DNA from: Octopus bimaculoides
Lineage: Eukaryota
Reading direction: 5' to 3'
Assembly (NCBI RefSeq): GCF_001194135.2
Contig: NC_068992.1
Coordinates: 8,560,751 to 8,624,750 of the forward strand
Length of the DNA stretch: 64,000 bases
Shown here: positions 1 through 64,000 of the stretch, one piece after another
Numbering within the stretch: position 1 is the stretch's first letter
Layout of the letters: every line of letters begins with the position of its first letter
Notes under the pieces: model-generated
Database searches by the model: none
Told to the model about the DNA's origin: nothing
Seen by the model: the letters and a program-made list of their open reading frames with translations, nothing else
Made by a program: the position numbers and the translations under genes

Positions 1-1457
1 AACAGGGATTTCAAATAATAGATGTGGTATGTTGCACGCAACTTTTGTTCGTTAACAAACGCATAGTCGTATCATATTAAGTGTTTGAAAGACCAGATAG
101 GAAAAGATTTAGTTATAGGCAACATAAGCTATTCATTGACAACGCAATACAATAAAAGAGAGTGAGTGAATATTCCACAGCTGTTGGTCAGGGTTATGGA
201 TTAAATAAAAAAACTGCATGGAAGTGGAATTAAGGCGCGGGATAACCGTGTTTGCGCAGCACCGCCCACACATTAATATATAAGATGCAACAAGAGGTTT
301 ACTGCTACTGCCTTCCATCTCGATACTATGGGGGAAGAACTGACGAAGGACATATACTGGTTCGAACAAGGATAAAATGCATCAGCATTCCACTACGAAA
401 CAGTGTAGAAACCAGTATAATACATACATGTCATACGCACGCACACACGTGTGTGTGTGTGTGTATAAGATCATGTTGAGAGAGCCTTTGGCACTTTTTG
501 TCATGGACATGTCGATGTTTAAATAGTAGTAATAATATGATAAAGGGCTTTCCAGCTGTGACCATACTGTCTTTTTCCAGGATACGGTGATATTGAGCCC
601 ACAATACTCAACGTATCCTTTTCTGGGGCAGTAACTGGGGGAGATTTGGTAGCTACTTCTTGAAGGGCGAGCAACCAAAAAGGCTCGCTGTGGTTGTTAA
701 TGCTCAGTCCCACATTAGCCTGGATTTAGACCTATTTTCAAGGGCCTTCGTTTTGTGTTCAGAATGAGGATATCTAGAACTGTATTATTCAATGTCCTTA
801 CATATTTTAAGACGACGCGACTGGCGAGGGACTTGGACTGCTATATCTAGCGGGTTGGACGACAACATAAGAGATCCCCACGTTGCATCACAATGGTGGT
901 GATTATTTAAAGTAATGATTTATAAAAAGTATAAAAATAAAACCGAGAACAGAAACATGAGCGAAAAAAGAAGAAAATATCAATTCAACACTAAATACTT
1001 CAATGGATCGCACACCACAAGGTTTAATGAAATCTACTGAAGCAAACCAACACGCTGACGGCATTATCAGCTGCAAGATAAACGAAGTCCTCCCTACTTA
1101 CATACACGTGGCTATATATGTATATTTCAACAATATGAAAATTAAAACAAAACAGAAATGAAACAAAGATAGCAACAGTTTTATGCTGAGTGGACTATCT
1201 TATAACAATGCAAAACAAAACTATGAAATTGTTATCATCTGCTTTAGTGAAGATTTCTTTCAGGGGCAAAAGGTAAGAAAGATTTAAAGAATTGCACTGG
1301 ACCCAGTCAGAGAATTGCAAATCACAACCTCAGGGGCAAAACTAGACACTGTCATCCTCTAACTCTACCAAACAATAATTTTTTTGTACAAAAACAAAGA
1401 GTATTGGATTTTTTTCGAGATTAAGGAATATGTGGTGGTCATACATTTCCCATGGAA

Positions 1458-1607
1458 CAGAGCCGTCTTAGTGGCATTAAAGACCCTTAGGAAAACCAAT
1501 GCTCTGTGTCCAATAGTATTTATTTATTATCAATAAACAGTTCAAAATTGGGTCTCATAGGCTAGTGAGCAACTGCCCAGTGTGTCCATGCCTTAAGTTG
1601 GCACTGC
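1458..1607. mobile_element. Degraded hAT-like MITE
   Basis: Imperfect termini CAGAGCCGTCTTA ... TAAGTTGGCACTG. Confidence 0.3.
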
Positions 1608-3152
1608 TATGGAATAGCTAATAGAATTTGTCGAAATAGCCAGTAGGGATGTTTGAAACTAGACTGGAGTCTCGTTTGTCGAGGAAGTCAAACATCTGAT
1701 ACGTTTCGGGTGCGAAAAATCATTTCAATATCGCCGTCGTAGAATCGGTATTTCGCCAAGTCATCTCCAGTGTTCAACCCATCAAGGATAATAAAATAAG
1801 TACCAGTAATATATTGAGGTCGAGTGTACAGAGTAGTTTTATCCCCTCCCATATTTTCTTGGCCTATGTAAAACTCATTTACAGAATCTGTAGAACGTCA
1901 GACAAAATAAATGAAAAGTTCTAGATGGGTTGGTTCCTTTACGCCCTGAGTTTAAATCCCACTAAGATCGATTTTGTTTTCATCAATTTATATCGATAAA
2001 ATAAGAACCAGTTAAATACTAAGAATCAATTAAGTTGACCACATCCTTTCCCACAAAGTTGTGGTTATCGTGCATAGTTAGAAAGCATTACTACCATTGC
2101 TTTCTTCCTACATAATAAACATGGTACCGTTGACTGGATCCACACGAGCGTATTGCTGGTTTATCTTCACCTGAGAGGGCTGTGATGGGCAGTGGATATC
2201 AAAATCGTTAGATCTTGTGGTATTTAGTTTCAACTCTTTGCATTCTGAATTCAAATGTCACCAAGGTCAATTTCGTCTTACATCCTTCAACGGGGGGAGA
2301 GATCAATAAAGTATTAGGTACTAAGATCGATCTAATATTTATCTTGGAGAAGGAGGGAATAAAAAAAAAAGCTAAGGCCAACACTAGCGAGATTTCACCT
2401 CAAAAGAAGAGCAATGAAACTAAATACTATATTACCAGCGTTTATTATCAGTTTTATTGTCTTCAATTACAGTGCGGTTACCCGTAGCAAATACATGAAG
2501 GTCACAACATCTATTTGCCCTCACTTTGGCTTCAAGAAGTATTTATGATCATCAGATTCCTGTTAATCATTGTTGTTGTCGCTGTTTAGTCCCGTTGACA
2601 AAAGGGGTTTCAACCACCAGTCCTATATTTTTTCAGGCATGGTGTATCTAAGACTACACTGTTCAGACACCGGAGTGTCCCAGTCAGATTCATGAGAACT
2701 GCTAAAGGTTCCCTCGTTGGCCTGAAATAAATTAGCTTTCTAGCCATGATGATCATCTTTTTAGGAGTGTATAGGACATTATTTACTCTCCTTTCTTTAT
2801 TTAAGATGGCAGAGTGTGATCTGAGGAATATTCAGCTGCTATTTTCAGCAGATCGAACGACCCTCGATGGCAAGAGGAAGTTGTTTATGGTTATCCGTAC
2901 AGTATTTCCGTATTACAATACACCAAATTTTGGTGCCATTGTTATAGTGTTTAAAACAATGCCACAAGATCAAACATATATCTGTAATACATTTGGGACA
3001 CTTGCTATAATAGACTATAAGACCCACAATACATTTAGTCCCATGTGAAGGTTTTATTTAATAAAAAGATCATTTTATTTAAATAGATGCGGAGAGAGAA
3101 GTGGTACATGATAGAGGGCAAGGATACAGCCAGCCAGACAGAGTGACAGACA

Positions 3153-3157
3153 GATAA

Positions 3158-3199
<42 letters not shown>

Positions 3200-3200
3200 G
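3153..3200. repeat. (GATA)n microsatellite
   Basis: Direct inspection. Confidence 0.95.
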
Positions 3201-3844
3201 AGACGGACAGTCAGGCGGACATACAGGTACACAGGTAGATAGGGAGATAATTGAACCAGAAAGATGACTGGAAACAAAAACCATGATAAACATACCCGCC
3301 ACATGCTAATCTGCAAAAACTACTACTAGACAGAAATTACGACTGAATAGCAGGTTGGTGACATGGATAAATATCTGATCAAAATTGTTAGAGAATTGTA
3401 GTGTTGCAATTAACGAATTTCAAAGACGTTTCGTTGCAATCTTCCAAATACATAAACGTAGCTACAAAAGTAAAGAAATATGTACAAACCGAGTAACAGA
3501 TGTTGAAATACTTGGTAATCGCATCATCTTGGAGTATTTATTATGTGTAAGACCCCACCAAATCTAAGACATACAGAAGAGATCTGAAGTAATTACTTCG
3601 CAAAGTGAAGGAGAGAGGGAGGAAAAAAACGAGCAGGCTGGACAGATGTATTAGTACATAGATACTCTACTGATGTTGAGTGAGTAGTCGAAGAAAAAAT
3701 AGTGCGCTAAACGAAAATAATTATTCCTTCACTTGCTGCAGTAATTTTGTCGTTCTTTTCTCTTTTCAATTTTTGCAATCTTTCTCTTGCTTTGGTAGGT
3801 CCATTTAATTATCTCTTTCATTCCTTCTCCCTCTCTTACACATA

Positions 3845-3923
3845 CGCGCGCGCACAAACACATACCTACATATACATACACACACACCTACATACACATA
3901 CGCGCTCGCACGCACACACACAC

Positions 3924-4002
<79 letters not shown>
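3845..4002. repeat. Compound (CG)/(CA)/(TA)n microsatellite
   Basis: Direct inspection. Confidence 0.95.
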
Positions 4003-4004
<2 letters not shown>

Positions 4005-4661
4005 GTTGAAATTTATAGAAAGACAAAGACAGGTGTATGAACAACAACAAACAAGTGTATTAGTTTGACGCTCGGGTAAATGAAAAAGTCTTTTAGGCTT
4101 CGAGCCTACGCTCTTCAACATATATGTGTGTGTGTGTGTTTGCATGAAAAATGAGTGAAATGAAATAGCTCAAAAGTCAGTGGCATGTATATGAACAACA
4201 TAAACAACTACATGTATTTTAAATGCTTTACAACATAAACTCTTGATTTGTTAAAATTACCAAATGGCAATTGAGAATAACCCCTATGTGGGAAGAGGAG
4301 ATAATCTCAAGAATTAATAATTCTCTACAGTTGACATGCCATTAATATAAAGGACAGGCTTGTATTCTGGAGGTGTTTCTGCCTCAACAGGCGTCATTAG
4401 CATGACAGTTGTCCTAACCTGTCTCCAGCAACCGAGAGATATAGGCATTTACAAAAAGAGTAGAACCAAGATAATTTGCTTAAATTAAACAGAAGTGTAT
4501 TAACATGTGTGTGTGATTGTATTAATCTATGTGTGTAGGTGTACATATAGGTATGTATCAATATATATATATATGTGTGTGTGTGTACATGTATGTAACC
4601 CTAGAACTCCGTCGGTTACGACGACTACGGAACAGATTAAGTCGATTACAGTGCGTAAATG

Positions 4662-5307
4662 TTACTTATTTAATCGACCCCCGCAAAGGATGAAAGGCAA
4701 AGTCAACTTCGGCGGAATTTGAACTCAGAATGTAGCGGCAGACGAAATACCGCGAAGGATTTCGCCCGGCGTGCCAACGTTTCTGCCAGCTCGCCACCTT
4801 CATAAGTCTATTAATAATTATTTCTACTCTTGGCACTGAAAATTTTGGGGAAGAGGACTAGACGATTACATCGCCCCCATCGTGCTGACGATTCTACCAG
4901 CTCACCACCTTCATACGTCTATTAATAATATTAAATAAAGTGGCGAGTTGGCAGAAACGTTAGCATGCCGGGCGAAATGCCTATCGGTATTTCGTCTGCC
5001 GTTACGTTCTGAATTCAAATTCCGCCGAGGTCGACTTTGCCTTTCATCCTTTCGGGGGTCGATAAATTAAGTACCAGTTACGCACTGGGGTCGATTTAAT
5101 CGACTTGATCCCTTTGTCTGTCCTTGTTTATCTCCTTTATATTTAGCCCCTTGTGGGCAATAAAGAAATAAGAAACGTTAGCACACCGGACGAAATGCTT
5201 AGCGGTATTTCATCTGTCTTTGTGTTCTGAGTTCAAATTCCGCCGAGGCCGACTTTGCTTTTCATCCTTTCGAGGTCGATAAATTATGTACCATTTGCGT
5301 ACTGAGG
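4662..5307. mobile_element. SINE family A cluster (copies at ~4662-4800 -, ~4830-4915 -, 4938-5170 +, 5172-5307 +)
   Basis: tRNA-like head AAGGCGGCGAGCTGGCAGAA...GAGTTCAAATTCCGCCGAGGTCGAC with conserved core TTTGCCTTTCATCCTTTCGGGGTCGATAAATTAAGTACCAG. Recurs many times in the window. Confidence 0.9.
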
Positions 5308-5381
5308 NNNNNNNNNNNNNNNNNNNNNNNNNNNNNNNNNNNNNNNNNNNNNNNNNNNNNNNNNNNNNNNNNCATATAATA

Positions 5382-5896
5382 ATGTCAGACATCAGGTTCG
5401 CTCTGTAATTGAAAAGGTACATTGTAATTGTTGCGTTAAAAGCACAGCTTAGTTATATACAAAGATAGCTGTCTTCCTGAAAAGTTTCCAATCTTTCGCT
5501 GTTAAAGTTCGAAAGGAAATGAAAGCTGAAGAAGGGGATCCAACATCAACAGCAAAACGCACAGCGCAAGCACAGGATCCTATTACCATCAGAACACATA
5601 ACTTTTGTACAAAACGTCCAAGAAATAATCCATAAGACTACCGGAAAGGTCAATCAGAGCCATTGCAAGGGACGTCATGAGGACATCTTGTACAAGTCTT
5701 CAGTGGTGCAGAAGGGTCAGTTTATGGCGGATGTGAAGAGAGAATCGTTCGATCTTTGTAAAGCGCTTCCTAAAAAAAAAAAAGCGATAAAACATCAAGA
5801 GGATGGAGTGCTTCGTTTTTCCTTTCTTCAATGAGAAAAACTCCGTTCAACACTAAAAGGTAAACCAATGCAACGACAGATGGTTATGTAGAGACC
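5382..5896 (+). mobile_element. Degraded Tc1/mariner (DD37D/maT-like) transposase fragment
   Basis: Broken frames give HIVIVALKAQ...VQEIIHK...IRAIARD...KGQF...EKN...KVN..NDRWLC, the N-terminal HTH and start of the catalytic region of this family. Many frameshifts. Confidence 0.65.
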
Positions 5897-6633
5897 CAAT
5901 TGAGGTTCCAACGGTCATGCATTTAGATGAGGGATAAGTTCGATTGCATCAACCCTAGTGCTCAACTGATACTTATATCGACACAGAAAGGATGAAAGGT
6001 AAAGTCAACTTTGGCTGAATTGGAACTCAAAACAAAATGAGTATGAATGTCTAATATCATATTTTCAACAGCACAAATTGTACGGTTGGCATTTGTAAAG
6101 CATTGATATATGTGTCAACCATTTCTGTTGCACATTTATGTAAAAGTTATTTTAGTTAATGTGGTAAATTGAAACCTGTTATATACTATATTTAGGTTAT
6201 TGTCCTATTTGAAACTTGTTTTCACAAACATGTACTGAATTGGTGCGCCGATAGGATTGTCAAGCAAGGTCTACTTCGGTAGATATATAGAAAAAGAGAA
6301 AAACTTACATATATCTTATTATGGTTGTATTCTCTGAACTCTTATTTATTTCCTACAGAATTATATAAACAAAAATAGTCAAATTTAATGGCGTCCAATG
6401 TAATTTTTGTTGTATTAGTCACGCTTTTGATTAAGCGAGAAACAAGTCTTCCATGACTGTAATGTGAAGAGGGTGGCATCTTTTCTTCCCTTTGTTTCTT
6501 TCTATCTATCTTTATTTCTTTCTTTCTTTCTTTCTTTTCAAACCATTAAAGAAACACTGAAAACATACCAGATTTAACCATGAATAAAGCGAAAAACTTG
6601 AACATATTGCTGAAAAATAAAATATAGGTTTTG

Positions 6634-6637
<4 letters not shown>

Positions 6638-6720
<83 letters not shown>
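6638..6720. repeat. (TG)n microsatellite
   Basis: Direct inspection. Confidence 0.97.
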
Positions 6721-6724
<4 letters not shown>

Positions 6725-7156
6725 TGTGATATGGATATTGGCAGTAAGGAGAAAGATGTGCAATTGAACGACAAGCAACCAGAGATCAACATAGTATTTG
6801 AAATAGTATTTTTTTTCCTTTGCTGCCAAGCATCGACATTTTCAATTTGGAGTGGTTGTAACCCAACGGGTCATGGGTACATCTAGTACATACATACATA
6901 CATACATACATACATACATACATACATACATACATACATACATACGCCTAGACATGAAAATATATACATAAAAACGCATCCATAAAACAAACATACAAAT
7001 CTGCGCATAAACTAACACTAAATACTACACACACACATATGCACAAATACCTAGATGATGTTGATAAAAGTTCCAATGAAGGAGCCTTGAATCTATGTTA
7101 GAGTCCGGCTCTTTCTCTATTGACAAGAAATACAGAAATGAAACTGATTGATAACA

Positions 7157-7187
<31 letters not shown>

Positions 7188-7289
7188 TGTGTTGACATTT
7201 AACTACATTTCAGAGTATAGAGAGTACCTGTAGAGTAGGATCTTCTAAAACAACAGCGAAGTATTATAATCCTGGACCAGCAGTCTCAG

Positions 7290-7545
7290 TCACAATACTA
7301 CCATTTAAATATCGATGCTTCTTGTACGGATTTTTGAAGTAGATTTTCAATGAGAAGGCTTAAATTTTCTCTTGCTAGCTTCGTTTATCTATAACACTTC
7401 ATGTTTCCATAGAGTCCTGTTTTCTGTGATTGCTTCCAAGGTGACAGAGAAAACGATGTTAATCGTTTCGATGCCAAGATTGTATCCATCTTTGAATCTC
7501 AGGTGCAGGCAACCTTTGCTTCTGTATCTAGGTGCCATTTCAACA
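7290..7545 (-). mobile_element. RTE-clade LINE ORF2 3' fragment
   Basis: RSKGCLHLRFKDGYNL...LEAITENRTLWKHEV resembles the RTE C-terminal R..GRP.LR(F/Y)KD...WE.LAEDR..WR motif. Confidence 0.5.
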
Positions 7546-7780
7546 TGTACGTACGTACGTACGCACGCACGCATGTATGTATGTATGTGTCTGTGTGTGT
7601 GTGTATGTATGTATGTATGTATGTATGTATGTACGTATGTATGGACGTATGTATGGACGTATGTACGTATGTATGTACGTACGTATGTATGTCTACGTAT
7701 GTATGTATGTGTGTATGTATGTATGTATGTGTGTGCCCCGCGCGCGTGTGTGCATATATATGCATGTATGTATATATTTA
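7546..7780. repeat. Compound (TACG)/(TATG)n microsatellite
   Basis: Direct inspection. Source of ORFs 7372, 7499, 7503 and 7532. Confidence 0.95.
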
Positions 7781-7782
7781 AG

Positions 7783-7838
7783 TACTAGCTGAATAGCCCG
7801 TCGGTGCCGGGCAATTTTTACAATAGAATGCCTTATAT
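7783..7838 (+). mobile_element. Possible Helitron/Helentron-type non-autonomous element terminus
   Basis: TACTAGC...GCCCG tcggtgc CGGGC short subterminal hairpin directly after a (TATG)n microsatellite. Assigned from memory of such termini. Confidence 0.3.
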
Positions 7839-7841
7839 AAA

Positions 7842-9160
7842 TTGGCGTTGGCGCTATACTTAGAAATGGAAGAAAGGGCCCAACTGAGCATAGAAAAAAT
7901 AGAAATCCGTTTGATGGAGACCTTTACAGAAGAAATGTTCGAAGCGTACGCTCGCTTGGGAAAAGCAAAGTGGACCGGCGAACAGGCCGACGTAATTGCC
8001 AACGAACTCAGGAGATTGGCTTAACTGGCGGGATATGAAGGTGAACCACTGGACCGAACGGTTAAGTTAGCATTTGTGACTGGCTTTCCTGACCACATAT
8101 CGGCCGGGTTGCAAAAGCTGCCGAACGTTAACTCTATGGCGATGGCAGACATTATATCTCGGGCTCGCGTGCTGGTTTCGTGTTGCGGGACGACGCCGGT
8201 AGCAGCGACTGCAACAACGAAAAGTGGCCGAGCAAGGAGGGTCAAACAAGGAACGTGTGCGAACATTCAAGGGACAGTGTTTCCGGTGTCAGGGCCTGCA
8301 CATGGTGAGAGACTGCAAGTCACCCAAGCCTGAGGGCATTTGCTACCGGTGTCGAGAAACAGGACATATAGCTAGCGAATGTCTGCGGGGAAACGGTCTA
8401 AGGGACACTACTGCGCCGGTAGTTATCCCTTCGGATCAATAGAGGCGCGTTTTTCGTTACCTGCAGTCGACATTCTGGTGGAGGGGAAGATGTCGCGATC
8501 CCTTGTGGACACGGGCTGTACGACGACCCTGATGACTCCAGAAGTGGTAGAGACGTGAAGTGGAGCGAGCAGTGTAAGGGCAGTCGACGGAAGAGAGGTA
8601 CACTGCGAAGGCATTATAGATGCGCAGATTGTGGTGCAGGGAACAAAGCTGACGCTGCAAGCAATTGTAGTTGGCCTCTTGGTGGACGAGATTGACGTGG
8701 TGATGGGAATGGATGCAATCATCCGTCTAGGAGGTGTCACTGTCAACGAGGCCAGTGTAACGTTCGGGGTTGCGGGGAAACCGTGTATGGCGAGACCTTG
8801 CATTGGTGAGAACCGCGAAGAAAAGTATGCTGCACACACCATTGGAGACCAGGACTTTCGTACTGTCTTCGATGGACAGTGGAGTGGCACTAGAAGGGAG
8901 AGCCCCCGACGTTAAAAAATAAAATGGTCTACTATCAGCATACTCTGAAAGGAGATGCCAGAAGCGAGTTCGAGGGGGAGGTGGAGCGGTGAATTAAGGA
9001 GGGCATATTGATCCCTTGGGAAGAAGAAGTCGAGAGCGGAGTCCTGCCGCTGATGGCAGTGGTACAGCCCACAAAGCATAAGGTCAGACCAGTGCTTGAC
9101 TTCCGAGAGCTGAATGACCACGTATCTTGTCATACGGGCGGCGAGGCCACAGATGTGGGG
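7842..9160 (+). mobile_element. Ty3/Gypsy LTR retrotransposon internal fragment (gag - zinc knuckles - aspartic protease - start of RT), pseudogenised
   Basis: Two zinc knuckles CFRCQGLHMVRDC and CYRCRETGHIASEC, protease LVDTGC (GAC ACG GGC at 8508-8516), DVVMGMD, and RT start VRPVLDFRELN. Stops at 8022-8024 and 8556-8558 plus frameshifts. GC-rich relative to flanks. No LTRs seen. Confidence 0.92.
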
Positions 9161-9254
9161 GAAGATAACAGGGGCCTGTTATCTTTTCGTTGAACATAAA
9201 ACTACCGACAGTCAAGCCCATTTTTCAGACCAAAAACCCAGGGGCCATTTATGC

Positions 9255-9649
9255 GTTCCCCATCATGTGGTGAGCATGATCAATGTTTCCCTAGGTGGTG
9301 GAAGGATCAGGACGTTTAGACCTTGAGTCATCTTCAAGACTCTCCCTTCTCTCCCTAAATTCAGCTGCCCACTTTTGTACTGATGATAAAGCTGGAGCGT
9401 CTATGTCAGCATGAATTTTGTTGGGGGCCAAACCCTTTTTCTGCAGGTACTTGATAACATGATGATGCCAAATTTTGTCCATTTTAAAGATAAGTCTCTA
9501 CTAGTTACTTTTGAAGTCTTCCTTAAACAACCAGATGTCAATTTACATGGAAAGAAACGATGCAATTATTAATAAGAGTTGAAATTAATGCATGCAAAAT
9601 TTTACAGCTCTGGCATCGTCAGCCTATGAACTTTTAAGTGACCCTCGTA
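9255..9649 (-). mobile_element. Mariner (Mos1-like) transposon 5' end: TIR plus truncated transposase N-terminus
   Basis: The minus strand begins TA|CGAGGGTCACTTAAAAGTTC (TA at 9648-9649). The ORF MDKIWHHHVIKYLQKKGLAPNKIHAD...SSVQKWAAEFRERRESLEDDSRS.RP is a mariner HTH region. Confidence 0.85.
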
Positions 9650-10489
9650 TTGCCGGTTGTGGTGTATAACTTGTCAAAATATTACTATCTGTTTCACAAA
9701 GATCATTGCGCTTAGACAATACTGATGAAGCTTCAGACACGCTGGCTGGATGTACAGAACCTGTTTTATGCTGAACGTATGTATAAGCATTAGGTGGCCA
9801 GAGAAAACTGAAGAATTACATTTTCTAAATGGAAAAAAAAAAAAGAGTTATTTCCCATGGATTGTTGTATGTGAGTCCAGAGATGGACGCAACGTATTGT
9901 CAGAGTGAATATCTGCGCAGGAAGGTAGCAGCATCCGAATATGTTGCTTTTTGTGTTCAAGAAATGTGAATTTTTTTTAGAAGGAAGTGTGGTTATAAGC
10001 ACAGACATAGCTGAGTGGTAAGAAGTTTGCTTCCCAACCACATGGTTTCAGGTTCAGTTCCACTGTGTGTTACCTTGGGCAAGTGTCTTTGTAGCCTTGG
10101 ATTGATCTAATCCTTGTGAGTGGATTTGGTAGACAAAAACTGAAAAAGCCTGTCATATATTTACATGTAACAAAAACAAAACCTCCTGAAATAAAATTTA
10201 AGAAAGAAAAGTCGGAAATATATTTGTCTTTTAATTATTTTTAAAATTTATTTTCCAAATCAATATGAAAAGATCTGTTATAAAGCAAAGCCCCAAAAAT
10301 CATAAATTCCATCAATTGTGTTTTCATTNNNNNNNNNNTAATTTTTTAAATTTTTTTCCCTAAATTTTCGTTTGTTATGCACACACAATTTACTTGTGCA
10401 ATTTATAAATATATGTGTGAGCATTTAAATGTATGCCTAACAATATTTCATAGCAACAAAAAATCAATAGTAATCATATATTAATCATA

Positions 10490-11499
10490 ATAATGGTTTG
10501 AAATTTTGCCACAGGGGCAGCCATTTTGTGGGGGAAGGGATGTGTCGATTACATCGACCCCAGTGTTTAACTGGTACTTAATTTATCAACCCCAAAAGGA
10601 TGAAAGGCAAAGTCGACCTTGATGGAATTTGAACTCAGAACATAAGGACAAACGAAATGCCGCTAAACATTTTGCCTGGCGTGCTAACAGTTCTGCCAGC
10701 TCGCTACCTTAATAATAATAATAATGATAATAATCAGAATAATAGTAATTTTTCACATACACAAAGTTTAATGTCAAGATGAGAGCAAAGTCGTTTAAAT
10801 CTACACAAGTACCCATGTAGGCACTTTACATTATCAATACTGTGTGATTTGAAGTCAGAGTATAAAGGGACATAACTGAATACCTCTCAGTATCCTGCCT
10901 AATGTTCTAGTGAGTCTGTCAATCTGCTGCCCCCCCCCATTAAGTAATGACAATAGGGATGATGATGATCATGATGATGGTTATGATGGTTAATATTATG
11001 AAGATGATGATGAAGATTAACACAGACACAAGGTGACAGACAATTCTGTGGAGGAGGGAGGACTATCGCTGCTTAGATCAACTGCATCTCAACACTTGAG
11101 TGGTACTTTATTTTATCAAACCCCGAGAGGATGAAAGACAAAAGTCATCCCAGGTGAGATTCGAACTTACAGTATATAAAGAAATGTAACCTGATACAAT
11201 ATGTGTCATTTTGTCTGGTATTCTGTTTCTACCAACCTCAGCCTTTTGGAAAATTAACAATAAGATGATGATGATAATAATAATAATAATAATCCTTTCT
11301 ACTAAAGGCACAAGAGCTGAAATTTGTGGGGAGGGGACTAGTTGATCACATCGACCCCAGTGTTTCACAGGTACTTAATTTATCGACCCCGAAAGGATGA
11401 AGGGCAAAGTCAACCTCAGCGGAATTTGAACTCAGAACATAGTGACAAGATGAAATACCACTAAGCATCTCGTGCTAATGATTCTGCCAGCTCACTGCC

Positions 11500-11554
<55 letters not shown>

Positions 11555-12222
11555 TCCTTTCTACTAAAGGCACAAGGCCTGAAAGTTTTGGGGTGGGGGG
11601 GCACTACTTGATTACATTGACCCAGTGTTTCACTGGTACTTAATTTATCGACCCTAAAAGGATGAAAGGCAAAGTCAACCTAGGCAGGATTTGAACTCAG
11701 AACATAAAGTCGGACGAAATGTTGCTAAGCATTTTGCCAGGCATGCTAACAGTTCTGCCAGCTCCCCACCATAATAATAATAATAATAATGTTTCAAGTT
11801 TAGGCTCAAGCCCAGCAATCCTGACGGGGGTGCGGTTAGTCAGTACCATCAATCCCAGTACTTGACCTTAAAATGACCAAAGTTGACCAACAGGATTTTA
11901 AACTCAAAATGTTAAGTGCTGGAATAAATAATGCCAAGCATTTTCTCAATGCTCTTACAATTCTATGAGCCTTGCAACCCTAATAAAAATAGCAATAATA
12001 ATCAGTTCTACTATAGGTACAAAGCTTGAATTTTTCAAGTTTAAAGGGTCTAGTTGATTGCATCAACCCCCAGTGCTCAACTGGTATGTATTCTATCATA
12101 CCTGAAAGGATGAAAGGTAAAGTTGACCTCGGTGGAATTTGATCTCAGAATGTAAGAAATGTCAAGAGAAAATTCATGAAGCATTTTGTCTGGCATGCTA
12201 GCAGTTCTGCTGGCTTGCCCAT
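10490..12222 (-). mobile_element. Tandem train of about six SINE family A copies
   Basis: Same core at ~10490-10710, 11040-11260, 11294-11500, 11554-11770, 11790-11980 and 12000-12222, separated by (TAA)n tails. Confidence 0.88.
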
Positions 12223-13064
12223 CATAATAATAACAACAATAATGATAAAACATTTTGAACAGGCATGAAACATCAGGTTTACTCGGTTGGAGAAATAGAA
12301 TAATTGAAGCAGTTGTGCTTGTTAACTTTAAAAAAATTTTTAATTTGTGTAACATCTATGACAACAAGAATATTTTTTTAAAATTTTTCTTTTTACTTTT
12401 ATACAAAGATATGAAGCCTGAGATTTTTTTTAATGATAATAAGTATGTATGGGGGGGTGGGAGAATGAGAGGTCGTGATCATCATGCCTCTCCAGAGAAG
12501 ATTACTAATGTAAGTGAAGCAAAATGGCTTCAATTCAGAATTGAAATCACATCACAGACTTCGCTCGCTAAAAACATATTGTCACAGCATTACAAACAAA
12601 ATAATTACACAGGAGGCAAGTAAAATCATATATATATATATATGTCGAAACGCCGGTGTTAAAACGGGGGTAGCTGATGAAGTAGAATGTTCTCTATGTG
12701 GCTTGCGTGTTTTCTCGTCTACGTTTTGTTTGCAATGTCCTGTACCCAGATATGCACCTATACATACAGGTGGATGTCGGTATGCACATACCTGTACGTA
12801 TTTATGCATATACTCATTTACTATTTGTTTATATATATATATATATATATATATATTAATATTGAGAGAGAGAGAGATATGCATATATATATCTGTGATT
12901 GTGTGTGTGTGTATGTATGTATGTATGTAAATCTTGAATTCAAGAAAGGAACAGAAAACAGAAGAGAAATGATTAGATAATCCAAATCAAAAGATTTGAA
13001 CTAAAATTCTCATGATGTCTAAAATGTCAAGTGAACAAGCTTGGTTAAACTATATCAATAAATA

Positions 13065-13287
13065 ATAATAATTCTTTCTGTCATAGGTACAAAACCTAAA
13101 ATCTTGGGAGAAAGGGCTTTTTGGTTATGTCATCCGCAGTACTTAACTGGTACTTATTTTATCAATTCTAAAATGATAAAAGGCAAAATCTACCTCAGTG
13201 GAACTTGAACTCAGAGTAAAGAGACAGTTGAAAAGCTGCTAAACATTTTGTTTGCTGTGCTAACAATTCTGCCAGCTCATTACCTTA
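13065..13287 (-). mobile_element. SINE family A copy
   Basis: Core and head recognisable; CpGs decayed. Confidence 0.8.
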
Positions 13288-13359
13288 ATGATAATGAGCT
13301 TATTTTTATACAATGCTTTATATATAACTCATTCGTTTCTGAGATCAGCTTAAGGTCAA

Positions 13360-13640
13360 TCACCTCTGCAGCTCCATTGACCCGAAAACCTGAGAGACAA
13401 TCACCAAGGATCACACAAAGGGGTAGCATGTCATCATCAAGAGAATGAACCAGATGGAAATTAACAGATGTCGAGAAGCAGAGGTCAGAGGTCAAAAACG
13501 CAAAGAGCGACTCACATTTCCTTGTCCCCAACCAACCGTCTCTTGAGATAAATGCCTCCCCAAATCTTCTATACTGCTCTTGGCCTGAAGAGCCACCTCA
13601 GGCATTGGGTCCCTTTGCACTCATTAAGATGAAGAGGCTT
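13360..13640 (+). mobile_element. RTE/BovB-like LINE 3' end remnant
   Basis: IDPKT*ET..KD... followed by a C-terminal zinc-finger remnant (...YTALGLKSHLRHW). Disrupted. Confidence 0.5.
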
Positions 13641-13837
13641 AGTCACTTGCTACAGATTAACTATGAGTTATGATTAATACTAATGACTACAACTCACTGG
13701 TAGAGGTTAAAAAAAAAAAATGAACAGAAAGCAGTCATAAATCAAGTACAGAAAAGAAGGAGAGAATCCAAAAGTACATACACTGTACACAGAATAAAAC
13801 AGGATCTATCTATCTATCTATCTATCTATATATATAT

Positions 13838-14750
13838 NNNNNNNNNNNNNNNNNNNNNNNNNNNNNNNNNNNNNNNNNNNNNNNNNNNNNNNNNNNNNNN
13901 NNNNNNNNNNNNNNNNNNNNNNNNNNNNNNNNNNNNNNNNNNNNNNNNNNNNNNNNNNNNNNNNNNNNNNNNNNNNNNNNNNNNNNNNNNNNNNNNNNNN
14001 NNNNNNNNNNNNNNNNNNNNNNNNNNNNNNNNNNNNNNNNNNNNNNNNNNNNNNNNNNNNNNNNNNNNNNNNNNNNNNNNNNNNNNNNNNNNNNNNNNNN
14101 NNNNNNNNNNNNNNNNNNNNNNNNNNNNNNNNNNNNNNNNNNNNNNNNNNNNNNNNNNNNNNNNNNNNNNNNNNNNNNNNNNNNNNNNNNNNNNNNNNNN
14201 NNNNNNNNNNNNNNNNNNNNNNNNNNNNNNNNNNNNNNNNNNNNNNNNNNNNNNNNNNNNNNNNNNNNNNNNNNNNNNNNNNNNNNNNNNNNNNNNNNNN
14301 NNNNNNNNNNNNNNNNNNNNNNNNNNNNNNNNNNNNNNNNNNNNNNNNNNNNNNNNNNNNNNNNNNNNNNNNNNNNNNNNNNNNNNNNNNNNNNNNNNNN
14401 NNNNNNNNNNNNNNNNNNNNNNNNNNNNNNNNNNNNNNNNNNNNNNNNNNNNNNNNNNNNNNNNNNNNNNNNNNNNNNNNNNNNNNNNNNNNNNNNNNNN
14501 NNNNNNNNNNNNNNNNNNNNNNNNNNNNNNNNNNNNNNNNNNNNNNNNNNNNNNNNNNNNNNNNNNNNNNNNNNNNNNNNNNNNNNNNNNNNNNNNNNNN
14601 NNNNNNNNNNNNNNNNNNNNNNNNNNNNNNNNNNNNNNNNNNNNNNNNNNNNNNNNNNNNNNNNNNNNNNNNNNNNNNNNNNNNNNNNNNNNNNNNNNNN
14701 NNNNNNNNNNNNNNNNNNNNNNNNNNNNNNNNNNNNNNNNNNNNNNNNNN
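13838..14750. other. Assembly gap (largest). Others: 5308-5372, 10329-10338, 15627-15821, 17361-17633, 46308-46788, 49095-49214, 51668-51712, 55169-55178, 61586-61679
   Basis: N runs. Confidence 1.
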
Positions 14751-15871
14751 TATATATATATATATATATGAAGGAATTTTGTGAAACAACTTATTCAAAT
14801 GATTGAATGATTTTAATTTACTCAAATGCATTTCTTTGAATAATCTTAATTTACTGAAAAGTATTTCTTTTGCATAATGTTAATTTAGTAAAATAGATTT
14901 CTTAAAATAATTATAATTGTCTCAAAAGTATTGCTTTGAATATCCTTCAGTTGAGGTTACATTTTATCTGTCACTCAGTTTAACACCACCACCTTGCGGT
15001 CTATAGTAGACTAAATACACTGTTGCAAACATTTGAACCAAATCTCCATTTTGAATGTAACTGCCTTCCATCTTCAGCAGTCTCAGCAGCTCTTAATATT
15101 ACAGGCACAGCCCTTCCTCTTCATCCGATGTATTAAAAATAGAAGAAAAAAGATATTTAAAAGTATATTTTTCAATAATTTCAATTTATGCAACTGATTT
15201 CTTTAATTGGTCTTAATATCATTAAATGTTTTTCTTTAACACACAAACGTATTTCTTGGAATAATCTTACACTCAAATTCATTCTTTGATTCCCAAGACT
15301 GTGTTAATAAACCACTGAATAACATTGATTAACTTTTGTACTGAAAGTTTTGTAAGCCAGTTTTGAAAATTCAGGACATTTGATTTGCTAAGAAATAATC
15401 CACTTTATTGTTAAATACCTGAAGATCCAGTGTATCTACAGATGAAACTCATATGAATAAGAGGTTGACTTGACCAAAATAAAATATCAGTAATCTCTAG
15501 CATGGTACAGAGTAATTTTTCCAACTTTAAATCCTAAATGTGTGTGTGTGTGTATGTATGCATATATGTATGTATGTATGTATATCATCATCATCATCAT
15601 CATCGTTTAACGATGATGATGATGATNNNNNNNNNNNNNNNNNNNNNNNNNNNNNNNNNNNNNNNNNNNNNNNNNNNNNNNNNNNNNNNNNNNNNNNNNN
15701 NNNNNNNNNNNNNNNNNNNNNNNNNNNNNNNNNNNNNNNNNNNNNNNNNNNNNNNNNNNNNNNNNNNNNNNNNNNNNNNNNNNNNNNNNNNNNNNNNNNN
15801 NNNNNNNNNNNNNNNNNNNNNCTTTGAATATATCACATGACATAAGTGCCACCAAAGCACCTGTTGGAAAA

Positions 15872-15913
<42 letters not shown>

Positions 15914-15914
15914 A

Positions 15915-15959
<45 letters not shown>

Positions 15960-16049
15960 TCTTGACAGATGTGTGGATGAAAGTTAAAAATAAGAGTAGT
16001 GAAGGGAAAATGCCTCAAAAATAGTAGTTAAACATTTCTCATTCTTCAG

Positions 16050-16099
16050 GAACCTCATGAAGGAATATTATTCAGCTTGGGACCATTGATGAAATACAG
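16050..16099 (+). CDS. Candidate plus-strand coding exon (EPHEGILFSLGPLMKY)
   Basis: Acceptor catttctcattcttcAG and donor CAG|GTAACT. One open frame, phase 0 to 2, compatible with 17667-17709. No homologue recognised. Confidence 0.25.
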
Positions 16100-17666
16100 G
16101 TAACTATCAATAGACGTAAAGTGTTTGTAAAGAATGTATAAGTTAACTAGTGGGACAGAGTATGTTTTGTGTCTTTTACAATTTGTTTATTAAGCAAGCT
16201 ATTCCCTAATAATAACTGGAGGCATTTAAAAAAAAAATGTTGAAGATTGGATCCATTGGAGTGTTGTTGATTAACATATTGGGAATGCTTAACAAGTGGA
16301 AGGTACCTCTATTGAGCTGAGGGAACCTTTGTGTAATTACTCAATGTAGTGGAAATAACAGGCAAATATGCCCCAAACTTCAGTCTCTTGTCTTATTAAC
16401 AAAAGGGATACATTAGATTGTGTGGTACTGGATGCATTACCTGAGAGTAAAAAGTGGGGCTGGTTATAGCTGGAATGCTTTGGATTGTTAGTCTACTTGA
16501 ACAGAGCTGACTTGGGGTTAAACTAGAGCAACAGTGATAGTGGGATGATATAGGTAATAATTGTAATTGATTGTTCTTTCATATTTTATAATTTATATGG
16601 TTAATTCATTAAGCTGAAGGCTTTATGCATTCAATTATTTTAGCTAGAATAAGAAAATAAATACTGTTATGGGTTACTCTATATTTTTGTAGAATGTAAA
16701 TTTATTATTCTTATACAAAAATGTCGTTGACAGGGCCTTTGAAGTTTTGGTCAGTTAAGCTATTGTCAATTTGATGATGGTTTAACTAGCTGAAACTTCG
16801 AATTTACTGTCAACAACGCTCCTGTATAAAAATAAGTTATTTTAAATATGTATTTTCAACTCTTTTCTTTTGTTTATTCATTGTATATTTTGCAATTATT
16901 ATTTTTCTCTGTAGTTAAATTGTTATTTAAAACGCACACATACATACATTTGTGCACAGAGAAGAAGCATATAGTTTCATGCACACACTTAAACCAGCCA
17001 AACACAAGTTAACAAGGAAGCCTTTACATGGTCGTTTAATATGCTAAAAATAACAGTCAAATCTCCCTCAAAACCATCATACCATCTAAAAAAAGGACAT
17101 GTTGGATAAATGTAATCAAGAAAACATAAAAAAAAAGAGTTGTCATAACTGGAACACCACTGACCACCGATCTATTTAATGAAATGTTGACCCAAAACAA
17201 CAGCAACAGTGAAACCGCTGTGCAGTCCTTCAGCCTATAAGAAATAGCAGCCAAATTTCTCTTTCAAATCACACTCTGGTACTCTATAACTTTCAGTGGG
17301 GTAAAACATTAAAAAAAAAAATGAATAGAAAGTTATTTCCCTTAGGCTTTCCTAAGGGAANNNNNNNNNNNNNNNNNNNNNNNNNNNNNNNNNNNNNNNN
17401 NNNNNNNNNNNNNNNNNNNNNNNNNNNNNNNNNNNNNNNNNNNNNNNNNNNNNNNNNNNNNNNNNNNNNNNNNNNNNNNNNNNNNNNNNNNNNNNNNNNN
17501 NNNNNNNNNNNNNNNNNNNNNNNNNNNNNNNNNNNNNNNNNNNNNNNNNNNNNNNNNNNNNNNNNNNNNNNNNNNNNNNNNNNNNNNNNNNNNNNNNNNN
17601 NNNNNNNNNNNNNNNNNNNNNNNNNNNNNNNNNTGATACATATTTCTTTTCATTATTAATAATCAG

Positions 17667-17709
17667 CAGAAATTACAGTGACTTCGGGGCCAAAAGTTTT
17701 GTGCATTTG
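17667..17709 (+). CDS. Candidate plus-strand coding exon ((S)RNYSDFGAKSFVHL), NAGNAG acceptor
   Basis: tatttcttttcattattaataatCAGCAG tandem acceptor and donor TTG|GTAAGT. Open and phase-compatible with the flanking candidates. Confidence 0.25.
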
Positions 17710-17963
17710 GTAAGTGCCAAAGAACGAAATGCTCAACCCTTGAGTCACTCTGTAACTTCTGCTAATTATTAACTATATATATGTGTGTATGTTTGTGTGT
17801 GCGTATGTATGAATGTATGTACATTTATGTATGTATGTATGTATGTATGTATGTATGTATGTATGTATGTATGTATGTATATATTGCATATGTGTTAGGA
17901 TTGCTAGAACAAACAGGATAAGCAGAACTTAATACATGATATATATTTTTTTGTTATTTTTAG

Positions 17964-17990
17964 TTAGCAGAAAGTTATCAAATGAATTAA
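17964..17990 (+). CDS. Candidate terminal coding exon (LAESYQMN*)
   Basis: Acceptor atttttttgttatttttAG, TAA at 17988-17990, AATAAA at 18091-18096. Confidence 0.2.
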   Translation, partial: LAESYQMN

Positions 17991-18140
17991 GGAATGTAAT
18001 TTTCATGAATGGCAGTTACCAATTTGTTACGTAGCATGCATGACGTTCTCAGCTCTTAAGTCAATGTTGCAACCGTCAACCAACTAAAATAATAAAAAAA
18101 TACATATATCCTACACATACACTTATACATACATATGTTA

Positions 18141-18180
<40 letters not shown>

Positions 18181-18604
18181 GTACATATAGCTAAATACAC
18201 ATAAGTTAGACAGAGGAGCTGGGCCAACACCCGTCACCCTTGCAAGCTCTACCAGACAAAAGAAGTTGCAAATTTTATTTTTAAAAATCCCCACAAAACT
18301 AGAAAAATCCAGGTCCATTGGAATGGTGTTTAAGGCTTCTGGCTTAAACAAGCAAGTTTTGGCTTATGATTGTAAAAGTGAAATGTAACAATAAATTTTT
18401 TTGTACTATGAATATGCAGAGAGAGAGAAACAATTTGTACAGTTTTGAAGAGGAAGGATTGGAGAAAAGGTGTGTAGAGCATAGAGGACCTGAAAGAAGA
18501 GACTCTGGTGAGATACACTGGAATGGTAAGAGAAGGACAGATAAATGTGTTGAATGGCACTCAGTTTTTCTATTTATTCTAGTTTCAAATGATTAGAGGC
18601 TGTA

Positions 18605-18828
18605 ATAATAAAGGTTTCAAATTTTGGCACAAGGCCAGCAAGTTCAGGGGAGGGGATAAGTTGATTATATCGACCCCAGTGCTCAAAACTGGTACTTACT
18701 TTATTGACCCTGAAAAGATGATAGGCAAAGTTGACCTTGGTGGAATTTGAACTCAGAATGTTAAGAAGGACGAAATGCTGCTAAGCATTTTGCCTAACGT
18801 GCTAACGATTCTGCCAGCTTACCACCTT
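18605..18828 (-). mobile_element. SINE family A copy
   Basis: Full-length match to the other copies. Confidence 0.85.
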
Positions 18829-21339
18829 AGAGGCCGTTAAAATAATAATAGAAGGAGCAGTAAGTGGAAGACTAAGGTTTGCAATCATTTGGTTTTGTAG
18901 GGGAATGATTTAGTGAAGGATATTTGATGCAGTACTATCTTTGAATAGTTTTTACAGAGATAATTAACATCATATAAAATATTTTACATGAATTAATACA
19001 TTCTATCACATTTAAGTAAAACATATTTTCATTGGTATGATTAAATAAATATTTTAGTATTGAATAAATTTCGCAAATGTCATTTACACACCAAAGAACT
19101 ATATAAAAATAATTTAATGAATGAGCAGTTATAAATTGAAAATCATTTACTTTCAAAGCCATGGTTAAGTGTGCAAGACGAATTAGTTATTCCATTGTAC
19201 ATTTGCTTTAGCATTATCTGTAAATCATTAAAGTAAAATCATTGCTTTTCAGTCGGACAAAAAATTTCAGAATTGATAATTCCTAATTTATCATGAAAAT
19301 AAATGAAAATACAATTAATCTGCAGAGTTTAATTATATAGTGACAATTAAAATCAAAGTTCTTTATTATAAATATAATATTGATTTCTAGCATAGGCACC
19401 ACAAGGTCTCAGTAGGTTATATTGACTCCAGTACATGACTAGTATTTTATTGACCTCAGAAGAATAGAAGGCAAAGTTGATCCTGGTAGAATGTGAACTC
19501 AAAACATAAATAGTTTTCGTCCACCCATCTCCATCAATTAAAAATATATCAGTGAAATAAAAATTTAAGCCACAACTAAATCTAAGCTATTGCTAGTTAT
19601 CTCTTAATAAACACAAATAAATCTCCTATTGATACTATTTATCTCATAATATTGATTCATATCAACTGGCGCAGGGCCACACATTTTTGTAAGGAAGGGG
19701 TAGGGGGTGACAAATTGAACCTAGTACTTTACCACCACTTTATTTTATCATCCCACCTCCATCACAGACGGATGAAAAGTAAAGTGATTTTTTTTTACTT
19801 CAGGATATAAAGGGACATAACTAAATACTGCCTAGGCATTTTCTCAGCTCTCTTACAATCCACTATTCTCCTCCTTTACACAACAATAATTATACAGGAA
19901 ATATATGCAATATATATATATATATTGCATGTTCATATGTACATCATATATTACATCAACCTTATTTTCACAAGCCTGAAAGGATGAAAGTTAAAGCTAA
20001 CTGGCAGAATTTAAACTCAGAACATAAAGGCAGACAAACTGCCACTAAGCTTTTCACCTAGTGTGCTAATGATTCTAGAAATTTGTCACCTTCACTGAGT
20101 TATATATTAACAAGAGTAGTAAATGGACATGCAGTATTAAAGTTTTGTTGCCAAAGTAAGGTAAATGGAAGTAGAGCCAAATGGAGACATGGCATCTCCT
20201 GCACAAAATCTGCATCCACTGAAACTGACTCTGTACCTGTCAAAACCTGAAATATATTGGTACCAGAGAAATCTGGAGGAAATGTATACCTTGTGAAGAG
20301 AGGAAGAATGCTAGTGAAGAATTTATAAAGGCAGCTGAAGCAATGAAACAATCTAATACTGAACTTATCATAAAAATCAACAGTACAAAGACTATAAAAT
20401 ACTGGTTAGGAACAGGAAGTCAAAATCCAAGAGATGTCTGGGTAGTGATTTGCTTTAGATGTAGCAGGGACATGATAGGACACCACCATTTGGTACAGTC
20501 ACAGGCTTGGAAGAAATCAAATGATAGGAGAGAAAGGCTCAACAAAATCGACCACATCCTACACCTATGCAGTCAATGTCATTGACTCTTCAATGCAAGA
20601 ATTAGTTTACAGAGTCATCAACACCATCACCATAGAGGAAGTTTTCAGCAAAGAAGAAACTAAATTCTTGGATATGAGATAAAGCTGATGACAACAAGTA
20701 AGTAGAGGGTAAGAAACTCAATATTGAGTATTTAGTGCAAACAATATGTATTGAAAAGGAGCAGTGGAATCTCTGTTAGAGTGAGTGAGATCCAAGTTTT
20801 TAGCTAGTGTAGGCACAGGCATGGGTGTAGATGTAGGTGTGGCCGCATGGTAAAAACTTTGCTTCCTAACCACATGGTTTCAGGTTCACTCTCATGGCAT
20901 GGCACCTTGGACAACTGACTTCTACCACAGCCCCAGGCCGACTAAACCTTGTGAGTGTATTTGGTAGATAGAAACTGAAATAAGTATGCATGTGTGTATG
21001 CAGGTGTATATTACTGTCACCTTGGCTTGACATCATGATAGTTGTAAACAAGTTTCACTGTTATGCAAGTGGTGTCCATTTCCAATCTTCCATGAAAACA
21101 TACTGGGTCATGAGGAACTATTTGCTTGGAAATAAGTGAAAGCTGGCAACAGGAAGGCGGCTTGCCATAACGAAATCAGCCTTAACAAATTCCATCTGAC
21201 TTATGCCAGTATGGAAAAGTGGATGTTAAAACGAGGATGATGATGACTAAATGAGCAGGAGAAGGTAATCAGTAACTGCTTGCATGAAATGATGTCAATG
21301 AATTTTACTCAGATGGATTGCTTGACATTGTTGATAGTT

Positions 21340-21620
21340 TTCCTTTTTGTATTACCTCAGTGACCAAATAAGGGCAAAAAAATAGATGAAGTGAACATAT
21401 AGCTAGAGTAATAAAGAGGGGAAAGGAGTGCAGAGACTTGTTCACCATACAAAAGCAGATTATATGAACCATGTACATGAAGTGTGAAGTTATATGTTCA
21501 CACTTTATGGTGAATGAGGGACAGATATTGAAAACGTGAAGCCCAGTAGAGGTTGAGGAAAAATGAGTCAGGTATGACTCCTTGGGTGTATAATTTTAAC
21601 CTTCTGCCTAAAAGGTAGTT
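21340..21620 (+). mobile_element. Highly degraded RTE-type RT remnant
   Basis: Traces of DSF..L.DQI and IARV...G.K..RDL. Many disablements. Confidence 0.3.
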
Positions 21621-23244
21621 CTGAGAGGGGGAAAGTGGGCAGGCATTAAAACATCAAGGGAGATGACTGAGCTGGTGTTTAGACTAACAGTGGAACATAC
21701 AGGGATATAAAAAGACCATGGGAGAAGAGATACATCTAAATATCAAGATGTGACACATTAATAGGATGTTACAGGATAAAGAGGAATGATATAAGTCATA
21801 AATGTAGACTCATCCTACCTATAATCAGCAGAGAAAACACTAAATGATAATAATGGGGACACACACACACACTCATAGGTACATTTGTGTTATCAGCACT
21901 GTTTTGTCATTGAAGACTTGGTCTTTGAATTCCATTGTTAGATTCTTAGTAATAACATCTGTTCAGATTTTCCTTTAAGGGCAGTCAGACCTCATAGTAT
22001 AAAAATAATTTTTATTTAATGTCAGAATGTGAAGAATAGAATACAGTTGAGAAGTGTCAGCTAATTAACACATATAGACACATATGCATATATATGTACA
22101 TATTCACATACATTTCTATTATCACGTAAGCATTTATATATACATATGAATTCATACACAATATTTATATACATACATTACACACACACACACAGTCACG
22201 TACATATAGACATACACGCAAGTAAACGTATAAAGTAGTTATCATTTAAACTCTGCAAAAAACTATCCACCCCTATGAATTCAAATTCCACCCTTTTCTC
22301 CTTGCTTTCACCTTCTTTCCTTATGAGGGAAGATGTAAGGTTACAGACCTACCTTTACAGTTTTGTATGAAAAGCTTGTCTGACAAAATAGTGACACCGA
22401 AATATGACTCCCCTCTCCCATTGTTGTTTAGTTTGTCTTGGTTGCTAAGAGAGAAGAAACAGTCATTTTCATCTCTGCTATAAAAACAAAAATAAATTTA
22501 AAAAAACAAAATAAAAATTCTGCATTCAGTCACTGCTGTAGAATATACCCTTGCTGTGTTGAAATTGTGAATATATTCTCATTATATTGTATTCGTAAAT
22601 ATATCCATATTATTATTGAAAGAAGCCTTCAAAAGCAGAGATTAATACATTCTATACTATTCAGAGACAAATTAGGTTTCAGAGAAGTGATTGGACAACA
22701 ACTATACTTCATGGAAAGGTGATAACAGACAATGATTTGAGAAGCCCTAACTGAAAAAGAGCTTCTTCCTTTGTTTTTTTGTTTTGAATTTGAACAAATT
22801 ATTTTACTCAGTCTAACAACCAGATGAGAGTCTATTGATACATCCAAGTGTTGGTACATAATTAATTATATGAGAGTGAAATAGCAGAAACTAAAATATA
22901 TGCAAAAGACCCACGCATATAAAATTACAGTTGATATTTCCAACCATCTCAGAGAGAGTTGGAAGCTTGTCACACAAGAAAATCATCACATCTATGTTTG
23001 GTGAGGCACTTGGCTATAATCTAAAGACATTCTGAAACACCAGATATCCTTCTGTTGACTGAAATTATTGGTACAAATAACCTATAGCTCCAGTTACATG
23101 ATGCAAGCTACTAACTGCTTAAGGACATTTCTTAGTTTATCAACTATAGATATTTGACAAGAATGACTTTCAAGTTTGAGGTCTGTTAGAATTACATAGT
23201 TTATATATATTATATATTTGAGCGTGATCATTACCAGTGTTGCC

Positions 23245-23446
23245 TTACTGGCCCTTGTGCCGGTGGCATGTAAAAACACCCACTACACTCTCGGAGTGGT
23301 TGGCGTTAGGAAGGGCATCCAGCTGTAGAAACTCTGCCAGATCAGACTGGAGCCTGGTGCAACCATCTGGTTCGCCAGTCCTCAGTCAAACCGTCCAACC
23401 CATGCTAGCATGGAAAGCGGACGTTAAACGATGATGATGATGATAT
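23245..23446 (+). mobile_element. SINE family C (tail ...CATGCTAGCATGGAAAGCGGACGTTAAACGATGATGATG)
   Basis: Same sequence recurs at 25395-25441, 51443-51577(-) and 62526-62860(-), and degraded at ~21040-21250, 57000-57130 and 59120-59230. The (GAT)n tail is typical of RTE-mobilised elements. Confidence 0.85.
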
Positions 23447-24230
23447 TACTAACTAAATATCTACTTTTAATAAGCTGTTTTCTTGTAACCAAGAAAATTA
23501 TGAAAGAGAAATGGCAGGCTCTAAAGAATTTCTCAAAACTATAAAAGTTTAAAAGTTCAAAATAAGCACCTGCAAATAAACATGACATGAAGGTGTTTGA
23601 TGGAGAGATGGAAGTCATTTATGGAATGTTACTATTTGAGCCAATTTTGTTTCTGTTAGAGCATTCCTTGTCAGAGAATCAGTGGCAGGATATTTCAGCT
23701 CCTCTTATTCAATGGATTTCCAAGTAACAAATTCTCTTCCTCAAAATTTGATTTCTGAGCAAACACTAAGAGAATAATCAGACCATTTAGTGACAGCTTT
23801 CAAGTAAGTTCTAAAGCGAAGAGACCAGTTCTAATAAGGCAACTGAACATTTTCAAACTCATTGGAAAATGGACACTGAACCACAAGGCATCAAGAAATG
23901 TTACTAGAACCACTCCCTCCTCCTCTCTTTCACTCTAAAAACATGCATATATAATTCGATTAGAGGTTATGTTAACCTCATGAAGGGATGGTTTCATCCA
24001 ACGAAATATGGGTTCAATACTTAGTATTTTGGGGGAATTAATTTCCTTAAAATAATAGGTATATGAATAAAAACATAGTTTATATTCATATAAAAGAAGA
24101 AAAAGAAAATGGAGATTGCGAAGGTAATAATTGTTTATTATTAACAGCAAATTAATCATCCCTAGGGATAATGATTAATTTGCTGTTAATAATAAATTAT
24201 TAACTTCCCCACCTTCATTTTCTTTTTCTT

Positions 24231-24233
<3 letters not shown>

Positions 24234-24291
<58 letters not shown>
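24234..24291. repeat. (TA)n microsatellite
   Basis: Direct inspection. Confidence 0.97.
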
Positions 24292-24294
<3 letters not shown>

Positions 24295-25643
24295 CGATAT
24301 GGCCAGTTACCCGATGTTTCACAGCTATAATGATTGTTAATGAGATTATTTGCCCCTTTGGAGACAATTTGTACTTGAATGCAACAGGAACCCCATAACA
24401 TTGAAATTCCACTGGTCAAGATCTTCATATTCATACATGTACCTGTATTTTTTTTTAATAAATTAATATCTTCAAATTGGTAAACTGAGAAAAAATCTGG
24501 CTAGTCAAATCAAAATCTAGTGTTAAAATTTCAATTACCAAATCATACACATTTTCAATGAAAGAATGTCAGTCTCAGTGTGTAAGAAGGCATAACTCCA
24601 CAGACTTTTCTTATAAGCAGGTGGTATACACCATTATATTTTACAACTGTTTTTTGGCTTACCTTGCTTCAAACAAGATGCACACAAAATACATTTAAAT
24701 AGATTATAAAATTTCATTGCAAATTTAGAAAGAAAACAAAATCACCTTTCAATCAATTCAATACTCACTCACACACACACGACTGAAGACTACATGTTTT
24801 AGTGAAAATTTTTAGCAGCAGACATTTAGGTTAGTAACAGTTTTAAGTGACTTATCAAATGGTTCATAAGAACTTGCAATCCTTTCTGCTCACTCCTATT
24901 ACTTCAATGATACTCAAATAATTGTTACAGTCAAGGTTTATCTCTACTGGAAATACTGTGTCATCATGTTTTATTTATGTAAAAATAACTAAAATCACTT
25001 AGAAATTTCTCTATTGTTTTAGGTGTAATTGGTGTCTCTAGTGAGCATAAAAAGTGCAGATGCACTGAGAAAGATATCTTTCTCATATTCTTTTGTATGG
25101 AATGTGAGATGTGAGTCTAGCAACAGAAGAATTTATGACTGAAGGTCATAAACTGTTAAACACAAAGTGTTCTCTCTAAGGGAAATATAGAGACTTGCAA
25201 ATCTTCATGAAACCTCAACATTGTAGAGTTGGTTTTTATGAGAATGGAAGACAGCTGCATTCCAGAAATCTTACACTATATACCTGTTGTAAAGAGCGAG
25301 ATCTGTTGAGAGACCTATTTGGGATATATATTACCTGTAATTTTGGATTTTTATCCCTATTATATATATATATATTTTTATCCCTATATATATAACCCAT
25401 GCTAGCATGGAAAGCGGACGTTAAACGATGATGATGATGATATATATATATATACATACACACACACTCACATATAAAAATATACATATAGACATACAAA
25501 CATACATAACTTCACATACACACAGTGACAGAGGTAGTATTAGTACCAAGAGGTAATATTTATCCCCCCTTAAATGTAGACGTTCTATAAAACTATAGTT
25601 TGTTCCAACAGAACATCCACATTTAAGTGGGGGATAAATATTA

Positions 25644-25689
<46 letters not shown>

Positions 25690-26099
25690 TGTACTTTCAT
25701 ATATATACAAACACATGTATATGATGGTTAAAACTTGATTTCAAGTAATGCCATTGCTTGGTTATTCTCTGTAAACATGTATGACATGGATGTAGCTTTT
25801 CAATTCTGCTTGGAGCCTGATGTGACAATGATGGGTGGCTCTTCCAACAGGTGTTCAGAGAGCTTACCACCCAAGCTGGCACATGCCTTCATTCCATTAT
25901 AGAAGTTTCTAGTCTGTGTTTTGCCTTCCTCAGTTACAACCAGTTGCAGTACATAACACATAATAGAAATGTTAAAAAAAAATCAAGCAATGCTTGTGCC
26001 TGAAGCTTTTTAAAGTGAGAAAAGGTACATACATACATCATACCTAAATACATACATATACATAAATAAAAACACATTTATGTACACCCACATGTTTGT

Positions 26100-26400
26100 A
26101 TCAAATACTGTCAGACTCCATGTATAACAAACTATGTTGAAAACTGCCATCAACTGAGATTATCCAAACAATTAACAGACAAGAACTCCCTGTGACCTCT
26201 CAAATCTAAAAACAATGAGTAAGTTGGAAAGTTAACTCAAAGAAGACTAGTCGAACACAATTTTTGGAGAATACAGACAATGTAGATTGGAGTGAACCTG
26301 GTCTTTAAAGACAATGAGTGAAAGCAACAGATGTGTTTCGGGCTTATGAGATCTCAACAGCAAAGCGAATTCTACTCAGTTAACAAGGTTTTGATTTATA
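26100..26400 (+). mobile_element. Highly degraded RTE-type ORF2 3' remnant
   Basis: PKQL...ELP-like trace and downstream decayed WE/DR-like segment. Confidence 0.25.
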
Positions 26401-28357
26401 TATATAAATAATGGTACAAGACTGAGTATTACCATTTTGGTTGATAACTGATGAAAAATTAGGGACTCTCTGTGTCTGTCCCCCATCCAGTTGTACACTC
26501 AGTAAATGTATATGTTTTCTTTATGTCGTTTATTTACAAGCTAATGCCTTGTGAGCGAATTTGTTAAACAGAAATTGTGTGGTGGTGCATATCTTTGTTT
26601 TTGTCCCACCTCCATATGACAACTGATATTGGTTTATTTACTTTCCACTAACTTAGCAATTTGGCAAATAAGACCAACAGAATAAGTACCAAACTTTAAG
26701 AATGGTACTGCAATAGATTTATCAAAACCCTTCAAGGTGGTGGCCCAGCATGGCTACAGTCCAATGACTGAAAAAAGATAAAAAAGATATAGAAACAAAG
26801 GGAATATAATTTTCAGTTCGTTATATTACACACATGTGTGCATTTATATATAAGGATATGTACCATATATTTAGTATACTAATACTCCCAAGCTACTTAC
26901 ATCTCAGTCATATTGTTAATATTTGTTATCAGTATCACTACATTCTATCTCCATATTTATATAAATTGATCAGGCTTAGTCTTGCCATCTGGGTAGAATA
27001 TACTTCACTGAGGAGGTCGAACAAGACCGAAACATGTCTGTTTTCACAAGTTAGCTTTCAAGATCAGATCTTCTCCAATGTGCATGTTTATGGTGTTGAA
27101 AAATTATTGCTGTTGTCTCCCTTCTTCTTAAGATATTTTTTTTAAATACTCCCAGACGAGGATTCTTGTCTAGTAATTGCATGGCTAATCACATATATTT
27201 AGCTTTATATGGTTTTACACAATCAGAATTATAATTAAACTAACTTCAGTCAAAATAATTACCAATCAGTGTGCAAACTAAAACAATCGATTATAAAATG
27301 ATAGTAAAAGATTACTGTTTGTCATTCATAAAATATGTAATTTTTATTATATATTTCTAATCTATTTCCAAAATGTGGTTGGGACTTTTTCTCCCTTAAC
27401 GAGTATTTTAAAGAGCTTTGTAGCAATTATTTTGTAGAGGAAGTTAAAGTCAATTATTTTGCCTCTATAAGAGATAAAAGACGATATTACTTATTCATTT
27501 TATTTTATTTTTATTCGTTGGGAGAAATATATATATTTTTAATTGTTATCATTAAATATTTGCTATAACAAAATATGAGTGGGTTTCTTGCGAATATAAT
27601 GATTGATATCTACGAGGCCAAAATTATCAGACAATATTATTTGCGAATTAGGAGAGTGGCATTTTTATGTTCCAGAAAAATAAATAGAAATAAAGTTTCT
27701 CATACCCAAACATCTTTCACAAAATATTTAAAATAATAATAACAAAAACAATTTGGCATTAATTATAAATTATTTCGTTTGTTATTTGTGCTGTTATTTC
27801 TTTACTTAAAGGTAGATAACTTTTGTGAGCTTAAGTCAAAAGTGGGCGTTTCCTTTCCCTGACAAAATCTTCAAAATAAAAATTGTAAAACTATCTTGCT
27901 AAGTAAGCCAAGAGAAGTTTCTCTATAAATAATGGAATAGCTGGTATTTTACAGGCTTACTAATTCATAAATTTGCTCGGTTAAAAGAAAGTTTTTTCCC
28001 CTTTTTTTTTCATGATATAAATTGAACAATTTAAAATAAGCTTTTGGTAGCACAGTATTTGCGTTTTAAAACTCATTCTAACCTAGAAATATACTAAGTA
28101 GAACTAACAAAGCCTTTTGTAATGCTTGACATTAAATATGTTCAAACAAAAACAAAAACAAAAAAAAAAACGAAAAACATAAAACTTCACTAACTTATAA
28201 ATTTTAAGTTGAAAATTTTATAAATATAATGATGTGTTTTGTTCCGAAATATGTTAGCAGATATAAGATACAAAAATGTTTCAATAATTTAATGTCGAAG
28301 AGCACCAAAACATAGTCACTCAGTGGAATTACTATCCATTTTTCATTGGTCAGCATT

Positions 28358-29466
28358 TCAACCAAGCTCTTCTTCAGCTTGGCTGAATTCACTATCGTCT
28401 ATAATAGTGGAAAGACGCAACTCTTTGGCATCAACAGCATTTAACACCTGCATGTTGACCAACCGTTGCTCAATATCACGGGTTAGCTTGCCAGTTGAAT
28501 AATCTGACTGCAATTGTTTTAATTGATCTTTTGTCATACAAATATTCATTACAACTAACGTGTCTCTTCGAAGCGCACTCATAACAAGTGTTCCTCGATC
28601 TTGTTCGAAATATTTTATTAGGTTTGTATAGTGTGAGTTTCCAGCACTATCAAAGAGGACATAAAACCTGTGAGCCTTCTCATCCAAAACCTCTCCGTCG
28701 CCACGCCATTCTTCTGCCAATTCAACTTTCCTAGATATCGATCTCCCTTGCTCCAGTGACATGAACATACCTTGTTTAGCAGGGGAAGGCCCAGGGAACA
28801 TACTGTTTTTGCTTGAGGCAATACTATTCGAATCTCTCCTGTAGCCTTGAATCAAAACGGAATTACCAGAGTGTCGACTTTTTAAAGATTCAGGAGAGGA
28901 ATAATGACTTTCATTCAAGGAATTTTTGTAATGAACAATATCAGTAATATTAGGATTCTCATTTCTGTGACTTTTGCTAGACTTTCTGTTCAGATAATAT
29001 TTGCCATTTAGCGATGCCCTTTCCTCATGCCACTTAATGCGAGTAGATGGAGAGCTGGTCACTACATTGGTATATCGTGAAATGTCTGGAGGAGTAACTT
29101 GCTGTGTCCGATCTCGACGATTTGGAACATTATGCTTCTTTTGTTTGGGGTCTTTTTTACGACGGAATAGGCTTGGGAAGCAGATGCACCAGCATCTCTT
29201 CGGTTTGATGATATCGTCATCATCTTCATGACTGTAAGCATACTCTTTGATGAGATGTGGTTGAATATTTGCTCCCTCCTCAGGCGACTCTAATAATGTC
29301 ATATTCTCATAAGAACAGTGACGTCGTCGACTTGGAGAGAAGCTGATTTCGACACTGTGTGTTCCTGTGCTGCTACTAAGGTCTTCAACACTCACTCTAT
29401 CCAAGAGTTCCATTTTTGGAACAAGTGCCTTAACAGCTTCCACCTGGATGCGTATAGCCACTTGAC
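28358..29466 (-). CDS. Coding exon 3 (terminal): disordered linker plus C-terminal TRADD-N-like domain
   Basis: Longest real ORF in the window. Acceptor ttttcaattctAG|GTCAAG at 29467/29466, phase 1 compatible; stop TGA at 28358-28360. The C-terminus TLVVMNICMTKDQLKQLQSDYSTGKLTRDIEQRLV...ELRLSTIIDDSEFSQAEEEL matches the invertebrate TRADD-like N-terminal domain pattern (strand, L..L..DY.sG.L...., LkT.IdE.ef). Judged by eye, not by HMM. Confidence 0.88.
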
Positions 29467-30745
29467 CTAGAATTGAAAACAAAGATAAATATTACAAATT
29501 TAAAAAAAAATTAATTAATGTCTTCAAAAGCATAATTACATTTAAAACAAGGACATAAAACTGATTTCCAACACATAAAAGTTATTTTATTTTCACAATA
29601 CATATACACACACACACACACACAACATTTATAAATGGGTAGATTTGTGGTTAGATTTCACAACTGATGACCTCACAGAAAAGATGTTGAACCATCAAAA
29701 ATGAGTTGTGTAATATTGCACAGTAGACACATCCAACCTAATGTTGATATTAAATTAAATAGTTGAAAATAAAAACAACCTTTTAGAACTGAATAAGTAA
29801 GAAATATAAATCCCATATATATTACTGCTGTCAAAATAGTGACCATATTAGACTGCAATAGTGACCATATATTTTAGGACTTTCACATTGTATATTAGTA
29901 TATACAACTTTCATATCCACCGAAATAAGTATTGCAGAGAAACAGAAAATATCAATTCTATTTTTTGGTGGATAATTAATATCATTATAGCAATGACCAT
30001 GAAATTTAATTACACAGTCAAATGTTTAATGTTTGTTTCTTATAACTTCATATAATTGCATAATTTCTAAAAAAAGAAATTAAATTCTAGTATTCTGAAC
30101 TGAAAACTTAGTGGCAATTTAGTTTTAGCATATTTAAATAAGCAACAAAGGAAAAAGTCACAGAAAAAGTTCAATAAATGACATTAGATAAAATATTTTA
30201 ATCAATATCTTCAATATTTTTTTTCACTTGCATGTGAAAATATAATCTGTGTACAGGTTATGTATAACCAGTGAGTAAGTGATTTAAGCTAATACTTGTT
30301 TATTTGTATTATTTATTATTTATGATGTATAAATGAAATGTAACATTTTCCCTCTGTCCAAAATTGTGACTTTTTCCCCAGTGTGACTTCATTTCTGTTC
30401 ACTATTCATTCAGGTCAGCGTGTTATTATAAGTTTCAATTTAATTTCGGTCACACAAACTTAGTGACACTAACAGGTTGCATACTAAGCCAGATGTTACA
30501 TCTTAGTTTAATATTCAATAAACAATGATAATCAATAAAAAAAAAAAAATACAGATTTTACATTGTTGTTTATCAATATTATTTTATACAGTTTGGAAAA
30601 ATTGATTTCTTTTATTAACAAAGCTTACAAGTAATGAATTAAAACTAAACCTGACAACTAAAACTTGGCTGTTTAGGTAAAACACCTACCAACTTAATTT
30701 TTTTTTTTATAATGGTAATATGGAATAAACCAATTATGTACTGAC

Positions 30746-31010
30746 AACGACCATGCTCAAAAGGTGTTTTTTATGTGCCACCTGCATGGGAGCCAGTCAG
30801 GCAGCACTAGCAACGACCATGCTCGAACGTTGTTTTTCACATGCCACCAGCACATGTGCCAGTAAGGCGATGCTGGCAACGATCACGCTCGAATGTGCTT
30901 TTTACGTACCACCAGCACAAGAGCCAGTCAGTGGCCTGGCAACAATCATGCTCGGACGGTGCTTTTAACATTCCAGTGGCACAAGTGCCAATCAGGTGGT
31001 ACTGTCATTA
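30746..31010 (+). repeat. Minisatellite, ~4 diverged units of 63-66 nt, related to the family C internal repeat
   Basis: Repeating aacgaccatgctcgaa...gccaccagcac...gccagtca...ggc. The ORF 30753-30968 shows 22/22/21-aa periodicity. Confidence 0.8.
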
Positions 31011-31541
31011 ATCAATTATTGAAGTCCATTTCAACTGTCATTCAGTGGGTCCATTTCATTTTAAAGATGATTTGTGGGAGTTTGAGCTGCTATTTCTAGC
31101 AAGTTGAAAGATCATGTGGTGGCTCATTGGCTTGGGCTGTTTCTGTATAAATCAATGGTGTTACCCAATACTGGTTACTATACATAACATTAAACAATGG
31201 GTTTCATTGTTATAATATCAGGAGAATCAGTGCAGATTTATTAGCAGATAATTTCCAACAGTACTGCCTGATTGGCACTTGTGCCATTGGAACGCCCGGT
31301 CTGGGAATTGAAACCGCGATCCTATGACCGCGAGTCTGCTACCCTAACCACTGGGCCATTGTGCCTCCACTGTGTGTAGATAAACCACATGTAACAACAA
31401 AAGTAGAGCAGAATATCACTGGAAACATGGAAGTAAATGTATTAAATATACTAAACATGTATTAAACTTGCCACAGCTGACAAACAAATCACTGTCAAGG
31501 AACTGAAGAGTTCTGAATGTAAGTGTTCCATGCTCATGTCA

Positions 31542-31579
<38 letters not shown>

Positions 31580-32615
31580 ATGCGTGAAAGGTCTCTGTCA
31601 AGATTCTACACTAGGCTATTTTATTTACAATCAAGAAATCTGATAAACAAGAACCAAGGACATCGTATAGATTAATGATGTCAACAATAAAATGAGCAAT
31701 GAAGGCCATGGAAAAAAGGCACTGTACAGCCTTGATATAATCACCTTCATCAAATAAGTCAGAAAAACAACTGACACCAGCCAGCATGCAATGGATATAT
31801 CATTTTGAGCTGATTTTTTGCTTACAAGCACTGTTAATAGTCAATGTTAGTAGTCAGCCAAAGCAGATAAAAAGACAGTGATTATTTCATGCTGTAAAAG
31901 TCAGTTATTGTTTTGTGGATAACTAACATCATTAAGGGAATGACTATGAAATTTAATTTCGCAGCGAAAGTGTTAAAAATTATAGTTTAGATATATAATA
32001 AAAATGATTCGAATAAAATATTTCTTTTCTCTTGATAAATTTAGACACAACTTTCTAACTTTCTGGCAAGAAATTTAGGACTTTATGTTTTAAAATGAGT
32101 GAATATTGTTTGTAGACAAGTTTAGTTTAAGCAACTAGAATTTGTTTAAATGAAATTGTCATGAAACACAATTCAGTTCAGTAGGGCAAATCTGATATCT
32201 TAATCTAAATAATAATCTCTAATTATTATGACTAAATTAAGATAATTATCTTTGTTTTTTGGTTTTCATAACTTGTATTTGTGTCAAAGTCTGTTTTTTT
32301 AATTAAAAATGTGAACTTGTGTAGTGAAATATAAGAGCATTTCTCTTGATAGACATGAGATCATATTTTGCTAATGTAATGAAAGGCAGAAGTCTGGATT
32401 ATGCACTCAATCTTTACTTTTATTCTTTTTATTATTTACCCCCCTCTCCCTTCTTTAATTTTTATATTTTTAACATTTAAGAATCGGAATCTTTAAGAAT
32501 TATTTTCAAAATTTCTTCTTTTATTTCATGGTTATTTTCAATAGTCAGCTCACAAATGGAAATATTGGACAATTTAACTCCTAGCAGTGTTGTACAATTT
32601 TTCAGACACCTCTCG

Positions 32616-32644
<29 letters not shown>

Positions 32645-32647
<3 letters not shown>

Positions 32648-32880
32648 TATACCTGGATGTTAATCTGAACCTTGTTACTAGCCTATACAGTATGTATTAT
32701 AAACCCAACAATAATTTAAAATATATCAACTTTCATAGTAACCATCCTGAAGCGATCACAAGAACTTTGGTTGATAATATTTTGAGATGGGTTTCTTATT
32801 TATTCTCTAATGAGGAAATCTTTAATAATATTGTTGAATAGACATAATGATGCCCTTAAAAAAAGCAGGGATACTGGAAT
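32645..32880 (+). mobile_element. Penelope-like element RT C-terminal fragment
   Basis: YLDVNLNL...YYKPNNNLKYINFHSNHPEAI...NILRWVSYLFSNEEIFNN...HNDALKKAG matches the PLE FLDV...KP.....YI...SNHP motif. Confidence 0.75.
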
Positions 32881-33747
32881 AGAATTGCATATTGTAATAA
32901 GAATGGGAACTCCAATAAATCTTATTATAGTAATGGAAAATTGGTTGACAATGAAGTGAGTGGATCTAATAGTAGAAATGAATCCAATTGTATATTGGAT
33001 TATACAATTGGATTATATAAAAGTAGTATATATGAATGATCGTATATTTGTATATATATATGTATTTGTATAAATGGCTATATGTTGTTTGTATTTATAT
33101 CTGATGCTATATATATGTCGTTATGCATATGTATGTGTGTGTACAAGTATGTGTATGTATGTCTCTATATTTATATGTATATTTGTTGAACTTTGTTTTA
33201 TAAGTTAAACCATATACTTAATATACTTATATATATATAAATCACAGATTTCAACATGTTACACCTTCATCAGCAGAGACTACATTGTCCAATGTATACT
33301 GCATTTTTTTCAGGTGGAAGAGTGAGTTGTGTGAAGTGCACATGAACTTTAATGGAGAGCCAGTAGCTGACCAGAGATGAAACACAATTGATTCTATGGA
33401 TGAAACATAGCCTTTGGAATAAGGCGTTAGGTATTTACAATACTAAAAATCTGAAAGAAATTCATACAACCATGATGCTAGTCTACTGATAGAGAACAGG
33501 AATAGAGACATTTGCTGAGTAGCAGCATGGCAAGTTTTAACCTTAAACTTCTCTCTCTCTTTCTCTTTCTATGTAATCAATTAATCAATAGAAATCTGTA
33601 AAATACTAATAGCAGGATATTGGAGGGAAAGAAATCTTGGATTATGTGAAACATGCCATGAGTCAGTTGAAGTAGGATATAGAAGATGAAGAAGAAGGAT
33701 AAAGAAGAAGGATAAAGAAGACGAGTGCTTTGAAGTTAGTGGCTTAC

Positions 33748-33774
33748 CTTTATATCGGTCTCTTTGCAAATAAC
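33748..33774 (-). CDS. Coding exon 2: 27-nt symmetric (phase 1-1) microexon encoding GYLQRDRYK
   Basis: Acceptor ttttcacttccttttataattttcAG|G (AG at 33775-33776) and donor AAAG|GTAAGC (GT at 33746-33747). It keeps the frame between exons 1 and 3 with no stop. Confidence 0.75.
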
Positions 33775-34044
33775 CTGAAAATTATAAAAGGAAGTGAAAA
33801 ACGGTTTGATACAACAATTCAGAGAAAATATTCTAACAAGATTTTCTAAGTGCTCAACAATTGTTGTCAATGTTATGACCAGTCAGTGCCTATGGTTAAT
33901 TTCTCAATTGGAAGAAGTTTTACTGGTTGCTTGATCTACAAGAAATAGCAGCTAAATCACTCTCAAATCTCATCTTATCATCTTCAGAAAAGAAAGAGTA
34001 TATTAACTAATGTAATCTTAGATAATCCTTTTGATACCAATCTG

Positions 34045-34404
34045 CCAGGTTCAGTCCCACTGCAAGGCACCTTGGGCAAGTGTCTTCTACTATAGCCTCG
34101 GGCCGACCAAAGCCTTGTGAGTGGATTTGGTAGACGGAAACTGAAAGAAGCCCGTCGTATATATGTATATATATGTGTGTGTGTGTGTGTATGTGTTTGT
34201 GTGTCTGTATGTGTCCCCCTAGCATTGCTTGACAACCGATGCTGATGTGTTTATGTCCCCGTAACTTAGCGGTTCGGCAAAAAAAGACTGATAGAATAAG
34301 TACTAGGCTTACAAAGAATAAGTCCTGGGGTCGATTTGCTCGACTAAAGGCGGTGCTCCAGCATGGCCGCAGTCAAATGACTGAAACAAGTAAAAGAGTA
34401 AAAT
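34045..34404 (+). mobile_element. SINE family B, young 5'-truncated copy inside intron 1 of the CARD gene (antisense)
   Basis: GGTTCAGTCCC B-box, ACCTTGGGCAAGTGTCTTCTACTATAGCCTCGGGCC CORE-like segment, internal (TA)/(TG) microsatellite and GTAAAAGAG tail. CpGs intact. Confidence 0.92.
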
Positions 34405-34434
34405 AAATAAATGTAAGAAAGGTATCCCGTTTAC

Positions 34435-34723
34435 CTGTACCATGGACGGGTTTAATTCTTTTGGTGTAGTCTAGAGAGCTTGCTAAGTCAAGCTGCCCGG
34501 ATTGTCGTAGAGCATTAATAAAGAGGGCCATCGCATTGCTACTGTGAAGGCCCTCCAAGTGCTGCAGCAGAGCTTGGTTCCGCAGAGGCATATCTTTTTC
34601 TTCGTTAATATCATTGTAGGTTTCTTTACTGATGACACCATGCTGGAGCAGGTAATCAAACACTGGCTCAGAGTCAAGGTTTTCTATAAGATCTTCGCGA
34701 TTACTGAGCTTTTCAGCCACCAT
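34435..34723 (-). CDS. Coding exon 1 (CARD, aa 1-96) of a 474-aa CARD / TRADD-N-like death-fold adaptor
   Basis: ATG at 34723 follows an acceptor (AG at 34737-34738, ~90-nt poly-U tract) and two in-frame TGA. Donor ACAG|GTAAAC at 34435/34434, phase 1. The peptide LSNREDLIENLDSEPVFDYLLQHGVIS...LFINALRQSGQLDLASSL matches the six-helix CARD pattern seen in caspase-2/CRADD/APAF1-type CARDs. Confidence 0.88.
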
Positions 34724-34736
34724 AGCCTTTCATCAC

Positions 34737-34782
34737 CTACATTTTAGAAAGAAGAAAAGAAAAAAAAAAACAAAAACAAAAA

Positions 34783-34834
<52 letters not shown>

Positions 34835-34837
34835 AAA
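34737..34837 (-). promoter_or_regulatory. 3' splice site with very long polypyrimidine (poly-U) tract preceding the CARD exon
   Basis: The plus-strand A-rich run 34748-34837 reads as poly-T on the gene strand, followed by ...ctaaaatgtAG|GTGATG. Confidence 0.75.
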
Positions 34838-36013
34838 CATGCGGATAAGATTACTGAATTGTCTGGCATACAAATCAACATAGTATGTCATATAAATATT
34901 GAAATGTCATCATTATCTTCCCAAATCCTGCTGCCTTTGACATGGAATTTTTGGCCCTACCATTTCTGGCTGTAAATTTTGGTTTGAATAATTTGACTTG
35001 GATATCAGAAGAACTAGTATAATTCTTCTGACTATTAATCTCAACTTCAGAAATGGAAAAATGTTCAATACATACATTAACGCTATATTTTTTCTATTGT
35101 AAATTTATTAACAGCTTAGGTGTCATATAGGAATATAAATCACTGGTAATTTATTTTGTGAAGCTCAGAATGATGATTGAGAAAGTTGACTTCAGCAGAG
35201 TTTGAATTCAGAATGTAACGTACCATAAACTAAATACTCTTAGCCAATGCTCTAATGATTCTGCCAATTAGCTGGCAGAATTAGTAGAAGACCTAGCAAA
35301 ATATATTCTGGTATTTGGTTACTTATCTTTATATTCTGAGTTTAAATCTCATCCATGTCCCTTCACCTTTCATTATTTCAAGGTTGAAAGGTACCAGGTT
35401 CAAAGTAATCAGCTGAAACTATTGTGGCAGTAACCCAGCATGGCCACAGTCTAATGACTAAAACCGATAATAGAGGATATGATAGAACTTGACTGGACTC
35501 AAGCTATGATTCTGTATTTCCAAATTAGTTTCAAAATATTTAGTAATTAGTTTAGAAATAAAGATTCCTAGCCTACATCTAGAATGGTACTACATACATA
35601 TGCAAGAATAAGACATCTGATGGCAATCAGACATTAAAGAAACAGACCAAAACATAAAATAGATGTAAATATTGAAAAATATCTAATCTCTGAAGAAGAG
35701 GTTAACTGTCCCAAACATCATAATCTTATTAACTACTAATCAGAGACATCTCCTTGAAAGCTTTTGTAAAAGGGTTTTAATCTAAAATATCAGGAGTAAT
35801 TAGATATTTCTAAATTAACATTTCAGTATCTTTGTCATTGTTATTTTTTATATTTAATGTTCTATCTGTATTGCTTTCTTTGATAACACACTTTCTACAT
35901 ATTCCACAATGTTTCAATCAAACTGCAATACTCTTCAATTTACAACATGTAATATTTTAAAAGAATTAAAAAATGATGGATACTTTTATATTATAAGAAT
36001 GTATGATCTTTGA

Positions 36014-36210
36014 CCCTTTAGCATTCAGATTCCTCTGTCAAATCTAATGCTAATTTACTCACATTATTTTGATTTTATACCTGTCTTGTAGCCTTGAAGT
36101 TTTGATGATGAGACTGTATTTTTAGGGCTAGCATGAGAGGCCAGATCAGGCCAGTTTGAACAAAAAACAGAACATTTGGGCTGGATATGGCCAGTTTAAA
36201 TGCTAAAGGG
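36014..36210. mobile_element. piggyBac-type MITE, second family
   Basis: 12-bp TIRs CCCTTTAGCATT / AATGCTAAAGGG with degenerate TTAA TSDs (TTGA/TTAG). Partial copies near 50420-50480 and 59490-59590. Confidence 0.8.
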
Positions 36211-37858
36211 TTAGGAAAACATTTCTTTAGATCATACTTTGCATATTGGAAAATATGTTAGATCATTAATTCATCAGAGTTACAAGAAATGAGACACTCA
36301 TTACTGAATTTCTTCACTCAATATGTATTCTCACAGAAATATAGATTGGAGAATCTCTTCATGAGTATTTAGATTTTCTATAGCATTCACCCAGTTCACA
36401 TAACATACATTTTACTCTGGTTTTTCTATCACGATCATTCAGCACTTACTTCACCTGTTTCACCCTCATTTCTCTAGCAATCAAATAGGTTTAAATATCT
36501 GTTTCAATCTAGGTTCTGTAGTATTAATTCAGGCTTTAACTTGCCTGCTTCATTGTATTTAATACTGTATTAAACAGATGAGAAAAAAAATTACTGCCAA
36601 GATATGAGACAAGTTTATTAAAGGTAGCTTTCACATAATAAAAATCAAGTAATTAATATGAAAACTAAATAAATTGAGCCATAGCTACACATCTGCTAGA
36701 GGAATATAAAAACAGACAATAGTCTGCAGAGACAGATCAATAGATGTAAACTTCACAACTACAACCATGATCCTGACATAGAAATGCTGTAATCATTGAA
36801 GAGTATGTTTATTGAACACGCTGGCATGAATCAGCCAACTAGATTGTAGCAAGGCTACAAAATGTGAAAATGATGTAAAGCTTCCAAAGAAATGTATGGC
36901 TTAGTTAGCAGAAGGGCAAACATCCATAAGCTAGAGGGGGACCTCTAAAATGGTAGGAGTTAGAAATAGATAAATAAATAAATAAAATAAAACAACTCGT
37001 GATTCTTCTCAGAATGGAAATGTGGTCCAAATGCTTGCAACAAAGTGGACCCTACTAAAGGCATCTAAGGGTAAGGGGTAAAGTTAACTACAAGAACAAG
37101 AACAAGCCATCTGACTGGCTTTCACAGTTTCTCTCTATCTAATTTTACTCACAAAGTCTGTATCAATCTGAGGCTTATGATTGAAAAACACTAGCCCAAG
37201 ATGCAGCATAATAGGATTGAACTAGGAACCATAGGATTGTGAAGTGAATGCCTTAATCACATGACAATACTTGCAGTGAAAATGTTTCCTAACATGGATT
37301 AGTATTAAATGTCTAATGGCTTAGGCTGTTACCGTTATCAGAGTAGCCCTTATCAGTTCTGCTAAAACAGATTTATGGGCCAGAAATAAATTGGTTAAGC
37401 ATTTGTGGCTAATCCACAGTTCTTGCACCAATCTATTCTGGGCACATTCTGTAGTGTTCAAAATATAGAAGTCACAGCAGACAAATATCCATAAATATGT
37501 ATATGGAGCGAAAAAAAACAATATGTTTAATAAGCATTTATTTAGCCTTCTGTTATGATATTAAGTTCTATGGTTAAACAGGAGGGTTTTTCATCCAATC
37601 TGCTTTTATAAGATTGATGATTTTGATAGTAGCCCCAGGGAAATGGACAAGTGGAACTTATTCCAATGTGAGAGTCTCATAAGTTTCCATGAGATTACCT
37701 GGAAGCAATTGGAAGCTCTATATGGAGTTTGCAATCAATATTTTGCTATTACTTTGGTGGGTGGATTCAATGGAATGACAGTATTTAACAGATGACTGGT
37801 GATATATGAGTACATTTATTCACACAACAAAATTTCAAATGTTATTTTTCAAATTTAC

Positions 37859-37965
37859 CTTGAAAGGAAATATCAGTGACCTCCAACAAAATCACACTCA
37901 GTTTATTCACTGTTGATTGTGGAATTTTGTTGATTCTGTCTTTTCAAGGAACATTGGTGCAGAAC
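37859..37965 (-). other. Candidate non-coding (5'UTR) exon, 107 nt
   Basis: Acceptor aatttttttattgtAG|G and donor CAAG|GTAAAT. All three frames contain stops. Same strand as the CARD exon and upstream of it. Confidence 0.5.
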
Positions 37966-38369
37966 CTACAATAAAAAAATTTGACACAAATATAACCACT
38001 GCTTATATAAATAAAAACACTTCACTGAAGTAATACAGAAATATTGTTTTTAAACAATTGGTCAAGTCATTAATTTTGTTTCGTGTTTTTTTTTTTATCA
38101 CCTCGATTTGTGATTCACACGCTCTCTAAGAAAGTAGGCCAATATACTAAAGATTAGTTTAAGCTGAGACATGATCAGAAGTCAACAAGAGGATGACCAA
38201 ATGTTGGAAAGGGTCATTAAGTTTGTTAAAATAAAACCTACTTTAATTCACTGATGCTACGTGGTTGAACAGACTTCCTGTAACATCATCTTTATTTTTA
38301 TCATTGTTAAAAATTAACTCATGGTTCTTGTTCACTGACTCACATGTCATATTAATCATTCTACTCTTG

Positions 38370-38540
38370 TTCTTGTTCAGTCCCAGGTCAGCCCTGATTA
38401 AGTAGGCCCATGATTAAGACATTCCAGCCGTGACAGTATTTATGACTACACTATCCAATGTGTCCCTCCATTTTTAAGATGGTAGAGAAAAATCTGCTAT
38501 TTCTAGCAAACTGAGTGACCACTTAAAGACTCCCTTGACT
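38370..38540 (+). repeat. Interspersed repeat family E (cccaggtcagccctga...cattccagc.gtgacc...tgctatttctagca), unclassified
   Basis: Related segments recur at ~545-700, 820-890, 16350-16530, 17180-17290, 33880-34030, 39010-39230, 45850-46000, 47620-47780, 49900-50060 and 55580-55720. Confidence 0.6.
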
Positions 38541-40101
38541 CACCTACGTAAATTCTCAGCCTCTCACTCAGTTTTTGTAATGTCCTTGTGTATATGTACA
38601 GTACAATAACTCCCTGTGTAAACACATTCAATTGAGCACACCTCTGGTATTCAAAACAGCAGCACAAGCAAATAATAAGAATAATAAGAATAATGATGAT
38701 GATGATGATGATGATAATTTGAAAAGAAAACTTTCAGCAGTTTACGTGAGGTCTTATATTGAAAGTTATGTTATGTCATTATCAAGGAGTGTACCCAGTC
38801 CAACTATTTATTCATAGCTGACCTATTTGTTATCACATAGAAGTACTCTAAAATACACGAGTGACCTGGTCAACAGAACAACAAAGAAAAAACAAGGCAA
38901 TTAAATAATCAATAAAACAATTAAAAATATACATGAAAAAACTATGTTATATGAATAGTTCTATTCTTGAATTACATACTACATTGAAATAATTAACATA
39001 TATTGGAGCCAATGAGGAGGGAACTCCCTACGTGGTTGCTCAATCTGCTAGAAATAGTAACCAAATTTCCTTCACATTTCACAATAACATCTTAAAGATG
39101 GAAAACACATTGAATAATATAGTCTGGGGTGCATTAAATTGAAGAATAAATGGTAACAACTGAAATGCTTTTGAATCTGAGGGCTACAAGATCCAGACTG
39201 GCATGGGGTTAAGCAACAACCTTACATATATGCAGAGCTATATTTGATGTAGCCTTGAACTTATGGTCAATAAATATCTACAGTACAATTAATAAATGTC
39301 AAAAAGTAAAAAAAAAAAATTTTAAAAAGTGGAGCCAACACTCAAACCAGCTTTTAGTATTTTATATGTGAACGAAAAGAAATTATTCTAACTGTAATGG
39401 CAACTAAAACAAATAAGCTTTCAGACACTATGTATTATGAATGGAAAGAGCTTCTGGAAAATGACAAAGTTGTCCTTCAACTTATTTTTCTCTGTATCCT
39501 ACAAATAAGTGTTTTCTTAAGATGTACTTCTACTCACTTTGTCAAGTCACTGGTGAATGCTACTGGTAAAATGTAATCCAGTACAATGTGCTGTGTAGTT
39601 GGGTCATAAGAGACCAAACCAGAACTACCACCAGTCTAGTCTGGTGAGAAAGGTCGGACCAGAAAATTTGATAAACATTGAAATGGACTACATAAGTATG
39701 CTGTCAGGACAACCCTTGATCTGAGAACTGCAGAAAACAACTAAAGAAGAGCTAAGCTATCAAGAGACCGTTATACTTTACATTCACTGATCTAAAGAAG
39801 AACTTTGGTAAAGCCTTTTGCTGTGCAGTCAGGTGAGTGTGGAGAAAAGTAAGTAGAGATGTAAAGAATTTAGTCTACAAACAGGTGTTGACCATCATGT
39901 TATCCTCAGCTTTTTGCTATTTGGTTGTTGTTCTTGGGTCAGTAACACAAGAACTCAAGACTAAAAGTCTGTGGAGATTTTAGCCTTGAATTGCAGGAAA
40001 TATTCATTTCAGACATGCAAGGATAATTAAAAGTTCAAAGGACTCAATGCCAACATAGCAAAACCAAAGTTTTAAGTAGTAAAAAAAACTCATGCTCCAT
40101 T

Positions 40102-40327
40102 CAGGAGTGGCTGTGTGGTAAGTAGCTTGCTTACCAACCACATGGTTCTGGGTTCATTCCCACTGCGTGGCACCTTAGGCAAGTGTCTTCTACTATAGCC
40201 TCGGGCTGACCAAAGCCTTGTGAGTGGATTTGGTTGACGGAAACTGAAAGAAGCCCGTCGTATATATATGTATATATATATGTATGTATTTGTTTGTATG
40301 TCTGTGTTTGTCCCCCCCCCCCAACAT
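40102..40327 (+). mobile_element. SINE family B copy (3' truncated)
   Basis: Head CAGGAGTGGCTGTGTGGTAAGTAGC... near-identical to the 34045 and 49231 copies. Confidence 0.9.
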
Positions 40328-40429
40328 GGCGAAGCTGTTCATATCTAGATTTAGCTAAAGAACTTTATTGAAGAATTTTTTGTATCCTTAGCAACAGATT
40401 TTTGCATTAAACCCTAACAAGACAGATGT

Positions 40430-40590
40430 CTCCAAACATCTTTCAGGTGAGATGGCAAGAAAGACTCGCAAACAAAGCTTTGTGGAAAGAGGCAAACCAG
40501 TAACCTATCGAAACCTAGATTGAGAGAGGAAATGGTAAGCCGCCTGATGGACAATCTAAAAGAGATGCAAGAGTAGCAATGGTGAAGATC
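40430..40590 (+). mobile_element. RTE-type LINE RT remnant
   Basis: NIFQVRWQERLANKALWKEANQ*PIET*IERGKW resembles I.WQEKISN..LW..T.Q.PI...I..RKW. Confidence 0.5.
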
Positions 40591-40809
40591 CCTGAACTGA
40601 AGCTCTGGTTAGCAATTACACCTTGCCACAATGGCAACCCAACTGCCAAATACTGAGACTAATCGAGATGTCTTATTGGCATCTATACTCTGCATGGAGG
40701 ACGAGGATGAAGACGATGATTAGATGTAGGTAGGTGGAAATGTACAAGACGGACACAAAAAGAAATTGTCAATGAAATTATATTTGCCTCTTATTGGATT
40801 TTTCTGATT

Positions 40810-41330
40810 TGGCAGGCACCACTTGTTTTCTTAACGAAACACTTTCAAACTTGGGAGACTGGTAGAATGTGTCATATAAAACATCTTTTACTCTTAGTGT
40901 TATTGAGAAAATTTTATCTTTTTAAAGCTATTTCGTGTTAAAATTGTCGTATTTCGGTAATTTATACCACTCACTGACGTCTATTGAGGTGAAAACAATT
41001 ACTGCTATGGAATGTAAACAAGACGTTCTAGCGGTGTAATTGGATCTTTCCCCTTGAATAAAGTGCGTTTGTACTGGTTTTAGCTAACCCTAACCCTATC
41101 TCTAAAACTCGAACCCTAACCCTAACCCTCTTATTTGGAGAAAGAAAGCAAAAAAGTCTAGCAGAAGAGTGTAATAACTTTAAATGAAAATTACAAATTA
41201 AGGTTTCAAATTTCAAATTTTGCAAATTTCAGATTTGGTATAATAATGGTTTCAAATTTGAAAATAAATCGTCTTACAGTAAAAATGTAACAAACACATG
41301 TAAAGTTTGTCTTAGAAGCATATATTATAT
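40810..41330. repeat. Putative non-autonomous DNA element carrying interstitial (TAACCC)n
   Basis: TAACCC hexamers at 41085-41129 within a CpG-retaining block. The boundaries are approximate. Confidence 0.4.
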
Positions 41331-41626
41331 TTTCAACACGGACGCATGCACACCAAAACAAAACAAACGCAGCGAAGAAAAAGAGTAATCCAGTTAACAA
41401 CAAATAAAATATGAATGGAATGGTTGACGACTATGGTAGAAATAATCAAAGGAATTTCTTAAAATAAGGTATGTCCGTGTGTCGATAATAGATGTTGAGT
41501 TGTAACGTTTGAGGGCAAAAGATGGTAAAGGTGAATTTCTTTGAAGAGAAATATCCAAGGAAAATCCGATTTCTATTTATCAAAATGAAAGGTGTGTGTG
41601 GAGGGAGAAAGAAAGAGAGGGGGAGA

Positions 41627-41713
41627 GAAGAAGAAGAAGAAGAAGAAGAAGAAGAAGAAGAAGAAGAAGAAGAAGAAGAAGAAGAAGAAGAAGAAGAAGA
41701 AGAAGAAGAAGAG
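41627..41713. repeat. (GAA)n microsatellite, about 28 units
   Basis: Direct inspection. Source of the poly-E, poly-S and poly-F ORFs. Confidence 0.97.
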
Positions 41714-41949
41714 AATAGAATAGATACATCGAAAGTGAAGTGCTTTTCTTTTTTTCTCCACTGAATGCTCTCGTTCTGTAAGATGTTCATTATTAAATAC
41801 TTTCGTTCTGTTCTTCGAAATCATTCCAACGAATTTCAAGTTGATAACCAATAATATCAATCACTGTTACAGGAACGAAATGGTATTTCTAGAAACATGC
41901 ATTGCGTATGCGGCGAAGTGAAAGGGGATGCAAAAATAATACAATTTAT

Positions 41950-41963
41950 GTTGCTATGGATAC
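41950..41963. promoter_or_regulatory. RFX X-box-like motif GTTGCTATGGATAC
   Basis: Close match to the palindromic X-box consensus (GTTGCCATGGCAAC type), in the CpG-retaining interval upstream of the CARD exon. Confidence 0.3.
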
Positions 41964-43269
41964 TTGAAATAACTGTTCCCTCTAAACTGTGCGCGCGCGC
42001 CCTTTTTGCAATCGGTATGCAAAAAAAAGAAAAAAAAATATTAATGGGCATTCTTATATTATACATTCAGTGTGTACAGTTTTTATCACAGGATAACTTT
42101 TGCATAGCGTAAGATTTCTGTGAACATTGGGCTACTAAAAATTGGAGGAACATAACAATCTCTTGTGACAGATTAGTCGGAATTACTTGTATAAGAGCTA
42201 TACAATAGTAGCCCGTATTTTATCGAAGGAAAGTTACTCTATATTGATGATAAACTGGGTGAAAACAGCGGTAAATATGTTGGATAAATCCTTAATTTTC
42301 AAACGAAAATGTTAAAATAGACAAGTATCACAGTATTATTATTTTTTTTTTTGAGCTCTAAATTTCACGAAATAATAATAAAAAACAACTTTCATTTTTT
42401 TTTTTCATGTGTCGATACTTAAGATCTGTCAACAAGTAAATTTAAACTTATTGACTGACCTATCGAAGTTCAAAGGTTATACTGGCTTTTACCTTGACCC
42501 TACGAACCAATTGAGCACCTCTACATGGTCACTTGATCAGCCAGTAAAAGTAGCCAAATTTCCCTAAAAGCTCATACTACACATCATAAAAAGGGAAAGA
42601 AAAAAAAACCTTAAATAATGTAAAATAAAAAAAAAACGAAACAAAAACAAACCCTGATTAATATTCTTACAAAGAGTATGCGCGAATAAAATACGGGTGC
42701 TAACAAGCAGGGATACAGCCACCACCCCCTTTTTTTTAGTATCGAACCATCAAGCTCAGTAGGATGACGGGCATTTGCCTAGTTCCCATCTACAAATTTC
42801 ACTCGTACTTGCCCAAAATACCTCACAGTAGGATCGAACCGGTAACTACGTGATTCTGGAGGGGGGCTTCTTAATTACTGTAACTTCTGACTGCAGATAC
42901 GACAAGGGCTAACTTAAAAGCTAAACCACAACCTCCGACATACACCCCAGTCAACGGAACTGAGATAGAAACGGCCCCCACTTCATAAGTGATCGTTAAT
43001 GTCAAAGGGGTAGAGTTAGCGGGGCAAATATAAAATACGTCAGGTAAGGATATACTTTGTTCTTACAACAGAATTTAATATGGACCACCACTGGATGTAT
43101 TATTTTCTAAAAACCAAGTTAAGTCCAACGTTGAAGAAGACAACTTGACGTTAAAGACATTGACTAAGGTATAAAATAAATCAGACAATTCTCAATTATT
43201 ATTCCGAGGACGACTTAAACAGATACCAATCAAAGTACTGGGTCGATATATTTGACAGTACTTTCCTTT

Positions 43270-43625
43270 AAATTTTTTGGGTTTTGTACCCAGAACTATT
43301 AAAAGAAATTATTCTACAACGCAAGAACTCCACATCAAAAACACCACGTTCACCTTCTCCCAGAAAGCCACGGGGTTTACAGTGGTGAGAAGATCCATTA
43401 AAGATCTGGTGAACCTCTTGAATGATATATTGGAGGAGTACGAAATGGTAAGAAGGTGGATCGTAGCGATGGAGGAAGAATATAAAGAACATTCTGAATT
43501 ATGCCCAGTCTTTCCCACCAGAACATCAACCCTCTGGAAGCTTCTCCCAGCTCATATTTTTCCTGCAAGTGTTGACCTACGTTAGTTTAAACGGAACATT
43601 AACAGTGTCAAACTTACCGGTGTCA
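43270..43625 (+). mobile_element. CR1/L2-like LINE ORF2 3' end remnant
   Basis: FPTRTSTLWKLLPAHIFPASVDLR*FKRNIN matches the C-terminal FFPRT..LWN.LP..VFP.S.DL..FKR motif. Confidence 0.6.
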
Positions 43626-44189
43626 GAATGCCTACAGAGGTCAACAGATATTGCCTCTTTCTCCAGACTCAGCAAAAGAATATTAATATTATTAATAATA
43701 AAATAACACTGACAGCGAAACTTTTATCGGCAGTTTACTAGCAGCTATATGAACAATGAAGCGTGTGTGGGCTACTACCAATACAATAGAATCGATACCC
43801 GAACCACTGACGTGCACATTCGGAAATAAATATGCCAAGCACCATAACACTTTCATTAGCGGGGAAGATGATCAGAGATGTGGGTGGGGACGAGACCCTG
43901 GTAGTTTCTTACTCATGTAGGGCCGGATTTCCCTATTTGTTTTCTTGTTTCTTTAAATCATATCTTTTTTTAACAATTATATTTGTATGATATTATAATT
44001 ACTTGTAGAAATTATTTTGTGTAACTTTAAAATATTTAACACGTCTTCATATACTGTATGAAGTATCGGACCCTTTCTTTCCTCGTTTATATATAACTTT
44101 GTTGTACTTCACATATTTGTATTCCCGTTGTAACAAATCTATTCTATGTATGAATGGGTCCTTGTGACAAATAGAAGAAATCATCACCA

Positions 44190-45010
<821 letters not shown>

Positions 45011-45330
45011 GGATTATAGTAAATACAATGGATTATAGTAGTATCTGGAGTGTGCCGGACAAAATGTTTTCATAGCATTTAGTTACGTCTTTTTAAATTC
45101 CGAGATCAAATTCACTGGTGGTGACGGAAATCGATTACTATAACTAAGTATCAATTAAGTATTGGATCGATAAATTGACTTCAGTTACCCCTTCCCCAAA
45201 CATGGTGCTTACGCTAGAAACCATTGTTATAATTTCTAATTTTACAGCCAGAAAAAAACAAAACAAAACAAAAAAAAACCCTCAAAACATTAATAGACGA
45301 ACAAACGGATAGGAAACACTGTGCACTCAC

Positions 45331-45400
45331 CTTTCACATCAAACCTATAAATCTAACTGTAATTGCCAAAACACAAGTTACGCAAGACAAATTTAGGAAA
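45331..45400 (-). other. Candidate first (non-coding) exon / TSS region
   Basis: Consensus donor AAG|GTGAGT at 45331/45330, an Inr-like TCACTTT near 45400, and CCAAT at 45411-45415 plus ATTGG near 45465 just upstream. Lies in a CpG-retaining interval. The 5' boundary is approximate. Confidence 0.3.
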
Positions 45401-46006
45401 AGTGACATCACCAATACATTGTGATTGACAAATGATAGTCACGCCTTCCAAGGGAGACAACACAATTGGGCAAAATGGACAAGTCGCGATCATACGATTG
45501 TATATCGAAGGAAAAAGGCAATACCACCTGTCTGTCTATCTGTCCCTGTCTCTAGGAGTGGATATAACTGATTTAATGGACTGCCTCCCCACCCCTCTTT
45601 TGTACAGAACGGTATTTTACTTTATCGGACCCTAATGAGCAAAACGGTAAAATCGACCTCAGCGGGGATTGAACGAGCAATACGATGGAACGTAAAAAAA
45701 GCATTTCGTCCGTAGGTTTACTTGTTCCCGTGTGTTTTTGTTTTTATTCAATAGTGGATGCTTGTCTTCGATAAGCAATTGTTTCTATTTACGAAGAGAA
45801 TCAAGTATTTAATATCATGCCGCATCGAGCCGGTAGGATTTCATGGAGATTTAGTAGCTATTTTTAGTAGATTGAGTGACCACGTAGACATTTCATGAAT
45901 GACTTGTAAAGAATTCTTATTGGCGATAATATTGTTGTTGTTTAGCTCTCCAGGAAAACCCTGACCAAATGCATCTAGCTGTGAGATTTCCAAATTAAGG
46001 GTATAA

Positions 46007-46307
46007 TGTTGTTGTTGGCACTCCGTCGCTTACGACGTCGAGGGTTCCAGTTGATCCGATCAACGGAACAGCCAACTCGTGAAATTAACGTGCAAGTGGC
46101 TGAGCACTCCACAGACACGTGTACCCTTAACGTAGTTCTCGGGGATATTCAGCATGACACAGTGTGACAAGGCTGACCCTTTGAATTACAGGCACAACAG
46201 AAACAGGAAGTAAGAGTGAGAGAAAGTTGTGGTACAGCAGGGTTCGCCACCATCCCCTGCGGAGCCTCGTGGAGCTTTAGATGTTTTCGCTCAATAAACA
46301 CTCACAA
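46007..46307 (-). mobile_element. SINE family D copy running into an assembly gap
   Basis: Matches 53865-54180. An older copy lies at ~61950-62228 and a head-only fragment at ~31285-31368. Confidence 0.9.
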
Positions 46308-48240
46308 NNNNNNNNNNNNNNNNNNNNNNNNNNNNNNNNNNNNNNNNNNNNNNNNNNNNNNNNNNNNNNNNNNNNNNNNNNNNNNNNNNNNNNNNNNNNN
46401 NNNNNNNNNNNNNNNNNNNNNNNNNNNNNNNNNNNNNNNNNNNNNNNNNNNNNNNNNNNNNNNNNNNNNNNNNNNNNNNNNNNNNNNNNNNNNNNNNNNN
46501 NNNNNNNNNNNNNNNNNNNNNNNNNNNNNNNNNNNNNNNNNNNNNNNNNNNNNNNNNNNNNNNNNNNNNNNNNNNNNNNNNNNNNNNNNNNNNNNNNNNN
46601 NNNNNNNNNNNNNNNNNNNNNNNNNNNNNNNNNNNNNNNNNNNNNNNNNNNNNNNNNNNNNNNNNNNNNNNNNNNNNNNNNNNNNNNNNNNNNNNNNNNN
46701 NNNNNNNNNNNNNNNNNNNNNNNNNNNNNNNNNNNNNNNNNNNNNNNNNNNNNNNNNNNNNNNNNNNNNNNNNNNNNNNNNNNNNNNNCTTACCTACCTA
46801 CCTATCATGTGTGCATCTATCATATATTTTTATACATAACAATTCTTTATGCCAACCAATCAAGGGTTGAATTAACCATTTTAATTATTTCCTTAAGTAG
46901 CAGTTTTGGTTAGTGCTAATAGAAAATAAATTAGTTAATGAGGAATAGGATTAAAAAAACCCAGAAATAACATGATTTCAAAAATAAGTTCAAGGTTACA
47001 TTTATTTTTATGTGTTAGAGAAGGGTCCTTATTTTGAAAGGGTTAGGACCTTTGAGATAGGCAGAAGGAAAACAGTCCTCCTAAGACTGGAGATCAAGCC
47101 TGAATCCTTGCAATTGATTTGACTCTATTAGATATCCGTGGTGTTAAAAAGGGTACTAGTCTACCATTTGTAAGAGCCTTTGTCTCTTGTTTGGCCTCTT
47201 GTTTTAAAACATTGATAGGATGAAACAAATGCAGAGTTAGCTTCAATCAAATGATAGGAAGAAAAGAGAAAAGAAACACAGAAAGCTTTGTTTTTTTTCA
47301 AGTAAAAAATTGAAATTAAAATAGAAAATACAAATGAATTACAGCAAAATATCTATTAATTTTCAATATATTCTCATAGATTTAAGTGTGAATCATAGAT
47401 TTTTTTTTGTCATTAGAGATCAACTCTCTTTAGATGATGTGTCTTCATAACACATGGTTCATTGATGTGAGGGGACTTAGAGACATTGATGTTTTAATTT
47501 TGTCTCCTCAAAAACCTACTTAGAATATGGACAATATACTTTTAAAACAAGAGGTCAAACAAGAGACGAAGGCTCCTACAAATGTGTGGTGGTGGTGGTT
47601 ATTATGATGGTCATAGTGGGGGTTATTCAGCCTGTGAGATATAACAGCCAAGTCACTCCCAAATTACACTCTAGTGCTTTGAGAAAGGAGGGAGACATTT
47701 GATAATGGAGTCCTAGATATATGATGCTTGAAAAAAATAACTACTGGATGGTCATAGCTGGAATACCTAAGATTTGATGGCTGATTTGGAATCAAAAAGA
47801 TAACAGGTTGAGGGAGCAAATAATATTTATATCAAAAACAGAATGTAACAGTTTGTCTGAGTTCCACAAAGAAATTCATAACTTTAAATAAACTAAAAAG
47901 ACATGGAAAAAATGTTTAACATGTACTGAATTGTTTAAATTTTATTATTCAGTTCAAACTTTAAAAGAAACAAGTTCCAAGGTATTCAAACTACAAATTT
48001 TAACAGTTATCAACCCTGAATAAAATTGGTACAAGAGGACAAATTTTAGAGGAGGTCTGTAGTTAATTATATTGATTCCAGATTGAGCTTTCTAGGAAGC
48101 CTGCAGAACATTGAAGGCAAAGACATCAATGACATTCCAGGTGTCCAAGGTTCAATTCTCAAATTAATCCAAACTGCTGGTTCTGTCATTCACAGCCAAA
48201 TAAGAATGAAATTACAATCTGACTAAAAACCTATTCTCAC

Positions 48241-48478
48241 TGTTAACTGATGAATTCTTTCTAATTTTCTTTCTCAAGAAACGAATAGTATCGGGAGATA
48301 ACTCGTGTTTTACAATAGGACCAATAAGCCAAGTTGGAGTTGCCTCCCTTAAGAACGACCTGGCATCTATTTCAAAACTTTCTCCCAAATCTCAGAGATT
48401 TTCTGCGACAGTGTTAAAAGATCCCTTCTCCCTTCTGTCTTCTGCCGTGACTTGAAAAGTCTGTCTCCTATCTTCATT
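48241..48478 (-). pseudogene. Exon-like segment with a near-open frame (one TGA in 79 codons); possible decayed coding exon
   Basis: Acceptor ttttttcatatatatattgtAG and possible donor AACA|GTGAGA at 48241/48240. The frame reads NEDRRQTFQVTAEDRREKGSFNTVAENL*DLGESFEIDARSFLREATPTWLIGPIVKHELSPDTIRFLRKKIRKNSSVN. Several CpGs are retained. Confidence 0.3.
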
Positions 48479-48510
48479 CTACAATATATATATGAAAAAA
48501 ATTGACTTAC

Positions 48511-48650
48511 CTGTGCACTATTGTTGTGTTAAGGCACAAGAGGAGTGATAGGTTTTGGACAGACTAAAAGGTCATTTCAATCTTGAAGCAATAGTGGACT
48601 GGACTGACCAACCACAACTGTAATATGTTGTGGATCGAAACATGGGACAG
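48511..48650 (-). other. Exon-like segment, 140 nt, no open frame
   Basis: Acceptor ttttccttttgtttttctatttgtAG|C and perfect donor CAG|GTAAGT. Stops in all frames. Confidence 0.5.
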
Positions 48651-49230
48651 CTACAAATAGAAAAACAAAAGGAAAATATATTTGCTGCAAACTATTTCGA
48701 CATTTCAATAAAAATATATATAAATTTCTTTCTGCATGTACATGTTAATAACGTAGGCATTATAGGGGAAAAAACAATAGTGTGATTTCAAGGAAATTTG
48801 GCTACTATTTCTAGCACCTTGAATGGGTACAAAATTCCCTCAGTGGGTTGTATATGTGTGTGTATATATATATATCCTTTTACTTGCTTCAGTTGGGTCG
48901 TTGATGACCTCTTTCTAGCATATTGGATGTCCACCTAGTGGTCATCCCTTCTTATACGCATGTAATACAATTTTTCTGAATTATCAGATTTTTTTATATG
49001 CTAGACCACTGGTTTTAAATTGAAATTAATATTCAATTTATCACCCTCAGTATATAAATAATATAATATAATATAATACAATATAATATGTATANNNNNN
49101 NNNNNNNNNNNNNNNNNNNNNNNNNNNNNNNNNNNNNNNNNNNNNNNNNNNNNNNNNNNNNNNNNNNNNNNNNNNNNNNNNNNNNNNNNNNNNNNNNNNN
49201 NNNNNNNNNNNNNNATATCTAATATATATC

Positions 49231-49600
49231 TGTGGTAAGTAGCTTGCTTACCAACCACATGGTTCTGGGTTCAGTCCCACTATGTGGCACCTTGGGCAAG
49301 TGTCTTCTACTATAGTCTCGGGCCGACCAAAGCCTCGTGAGTGGATTTGGTAGACGGAAACTGAAAGAAGCCCATCGTATATATATATATGTATGTGTGT
49401 TTGTGTGTCTGTGTTTGTCCCCCTACCATCGCTTGACAACCGATGCTGGTGTGTTTACGTCCCCATAACTTAGCGGTTTGGCAAAAAGAGACCGATAGAA
49501 TAAGTACTAGGCTGACAAAGAATAAGTCCTGGGGTCGATTTTCTCAACTAAAGGCGGTGCTCCAGCATGGCCAGTCAAATGATTGAAACGAGTAAAAAAG
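49231..49600 (+). mobile_element. SINE family B copy
   Basis: Near full-length match to the 34045 copy. Older or partial copies also at ~9990-10170, 20840-21060, 26520-26790, 37100-37270(-), 52100-52240(-), 54340-54720, 58140-58470 and 60350-60680(-). Confidence 0.9.
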
Positions 49601-52399
49601 AGTATATATATATATCTAATATAATATATATATATACATATATGTACACAGAATATGTATATATATGTGTCTGTGTGTGTGTACACACACACACACACAC
49701 ACATAAGGGAGGTGTATATTAATGTTGCCTTATTTAAATTAATATTAACTCCTACTTCTTTTTCTACAACAGATTGTTTTATCGCACCAGCTGTGTGAAC
49801 AAGAATACCTTCCACGTCAGCACTCAACACTGCAGGAGTTGTGAGTCAGGTGTGAGCACATTCTTCTGATCATTATCAAAAAACCCCACAGCAACTACAA
49901 CAAGAAAACCATTGTGTGGTCATTGCATGTGCTAGAATTAGCAGCCAAATAGCCCTGAAGTTACCCCTTACTATTTTAGAAAAGAATACATTAAATAATG
50001 TGGCCCTATATGTCTTACAAAAGGATGAGATAATGAAGCAAGGCTAATTCGAGACTAAACGACTATAACTGCACTCAACTTGCAAGAAATAATCACCAGG
50101 GTATAGAATGTTCAGGAAAATGAAGGAATTATATTAGCTAAAATGATAGAGGTTTGTTCAAAGCATGGCTTGCTTGAAGCTTAAAAAAACAATCACAAGG
50201 AACCTTAGCAATCTTCTACAGTGGTTCTCAACCAGGATCCATATAAAATTTTGTTGTTAAAATATATATGCAATAAATTGGATATACTTCTACAGTGCAC
50301 ACAATATTTTTTTTTTTCAATTTTTTTTTTATTTGTCCCCAACACCATCAGTTGTCAAGCGATGGTGGGGGGGGGGGGGGGACAAACACATGAAAGTTTA
50401 ATGGATAGTTTTAATTTAAGTCTTTTAGTATTTAAATAAATCATGCCTGGCCCAAATATTCTACCTGTTTTAGGGCCAGAGAGTTACTCAATCAAAGCTG
50501 ACAAGCTACTAAACAAACAATAACAAGCATCTTCTTCTCAAGTTTGTCTTTGTCACCATCAGCACAATAGACTGTAGGTGTTGTTATGTAGCTGAAATGC
50601 TGATGTGCAAGATGAGTGGTGTATGTATGATGAAAACAGGAGGGGAGATGGAGAGGATTCTGTTCAGCCATTTTCCTCACAATCGAGAAGCAACAGTACA
50701 AAAAGACTGGGTAATATCTCTGGTATGGGCCTTGTAGTTATATTTTTTACAGAGAAGCAAATAGATATATGGACGTTGTGTTAGAAAACACAAATACTGT
50801 GATATATATACCAAGAGAGAAAACTCTCATATAGTAATTTGGTGATTTTGGCCTAATTTGGCCTTGTCAATGGTAGATACCTCAGCACTGGAAATAGCAA
50901 TATACATAGAAATACAGAGCGAAAACAGGTACTGATGTCGCTAAGAGCCAGTGGCCTTATTAAAAAATAGAGTGACAGAGGCTCCATTTATTTTTTAATA
51001 ACTACATAAAGTTTATCTTACTATTTTGGAGTAATTAAAGAAGTCAAGATAAATGATAAAATAAGATAATGTAATCTATGGATATATTAAAGGATTGAAT
51101 ATATTCACAGTCAAAGAGAGAAAATATAATTAAACTTAAGGGAAAAAGGCAAACAGTTTGAGACTAATTGTCTGCTATAGTACACCAGCACATTCCTGCA
51201 CCTGCACTCCATTATTAACTACAAGCCAACCAGGAAGCTCTATGTAATCACCTGACTTGCTAGAAATAGTAGCTAAATTTTTCTCAAATCATTCATTAAT
51301 GTGTAAATGACATTTTGGATAATGTTACTCCTTCATATATAAAATGATAGTATGGATTACATGAGAGTCTCTTTTAGAAGTAGCCAAATCTCCCTCAAAT
51401 CAACTCCACTATTTTTTTTAAAAAAAGGAAGGAACACACTGAGGACTGGTGAACCAGGTGGCTGCACCAGGCTCCAGTCTGATTTGGCAGAGTTTCTACA
51501 GCTGGATGCCCTTCCTAACGCCAACCACTCAAAGAGTGTAGTGGGTGCGTTTACGTGCCACTGGCATGGAGGCCAGTATATATATATATAAATTATTTAA
51601 AATTATAATACAGGGTATCTAAGAGATACCGCCACGCTGAAAAATAGCAGTCAAATCCTGCTATTTTNNNNNNNNNNNNNNNNNNNNNNNNNNNNNNNNN
51701 NNNNNNNNNNNNGCTATTTTTCAGCGTGGCGGTATCTCTTAGATACCCTGTATTATAATTTTAAATAATTATTACCTTTGATGGTTTTTATTCCCATGCT
51801 GGCCACTTGATAAGATCAATATTTTAAATATCAATCTTATCCTTATTTATATATATATATATATTATAACGAAGGTGGCTATATGCAAAATAAAACCATA
51901 AACAAAAAATTCAATTGCCACTAATTGTGAGTAAGAGTGACATATTGCTAGAGTTAAAAACCCCTCAAAGCTGCAAGAGAACATTTTCATATACTAACAG
52001 GAGAGATAACTGCCCCACAGTGAAGCTAGATTATTATACTCGGCTAGTTTTGTTTGAAAATTACAAACTCATCAGCAGTGACTACTCAATCAATACACAT
52101 ACATACATATATACATGCGCACAAGCTTCTTTCAGTCCATCAAATCCACTCGTAAGGTCTTGGTTAGCTCAGGGCTATAGTAGAAGACAAGTGCTCAAGG
52201 TGGGACTAAGCCCAGAACCATGTGGTTGGGTAGCGAATATCTTGAAATAAAGAAAAAAAACACAAAACAAAAAACAGGTGTTCTTCAGAGACAACCTGCC
52301 TTGAGTCTTTTAAGTTCTATGGATGAAGCAGGTCTCCAGTCAAGCAGCAGGTAACATGGGTATAGTATATAGTTGATAGATGAGTTAAGTAACATGCTC

Positions 52400-52700
52400 G
52401 TGTATAAAAGCTTAGGAGTGGAAGAATGTAGGTAGCTAGGAGTGATATCAGAAAGATAAGTGGGGAGCTGGATGTTAGGTCTATGAAACCAAGAAAGAAA
52501 ATGAGAATAAGAGGATTGCTAATGTTGGTATACAATGAAGATGAGAGTCATCAGATATCCAAAAATTACACAGCATTGTCTATTTGTATGAATTAGGATA
52601 TCAGTGGAGAGAAATGTGTCTAAAATAACTCTGGTGTACTTAGCTCTAGCATCAATGAAATGAATGCTAGAAGACATGCTGGTTGGTGTTGTTTCACCCC
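52400..52700 (+). mobile_element. Degraded RTE-type ORF2 3' remnant
   Basis: Weak resemblance to the RRLRWYGHV.RM.E region. Heavily mutated. Confidence 0.25.
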
Positions 52701-52719
52701 AGATTAGCACTGTTTGGGT

Positions 52720-53104
52720 GGAGGCGCAATGGTTCAGTGGTTAGGGCAGCGAACTCGCGGTCATAAGATCGCGGTTTCGATTCCCAGACCGGTCGTTGTG
52801 AGTGTTTATTGAGCGAAAACACCTAAAGCTCCACGAGGCTCCGGCAGGGGATGGTGGCGAACCCTGCTGTACTCCTCCACCACAACTTTCTTTCACTCTT
52901 ACTTCCTGTTTCTGTTGTGCCTGTAATTCAAAGGGTCAGCCTTGTCACACTGTGTCACGCTGAATATCCCCGAGATCTACGTTGTGGGTACATGTGTCTG
53001 TGGAGTGCTCAGCCACTTGCATGTTAATTTCACGAGCAGGCTGTTCCATTGATCGGATCAACTGGAACCCTCGACATCGTAAGTGACGGAGTGCCAACAC
53101 ACAC
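52720..53104 (+). mobile_element. SINE family D, full-length
   Basis: tRNA-like head GGAGGCGCAATGG...GGTTTCGATTCC and 3' end ...GACGGAGTGCCAAC(AC)n. Degenerate TSD agcactgtttg / agtactgtttg. Confidence 0.92.
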
Positions 53105-53864
53105 AGTACTGTTTGAGCATAACTATGATCAAAAGCGTTCCAGCCATGACCAAACTGTCAGTTTGTACATGAGAGAATAATATTGTCCAAGGTGTCGTTC
53201 ATAGACAGTAAGATGTGATTGGGAAAAAAAAAACAAAAAAACTGAGGTGCTATTTCTAATAAGACAAATGATCACAGAACTCTCTGTTTGGTTTCTAGTT
53301 AATAATGTTGTGCAGGTGCAGGAATGTGCTGAAGTACTATAGCAGCCAATTAGTCTCAAACCGTTTGCCTTTTTCCCTTTAGTTTAATTATATCCTATCT
53401 CTTTGACTGAATATGTTCAACCCATTATATTTCCCATCTGCAGTCCAAGTCCCTATACGAAAGTGTGTATATGTCATGGGGAGGAGGAGGAGATGATACA
53501 GCTGTAGAAGACATCCACCTGGTGGGGGGATGATGGTGAGTTTAACGTGTACACTAGCCATGGTATCTAACCCAGAGATGGAAAGCTTTTTATATCAGAA
53601 TGTTGTATTGAAGTTAACTTATCTAACAAGGCTGCATTTCAAAAAAAAAGCTGTTTGTACTGCTAAACCTTATTGTTTTATAAAACGTAATTATTAAATA
53701 TTTAAAAAAGCAGAGTTTCAGAATAAGCACCTCCAGCATAACCATTTCTTTTTACATTATATTTTCTAAAAATCTCTCAGGATTTCAATGGTATATTAAA
53801 TATAACTCAGCTTACTTTTAAAGTGATTACTTGGAATAAATGATAAGAAGTGTAAAGGGATATA

Positions 53865-54261
53865 TTGTTGTTGTTTGTTGTTGGCACGCCGTCGCTTATG
53901 ACGTCGAGGGTTCCAGTTGATCTGATCAACGGAACAGCCTGCTCGTGAAATTAACGTGCAAGTGGCTGAGCACTCCACAGACACGTGTACCCTTAACGTA
54001 GTTCTCGGGGATATTCAGCGTGACACAGTGTGACAAGGCTGGCCCCTTTGAATTACAGGTACAACAGAAACAGGAAGTAAGAGTGAGAGAAAGTTGTGGT
54101 GAAAGAGTACAGCAGGGTTCGCCACCATCCCATGCCGGAACCTCATGGAGCTTTTAGGTGTTTTCGCTCAATAAACTCTCACAACGCCCGGTCTGGGAAT
54201 CGAAACCGCGATCCTATGACCGCGAGTCTGCTGCCCTAACCACTGGGCCATTGCGCCTCCA
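53865..54261 (-). mobile_element. SINE family D, full-length with perfect 12-bp TSD
   Basis: TAAAGGGATATA at 53853-53864 and 54262-54273. The body is the near-identical reverse complement of 52720-53104. Confidence 0.95.
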
Positions 54262-54494
54262 TAAAGGGATATAAAGGAGTTAAAAAGAGTGGCTTTAGGT
54301 AAAATTAAACCCATTAAAATATATTTCTGCAGAGATACTGTGTGGCAGTGTACTTAAGAAGCTTGCTCCCTAACCATGTAATCCTGGGTTCAGCCCCACT
54401 GCATGGCACATAGGGCAAGTGTTTTCTATTAAAGTCAATGGCTGTCCAAAACCTTGTGAGAAGATTTCATAGAGGGAAACTAAAAGAAATCCCT

Positions 54495-54537
<43 letters not shown>

Positions 54538-55122
54538 AACTCTGTATTTGCTACCTACTACCATCATTGCTCGACAACTGGTGGTGGTTTGGCAAAAGAG
54601 ATTAAGAGAATAATTACTGGGCTTCAAAAATAAATGGTGGGACCAGTTTGTTTAATTAAACTCATCATGATGGTGCACCAGCACGGATGCAGTTCAATCA
54701 CTGAAACAAGTGAAAAATAAAAGATAATTTTCCCCCCAAAAAACATTGTAATTCTTTCAGAAGACCACAATTAGCCCTTTAAAAGGTCACATGTTAATCA
54801 ACTCTGATATTAGCCTGTGTTCAAAGTCTGGAGCTAATCGCAACATGTACCATGGGAATCGGTAGATCCTGCTGGGCTGAGACTCAATCAGATTATCCAG
54901 TGCCTGTAGATTAAGCCAGGCAGTTCTGGTACATATTCCCAACAGTTAGCTAATTTGAGATATTGTGGAACAATGTGTTCCACCCAGATACACTACAGCA
55001 GATGTTTCTTTTTACATGCTTGTTAGAAGACGAGGAGTGACCCTGGCCCTTCCAGGTCGTTCTTGTTTGGTGAAATTGATAGGATGACGGTTAGTTTAAA
55101 CATCTGTCAGATATTGAACTCA

Positions 55123-55168
<46 letters not shown>

Positions 55169-55178
55169 NNNNNNNNNN

Positions 55179-55212
<34 letters not shown>

Positions 55213-55776
55213 CCTCCCTCTCCCTCTCACACACATTTATATGTAAACTTTCATCAACATGTATTAAATCTCACTGCCAAATTAACTTCTTGAGGGCCTT
55301 TGCAGTTATTTTTGATGAGAACATATACATCACACACATGTGTGCACATGCATACATACATGTATGCGTGCACGCCAACACACGCACACACACACACACA
55401 CACACACAAGAACAAAGATCTATCCAAGAGGGTTTGAAGTGCTTCACCACTCTGAAAGCATCTAATTTAATAGAAAGAATAAAAATCAATACCCAGTTGT
55501 CATCTTCAAGAATGAAAGGGACAACGTCTTATACGCTTGAAGCAGATTCCTCAAGAAGTATTTCAGAAGCTGATGCTATTCTATTCGACCCTAAAACCCC
55601 TATTTATTCACCAGAGCTATATTAGGTCTGAAAAATAAATGTGATGGTCGTGGTTGGAAGGCTAGAATGCTTTTGATTATACATCTGCTCAATCAGGACG
55701 GAGTTGGGGGCTAAGCAACAAAAATTACCTGCAGATATGAATTTCATCTCTATCAAAATTAAAACTGGACATCTAC

Positions 55777-55842
55777 CTGTGAAGGTGTGCTTATAAGATT
55801 ATCATTCCATGTGAATATGAAAATGGACTTTATTATCATCAG
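55777..55842 (-). other. Exon-like segment, 66 nt (alternative donor at 55729)
   Basis: Acceptor tttttctgtctgtctcacAG; donors CAG|GTAGAT (55777) and CAG|GTAATT (55729). Confidence 0.35.
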
Positions 55843-56479
55843 CTGTGAGACAGACAGAAAAAATAATGGAAGCAATCCAAAAAGGTTGGCTCGTTCTTGG
55901 CAACAGAGAAGATATTAATACAGAGGGGGATAAACACAAGCAGTAGCCACATTAAAATCAATGTTGTAAATCTCACTATGGCTCAGACATCAAATAAACC
56001 TAAAATTATATTTTACTGAGATATGATAAATCTGCTGTTATTGATTATTAATCTCTGTGATGTTAATAGTATCTGAACTTTCTCATTATGTACCAAGAAG
56101 ACTCTCTTTCCCATATTTGTTATATATCCCTATCAGATAAGGACATCATTAACAATAACCTCACAATTATTTTTGGGGCGCTTTCTTTAACACCTCAAGT
56201 GTTTCCTTCCTCAGTGACTAACTCTAAGGCTTTCATACAGCTAGATTTACTGGTGATTCACATTTAAATGTCAAACATCAGTGGCCTCTGGGAGTCAAAG
56301 CATAAGTGTTCTTATCATAATTCCTGTTTGAAATATTCTACAAACATTGCTAACACTATCTTCAGTCTTTCAAATATTTTTCTAGTCACACAAACAACCA
56401 ATTCCAGATCCCTAAATCCTTATTGTTTGGATGACTTCAGTAGAAATAATGAAAGATTTTTATACAGCCACAATAAAAA

Positions 56480-56720
56480 AGAGGTCTTTTACCCTTGAGA
56501 ATTTATAGACCTTGACACAAGCAAAGACTTCCGCAATTTTTATCAGAAGAACCTCCTGGCAAATTTGCTTAAGGGATTCCCACACCTTTCATTTCTCAAA
56601 TCAAAAGTATTTTTATCAGAGTACTCCACTGCAGTGTGTGCCAAATTAACTATTCAAATCACATTTTATCATCTATGATGTACCTCAGAGTTTGATTATG
56701 AATTCTCTATTTATTTTCTT
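56480..56720 (+). mobile_element. CR1-like LINE RT core remnant
   Basis: IDLDTSKDF...KNLLANLL...GFPH followed by a DVPQSL trace of the LD.SKAFD and GVPQGS motifs. Confidence 0.5.
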
Positions 56721-57547
56721 ATACATTAACTGACAATGTCATTGTTGTCACCACTGGCACCACCACCACTGCCACACATCTTACTGATTAGCAAACTTTA
56801 TTCACCCTCATGCTGCCCTTACTATTAGCCTGTTTACATGCTGTGTCCTCTCTGTCTCATACTGTGAAAGCACGTCTGGGCTTCTGGTCATGACTGAACC
56901 ATGTTGTGTGATCTTTGTAAGCTAAAAGGTTCATTTATATAGGGTGTTTTATTCCTAGTTTACCATGTGAACATATGCAGGCTATTTGTTGACGAGGAGA
57001 TTATTACAACACCTGGAAACAAGTGGGTGAGTGGGTGACAGGAAGGACGTCCAACAGTAGAAAACTCTGCCCCAAACTCTGATCCATGCAAACATGGTGA
57101 AGTAGATGCTATGATGATGATGATGAAGAAAAGAGTTTCTTTTTGTCTTTTTTCAAACTACTCATACAAGTGCACCAAGAATATTTTAACGGATCTCCAG
57201 CATGCCAACACTTATTCTCAAATCTAACCTATATCATCAATATACTCCTTGATCTATATTTCCCAAAGTCTTTAGTACATATTATACCCAGTACAAAATA
57301 ATTTATTCATATTACGTATCCTTATCAGTGCAATTGTGTAAACTATCATTTTGCAACCAATGACTATCAAAGACAGAAGTCAATGGATACAGTCTCAACT
57401 TCTCTCATACATATTTGATAAGCAACAGATTATTTTTAAACATTATCAGTTGAAATGCGAATCAGTGATAACTGCAGTAATACAATTCACAGTTATGTAT
57501 CCTCTGAAGTTCTGTATTCAGTTCTCTTTTGCTAAACTTAGTTTTAA

Positions 57548-57762
57548 CCCTTTCGATACAAACCTGCCCATGACTGCCCTTGTATGATGCAAGCTTCTTT
57601 TTTAAAGTAATCTAAATTAAAAAACATCAGTCAAAAAGTCATGTTAATGTATGTTCCAAACACCAGCTTAATGGTAAATTCATTTCACCAAATTCTTCAT
57701 TATTTTCAAAATTAATGGAAACAAAGGCAGTGTATTTTGACAGAAATAGGGTAACGAAAGGG
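57548..57762. mobile_element. piggyBac-type MITE, 215 bp
   Basis: TTAA at 57544-57547 and 57763-57766. TIRs CCCTTTCGATAC / GTAACGAAAGGG match at 11 of 12 positions. Confidence 0.85.
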
Positions 57763-58248
57763 TTAAGGGAGACATAATGTTGAGGGTTAGAAAATCATGT
57801 GAATTTCACATAATTAAATTTGTGTTAACATATTCAAAGACAGGTATACAAAAAAAGAAAAGAAAAAGAAGCTATTATGTCTCTAATTGAATAGAAATAC
57901 CACAAACTCATCAAGAAGAACTCGTCAAGAAGTGAACATATGTCTTTCACAGCTATGACGGTTATGACAGTTCTGCAAAACCAATGGAGAACAACTGAAA
58001 GCCAAGCTGTACAAGAGGGGATGGGCATAACTTGAATGCATTTGACCACAGTTCTGCTCGATCAAGGCTTTCCTGTGGCTAAACAACAACTTCCAAATAA
58101 AAACTAAGACCCTTATAATGAGACTCCAGATGAAATGTCTCAAGCATGGCTGTGTAGTTAAGAAGTTTGTTTTGAAACCATATGGTTTCACCCAATGCTT
58201 TGTGAGTGAATTTGGTTGATGGAAAATAAGTGGAAACCTGTTGTGTGC

Positions 58249-58282
<34 letters not shown>

Positions 58283-60834
58283 ATATGTGTAGGTATATGT
58301 ATGTGTGTCTCTTTGTATATGTTTCCATGACTTAGTGGTTGGGCAAAAAAGATTAATAGAATAAATATCAGACTTTAAAAAAAAAACGTACCAAGATTTA
58401 TTTATTTAATGGAATTCTTTAAGGCAGTGTACTAGCATGACTGCAGCTCAATGATTGAAATGAGTAAAAGATAAAAGAAGAAAATCTATCATTCATTGGG
58501 ATGATCCTAACTGGTGATTTACTGATTAAAATTGGTGGTTATTTTGCTCTGACTGAGCAGACCTCTAGTCAAACACAGTCTAGCTGTGACAAGCCTGTTT
58601 CTTTTTCTTTTCTTCCCCCTCAAGGAATGTACATTAAGAACAACATTATTTTATGTTCCTTTCCTCCTCTTTTTAGCTGCTATTTCAAGCAGTTTGCATG
58701 AGAACACACCACCACCACCACCACCACCTCATCGGCATGGTTATTAAATAGAAAGTTTGCTTGTCATGATTTATTATTATTGTAAAACAATGAAAGCATT
58801 ACACTTGACAGAAGCATAAACTGTATATAGTAATAGGATATTATTAATCCATTCGTGAAACATGAGATTTTATTGGTGCAGTGCTTTGGTTCAGTTTTGG
58901 CAATGCTAAACAAATGGGAAACAAAGTCTGCCACATGTAACTTTTACCAGATGCCCTGGAACCTATTCTCTTGCTATGTTGACTGGGCACATGGAATTTA
59001 AGTATCTTTGTCAAGAGACATGTGCAATTTTATCTGCAGTAGGAAATAAACTCACTTCCTGAGAGTTAGTAATTTAATATTATATTCCGAATATCTTGTT
59101 CAGAAAATAGTAGCTAAACCATATATCATTATCATCATCATAATCATTTTAATGTACACTTTTCCATGCTCACATGGGTTGGACAGAATTTGTTAAGGTA
59201 GATTTTCTATGGCCGGATGTTCTTCCTCCACTTGTTTCCAAGAATGATGATATTTCTTTATAGCTAGACATGTTTTTATGGAAGATTGAAAACAAAGGAC
59301 ACCAATTTCATGCTTGTGACACTTGCTTACAGCTATCATGTGATGTCAAGGCAAGGAGACAGTAACACACACACATACATGTATGAGGGGCTTCTTTCAC
59401 TTTCCATCTACCAAATCCACTCACAAGGACTACATTTCTAAATAACATGTATTACTAAACAATTCAGCCAGCATAGTAGCTGATGATTAACCTTTTAGTA
59501 TTTAAATATTAGATATTCTACATGTTTTACACTTAAACTGGGTAGATCCAGCCTCTCACACCTACCCTACAATGTCATTCACTTTAAATAAAAGTAGTCA
59601 ATGAAGAATGGAAATATATTCATTTCTAAGACTAAATTTTAATTTTTCATATCAGTAAGTTAGACACTTAAGAAATAAATTCTACAGAATCCAAAGAAAC
59701 TAGATGTAATCTGTGTCAGCAAAAATTATTTTGTAAAGTTTGCTATGGGGAGATATGGAAATTAGTATTTTGGATAATGGCCTTCATTTGAAATTATATT
59801 TCCTTCCAAAGTAGGATTTCACTTGAAAGCTCAAAACTCATGTCAACCAAGTGCAATGATATTTTCAGATGGTATACCATGACGTATTGGTGTACTGTGA
59901 GATGTAGCAAGTGCACTGTGAAAATAAAATTATATTTTTTTAAATATATGAAAACTACAAACTGGAAATCTAAATATAAAGTTTTTATGCATTTGTACTG
60001 AAAAAAATATTTTTCAGGAACTAAAAAAAGACACTTTATCTATTTTGATTCAGTTTTTGGCATCATGTCTAAATCAATTGGGATTTTTTTCACTTATTAA
60101 ATGAAAATCAAATTAAAAAAAAAACAACAAAAAACAAGAGAGACTTCATTTGCAACTACACTGAAGATGTAAGAGGGCAAGTTTACCCCATATACATTCA
60201 AATATAGAAAACATTACACCCCACCCCCACAAATCATCAAACTCATATTTCAACTTTGCTTTTCAAATCAAATAAAGAAGTTAATACTTAATTTTCTATA
60301 ATTTAAATTATTTATTTATATTTACAGGCAAAATTATATCTTTTATCTTTTACTTGTTTCAGTCATTAGACACTACCTTGGAGAAAAATTTTAAGTTGAA
60401 TGAATTGGTCCAAGTACTAAGCTTGGTATATATATATCTATTTGTCTCTAAGTTATGGGGACATAAACATACCAGCACCAGTTGTCAAGCAGTGGTGGGG
60501 GGCAAACACACACACACACACACAAGGCAGTCTACTAAGCACTGTCTACTAAATTCATTCACAAGGTTTTGTTTGGCTCGAGGTTACAATAGAAGATATT
60601 TGCCTAAGGTGCCATACAGTGGGACTGAACCTGGAACCATATAGTTGGGAAGCAAACTTCTTACCACACAACTATGCGTGCACCTACTTGATGTCTGCTT
60701 TTGTTTGTTTGTTTGTTTTTAAGAGATTCATCTTGGATTAATCAATGTAAAAGGTTAAATAAATTCACAGAGATTCTCAGAAAAAAAAAGAAAAGAAAAG
60801 TTAAAGCAAAATAATTGTACTTGAGATCAATTGT

Positions 60835-60895
60835 TGTGTGTGTGTGTGTGTGTGTGTGTGTGGATAGATAGATAGATAGATAGATGGATAGATAG

Positions 60896-60968
<73 letters not shown>
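60835..60968. repeat. (TG)n followed by (GATA)n microsatellite
   Basis: Direct inspection. Confidence 0.95.
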
Positions 60969-61354
60969 TGTGTGAACTTTTGCATTGATATAACCAATAA
61001 AAATAGTTTAGTAAGAAACGAAAACTGACCAGAATAATCAGACAGAACAAACAATCTGAAAGATCAGAGGAAGAAATTTGATCTTAGAGAATCAGAAACA
61101 TTCACTGCAGAGAGATTAGAAAGAAAGTAGGTAACAGAAAACATAAATTCTATTCTAGGAATAGAAATTGTGGCAGGATTTGGAGAGATTGGTTAGCTAA
61201 GATTTCTTCATAAAAAGTGAAAAAAAGGCAAGAAAGAAGCTTAAAGACAAAACTAATATAGAAGCACAGATGTTTGATGCTTGAGTTTCTTTCTTTGTTT
61301 TTCAAAGTTTATTTTGAACATAGTCACCTGCTAGTAACAAATAAATAAATATAC

Positions 61355-61428
<74 letters not shown>

Positions 61429-61882
61429 CATTCTATTCAGGGTACAGAGCATACCCACAACCAACACTTGTGACTGAGTTGTGTAAAGGGACCAACAGCA
61501 TATGTTTGGCAAACATGTTAGCAGCAAACTCCTTGGCAACTACTTCTATTTTAGAGTCAAGGAAAGAGAAACTACTGCTATTGTANNNNNNNNNNNNNNN
61601 NNNNNNNNNNNNNNNNNNNNNNNNNNNNNNNNNNNNNNNNNNNNNNNNNNNNNNNNNNNNNNNNNNNNNNNNNNNNNNNTCACTGCCACTACCATAACTG
61701 ATTGCAATTCTATTGTTGATGATGATGATGATGGTGATGATAACCCTTCCATAAAATTTTATTCAATTTCAACTAATCTACTCCTTTGAATTTTTAAAAT
61801 ACATTCATTCATTCATTAAATCATTCAAGACACACTTTTCTAGTTCATCATCATCATCATCAATAATAAATGATAAATAATA

Positions 61883-61931
<49 letters not shown>

Positions 61932-62354
61932 AGGAAAAAAGTGCTTTCTAACTGATGTATCAATACCAGCAGATGACAACATTTCCCTAAGCACTCCACA
62001 GACATGCATACCCTTAATGTAGTTCTCGGGGAGATTCAGCATGACACAGAATGTGCCAAAGCTGGCCCTTTAGAATACAGGATCTACTCATTTCTACCAG
62101 CCGAATGAACAGGAGCAACATGAAATAAAGTGTCTTGCTTAAAGGACACAACACACCACTGGGAATTGAACTCATGACCTTATGCTTGTGAGCTGAATAC
62201 CCTAACCACTAAGCCGTGTGCCTTCACTGTCATCCTAATAAGATTACTGACTATGATGTCTCACTTAAACACATGGGGATAAATTTGAAGGAAGTGTATT
62301 GATTAAAATAATGATCCTAACATTTTTATCAAATCCAGGATGAAAGCAACAATC

Positions 62355-62490
62355 CTTCCTACTGAAAGCCCAAAGACTGAAATTTTGTTGGGAGGGGCTA
62401 GCCAATTACATTGACCTCAGTGCTCAAGGATGAAAGGCAAAGTCAACCTAGGTGGAATTTGGACTCAGAACAAAAAGCTGGAAGAAATGA
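62355..62490 (-). mobile_element. SINE family A copy (internally deleted)
   Basis: aaggatgaaaggcaaagtcaacc...ggaatttggactcagaac core. Confidence 0.7.
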
Positions 62491-62525
62491 GATCTTGCTG
62501 CAAGGATGAAAATGATAATAATGAT

Positions 62526-62860
62526 CATCATCATCATCGTTTAACATCTGCTTTCCATGCTAGCATGGGTTGGACGATTTGACTGAGGACTGGTGAGACC
62601 GGATGGCAACACCAGGCTCCAATCTAATTTGGCAGAGTTTCTACAGCTGGATGCCCTTCCTAACGCCAACCACTCAGAGAGTGTAGTGGGTGCTTTTACG
62701 TGTCACCCGCACGAAAACGGCCACGCTCGAAATGGTGTCTTTTATGTACCACCCGCACAAGAGCCAGTCCAGGGGCACCGGCAACGATCTCGCTCGAAAA
62801 ACCTCATGTGTCACTCGCACAAGAGCCAGTCCATGGGCACTGGCAACGATCTCGCACGAA
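62526..62860 (-). mobile_element. SINE family C copy with internal ~60-nt tandem units
   Basis: Reverse complement of the 23245 copy, plus repeated gcacaagagccagtcc...ggcaacgatctcgc units. Confidence 0.85.
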
Positions 62861-64000
62861 TAATAATAATAATAAAGGTAATGCAAGATGTTACCACTGA
62901 TGATATAAGAAACATATATGCTTCATGCTTTTAATATTCAGGAAAGAAAATGAGGCAAAAATATAGATATGTATACATCCAACAAAGAAGAAAAAAAAAT
63001 ATTGAAATATCAGTGGCAAAAAGCAAAAACAAAAAGAAAAGGAAGAGTATGTATAAAATAGAATACCAACTGTTGTTTTAAATAAAGAAAAGATTTTTGA
63101 TAAAATTAATTTTATACCCAGTGCAGTCATAATTAAAATCAAATCTTAATAATAAGATTATCTAAAGAATCAGATATAACTGTTGACTTAATAAGAGGAA
63201 GCTTCAGACAAACAGAGGAAGCAATATGAGAATTTGCAATGCTGATAACTTTACCATAAGCCTTAATGGTTGGTGTAAGTAAAAGAGATGAGAATCAAAA
63301 CTGGGTCATAGATTATATTCAACAAGAACTTACTGCTATAACTTGGTACCCAATTCTTAATTGTAGAATTAATTTTAAATAAAATATAATATATTTTCTA
63401 AATCCTCTCCATCTGTTTCACTTTTTAAATTTTAAACTCAAAGAAGAAAAAAATTTACAGTATTTTTTTTACCAAAAAGTTCAGGGAAGAAGGATGCAAA
63501 CCAGAGTATTTTAAGATATTTTCAAATCAAGAATGGTAAAGGGATGAATAAGTTTTGTGTGGTAAACAATTTGAAGGAATGAAGATTACTACCTGTACAT
63601 TATATACCCTTCCATTTACATCTTATGCCAGTTGCCAGTTTATAATATACACTTTACATAACTATAATAAAACAACATATGTTAGCCTTTGTTATTTTTC
63701 TCAACCCAACCCATCTCTTAATCTAATTCCCAGTCTCTTTGCTATGCCCTTGCATATTAGCTGCACCTTAAGAACAGATTTTCAAACAAAGTACAAAAAA
63801 ATTTCATACTGTGACCATATAGCAATTCTAAAAATCCACTCACAACCTTTGACAAAAGAATTTTTCTGGCAAATGACCAGAAGAAAAAAACAGAAAACAA
63901 GTCTTTGACAATGCAGCTAACAAAACAGTCCCTCATTCTTCTTTGCAAATGTTCTTTTTGGTCTTTTGCCAAACACATATCCACAATTTTTGGTAAATTA

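Follow-up and report, generated by a model that had tools for sequence, protein, structure and literature searches.

A conserved three-exon gene of Octopus bimaculoides encodes a CARD protein with a TRADD-N-like C-terminal domain

The window, that is, the whole stretch of 64,000 nucleotides of Octopus bimaculoides DNA analysed here, contains on its minus strand a three-exon gene whose spliced coding sequence of 1425 nt is in frame and gives a protein of 474 aa. The features of the gene and of its product are the following:

34435..34723, minus strand: exon 1, residues 1-96 and the first base of codon 97, encoding the CARD
34472..34705, minus strand: CARD domain, residues 7-84 (Pfam PF00619)
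33748..33774, minus strand: exon 2, a mini-exon of 27 nt with AG/GT flanks
28358..29466, minus strand: exon 3, residue 106 (last two bases) to residue 474 and the TGA stop
29417..29464, minus strand: conserved beta segment, residues 107-122 (QVAIRIQVEAVKALVP), an AlphaFold strand directly after the CARD
28736..29416, minus strand: disordered region, residues 123-349 (pLDDT and composition)
29135..29194, minus strand: conserved Cys cluster and polybasic run, of putative function
28361..28735, minus strand: TRADD-N-like (DEDD2-clade-like) alpha/beta domain, residues 350-474 (AlphaFold and profiles)

Exon 1 starts with the ATG at 34723 and is limited by a GT donor (34434-34433), the mini-exon supplies the rest of G97, then YLQRDRYK and the start of G106, and exon 3 follows the AG acceptor located before 29466 and closes with the TGA stop at 28360-28358. 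The product is identical to the RefSeq entry "uncharacterized protein LOC106880179 [Octopus bimaculoides]" (100% identity over 100% of the length), whose locus lies on CM046612.1 of GCA_001194135.2, and the three-exon model given in a preliminary description of this DNA proved exact in its coordinates. Exon 2 is part of a strongly conserved segment (RIKPxxGxGYxxKxRxKGQV) that is kept in all the orthologues and, in a related cephalopod, also lies within the uninterrupted ORF of transcript-like contigs. The orthologue of this animal, of 475 aa and 83% identical, is encoded without introns on Logan contigs of 2.8-3.0 kb, which occur in 83 index blocks of the collection and come from many sequencing runs. 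These contigs are most simply understood as transcripts. In their alignment to the window, the matches to exons 1 and 3 are separated by only about 24 nt, a gap that fits the 27-nt mini-exon, and the contigs join the same exons as the octopus model. In addition, the last-exon ORFs of many relatives likewise start at GQV and, as a consequence, the position of this intron is conserved. LOC106880179 is a real, conserved and expressed three-exon gene and not a chance ORF.

The N-terminal domain of the protein is a bona fide CARD of the caspase-9/Apaf-1 type. It matched Pfam PF00619 with an E value of 9.1e-11 and 42.1 bits, well above the cut-off of 23.9, AlphaFold predicted six helices for it (pLDDT 82-91), and Foldseek gave target-normalised TM-scores of 0.70-0.79 against the CARDs of Apaf-1 and caspase-9; these analyses agree with the CARD originally noticed at this end of the protein. 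With the family profile of the domain, the best E values corresponded to the CARDs of caspase-9 (1.4e-8) and Apaf-1 (6e-7), those of MDA5, from the RIG-I/MDA5 group (1.7e-3), and BCL10 (0.05) being weaker. Its mean column identity among orthologues was 62%, and the C-terminal domain and the Cys cluster were as strongly conserved as the CARD. As previously indicated, no catalytic domain was found by the Pfam scan of the protein.

Both folded domains are separated by a disordered region, which accounts for the approximately 250 low-complexity residues mentioned in the preliminary description. Residues 123-348 showed AlphaFold pLDDT values below 50, and residues 123-349 (227 aa), in which S, R, K, E, P and N abound, can only poorly be aligned across orthologues, short motifs excepted. 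This region contains the sequence C197-W-C199-I-C201-FPSLF, behind which lies a polybasic run, R207-K216 (RRKKDPKQKK). C199 and C201 were invariant in 37 sequences; in molluscs, annelids and one brachiopod, C201 was invariant and C197 and C199 were conserved in at least 90%. The hydrophobic stretch at the cluster is below the length of a transmembrane helix. As judged by sequence pattern and conservation, the cluster and the polybasic run are a probable S-acylation and membrane-binding site, in line with the lipid-anchor motif suggested earlier, or alternatively a nuclear localisation signal.

AlphaFold predicted a confident alpha/beta fold for residues 355-474 (pLDDT 80-95), with W359, G363, YFEQxRGTLV (391-400) and NICMT (413-417) as hallmarks and the element order b-a(kinked)-b-b-a(kinked)-a-b-a. 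In the literature, TRADD-N is described as an RRM-like sandwich whose helices are kinked, and the b-a-b-b-a-b order with broken helices agrees with this. Nevertheless, direct comparisons with TRADD were negative. The Pfam TRADD_N and TRADD-like_N profiles gave no match at E<=10 in the octopus protein and 20 mollusc orthologues, nor directly in annelid and brachiopod members; the PDB sequence-profile search with the domain did not find TRADD (1F2H/1F3V); Foldseek retrieved neither 1F2H nor 1F3V with the full-length model or with that of the isolated domain, which is incomplete; and hhalign against TRADD 1F3V yielded a probability of 0.2%. For this domain, the HMMER and AlphaFold/Foldseek comparisons proposed in the preliminary description thus gave no direct match. 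The relation emerged indirectly, at the level of the superfamily. A search of 1.84 billion proteins with the profile of the domain gave 158 matches at E<=1e-3, and 53 of the 64 weaker matches scanned carry Pfam TRADD-like_N (PF20694), with HMMER E values of PF20694-carrying proteins down to 7e-8; in one protein, P0114, the PF20694 match (228-278) falls inside the match to our profile (193-298). Likewise, hhalign of the family against TRADD-like_N reached 99.4% (E 3.8e-21) over 107 columns, with agreement of the hydrophobic and Gly pattern, and intermediate members present YFEQDRG together with a GS turn. The "uS" turn, a motif described as strongly conserved in TRADD-N, is only loosely kept: in octopus it reads D408-T409, and elsewhere various small residues take its place. 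The library search, the profile-profile alignment and the published label of the Lingula members discussed below indicate that this domain is homologous to the TRADD-N superfamily and nearest to its DEDD2-type clade (Pfam TRADD-like_N). Therefore, the earlier call of a TRADD-N-like C-terminus stands in essence, for the superfamily but not for classical TRADD.

The segment directly following the CARD may also belong to this fold. Residues 107-122 form a strand in the full-length AlphaFold model (E107-122, block-mean pLDDT 79-92), their GQVxIxIxV motif is kept family-wide, and the isolated-domain model, which lacks them, loses strands beta-1 and beta-4. The hhalign alignment did not reach this strand and gave no statistical support to its identity with beta-1. 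On the AlphaFold secondary structure, residues 107-122 are probably strand beta-1 and would complete the TRADD-N-like sheet. If so, the long, putatively acylated region would be an inserted loop and no mere spacer, and the completed sheet would place both folded modules side by side.

Full-length orthologues with 33-40% identity were found in gastropods, bivalves, a chiton, Owenia, Lamellibrachia, Helobdella and Lingula, with one orthologue per species among the named matches. As regards the lophotrochozoan survey suggested earlier, members of the family occur in molluscs, annelids and brachiopods. A computational catalogue already includes proteins of this type from related animals, and the architecture is on record. 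In the part of the source available to us, Kaur, Iyer, Burroughs and Aravind (2021; PMC8195603, eLife 10:e70394, Figure 4-source data 1) list invertebrate CARD+TRADD-N (DEDD2-clade) proteins with the same two-domain plan as the octopus protein, including Lingula anatina XP_023931052.1, XP_023931977.1 and XP_023931978.1, labelled "CARD+TRADDN-DEDD2". These entries belong to the family of the octopus gene. Like its product, they have a CARD, the strand RIxPxxGxxxxxKxRxKGQV, a CxCxC cluster and a domain with YxEQxRGxL..ICM.., and XP_023931977.1 (P0090) matched our C-terminal profile with an E value of 3.8e-21. Within that part of the census, neither the octopus gene nor any of its mollusc orthologues was found, the only octopus genes being LOC106877111, LOC106881630, LOC106880279 and LOC106875131; its mollusc CARD+TRADDN-DEDD2 entries have different identifiers (e.g., LOTGIDRAFT_234111 vs LOTGIDRAFT_164618) and are, as a consequence, other genes. 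No mention of the conserved Cys cluster or the post-CARD strand was found there either, and our literature search did not find experiments on any family member. The impression that no named gene has this architecture must therefore be abandoned, given the plan of DEDD/DEDD2 and the proteins tabulated in PMC8195603.

The preliminary description regarded the protein as an inverted counterpart of TRADD that would, at a membrane, link CARD filaments with TRAF ubiquitin ligases. Its C-terminal domain would bind the TRAF MATH/TRAF-C domain, and molluscs would thereby have a MAVS/TRADD-like path to NF-kB. TRADD-N binds the TRAF2 MATH domain in the 1F3V structure, and membership of the TRADD-N superfamily and the probable membrane anchor favour this proposal. 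Vertebrate TRADD is also a non-catalytic adaptor combining TRADD-N-superfamily and death-fold domains, with the RRM-like b-a-b-b-a-b order that is predicted for the octopus domain too; however, its domains are in the reverse order and its death-fold partner is a Death domain instead of a CARD. Moreover, the octopus domain belongs with the DEDD2-type clade, could be matched to TRADD directly neither by sequence nor by structure, and does not conserve, in its family, the turn aligned with TRADD Ser67 ("uS"), a TRAF2 contact. Classical TRADD is confined to vertebrates, and TRAF binding is documented for its clade only, so that the "inverted TRADD" notion is not sustained. A [PSAT]x[QE]E TRAF2-type consensus, the only conserved one, is kept in position at the extreme C-terminus (A469-EEE in octopus, AxQE in 21 of 32 orthologues), but it sits in the predicted last helix (H463-473) and not in an extended peptide, and it is so short that about one per protein is expected by chance.

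Vertebrate MAVS and oyster CgMAVS resemble the octopus protein in the N-terminal CARD, the long disordered middle, the membrane tether (putative in octopus) and the lack of a catalytic domain. MAVS uses a transmembrane helix at its C-terminus and binds TRAFs through peptide motifs. CgMAVS, which consists of CARD, Death domain and transmembrane helix, signals via TRAF6 (PMC5557890), and a CARD-to-TRAF logic therefore exists in molluscs, which is in favour of the bridging. However, the octopus protein has no transmembrane helix and ends in a folded TRADD-N-like domain, no conserved TRAF6 motif was found in the motif search of the orthologues, and its CARD is nearer to caspase-9 and Apaf-1 (1e-8 to 1e-6) than to MDA5 or BCL10. 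The bridging to TRAFs, a conjecture when first put forward, seems to us unlikely.

Less probable still is a regulator like DEDD/DEDD2 (FLAME-3) in which a CARD replaces the DED and the polybasic run is a nuclear or nucleolar signal and not a membrane patch, the protein shuttling to the nucleus and modulating caspases or transcription in apoptosis. DEDD and DEDD2 reside in the nucleus or nucleolus. They share with the octopus protein an N-terminal death-fold, a basic low-complexity linker, a C-terminal TRADD-N of the same clade and the absence of enzymatic domains, and RRKKDPKQKK is compatible with a monopartite nuclear localisation signal. Nevertheless, their N-terminal domain is a DED, while that of octopus scores as a CARD, and octopus already has a separate DED-bearing DEDD-like gene (LOC106881630). 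In addition, DEDD/DEDD2 lack the Cys-cluster anchor, whereas in the octopus family the basic run always stands directly after an invariant CxCxC cluster with hydrophobic surroundings, a pattern typical of acylated membrane anchors and superfluous for a nuclear signal.

We give similarly little credit to a decoy like ARC/NOL3, ICEBERG or the CARD-only proteins, which would trap the CARD of an initiator caspase or Apaf-1-like protein at a membrane and so keep apoptosis in check; its C-terminal domain would serve only for regulation or oligomerisation. The absence of catalytic or effector domains and the kinship of the CARD agree with it, as does the presence of one orthologue per species with a strongly conserved CARD, which suggests a fixed housekeeping partner and not an arms-race receptor. 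However, the present data do not distinguish activation from inhibition, and the fact that the C-terminal domain is just as conserved, like the Cys cluster, points beyond passive sequestration. Finally, that the C-terminal domain is a new fold linked to TRADD-N by a compositional or helical artefact, as the lack of direct Pfam, PDB-sequence or Foldseek matches and the poor hhalign result with TRADD itself might suggest, is highly improbable in view of the PF20694-carrying matches, the hhalign alignment to TRADD-like_N, the intermediates and the independent published assignment of the Lingula members.

We consider instead, with some reserve, that LOC106880179 is probably a non-catalytic death-fold adaptor in which a CARD, a disordered middle with the Cys cluster and polybasic run, and a TRADD-N-superfamily domain would couple two assemblies. 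For the octopus protein we infer the acylation, the membrane location, the partners and the pathway as follows. The Cys cluster would be S-acylated and, with the basic patch, would tether the protein to a membrane. The CARD would recruit a CARD-bearing partner through homotypic assembly, most likely an initiator caspase or an Apaf-1/NLR-like sensor, and the TRADD-N-like module would dock a second one, which could be another protein with a TRADD-N or death-fold domain, or possibly the MATH domain of a TRAF. In this way the protein may couple both assemblies in a pathway of apoptosis or innate immunity.

LOC106880179 is encoded on the minus strand of the window, and its coding sequence is distributed in three exons:

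34723-34435, minus strand: exon 1, with the ATG at 34723 and a GT donor
33774-33748, minus strand: exon 2, a mini-exon of 27 nt with AG and GT flanks
29466-28358, minus strand: exon 3, with an AG acceptor and a TGA stop

Once spliced, they give an in-frame CDS of 1425 nt encoding a protein of 474 aa, whose translation is 100% identical along its full length to the NCBI entry 'uncharacterized protein LOC106880179 [Octopus bimaculoides]'; the locus corresponds to chromosome record CM046612.1 of GCA_001194135.2. The three-exon ORF proposed in the preliminary description was borne out, since all the splice sites and the stop codon were present and the product was identical to that of RefSeq. The transcript evidence comes from contigs of a cephalopod orthologue. 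This orthologue (475 aa, 83% identical) was found as a single uninterrupted ORF on Logan contigs of 2.8-3.0 kb and is listed in 83 blocks of the Logan index. On these contigs, the stretches matching exons 1 and 3 of the window are separated by about 24 nt, which is the expected size of the mini-exon and, therefore, the contigs are most simply spliced transcripts. As far as can be judged from these contigs spanning both exons, the CARD exon is joined to the acceptor at 29466, as had been anticipated. In addition, the last-exon ORFs of many relatives start at 'GQV' and, as a consequence, the intron position is conserved.

Within the 64-kb window, no neighbouring gene hinting at function was detected, and neither another convincing coding gene nor a tRNA was found. 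The window's ORF list includes spurious long 'X' ORFs, which come from the following N runs (assembly gaps) of the window:

5308-5372, N run
13838-14750, N run
15627-15821, N run
17361-17633, N run
46308-46788, N run
49095-49214, N run
51668-51712, N run
61586-61679, N run

Several repeats were also observed. At 34046-34219, intron 1 carries a dispersed, SINE-like element that is about 170-200 nt long and has a tail rich in (TG)n; other copies are located at 49231-49423, 40103-40316, 10010-10163, 20835-20984 and 60542-60670 (75-90% identity among copies). Intron 2 contains at 30741-30996 a tandem array of a 66-nt unit (3.9 copies, 71-76% matches), which is probably a piece of a dispersed repeat; related copies were identified at 62713-62861 and 23216-23278. 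Finally, an 83-nt homopolymer-like run (34755-34837; poly-A on the plus strand and poly-T on the gene strand) lies upstream of the gene, beginning 32 nt from the ATG.

The N-terminal CARD was confirmed both by sequence and by predicted structure. Pfam PF00619 matched residues 7-84 with 42.1 bits, above its curated cut-off of 23.9 (E 9.1e-11), and the AlphaFold2 model, built with a 37-sequence alignment, showed a confident six-helix bundle (helices 10-15, 18-27, 33-40, 45-58, 62-74 and 78-84; pLDDT 82-91). Foldseek comparison of this bundle with the CARDs of Apaf-1 and caspase-9 gave target-normalised TM-scores of 0.70-0.79 and rmsd values of 1.4-3.1 A. The family CARD profile was also compared with known CARD proteins.

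Matches of the family CARD profile to known CARD proteins
Caspase-9 CARD: E 1.4e-8
Apaf-1 CARD: E 6e-7
CARD8: E 1e-4
CED-3: E 1e-4
RAIDD: E 1e-4
MDA5: E 1.7e-3
BCL10: E 0.05

Because this ranking places caspase-9 and Apaf-1 first, the CARD of LOC106880179 is, by its profile affinities, of the apoptosome type and not of the RLR/MAVS or CARD9/BCL10 type.

Full-length orthologues with 28-42% identity and the same order of motifs were found in cephalopods, gastropods, bivalves and a chiton, in the annelids Owenia, Lamellibrachia and Helobdella, and in the brachiopod Lingula, with apparently one orthologue per species among the named matches. All of them are designated 'uncharacterized', 'hypothetical', 'unnamed protein product' or 'CARD domain-containing'. 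Among the matches with organism names, no orthologue was found outside Lophotrochozoa, and word-indexed searches left the named taxa unchanged when either a multi-phylum alignment or the Lingula protein served as the query. Three gastropod-like relatives from the profile search (P0053, P0056 and P0075; 1476-2001 aa) have over 1000 additional low-complexity residues, with the whole CARD-to-TRADD-N-like unit C-terminal to them. Of these relatives, P0075 is similar to the Elysia entry P0039; the extensions reflect either merged gene models or a fusion specific to the lineage.

The identity of the C-terminal domain was established at the profile level. The Pfam scan of the octopus C-terminus and linker and of 20 mollusc orthologues at E<=10 gave no TRADD_N or TRADD-like_N match, and for the C-termini no family at all; nor was PF20694 (TRADD-like_N) matched directly by the annelid and brachiopod members at E<=1. 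Against PDB sequences, the family C-domain profile produced chance matches only (RPC1, Dad1, E>0.4) and the TRADD-like (PF20694-type) set zero matches. The structural comparison with TRADD-N put forward in the preliminary description did not succeed either, as Foldseek against PDB returned CARD matches only for the full-length model and nothing significant for the isolated C-domain model (best, de novo ferredoxin-fold designs, probability <=0.44), with no TRADD structure in either case. With hhalign, the C-domain alignment matched TRADD 1F3V with a probability of 0.2%, the TRADD query having been checked as identical to the PDB chain; the PF20694-type profile fell on TRADD in the expected register, with GS on Ser67, but with P=0.019 over just 39 columns.

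On the other hand, when a library of 1.84 billion representative proteins was searched with a profile built from 21 mollusc C-domains, 158 matches were obtained at E<=1e-3, 77 of which were at E<=1e-10. The strong matches were members of the same family from other animals and the weaker ones (E 6.8e-8 to 6e-4) small invertebrate proteins, 53 of 64 of which contain PF20694. This holds for P0114, P0117 and P0148 (E 6.8e-8, 1.1e-6 and 2e-4, respectively), and in the Acropora protein P0114 PF20694 is at 228-278, inside the profile-matched stretch (193-298). Direct hhalign comparison of the family C-domains with the PF20694-type set yielded 99.4% probability (E 3.8e-21, 107 columns), the block GS-LIITV-C..L..LW.DY.SG.L being paired with xx-LVVxNICMT..Q...L..DY..G.L. 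Thus, the claim of a TRADD-N-like C-terminus stands on its homology to PF20694 proteins and not on direct Pfam, PDB or TRADD matches.

In the full-length AlphaFold model the C-domain runs as strand, broken helix, strand, strand, broken helix, short helix, strand and helix (strands 355-360, 399-405, 410-415 and 454-460; helices 364-375/383-395 and 418-430/432-441). TRADD-N has been described in the literature as an RRM-like b-a-b-b-a-b sandwich whose helices are kinked, and the predicted order agrees with this. The position aligned to the 'uS' motif (a tiny residue then Ser/Cys at the beta2-beta3 turn) is D408-T409 in octopus; the orthologues have S, T, G, A, C or K as the second residue, and GS occurs at this turn in some divergent YFEQ-family members. 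The turn would thus be loosely kept, with a small residue retained and the strict motif not. In addition, three Lingula proteins (XP_023931052.1, XP_023931977.1 and XP_023931978.1) with every hallmark motif of the family are labelled 'CARD+TRADDN-DEDD2' in a published census (Kaur et al., 2021, eLife 10:e70394, Figure 4-source data 1; PMC8195603). XP_023931977.1 is P0090 of our profile search, with E 3.8e-21 to the C-domain profile. From the profile search, the hhalign result, the order of elements and this label, we conclude that the C-domain is a divergent member of the TRADD-N superfamily and that its closest group is the DEDD2-type clade. In LOC106880179 it is fused to a death-fold domain, the N-terminal CARD of the same polypeptide.

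Between both domains, the low-complexity middle region of the preliminary description was recovered as a 227-residue stretch (123-349) enriched in S, R, K, E, P and N, with AlphaFold2 pLDDT below 50 over residues 123-348. It includes a family-conserved cluster, C197-W-C199-x-C201-F-P, followed by the polybasic run RRKKDPKQKK (207-216). C199 and C201 are invariant in the 37-sequence alignment; when molluscs, annelids and one brachiopod are compared, C201 never varies and conservation is 90% or more at C197 and C199. The hydrophobic stretch by this cluster, the sole one in the protein, has about 10 residues and is too short as a membrane span. The most economical reading of the cluster and the basic run is an S-acylated membrane anchor; of the lipid-anchor linker first described, the conserved Cys cluster next to a polybasic run was found and the anchor role is inferred. 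Alternatively, the same region could act as a nuclear localisation signal. The linker also contains, at residues 157-161 (window 29300-29314, minus strand), an S-[YF]-E-N-M motif conserved in molluscs and followed by an acidic run likewise conserved in them. The octopus version, SYENM, has a YxNM pattern resembling the sites by which CD28 and DAP10 bind SH2 domains; a chiton carries F at the [YF] position, and the annelid and brachiopod members lack the motif. A KENxxP box is present in the linker of non-cephalopod molluscs and absent from octopus.

The segment immediately after the CARD, RIKPxxGxGYxxKxRxKGQVxIxIxV, reaches across the mini-exon into the first part of exon 3, and its conservation equals that of the folded domains. 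AlphaFold2 places a confident strand at residues 107-122 (block-mean pLDDT 79-92). Since the C-domain modelled in isolation, without this segment, loses two strands (beta-1 and beta-4), the models suggest the hypothesis that the post-CARD strand completes the TRADD-N sheet, the 227-residue region being an inserted loop and no spacer. When residues 104-124 were joined to the C-domain, the hhalign alignment did not reach the strand, and statistical support for its equivalence to beta-1 was nil. In such an arrangement, beta-1 would come directly after the CARD and the rest of TRADD-N beyond an S-acylated loop of about 230 residues, which would fix a rigid CARD/TRADD-N unit at the membrane; the unit would nucleate CARD assemblies together with an RLR/NLR-type sensor or an initiator caspase, and TRAFs or the expanded set of TRADD-N effectors would receive the signal. 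It is improbable, in our judgement, that the family is a lophotrochozoan-wide membrane-pinned adaptor built on a split TRADD-N and taking, in spiralians, the functional place of MAVS or TRADD. If it were, the invertebrate TRADD-N expansions would gain a conserved hub.

LOC106880179 has no catalytic domain and combines two interaction modules of the apoptosis/immunity toolkit with a conserved Cys and basic patch. It probably functions as a membrane-tethered adaptor linking a CARD-CARD assembly to a TRADD-N-mediated interaction. Due to the affinities of its CARD, for which homotypic binding or filament formation is putative, the partner would most likely be an initiator caspase or an Apaf-1/NLR-like protein. 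TRAF binding would be possible but is unsupported. In TRADD, Ser67 of the 'uS' motif is a TRAF2 contact, and the equivalent position is not conserved in the family. The motif survey revealed no conserved TRAF6 motif and, in the linker, no conserved TRAF2-type motif. The sole positionally conserved TRAF2-type consensus ([PSAT]x[QE]E) is at the extreme C-terminus, residues 469-472 (window 28367-28378, minus strand), being AEEE in octopus and 'AxQE' in 21/32 orthologues; it lies inside the predicted last helix, is short enough for chance and would be weak evidence. The main alternatives to the adaptor reading are a DEDD2-like nuclear role and a role as decoy or inhibitor.

With respect to known systems, catalogued CARD+TRADD-N (DEDD2-clade) proteins are among the closest, and DEDD and DEDD2 have the same plan with a DED in place of the CARD; Pfam detected in LOC106880179 the CARD only and no DED. 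Classical TRADD was discarded, as its domain order is the reverse, it has a Death domain where the octopus protein has a CARD, and neither PF09034 nor 1F2H/1F3V was matched. The likeness to MAVS is in logic only: MAVS carries TRAF-binding peptide motifs and a transmembrane anchor at its C-terminus, whereas LOC106880179 has a folded C-terminus, a hydrophobic stretch of about 10 residues, no conserved TRAF6 motif and, in the linker, no conserved TRAF2-type motif. Identity with oyster MAVS was ruled out because CgMAVS consists of a CARD, a Death domain and a transmembrane helix (PMC5557890).

The four octopus rows of the census, which are the four genes it counts for the RefSeq octopus assembly, are LOC106877111, LOC106881630, LOC106880279 and LOC106875131 (Kaur et al., 2021; PMC8195603). 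There, LOC106877111 is a second, different CARD+TRADD-N(+CARD) gene, LOC106881630 a separate DED+TRADD-N, DEDD-like gene and LOC106880279 a 'bacterial-like' TRADD-N gene; these three are candidate partners or paralogues of LOC106880179. Among the census rows examined, LOC106880179 and its mollusc orthologues appear to be missing, and a literature search by six orthologue identifiers found no paper naming these genes. Since CARD+TRADD-N (DEDD2-clade) proteins are catalogued in the census and DEDD/DEDD2 share the plan, the statement that no named gene has this architecture was not right. LOC106880179 joins a kind already catalogued, whose members are uncharacterised by experiment, and the finding overturns nothing because the architecture class was already on the computational record.

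The current Pfam models miss this TRADD-N subfamily and, as a consequence, every orthologue is labelled just 'uncharacterized' or 'CARD domain-containing'; extending the TRADD-like_N seed with it would mend the annotation Lophotrochozoa-wide. TRADD-N domains have recently been proposed as ancient adaptor modules common to bacterial conflict systems and to animal apoptosis and immunity. To our knowledge, only that of TRADD and, to a lesser extent, that of DEDD2 have a tested function. The LOC106880179 family is well conserved, joins an apoptosome-type CARD to a TRADD-N-like domain and a probable lipid anchor and, because orthologues are known in oyster, mussel and abalone, offers a tractable way to ask what a non-vertebrate TRADD-N domain binds.
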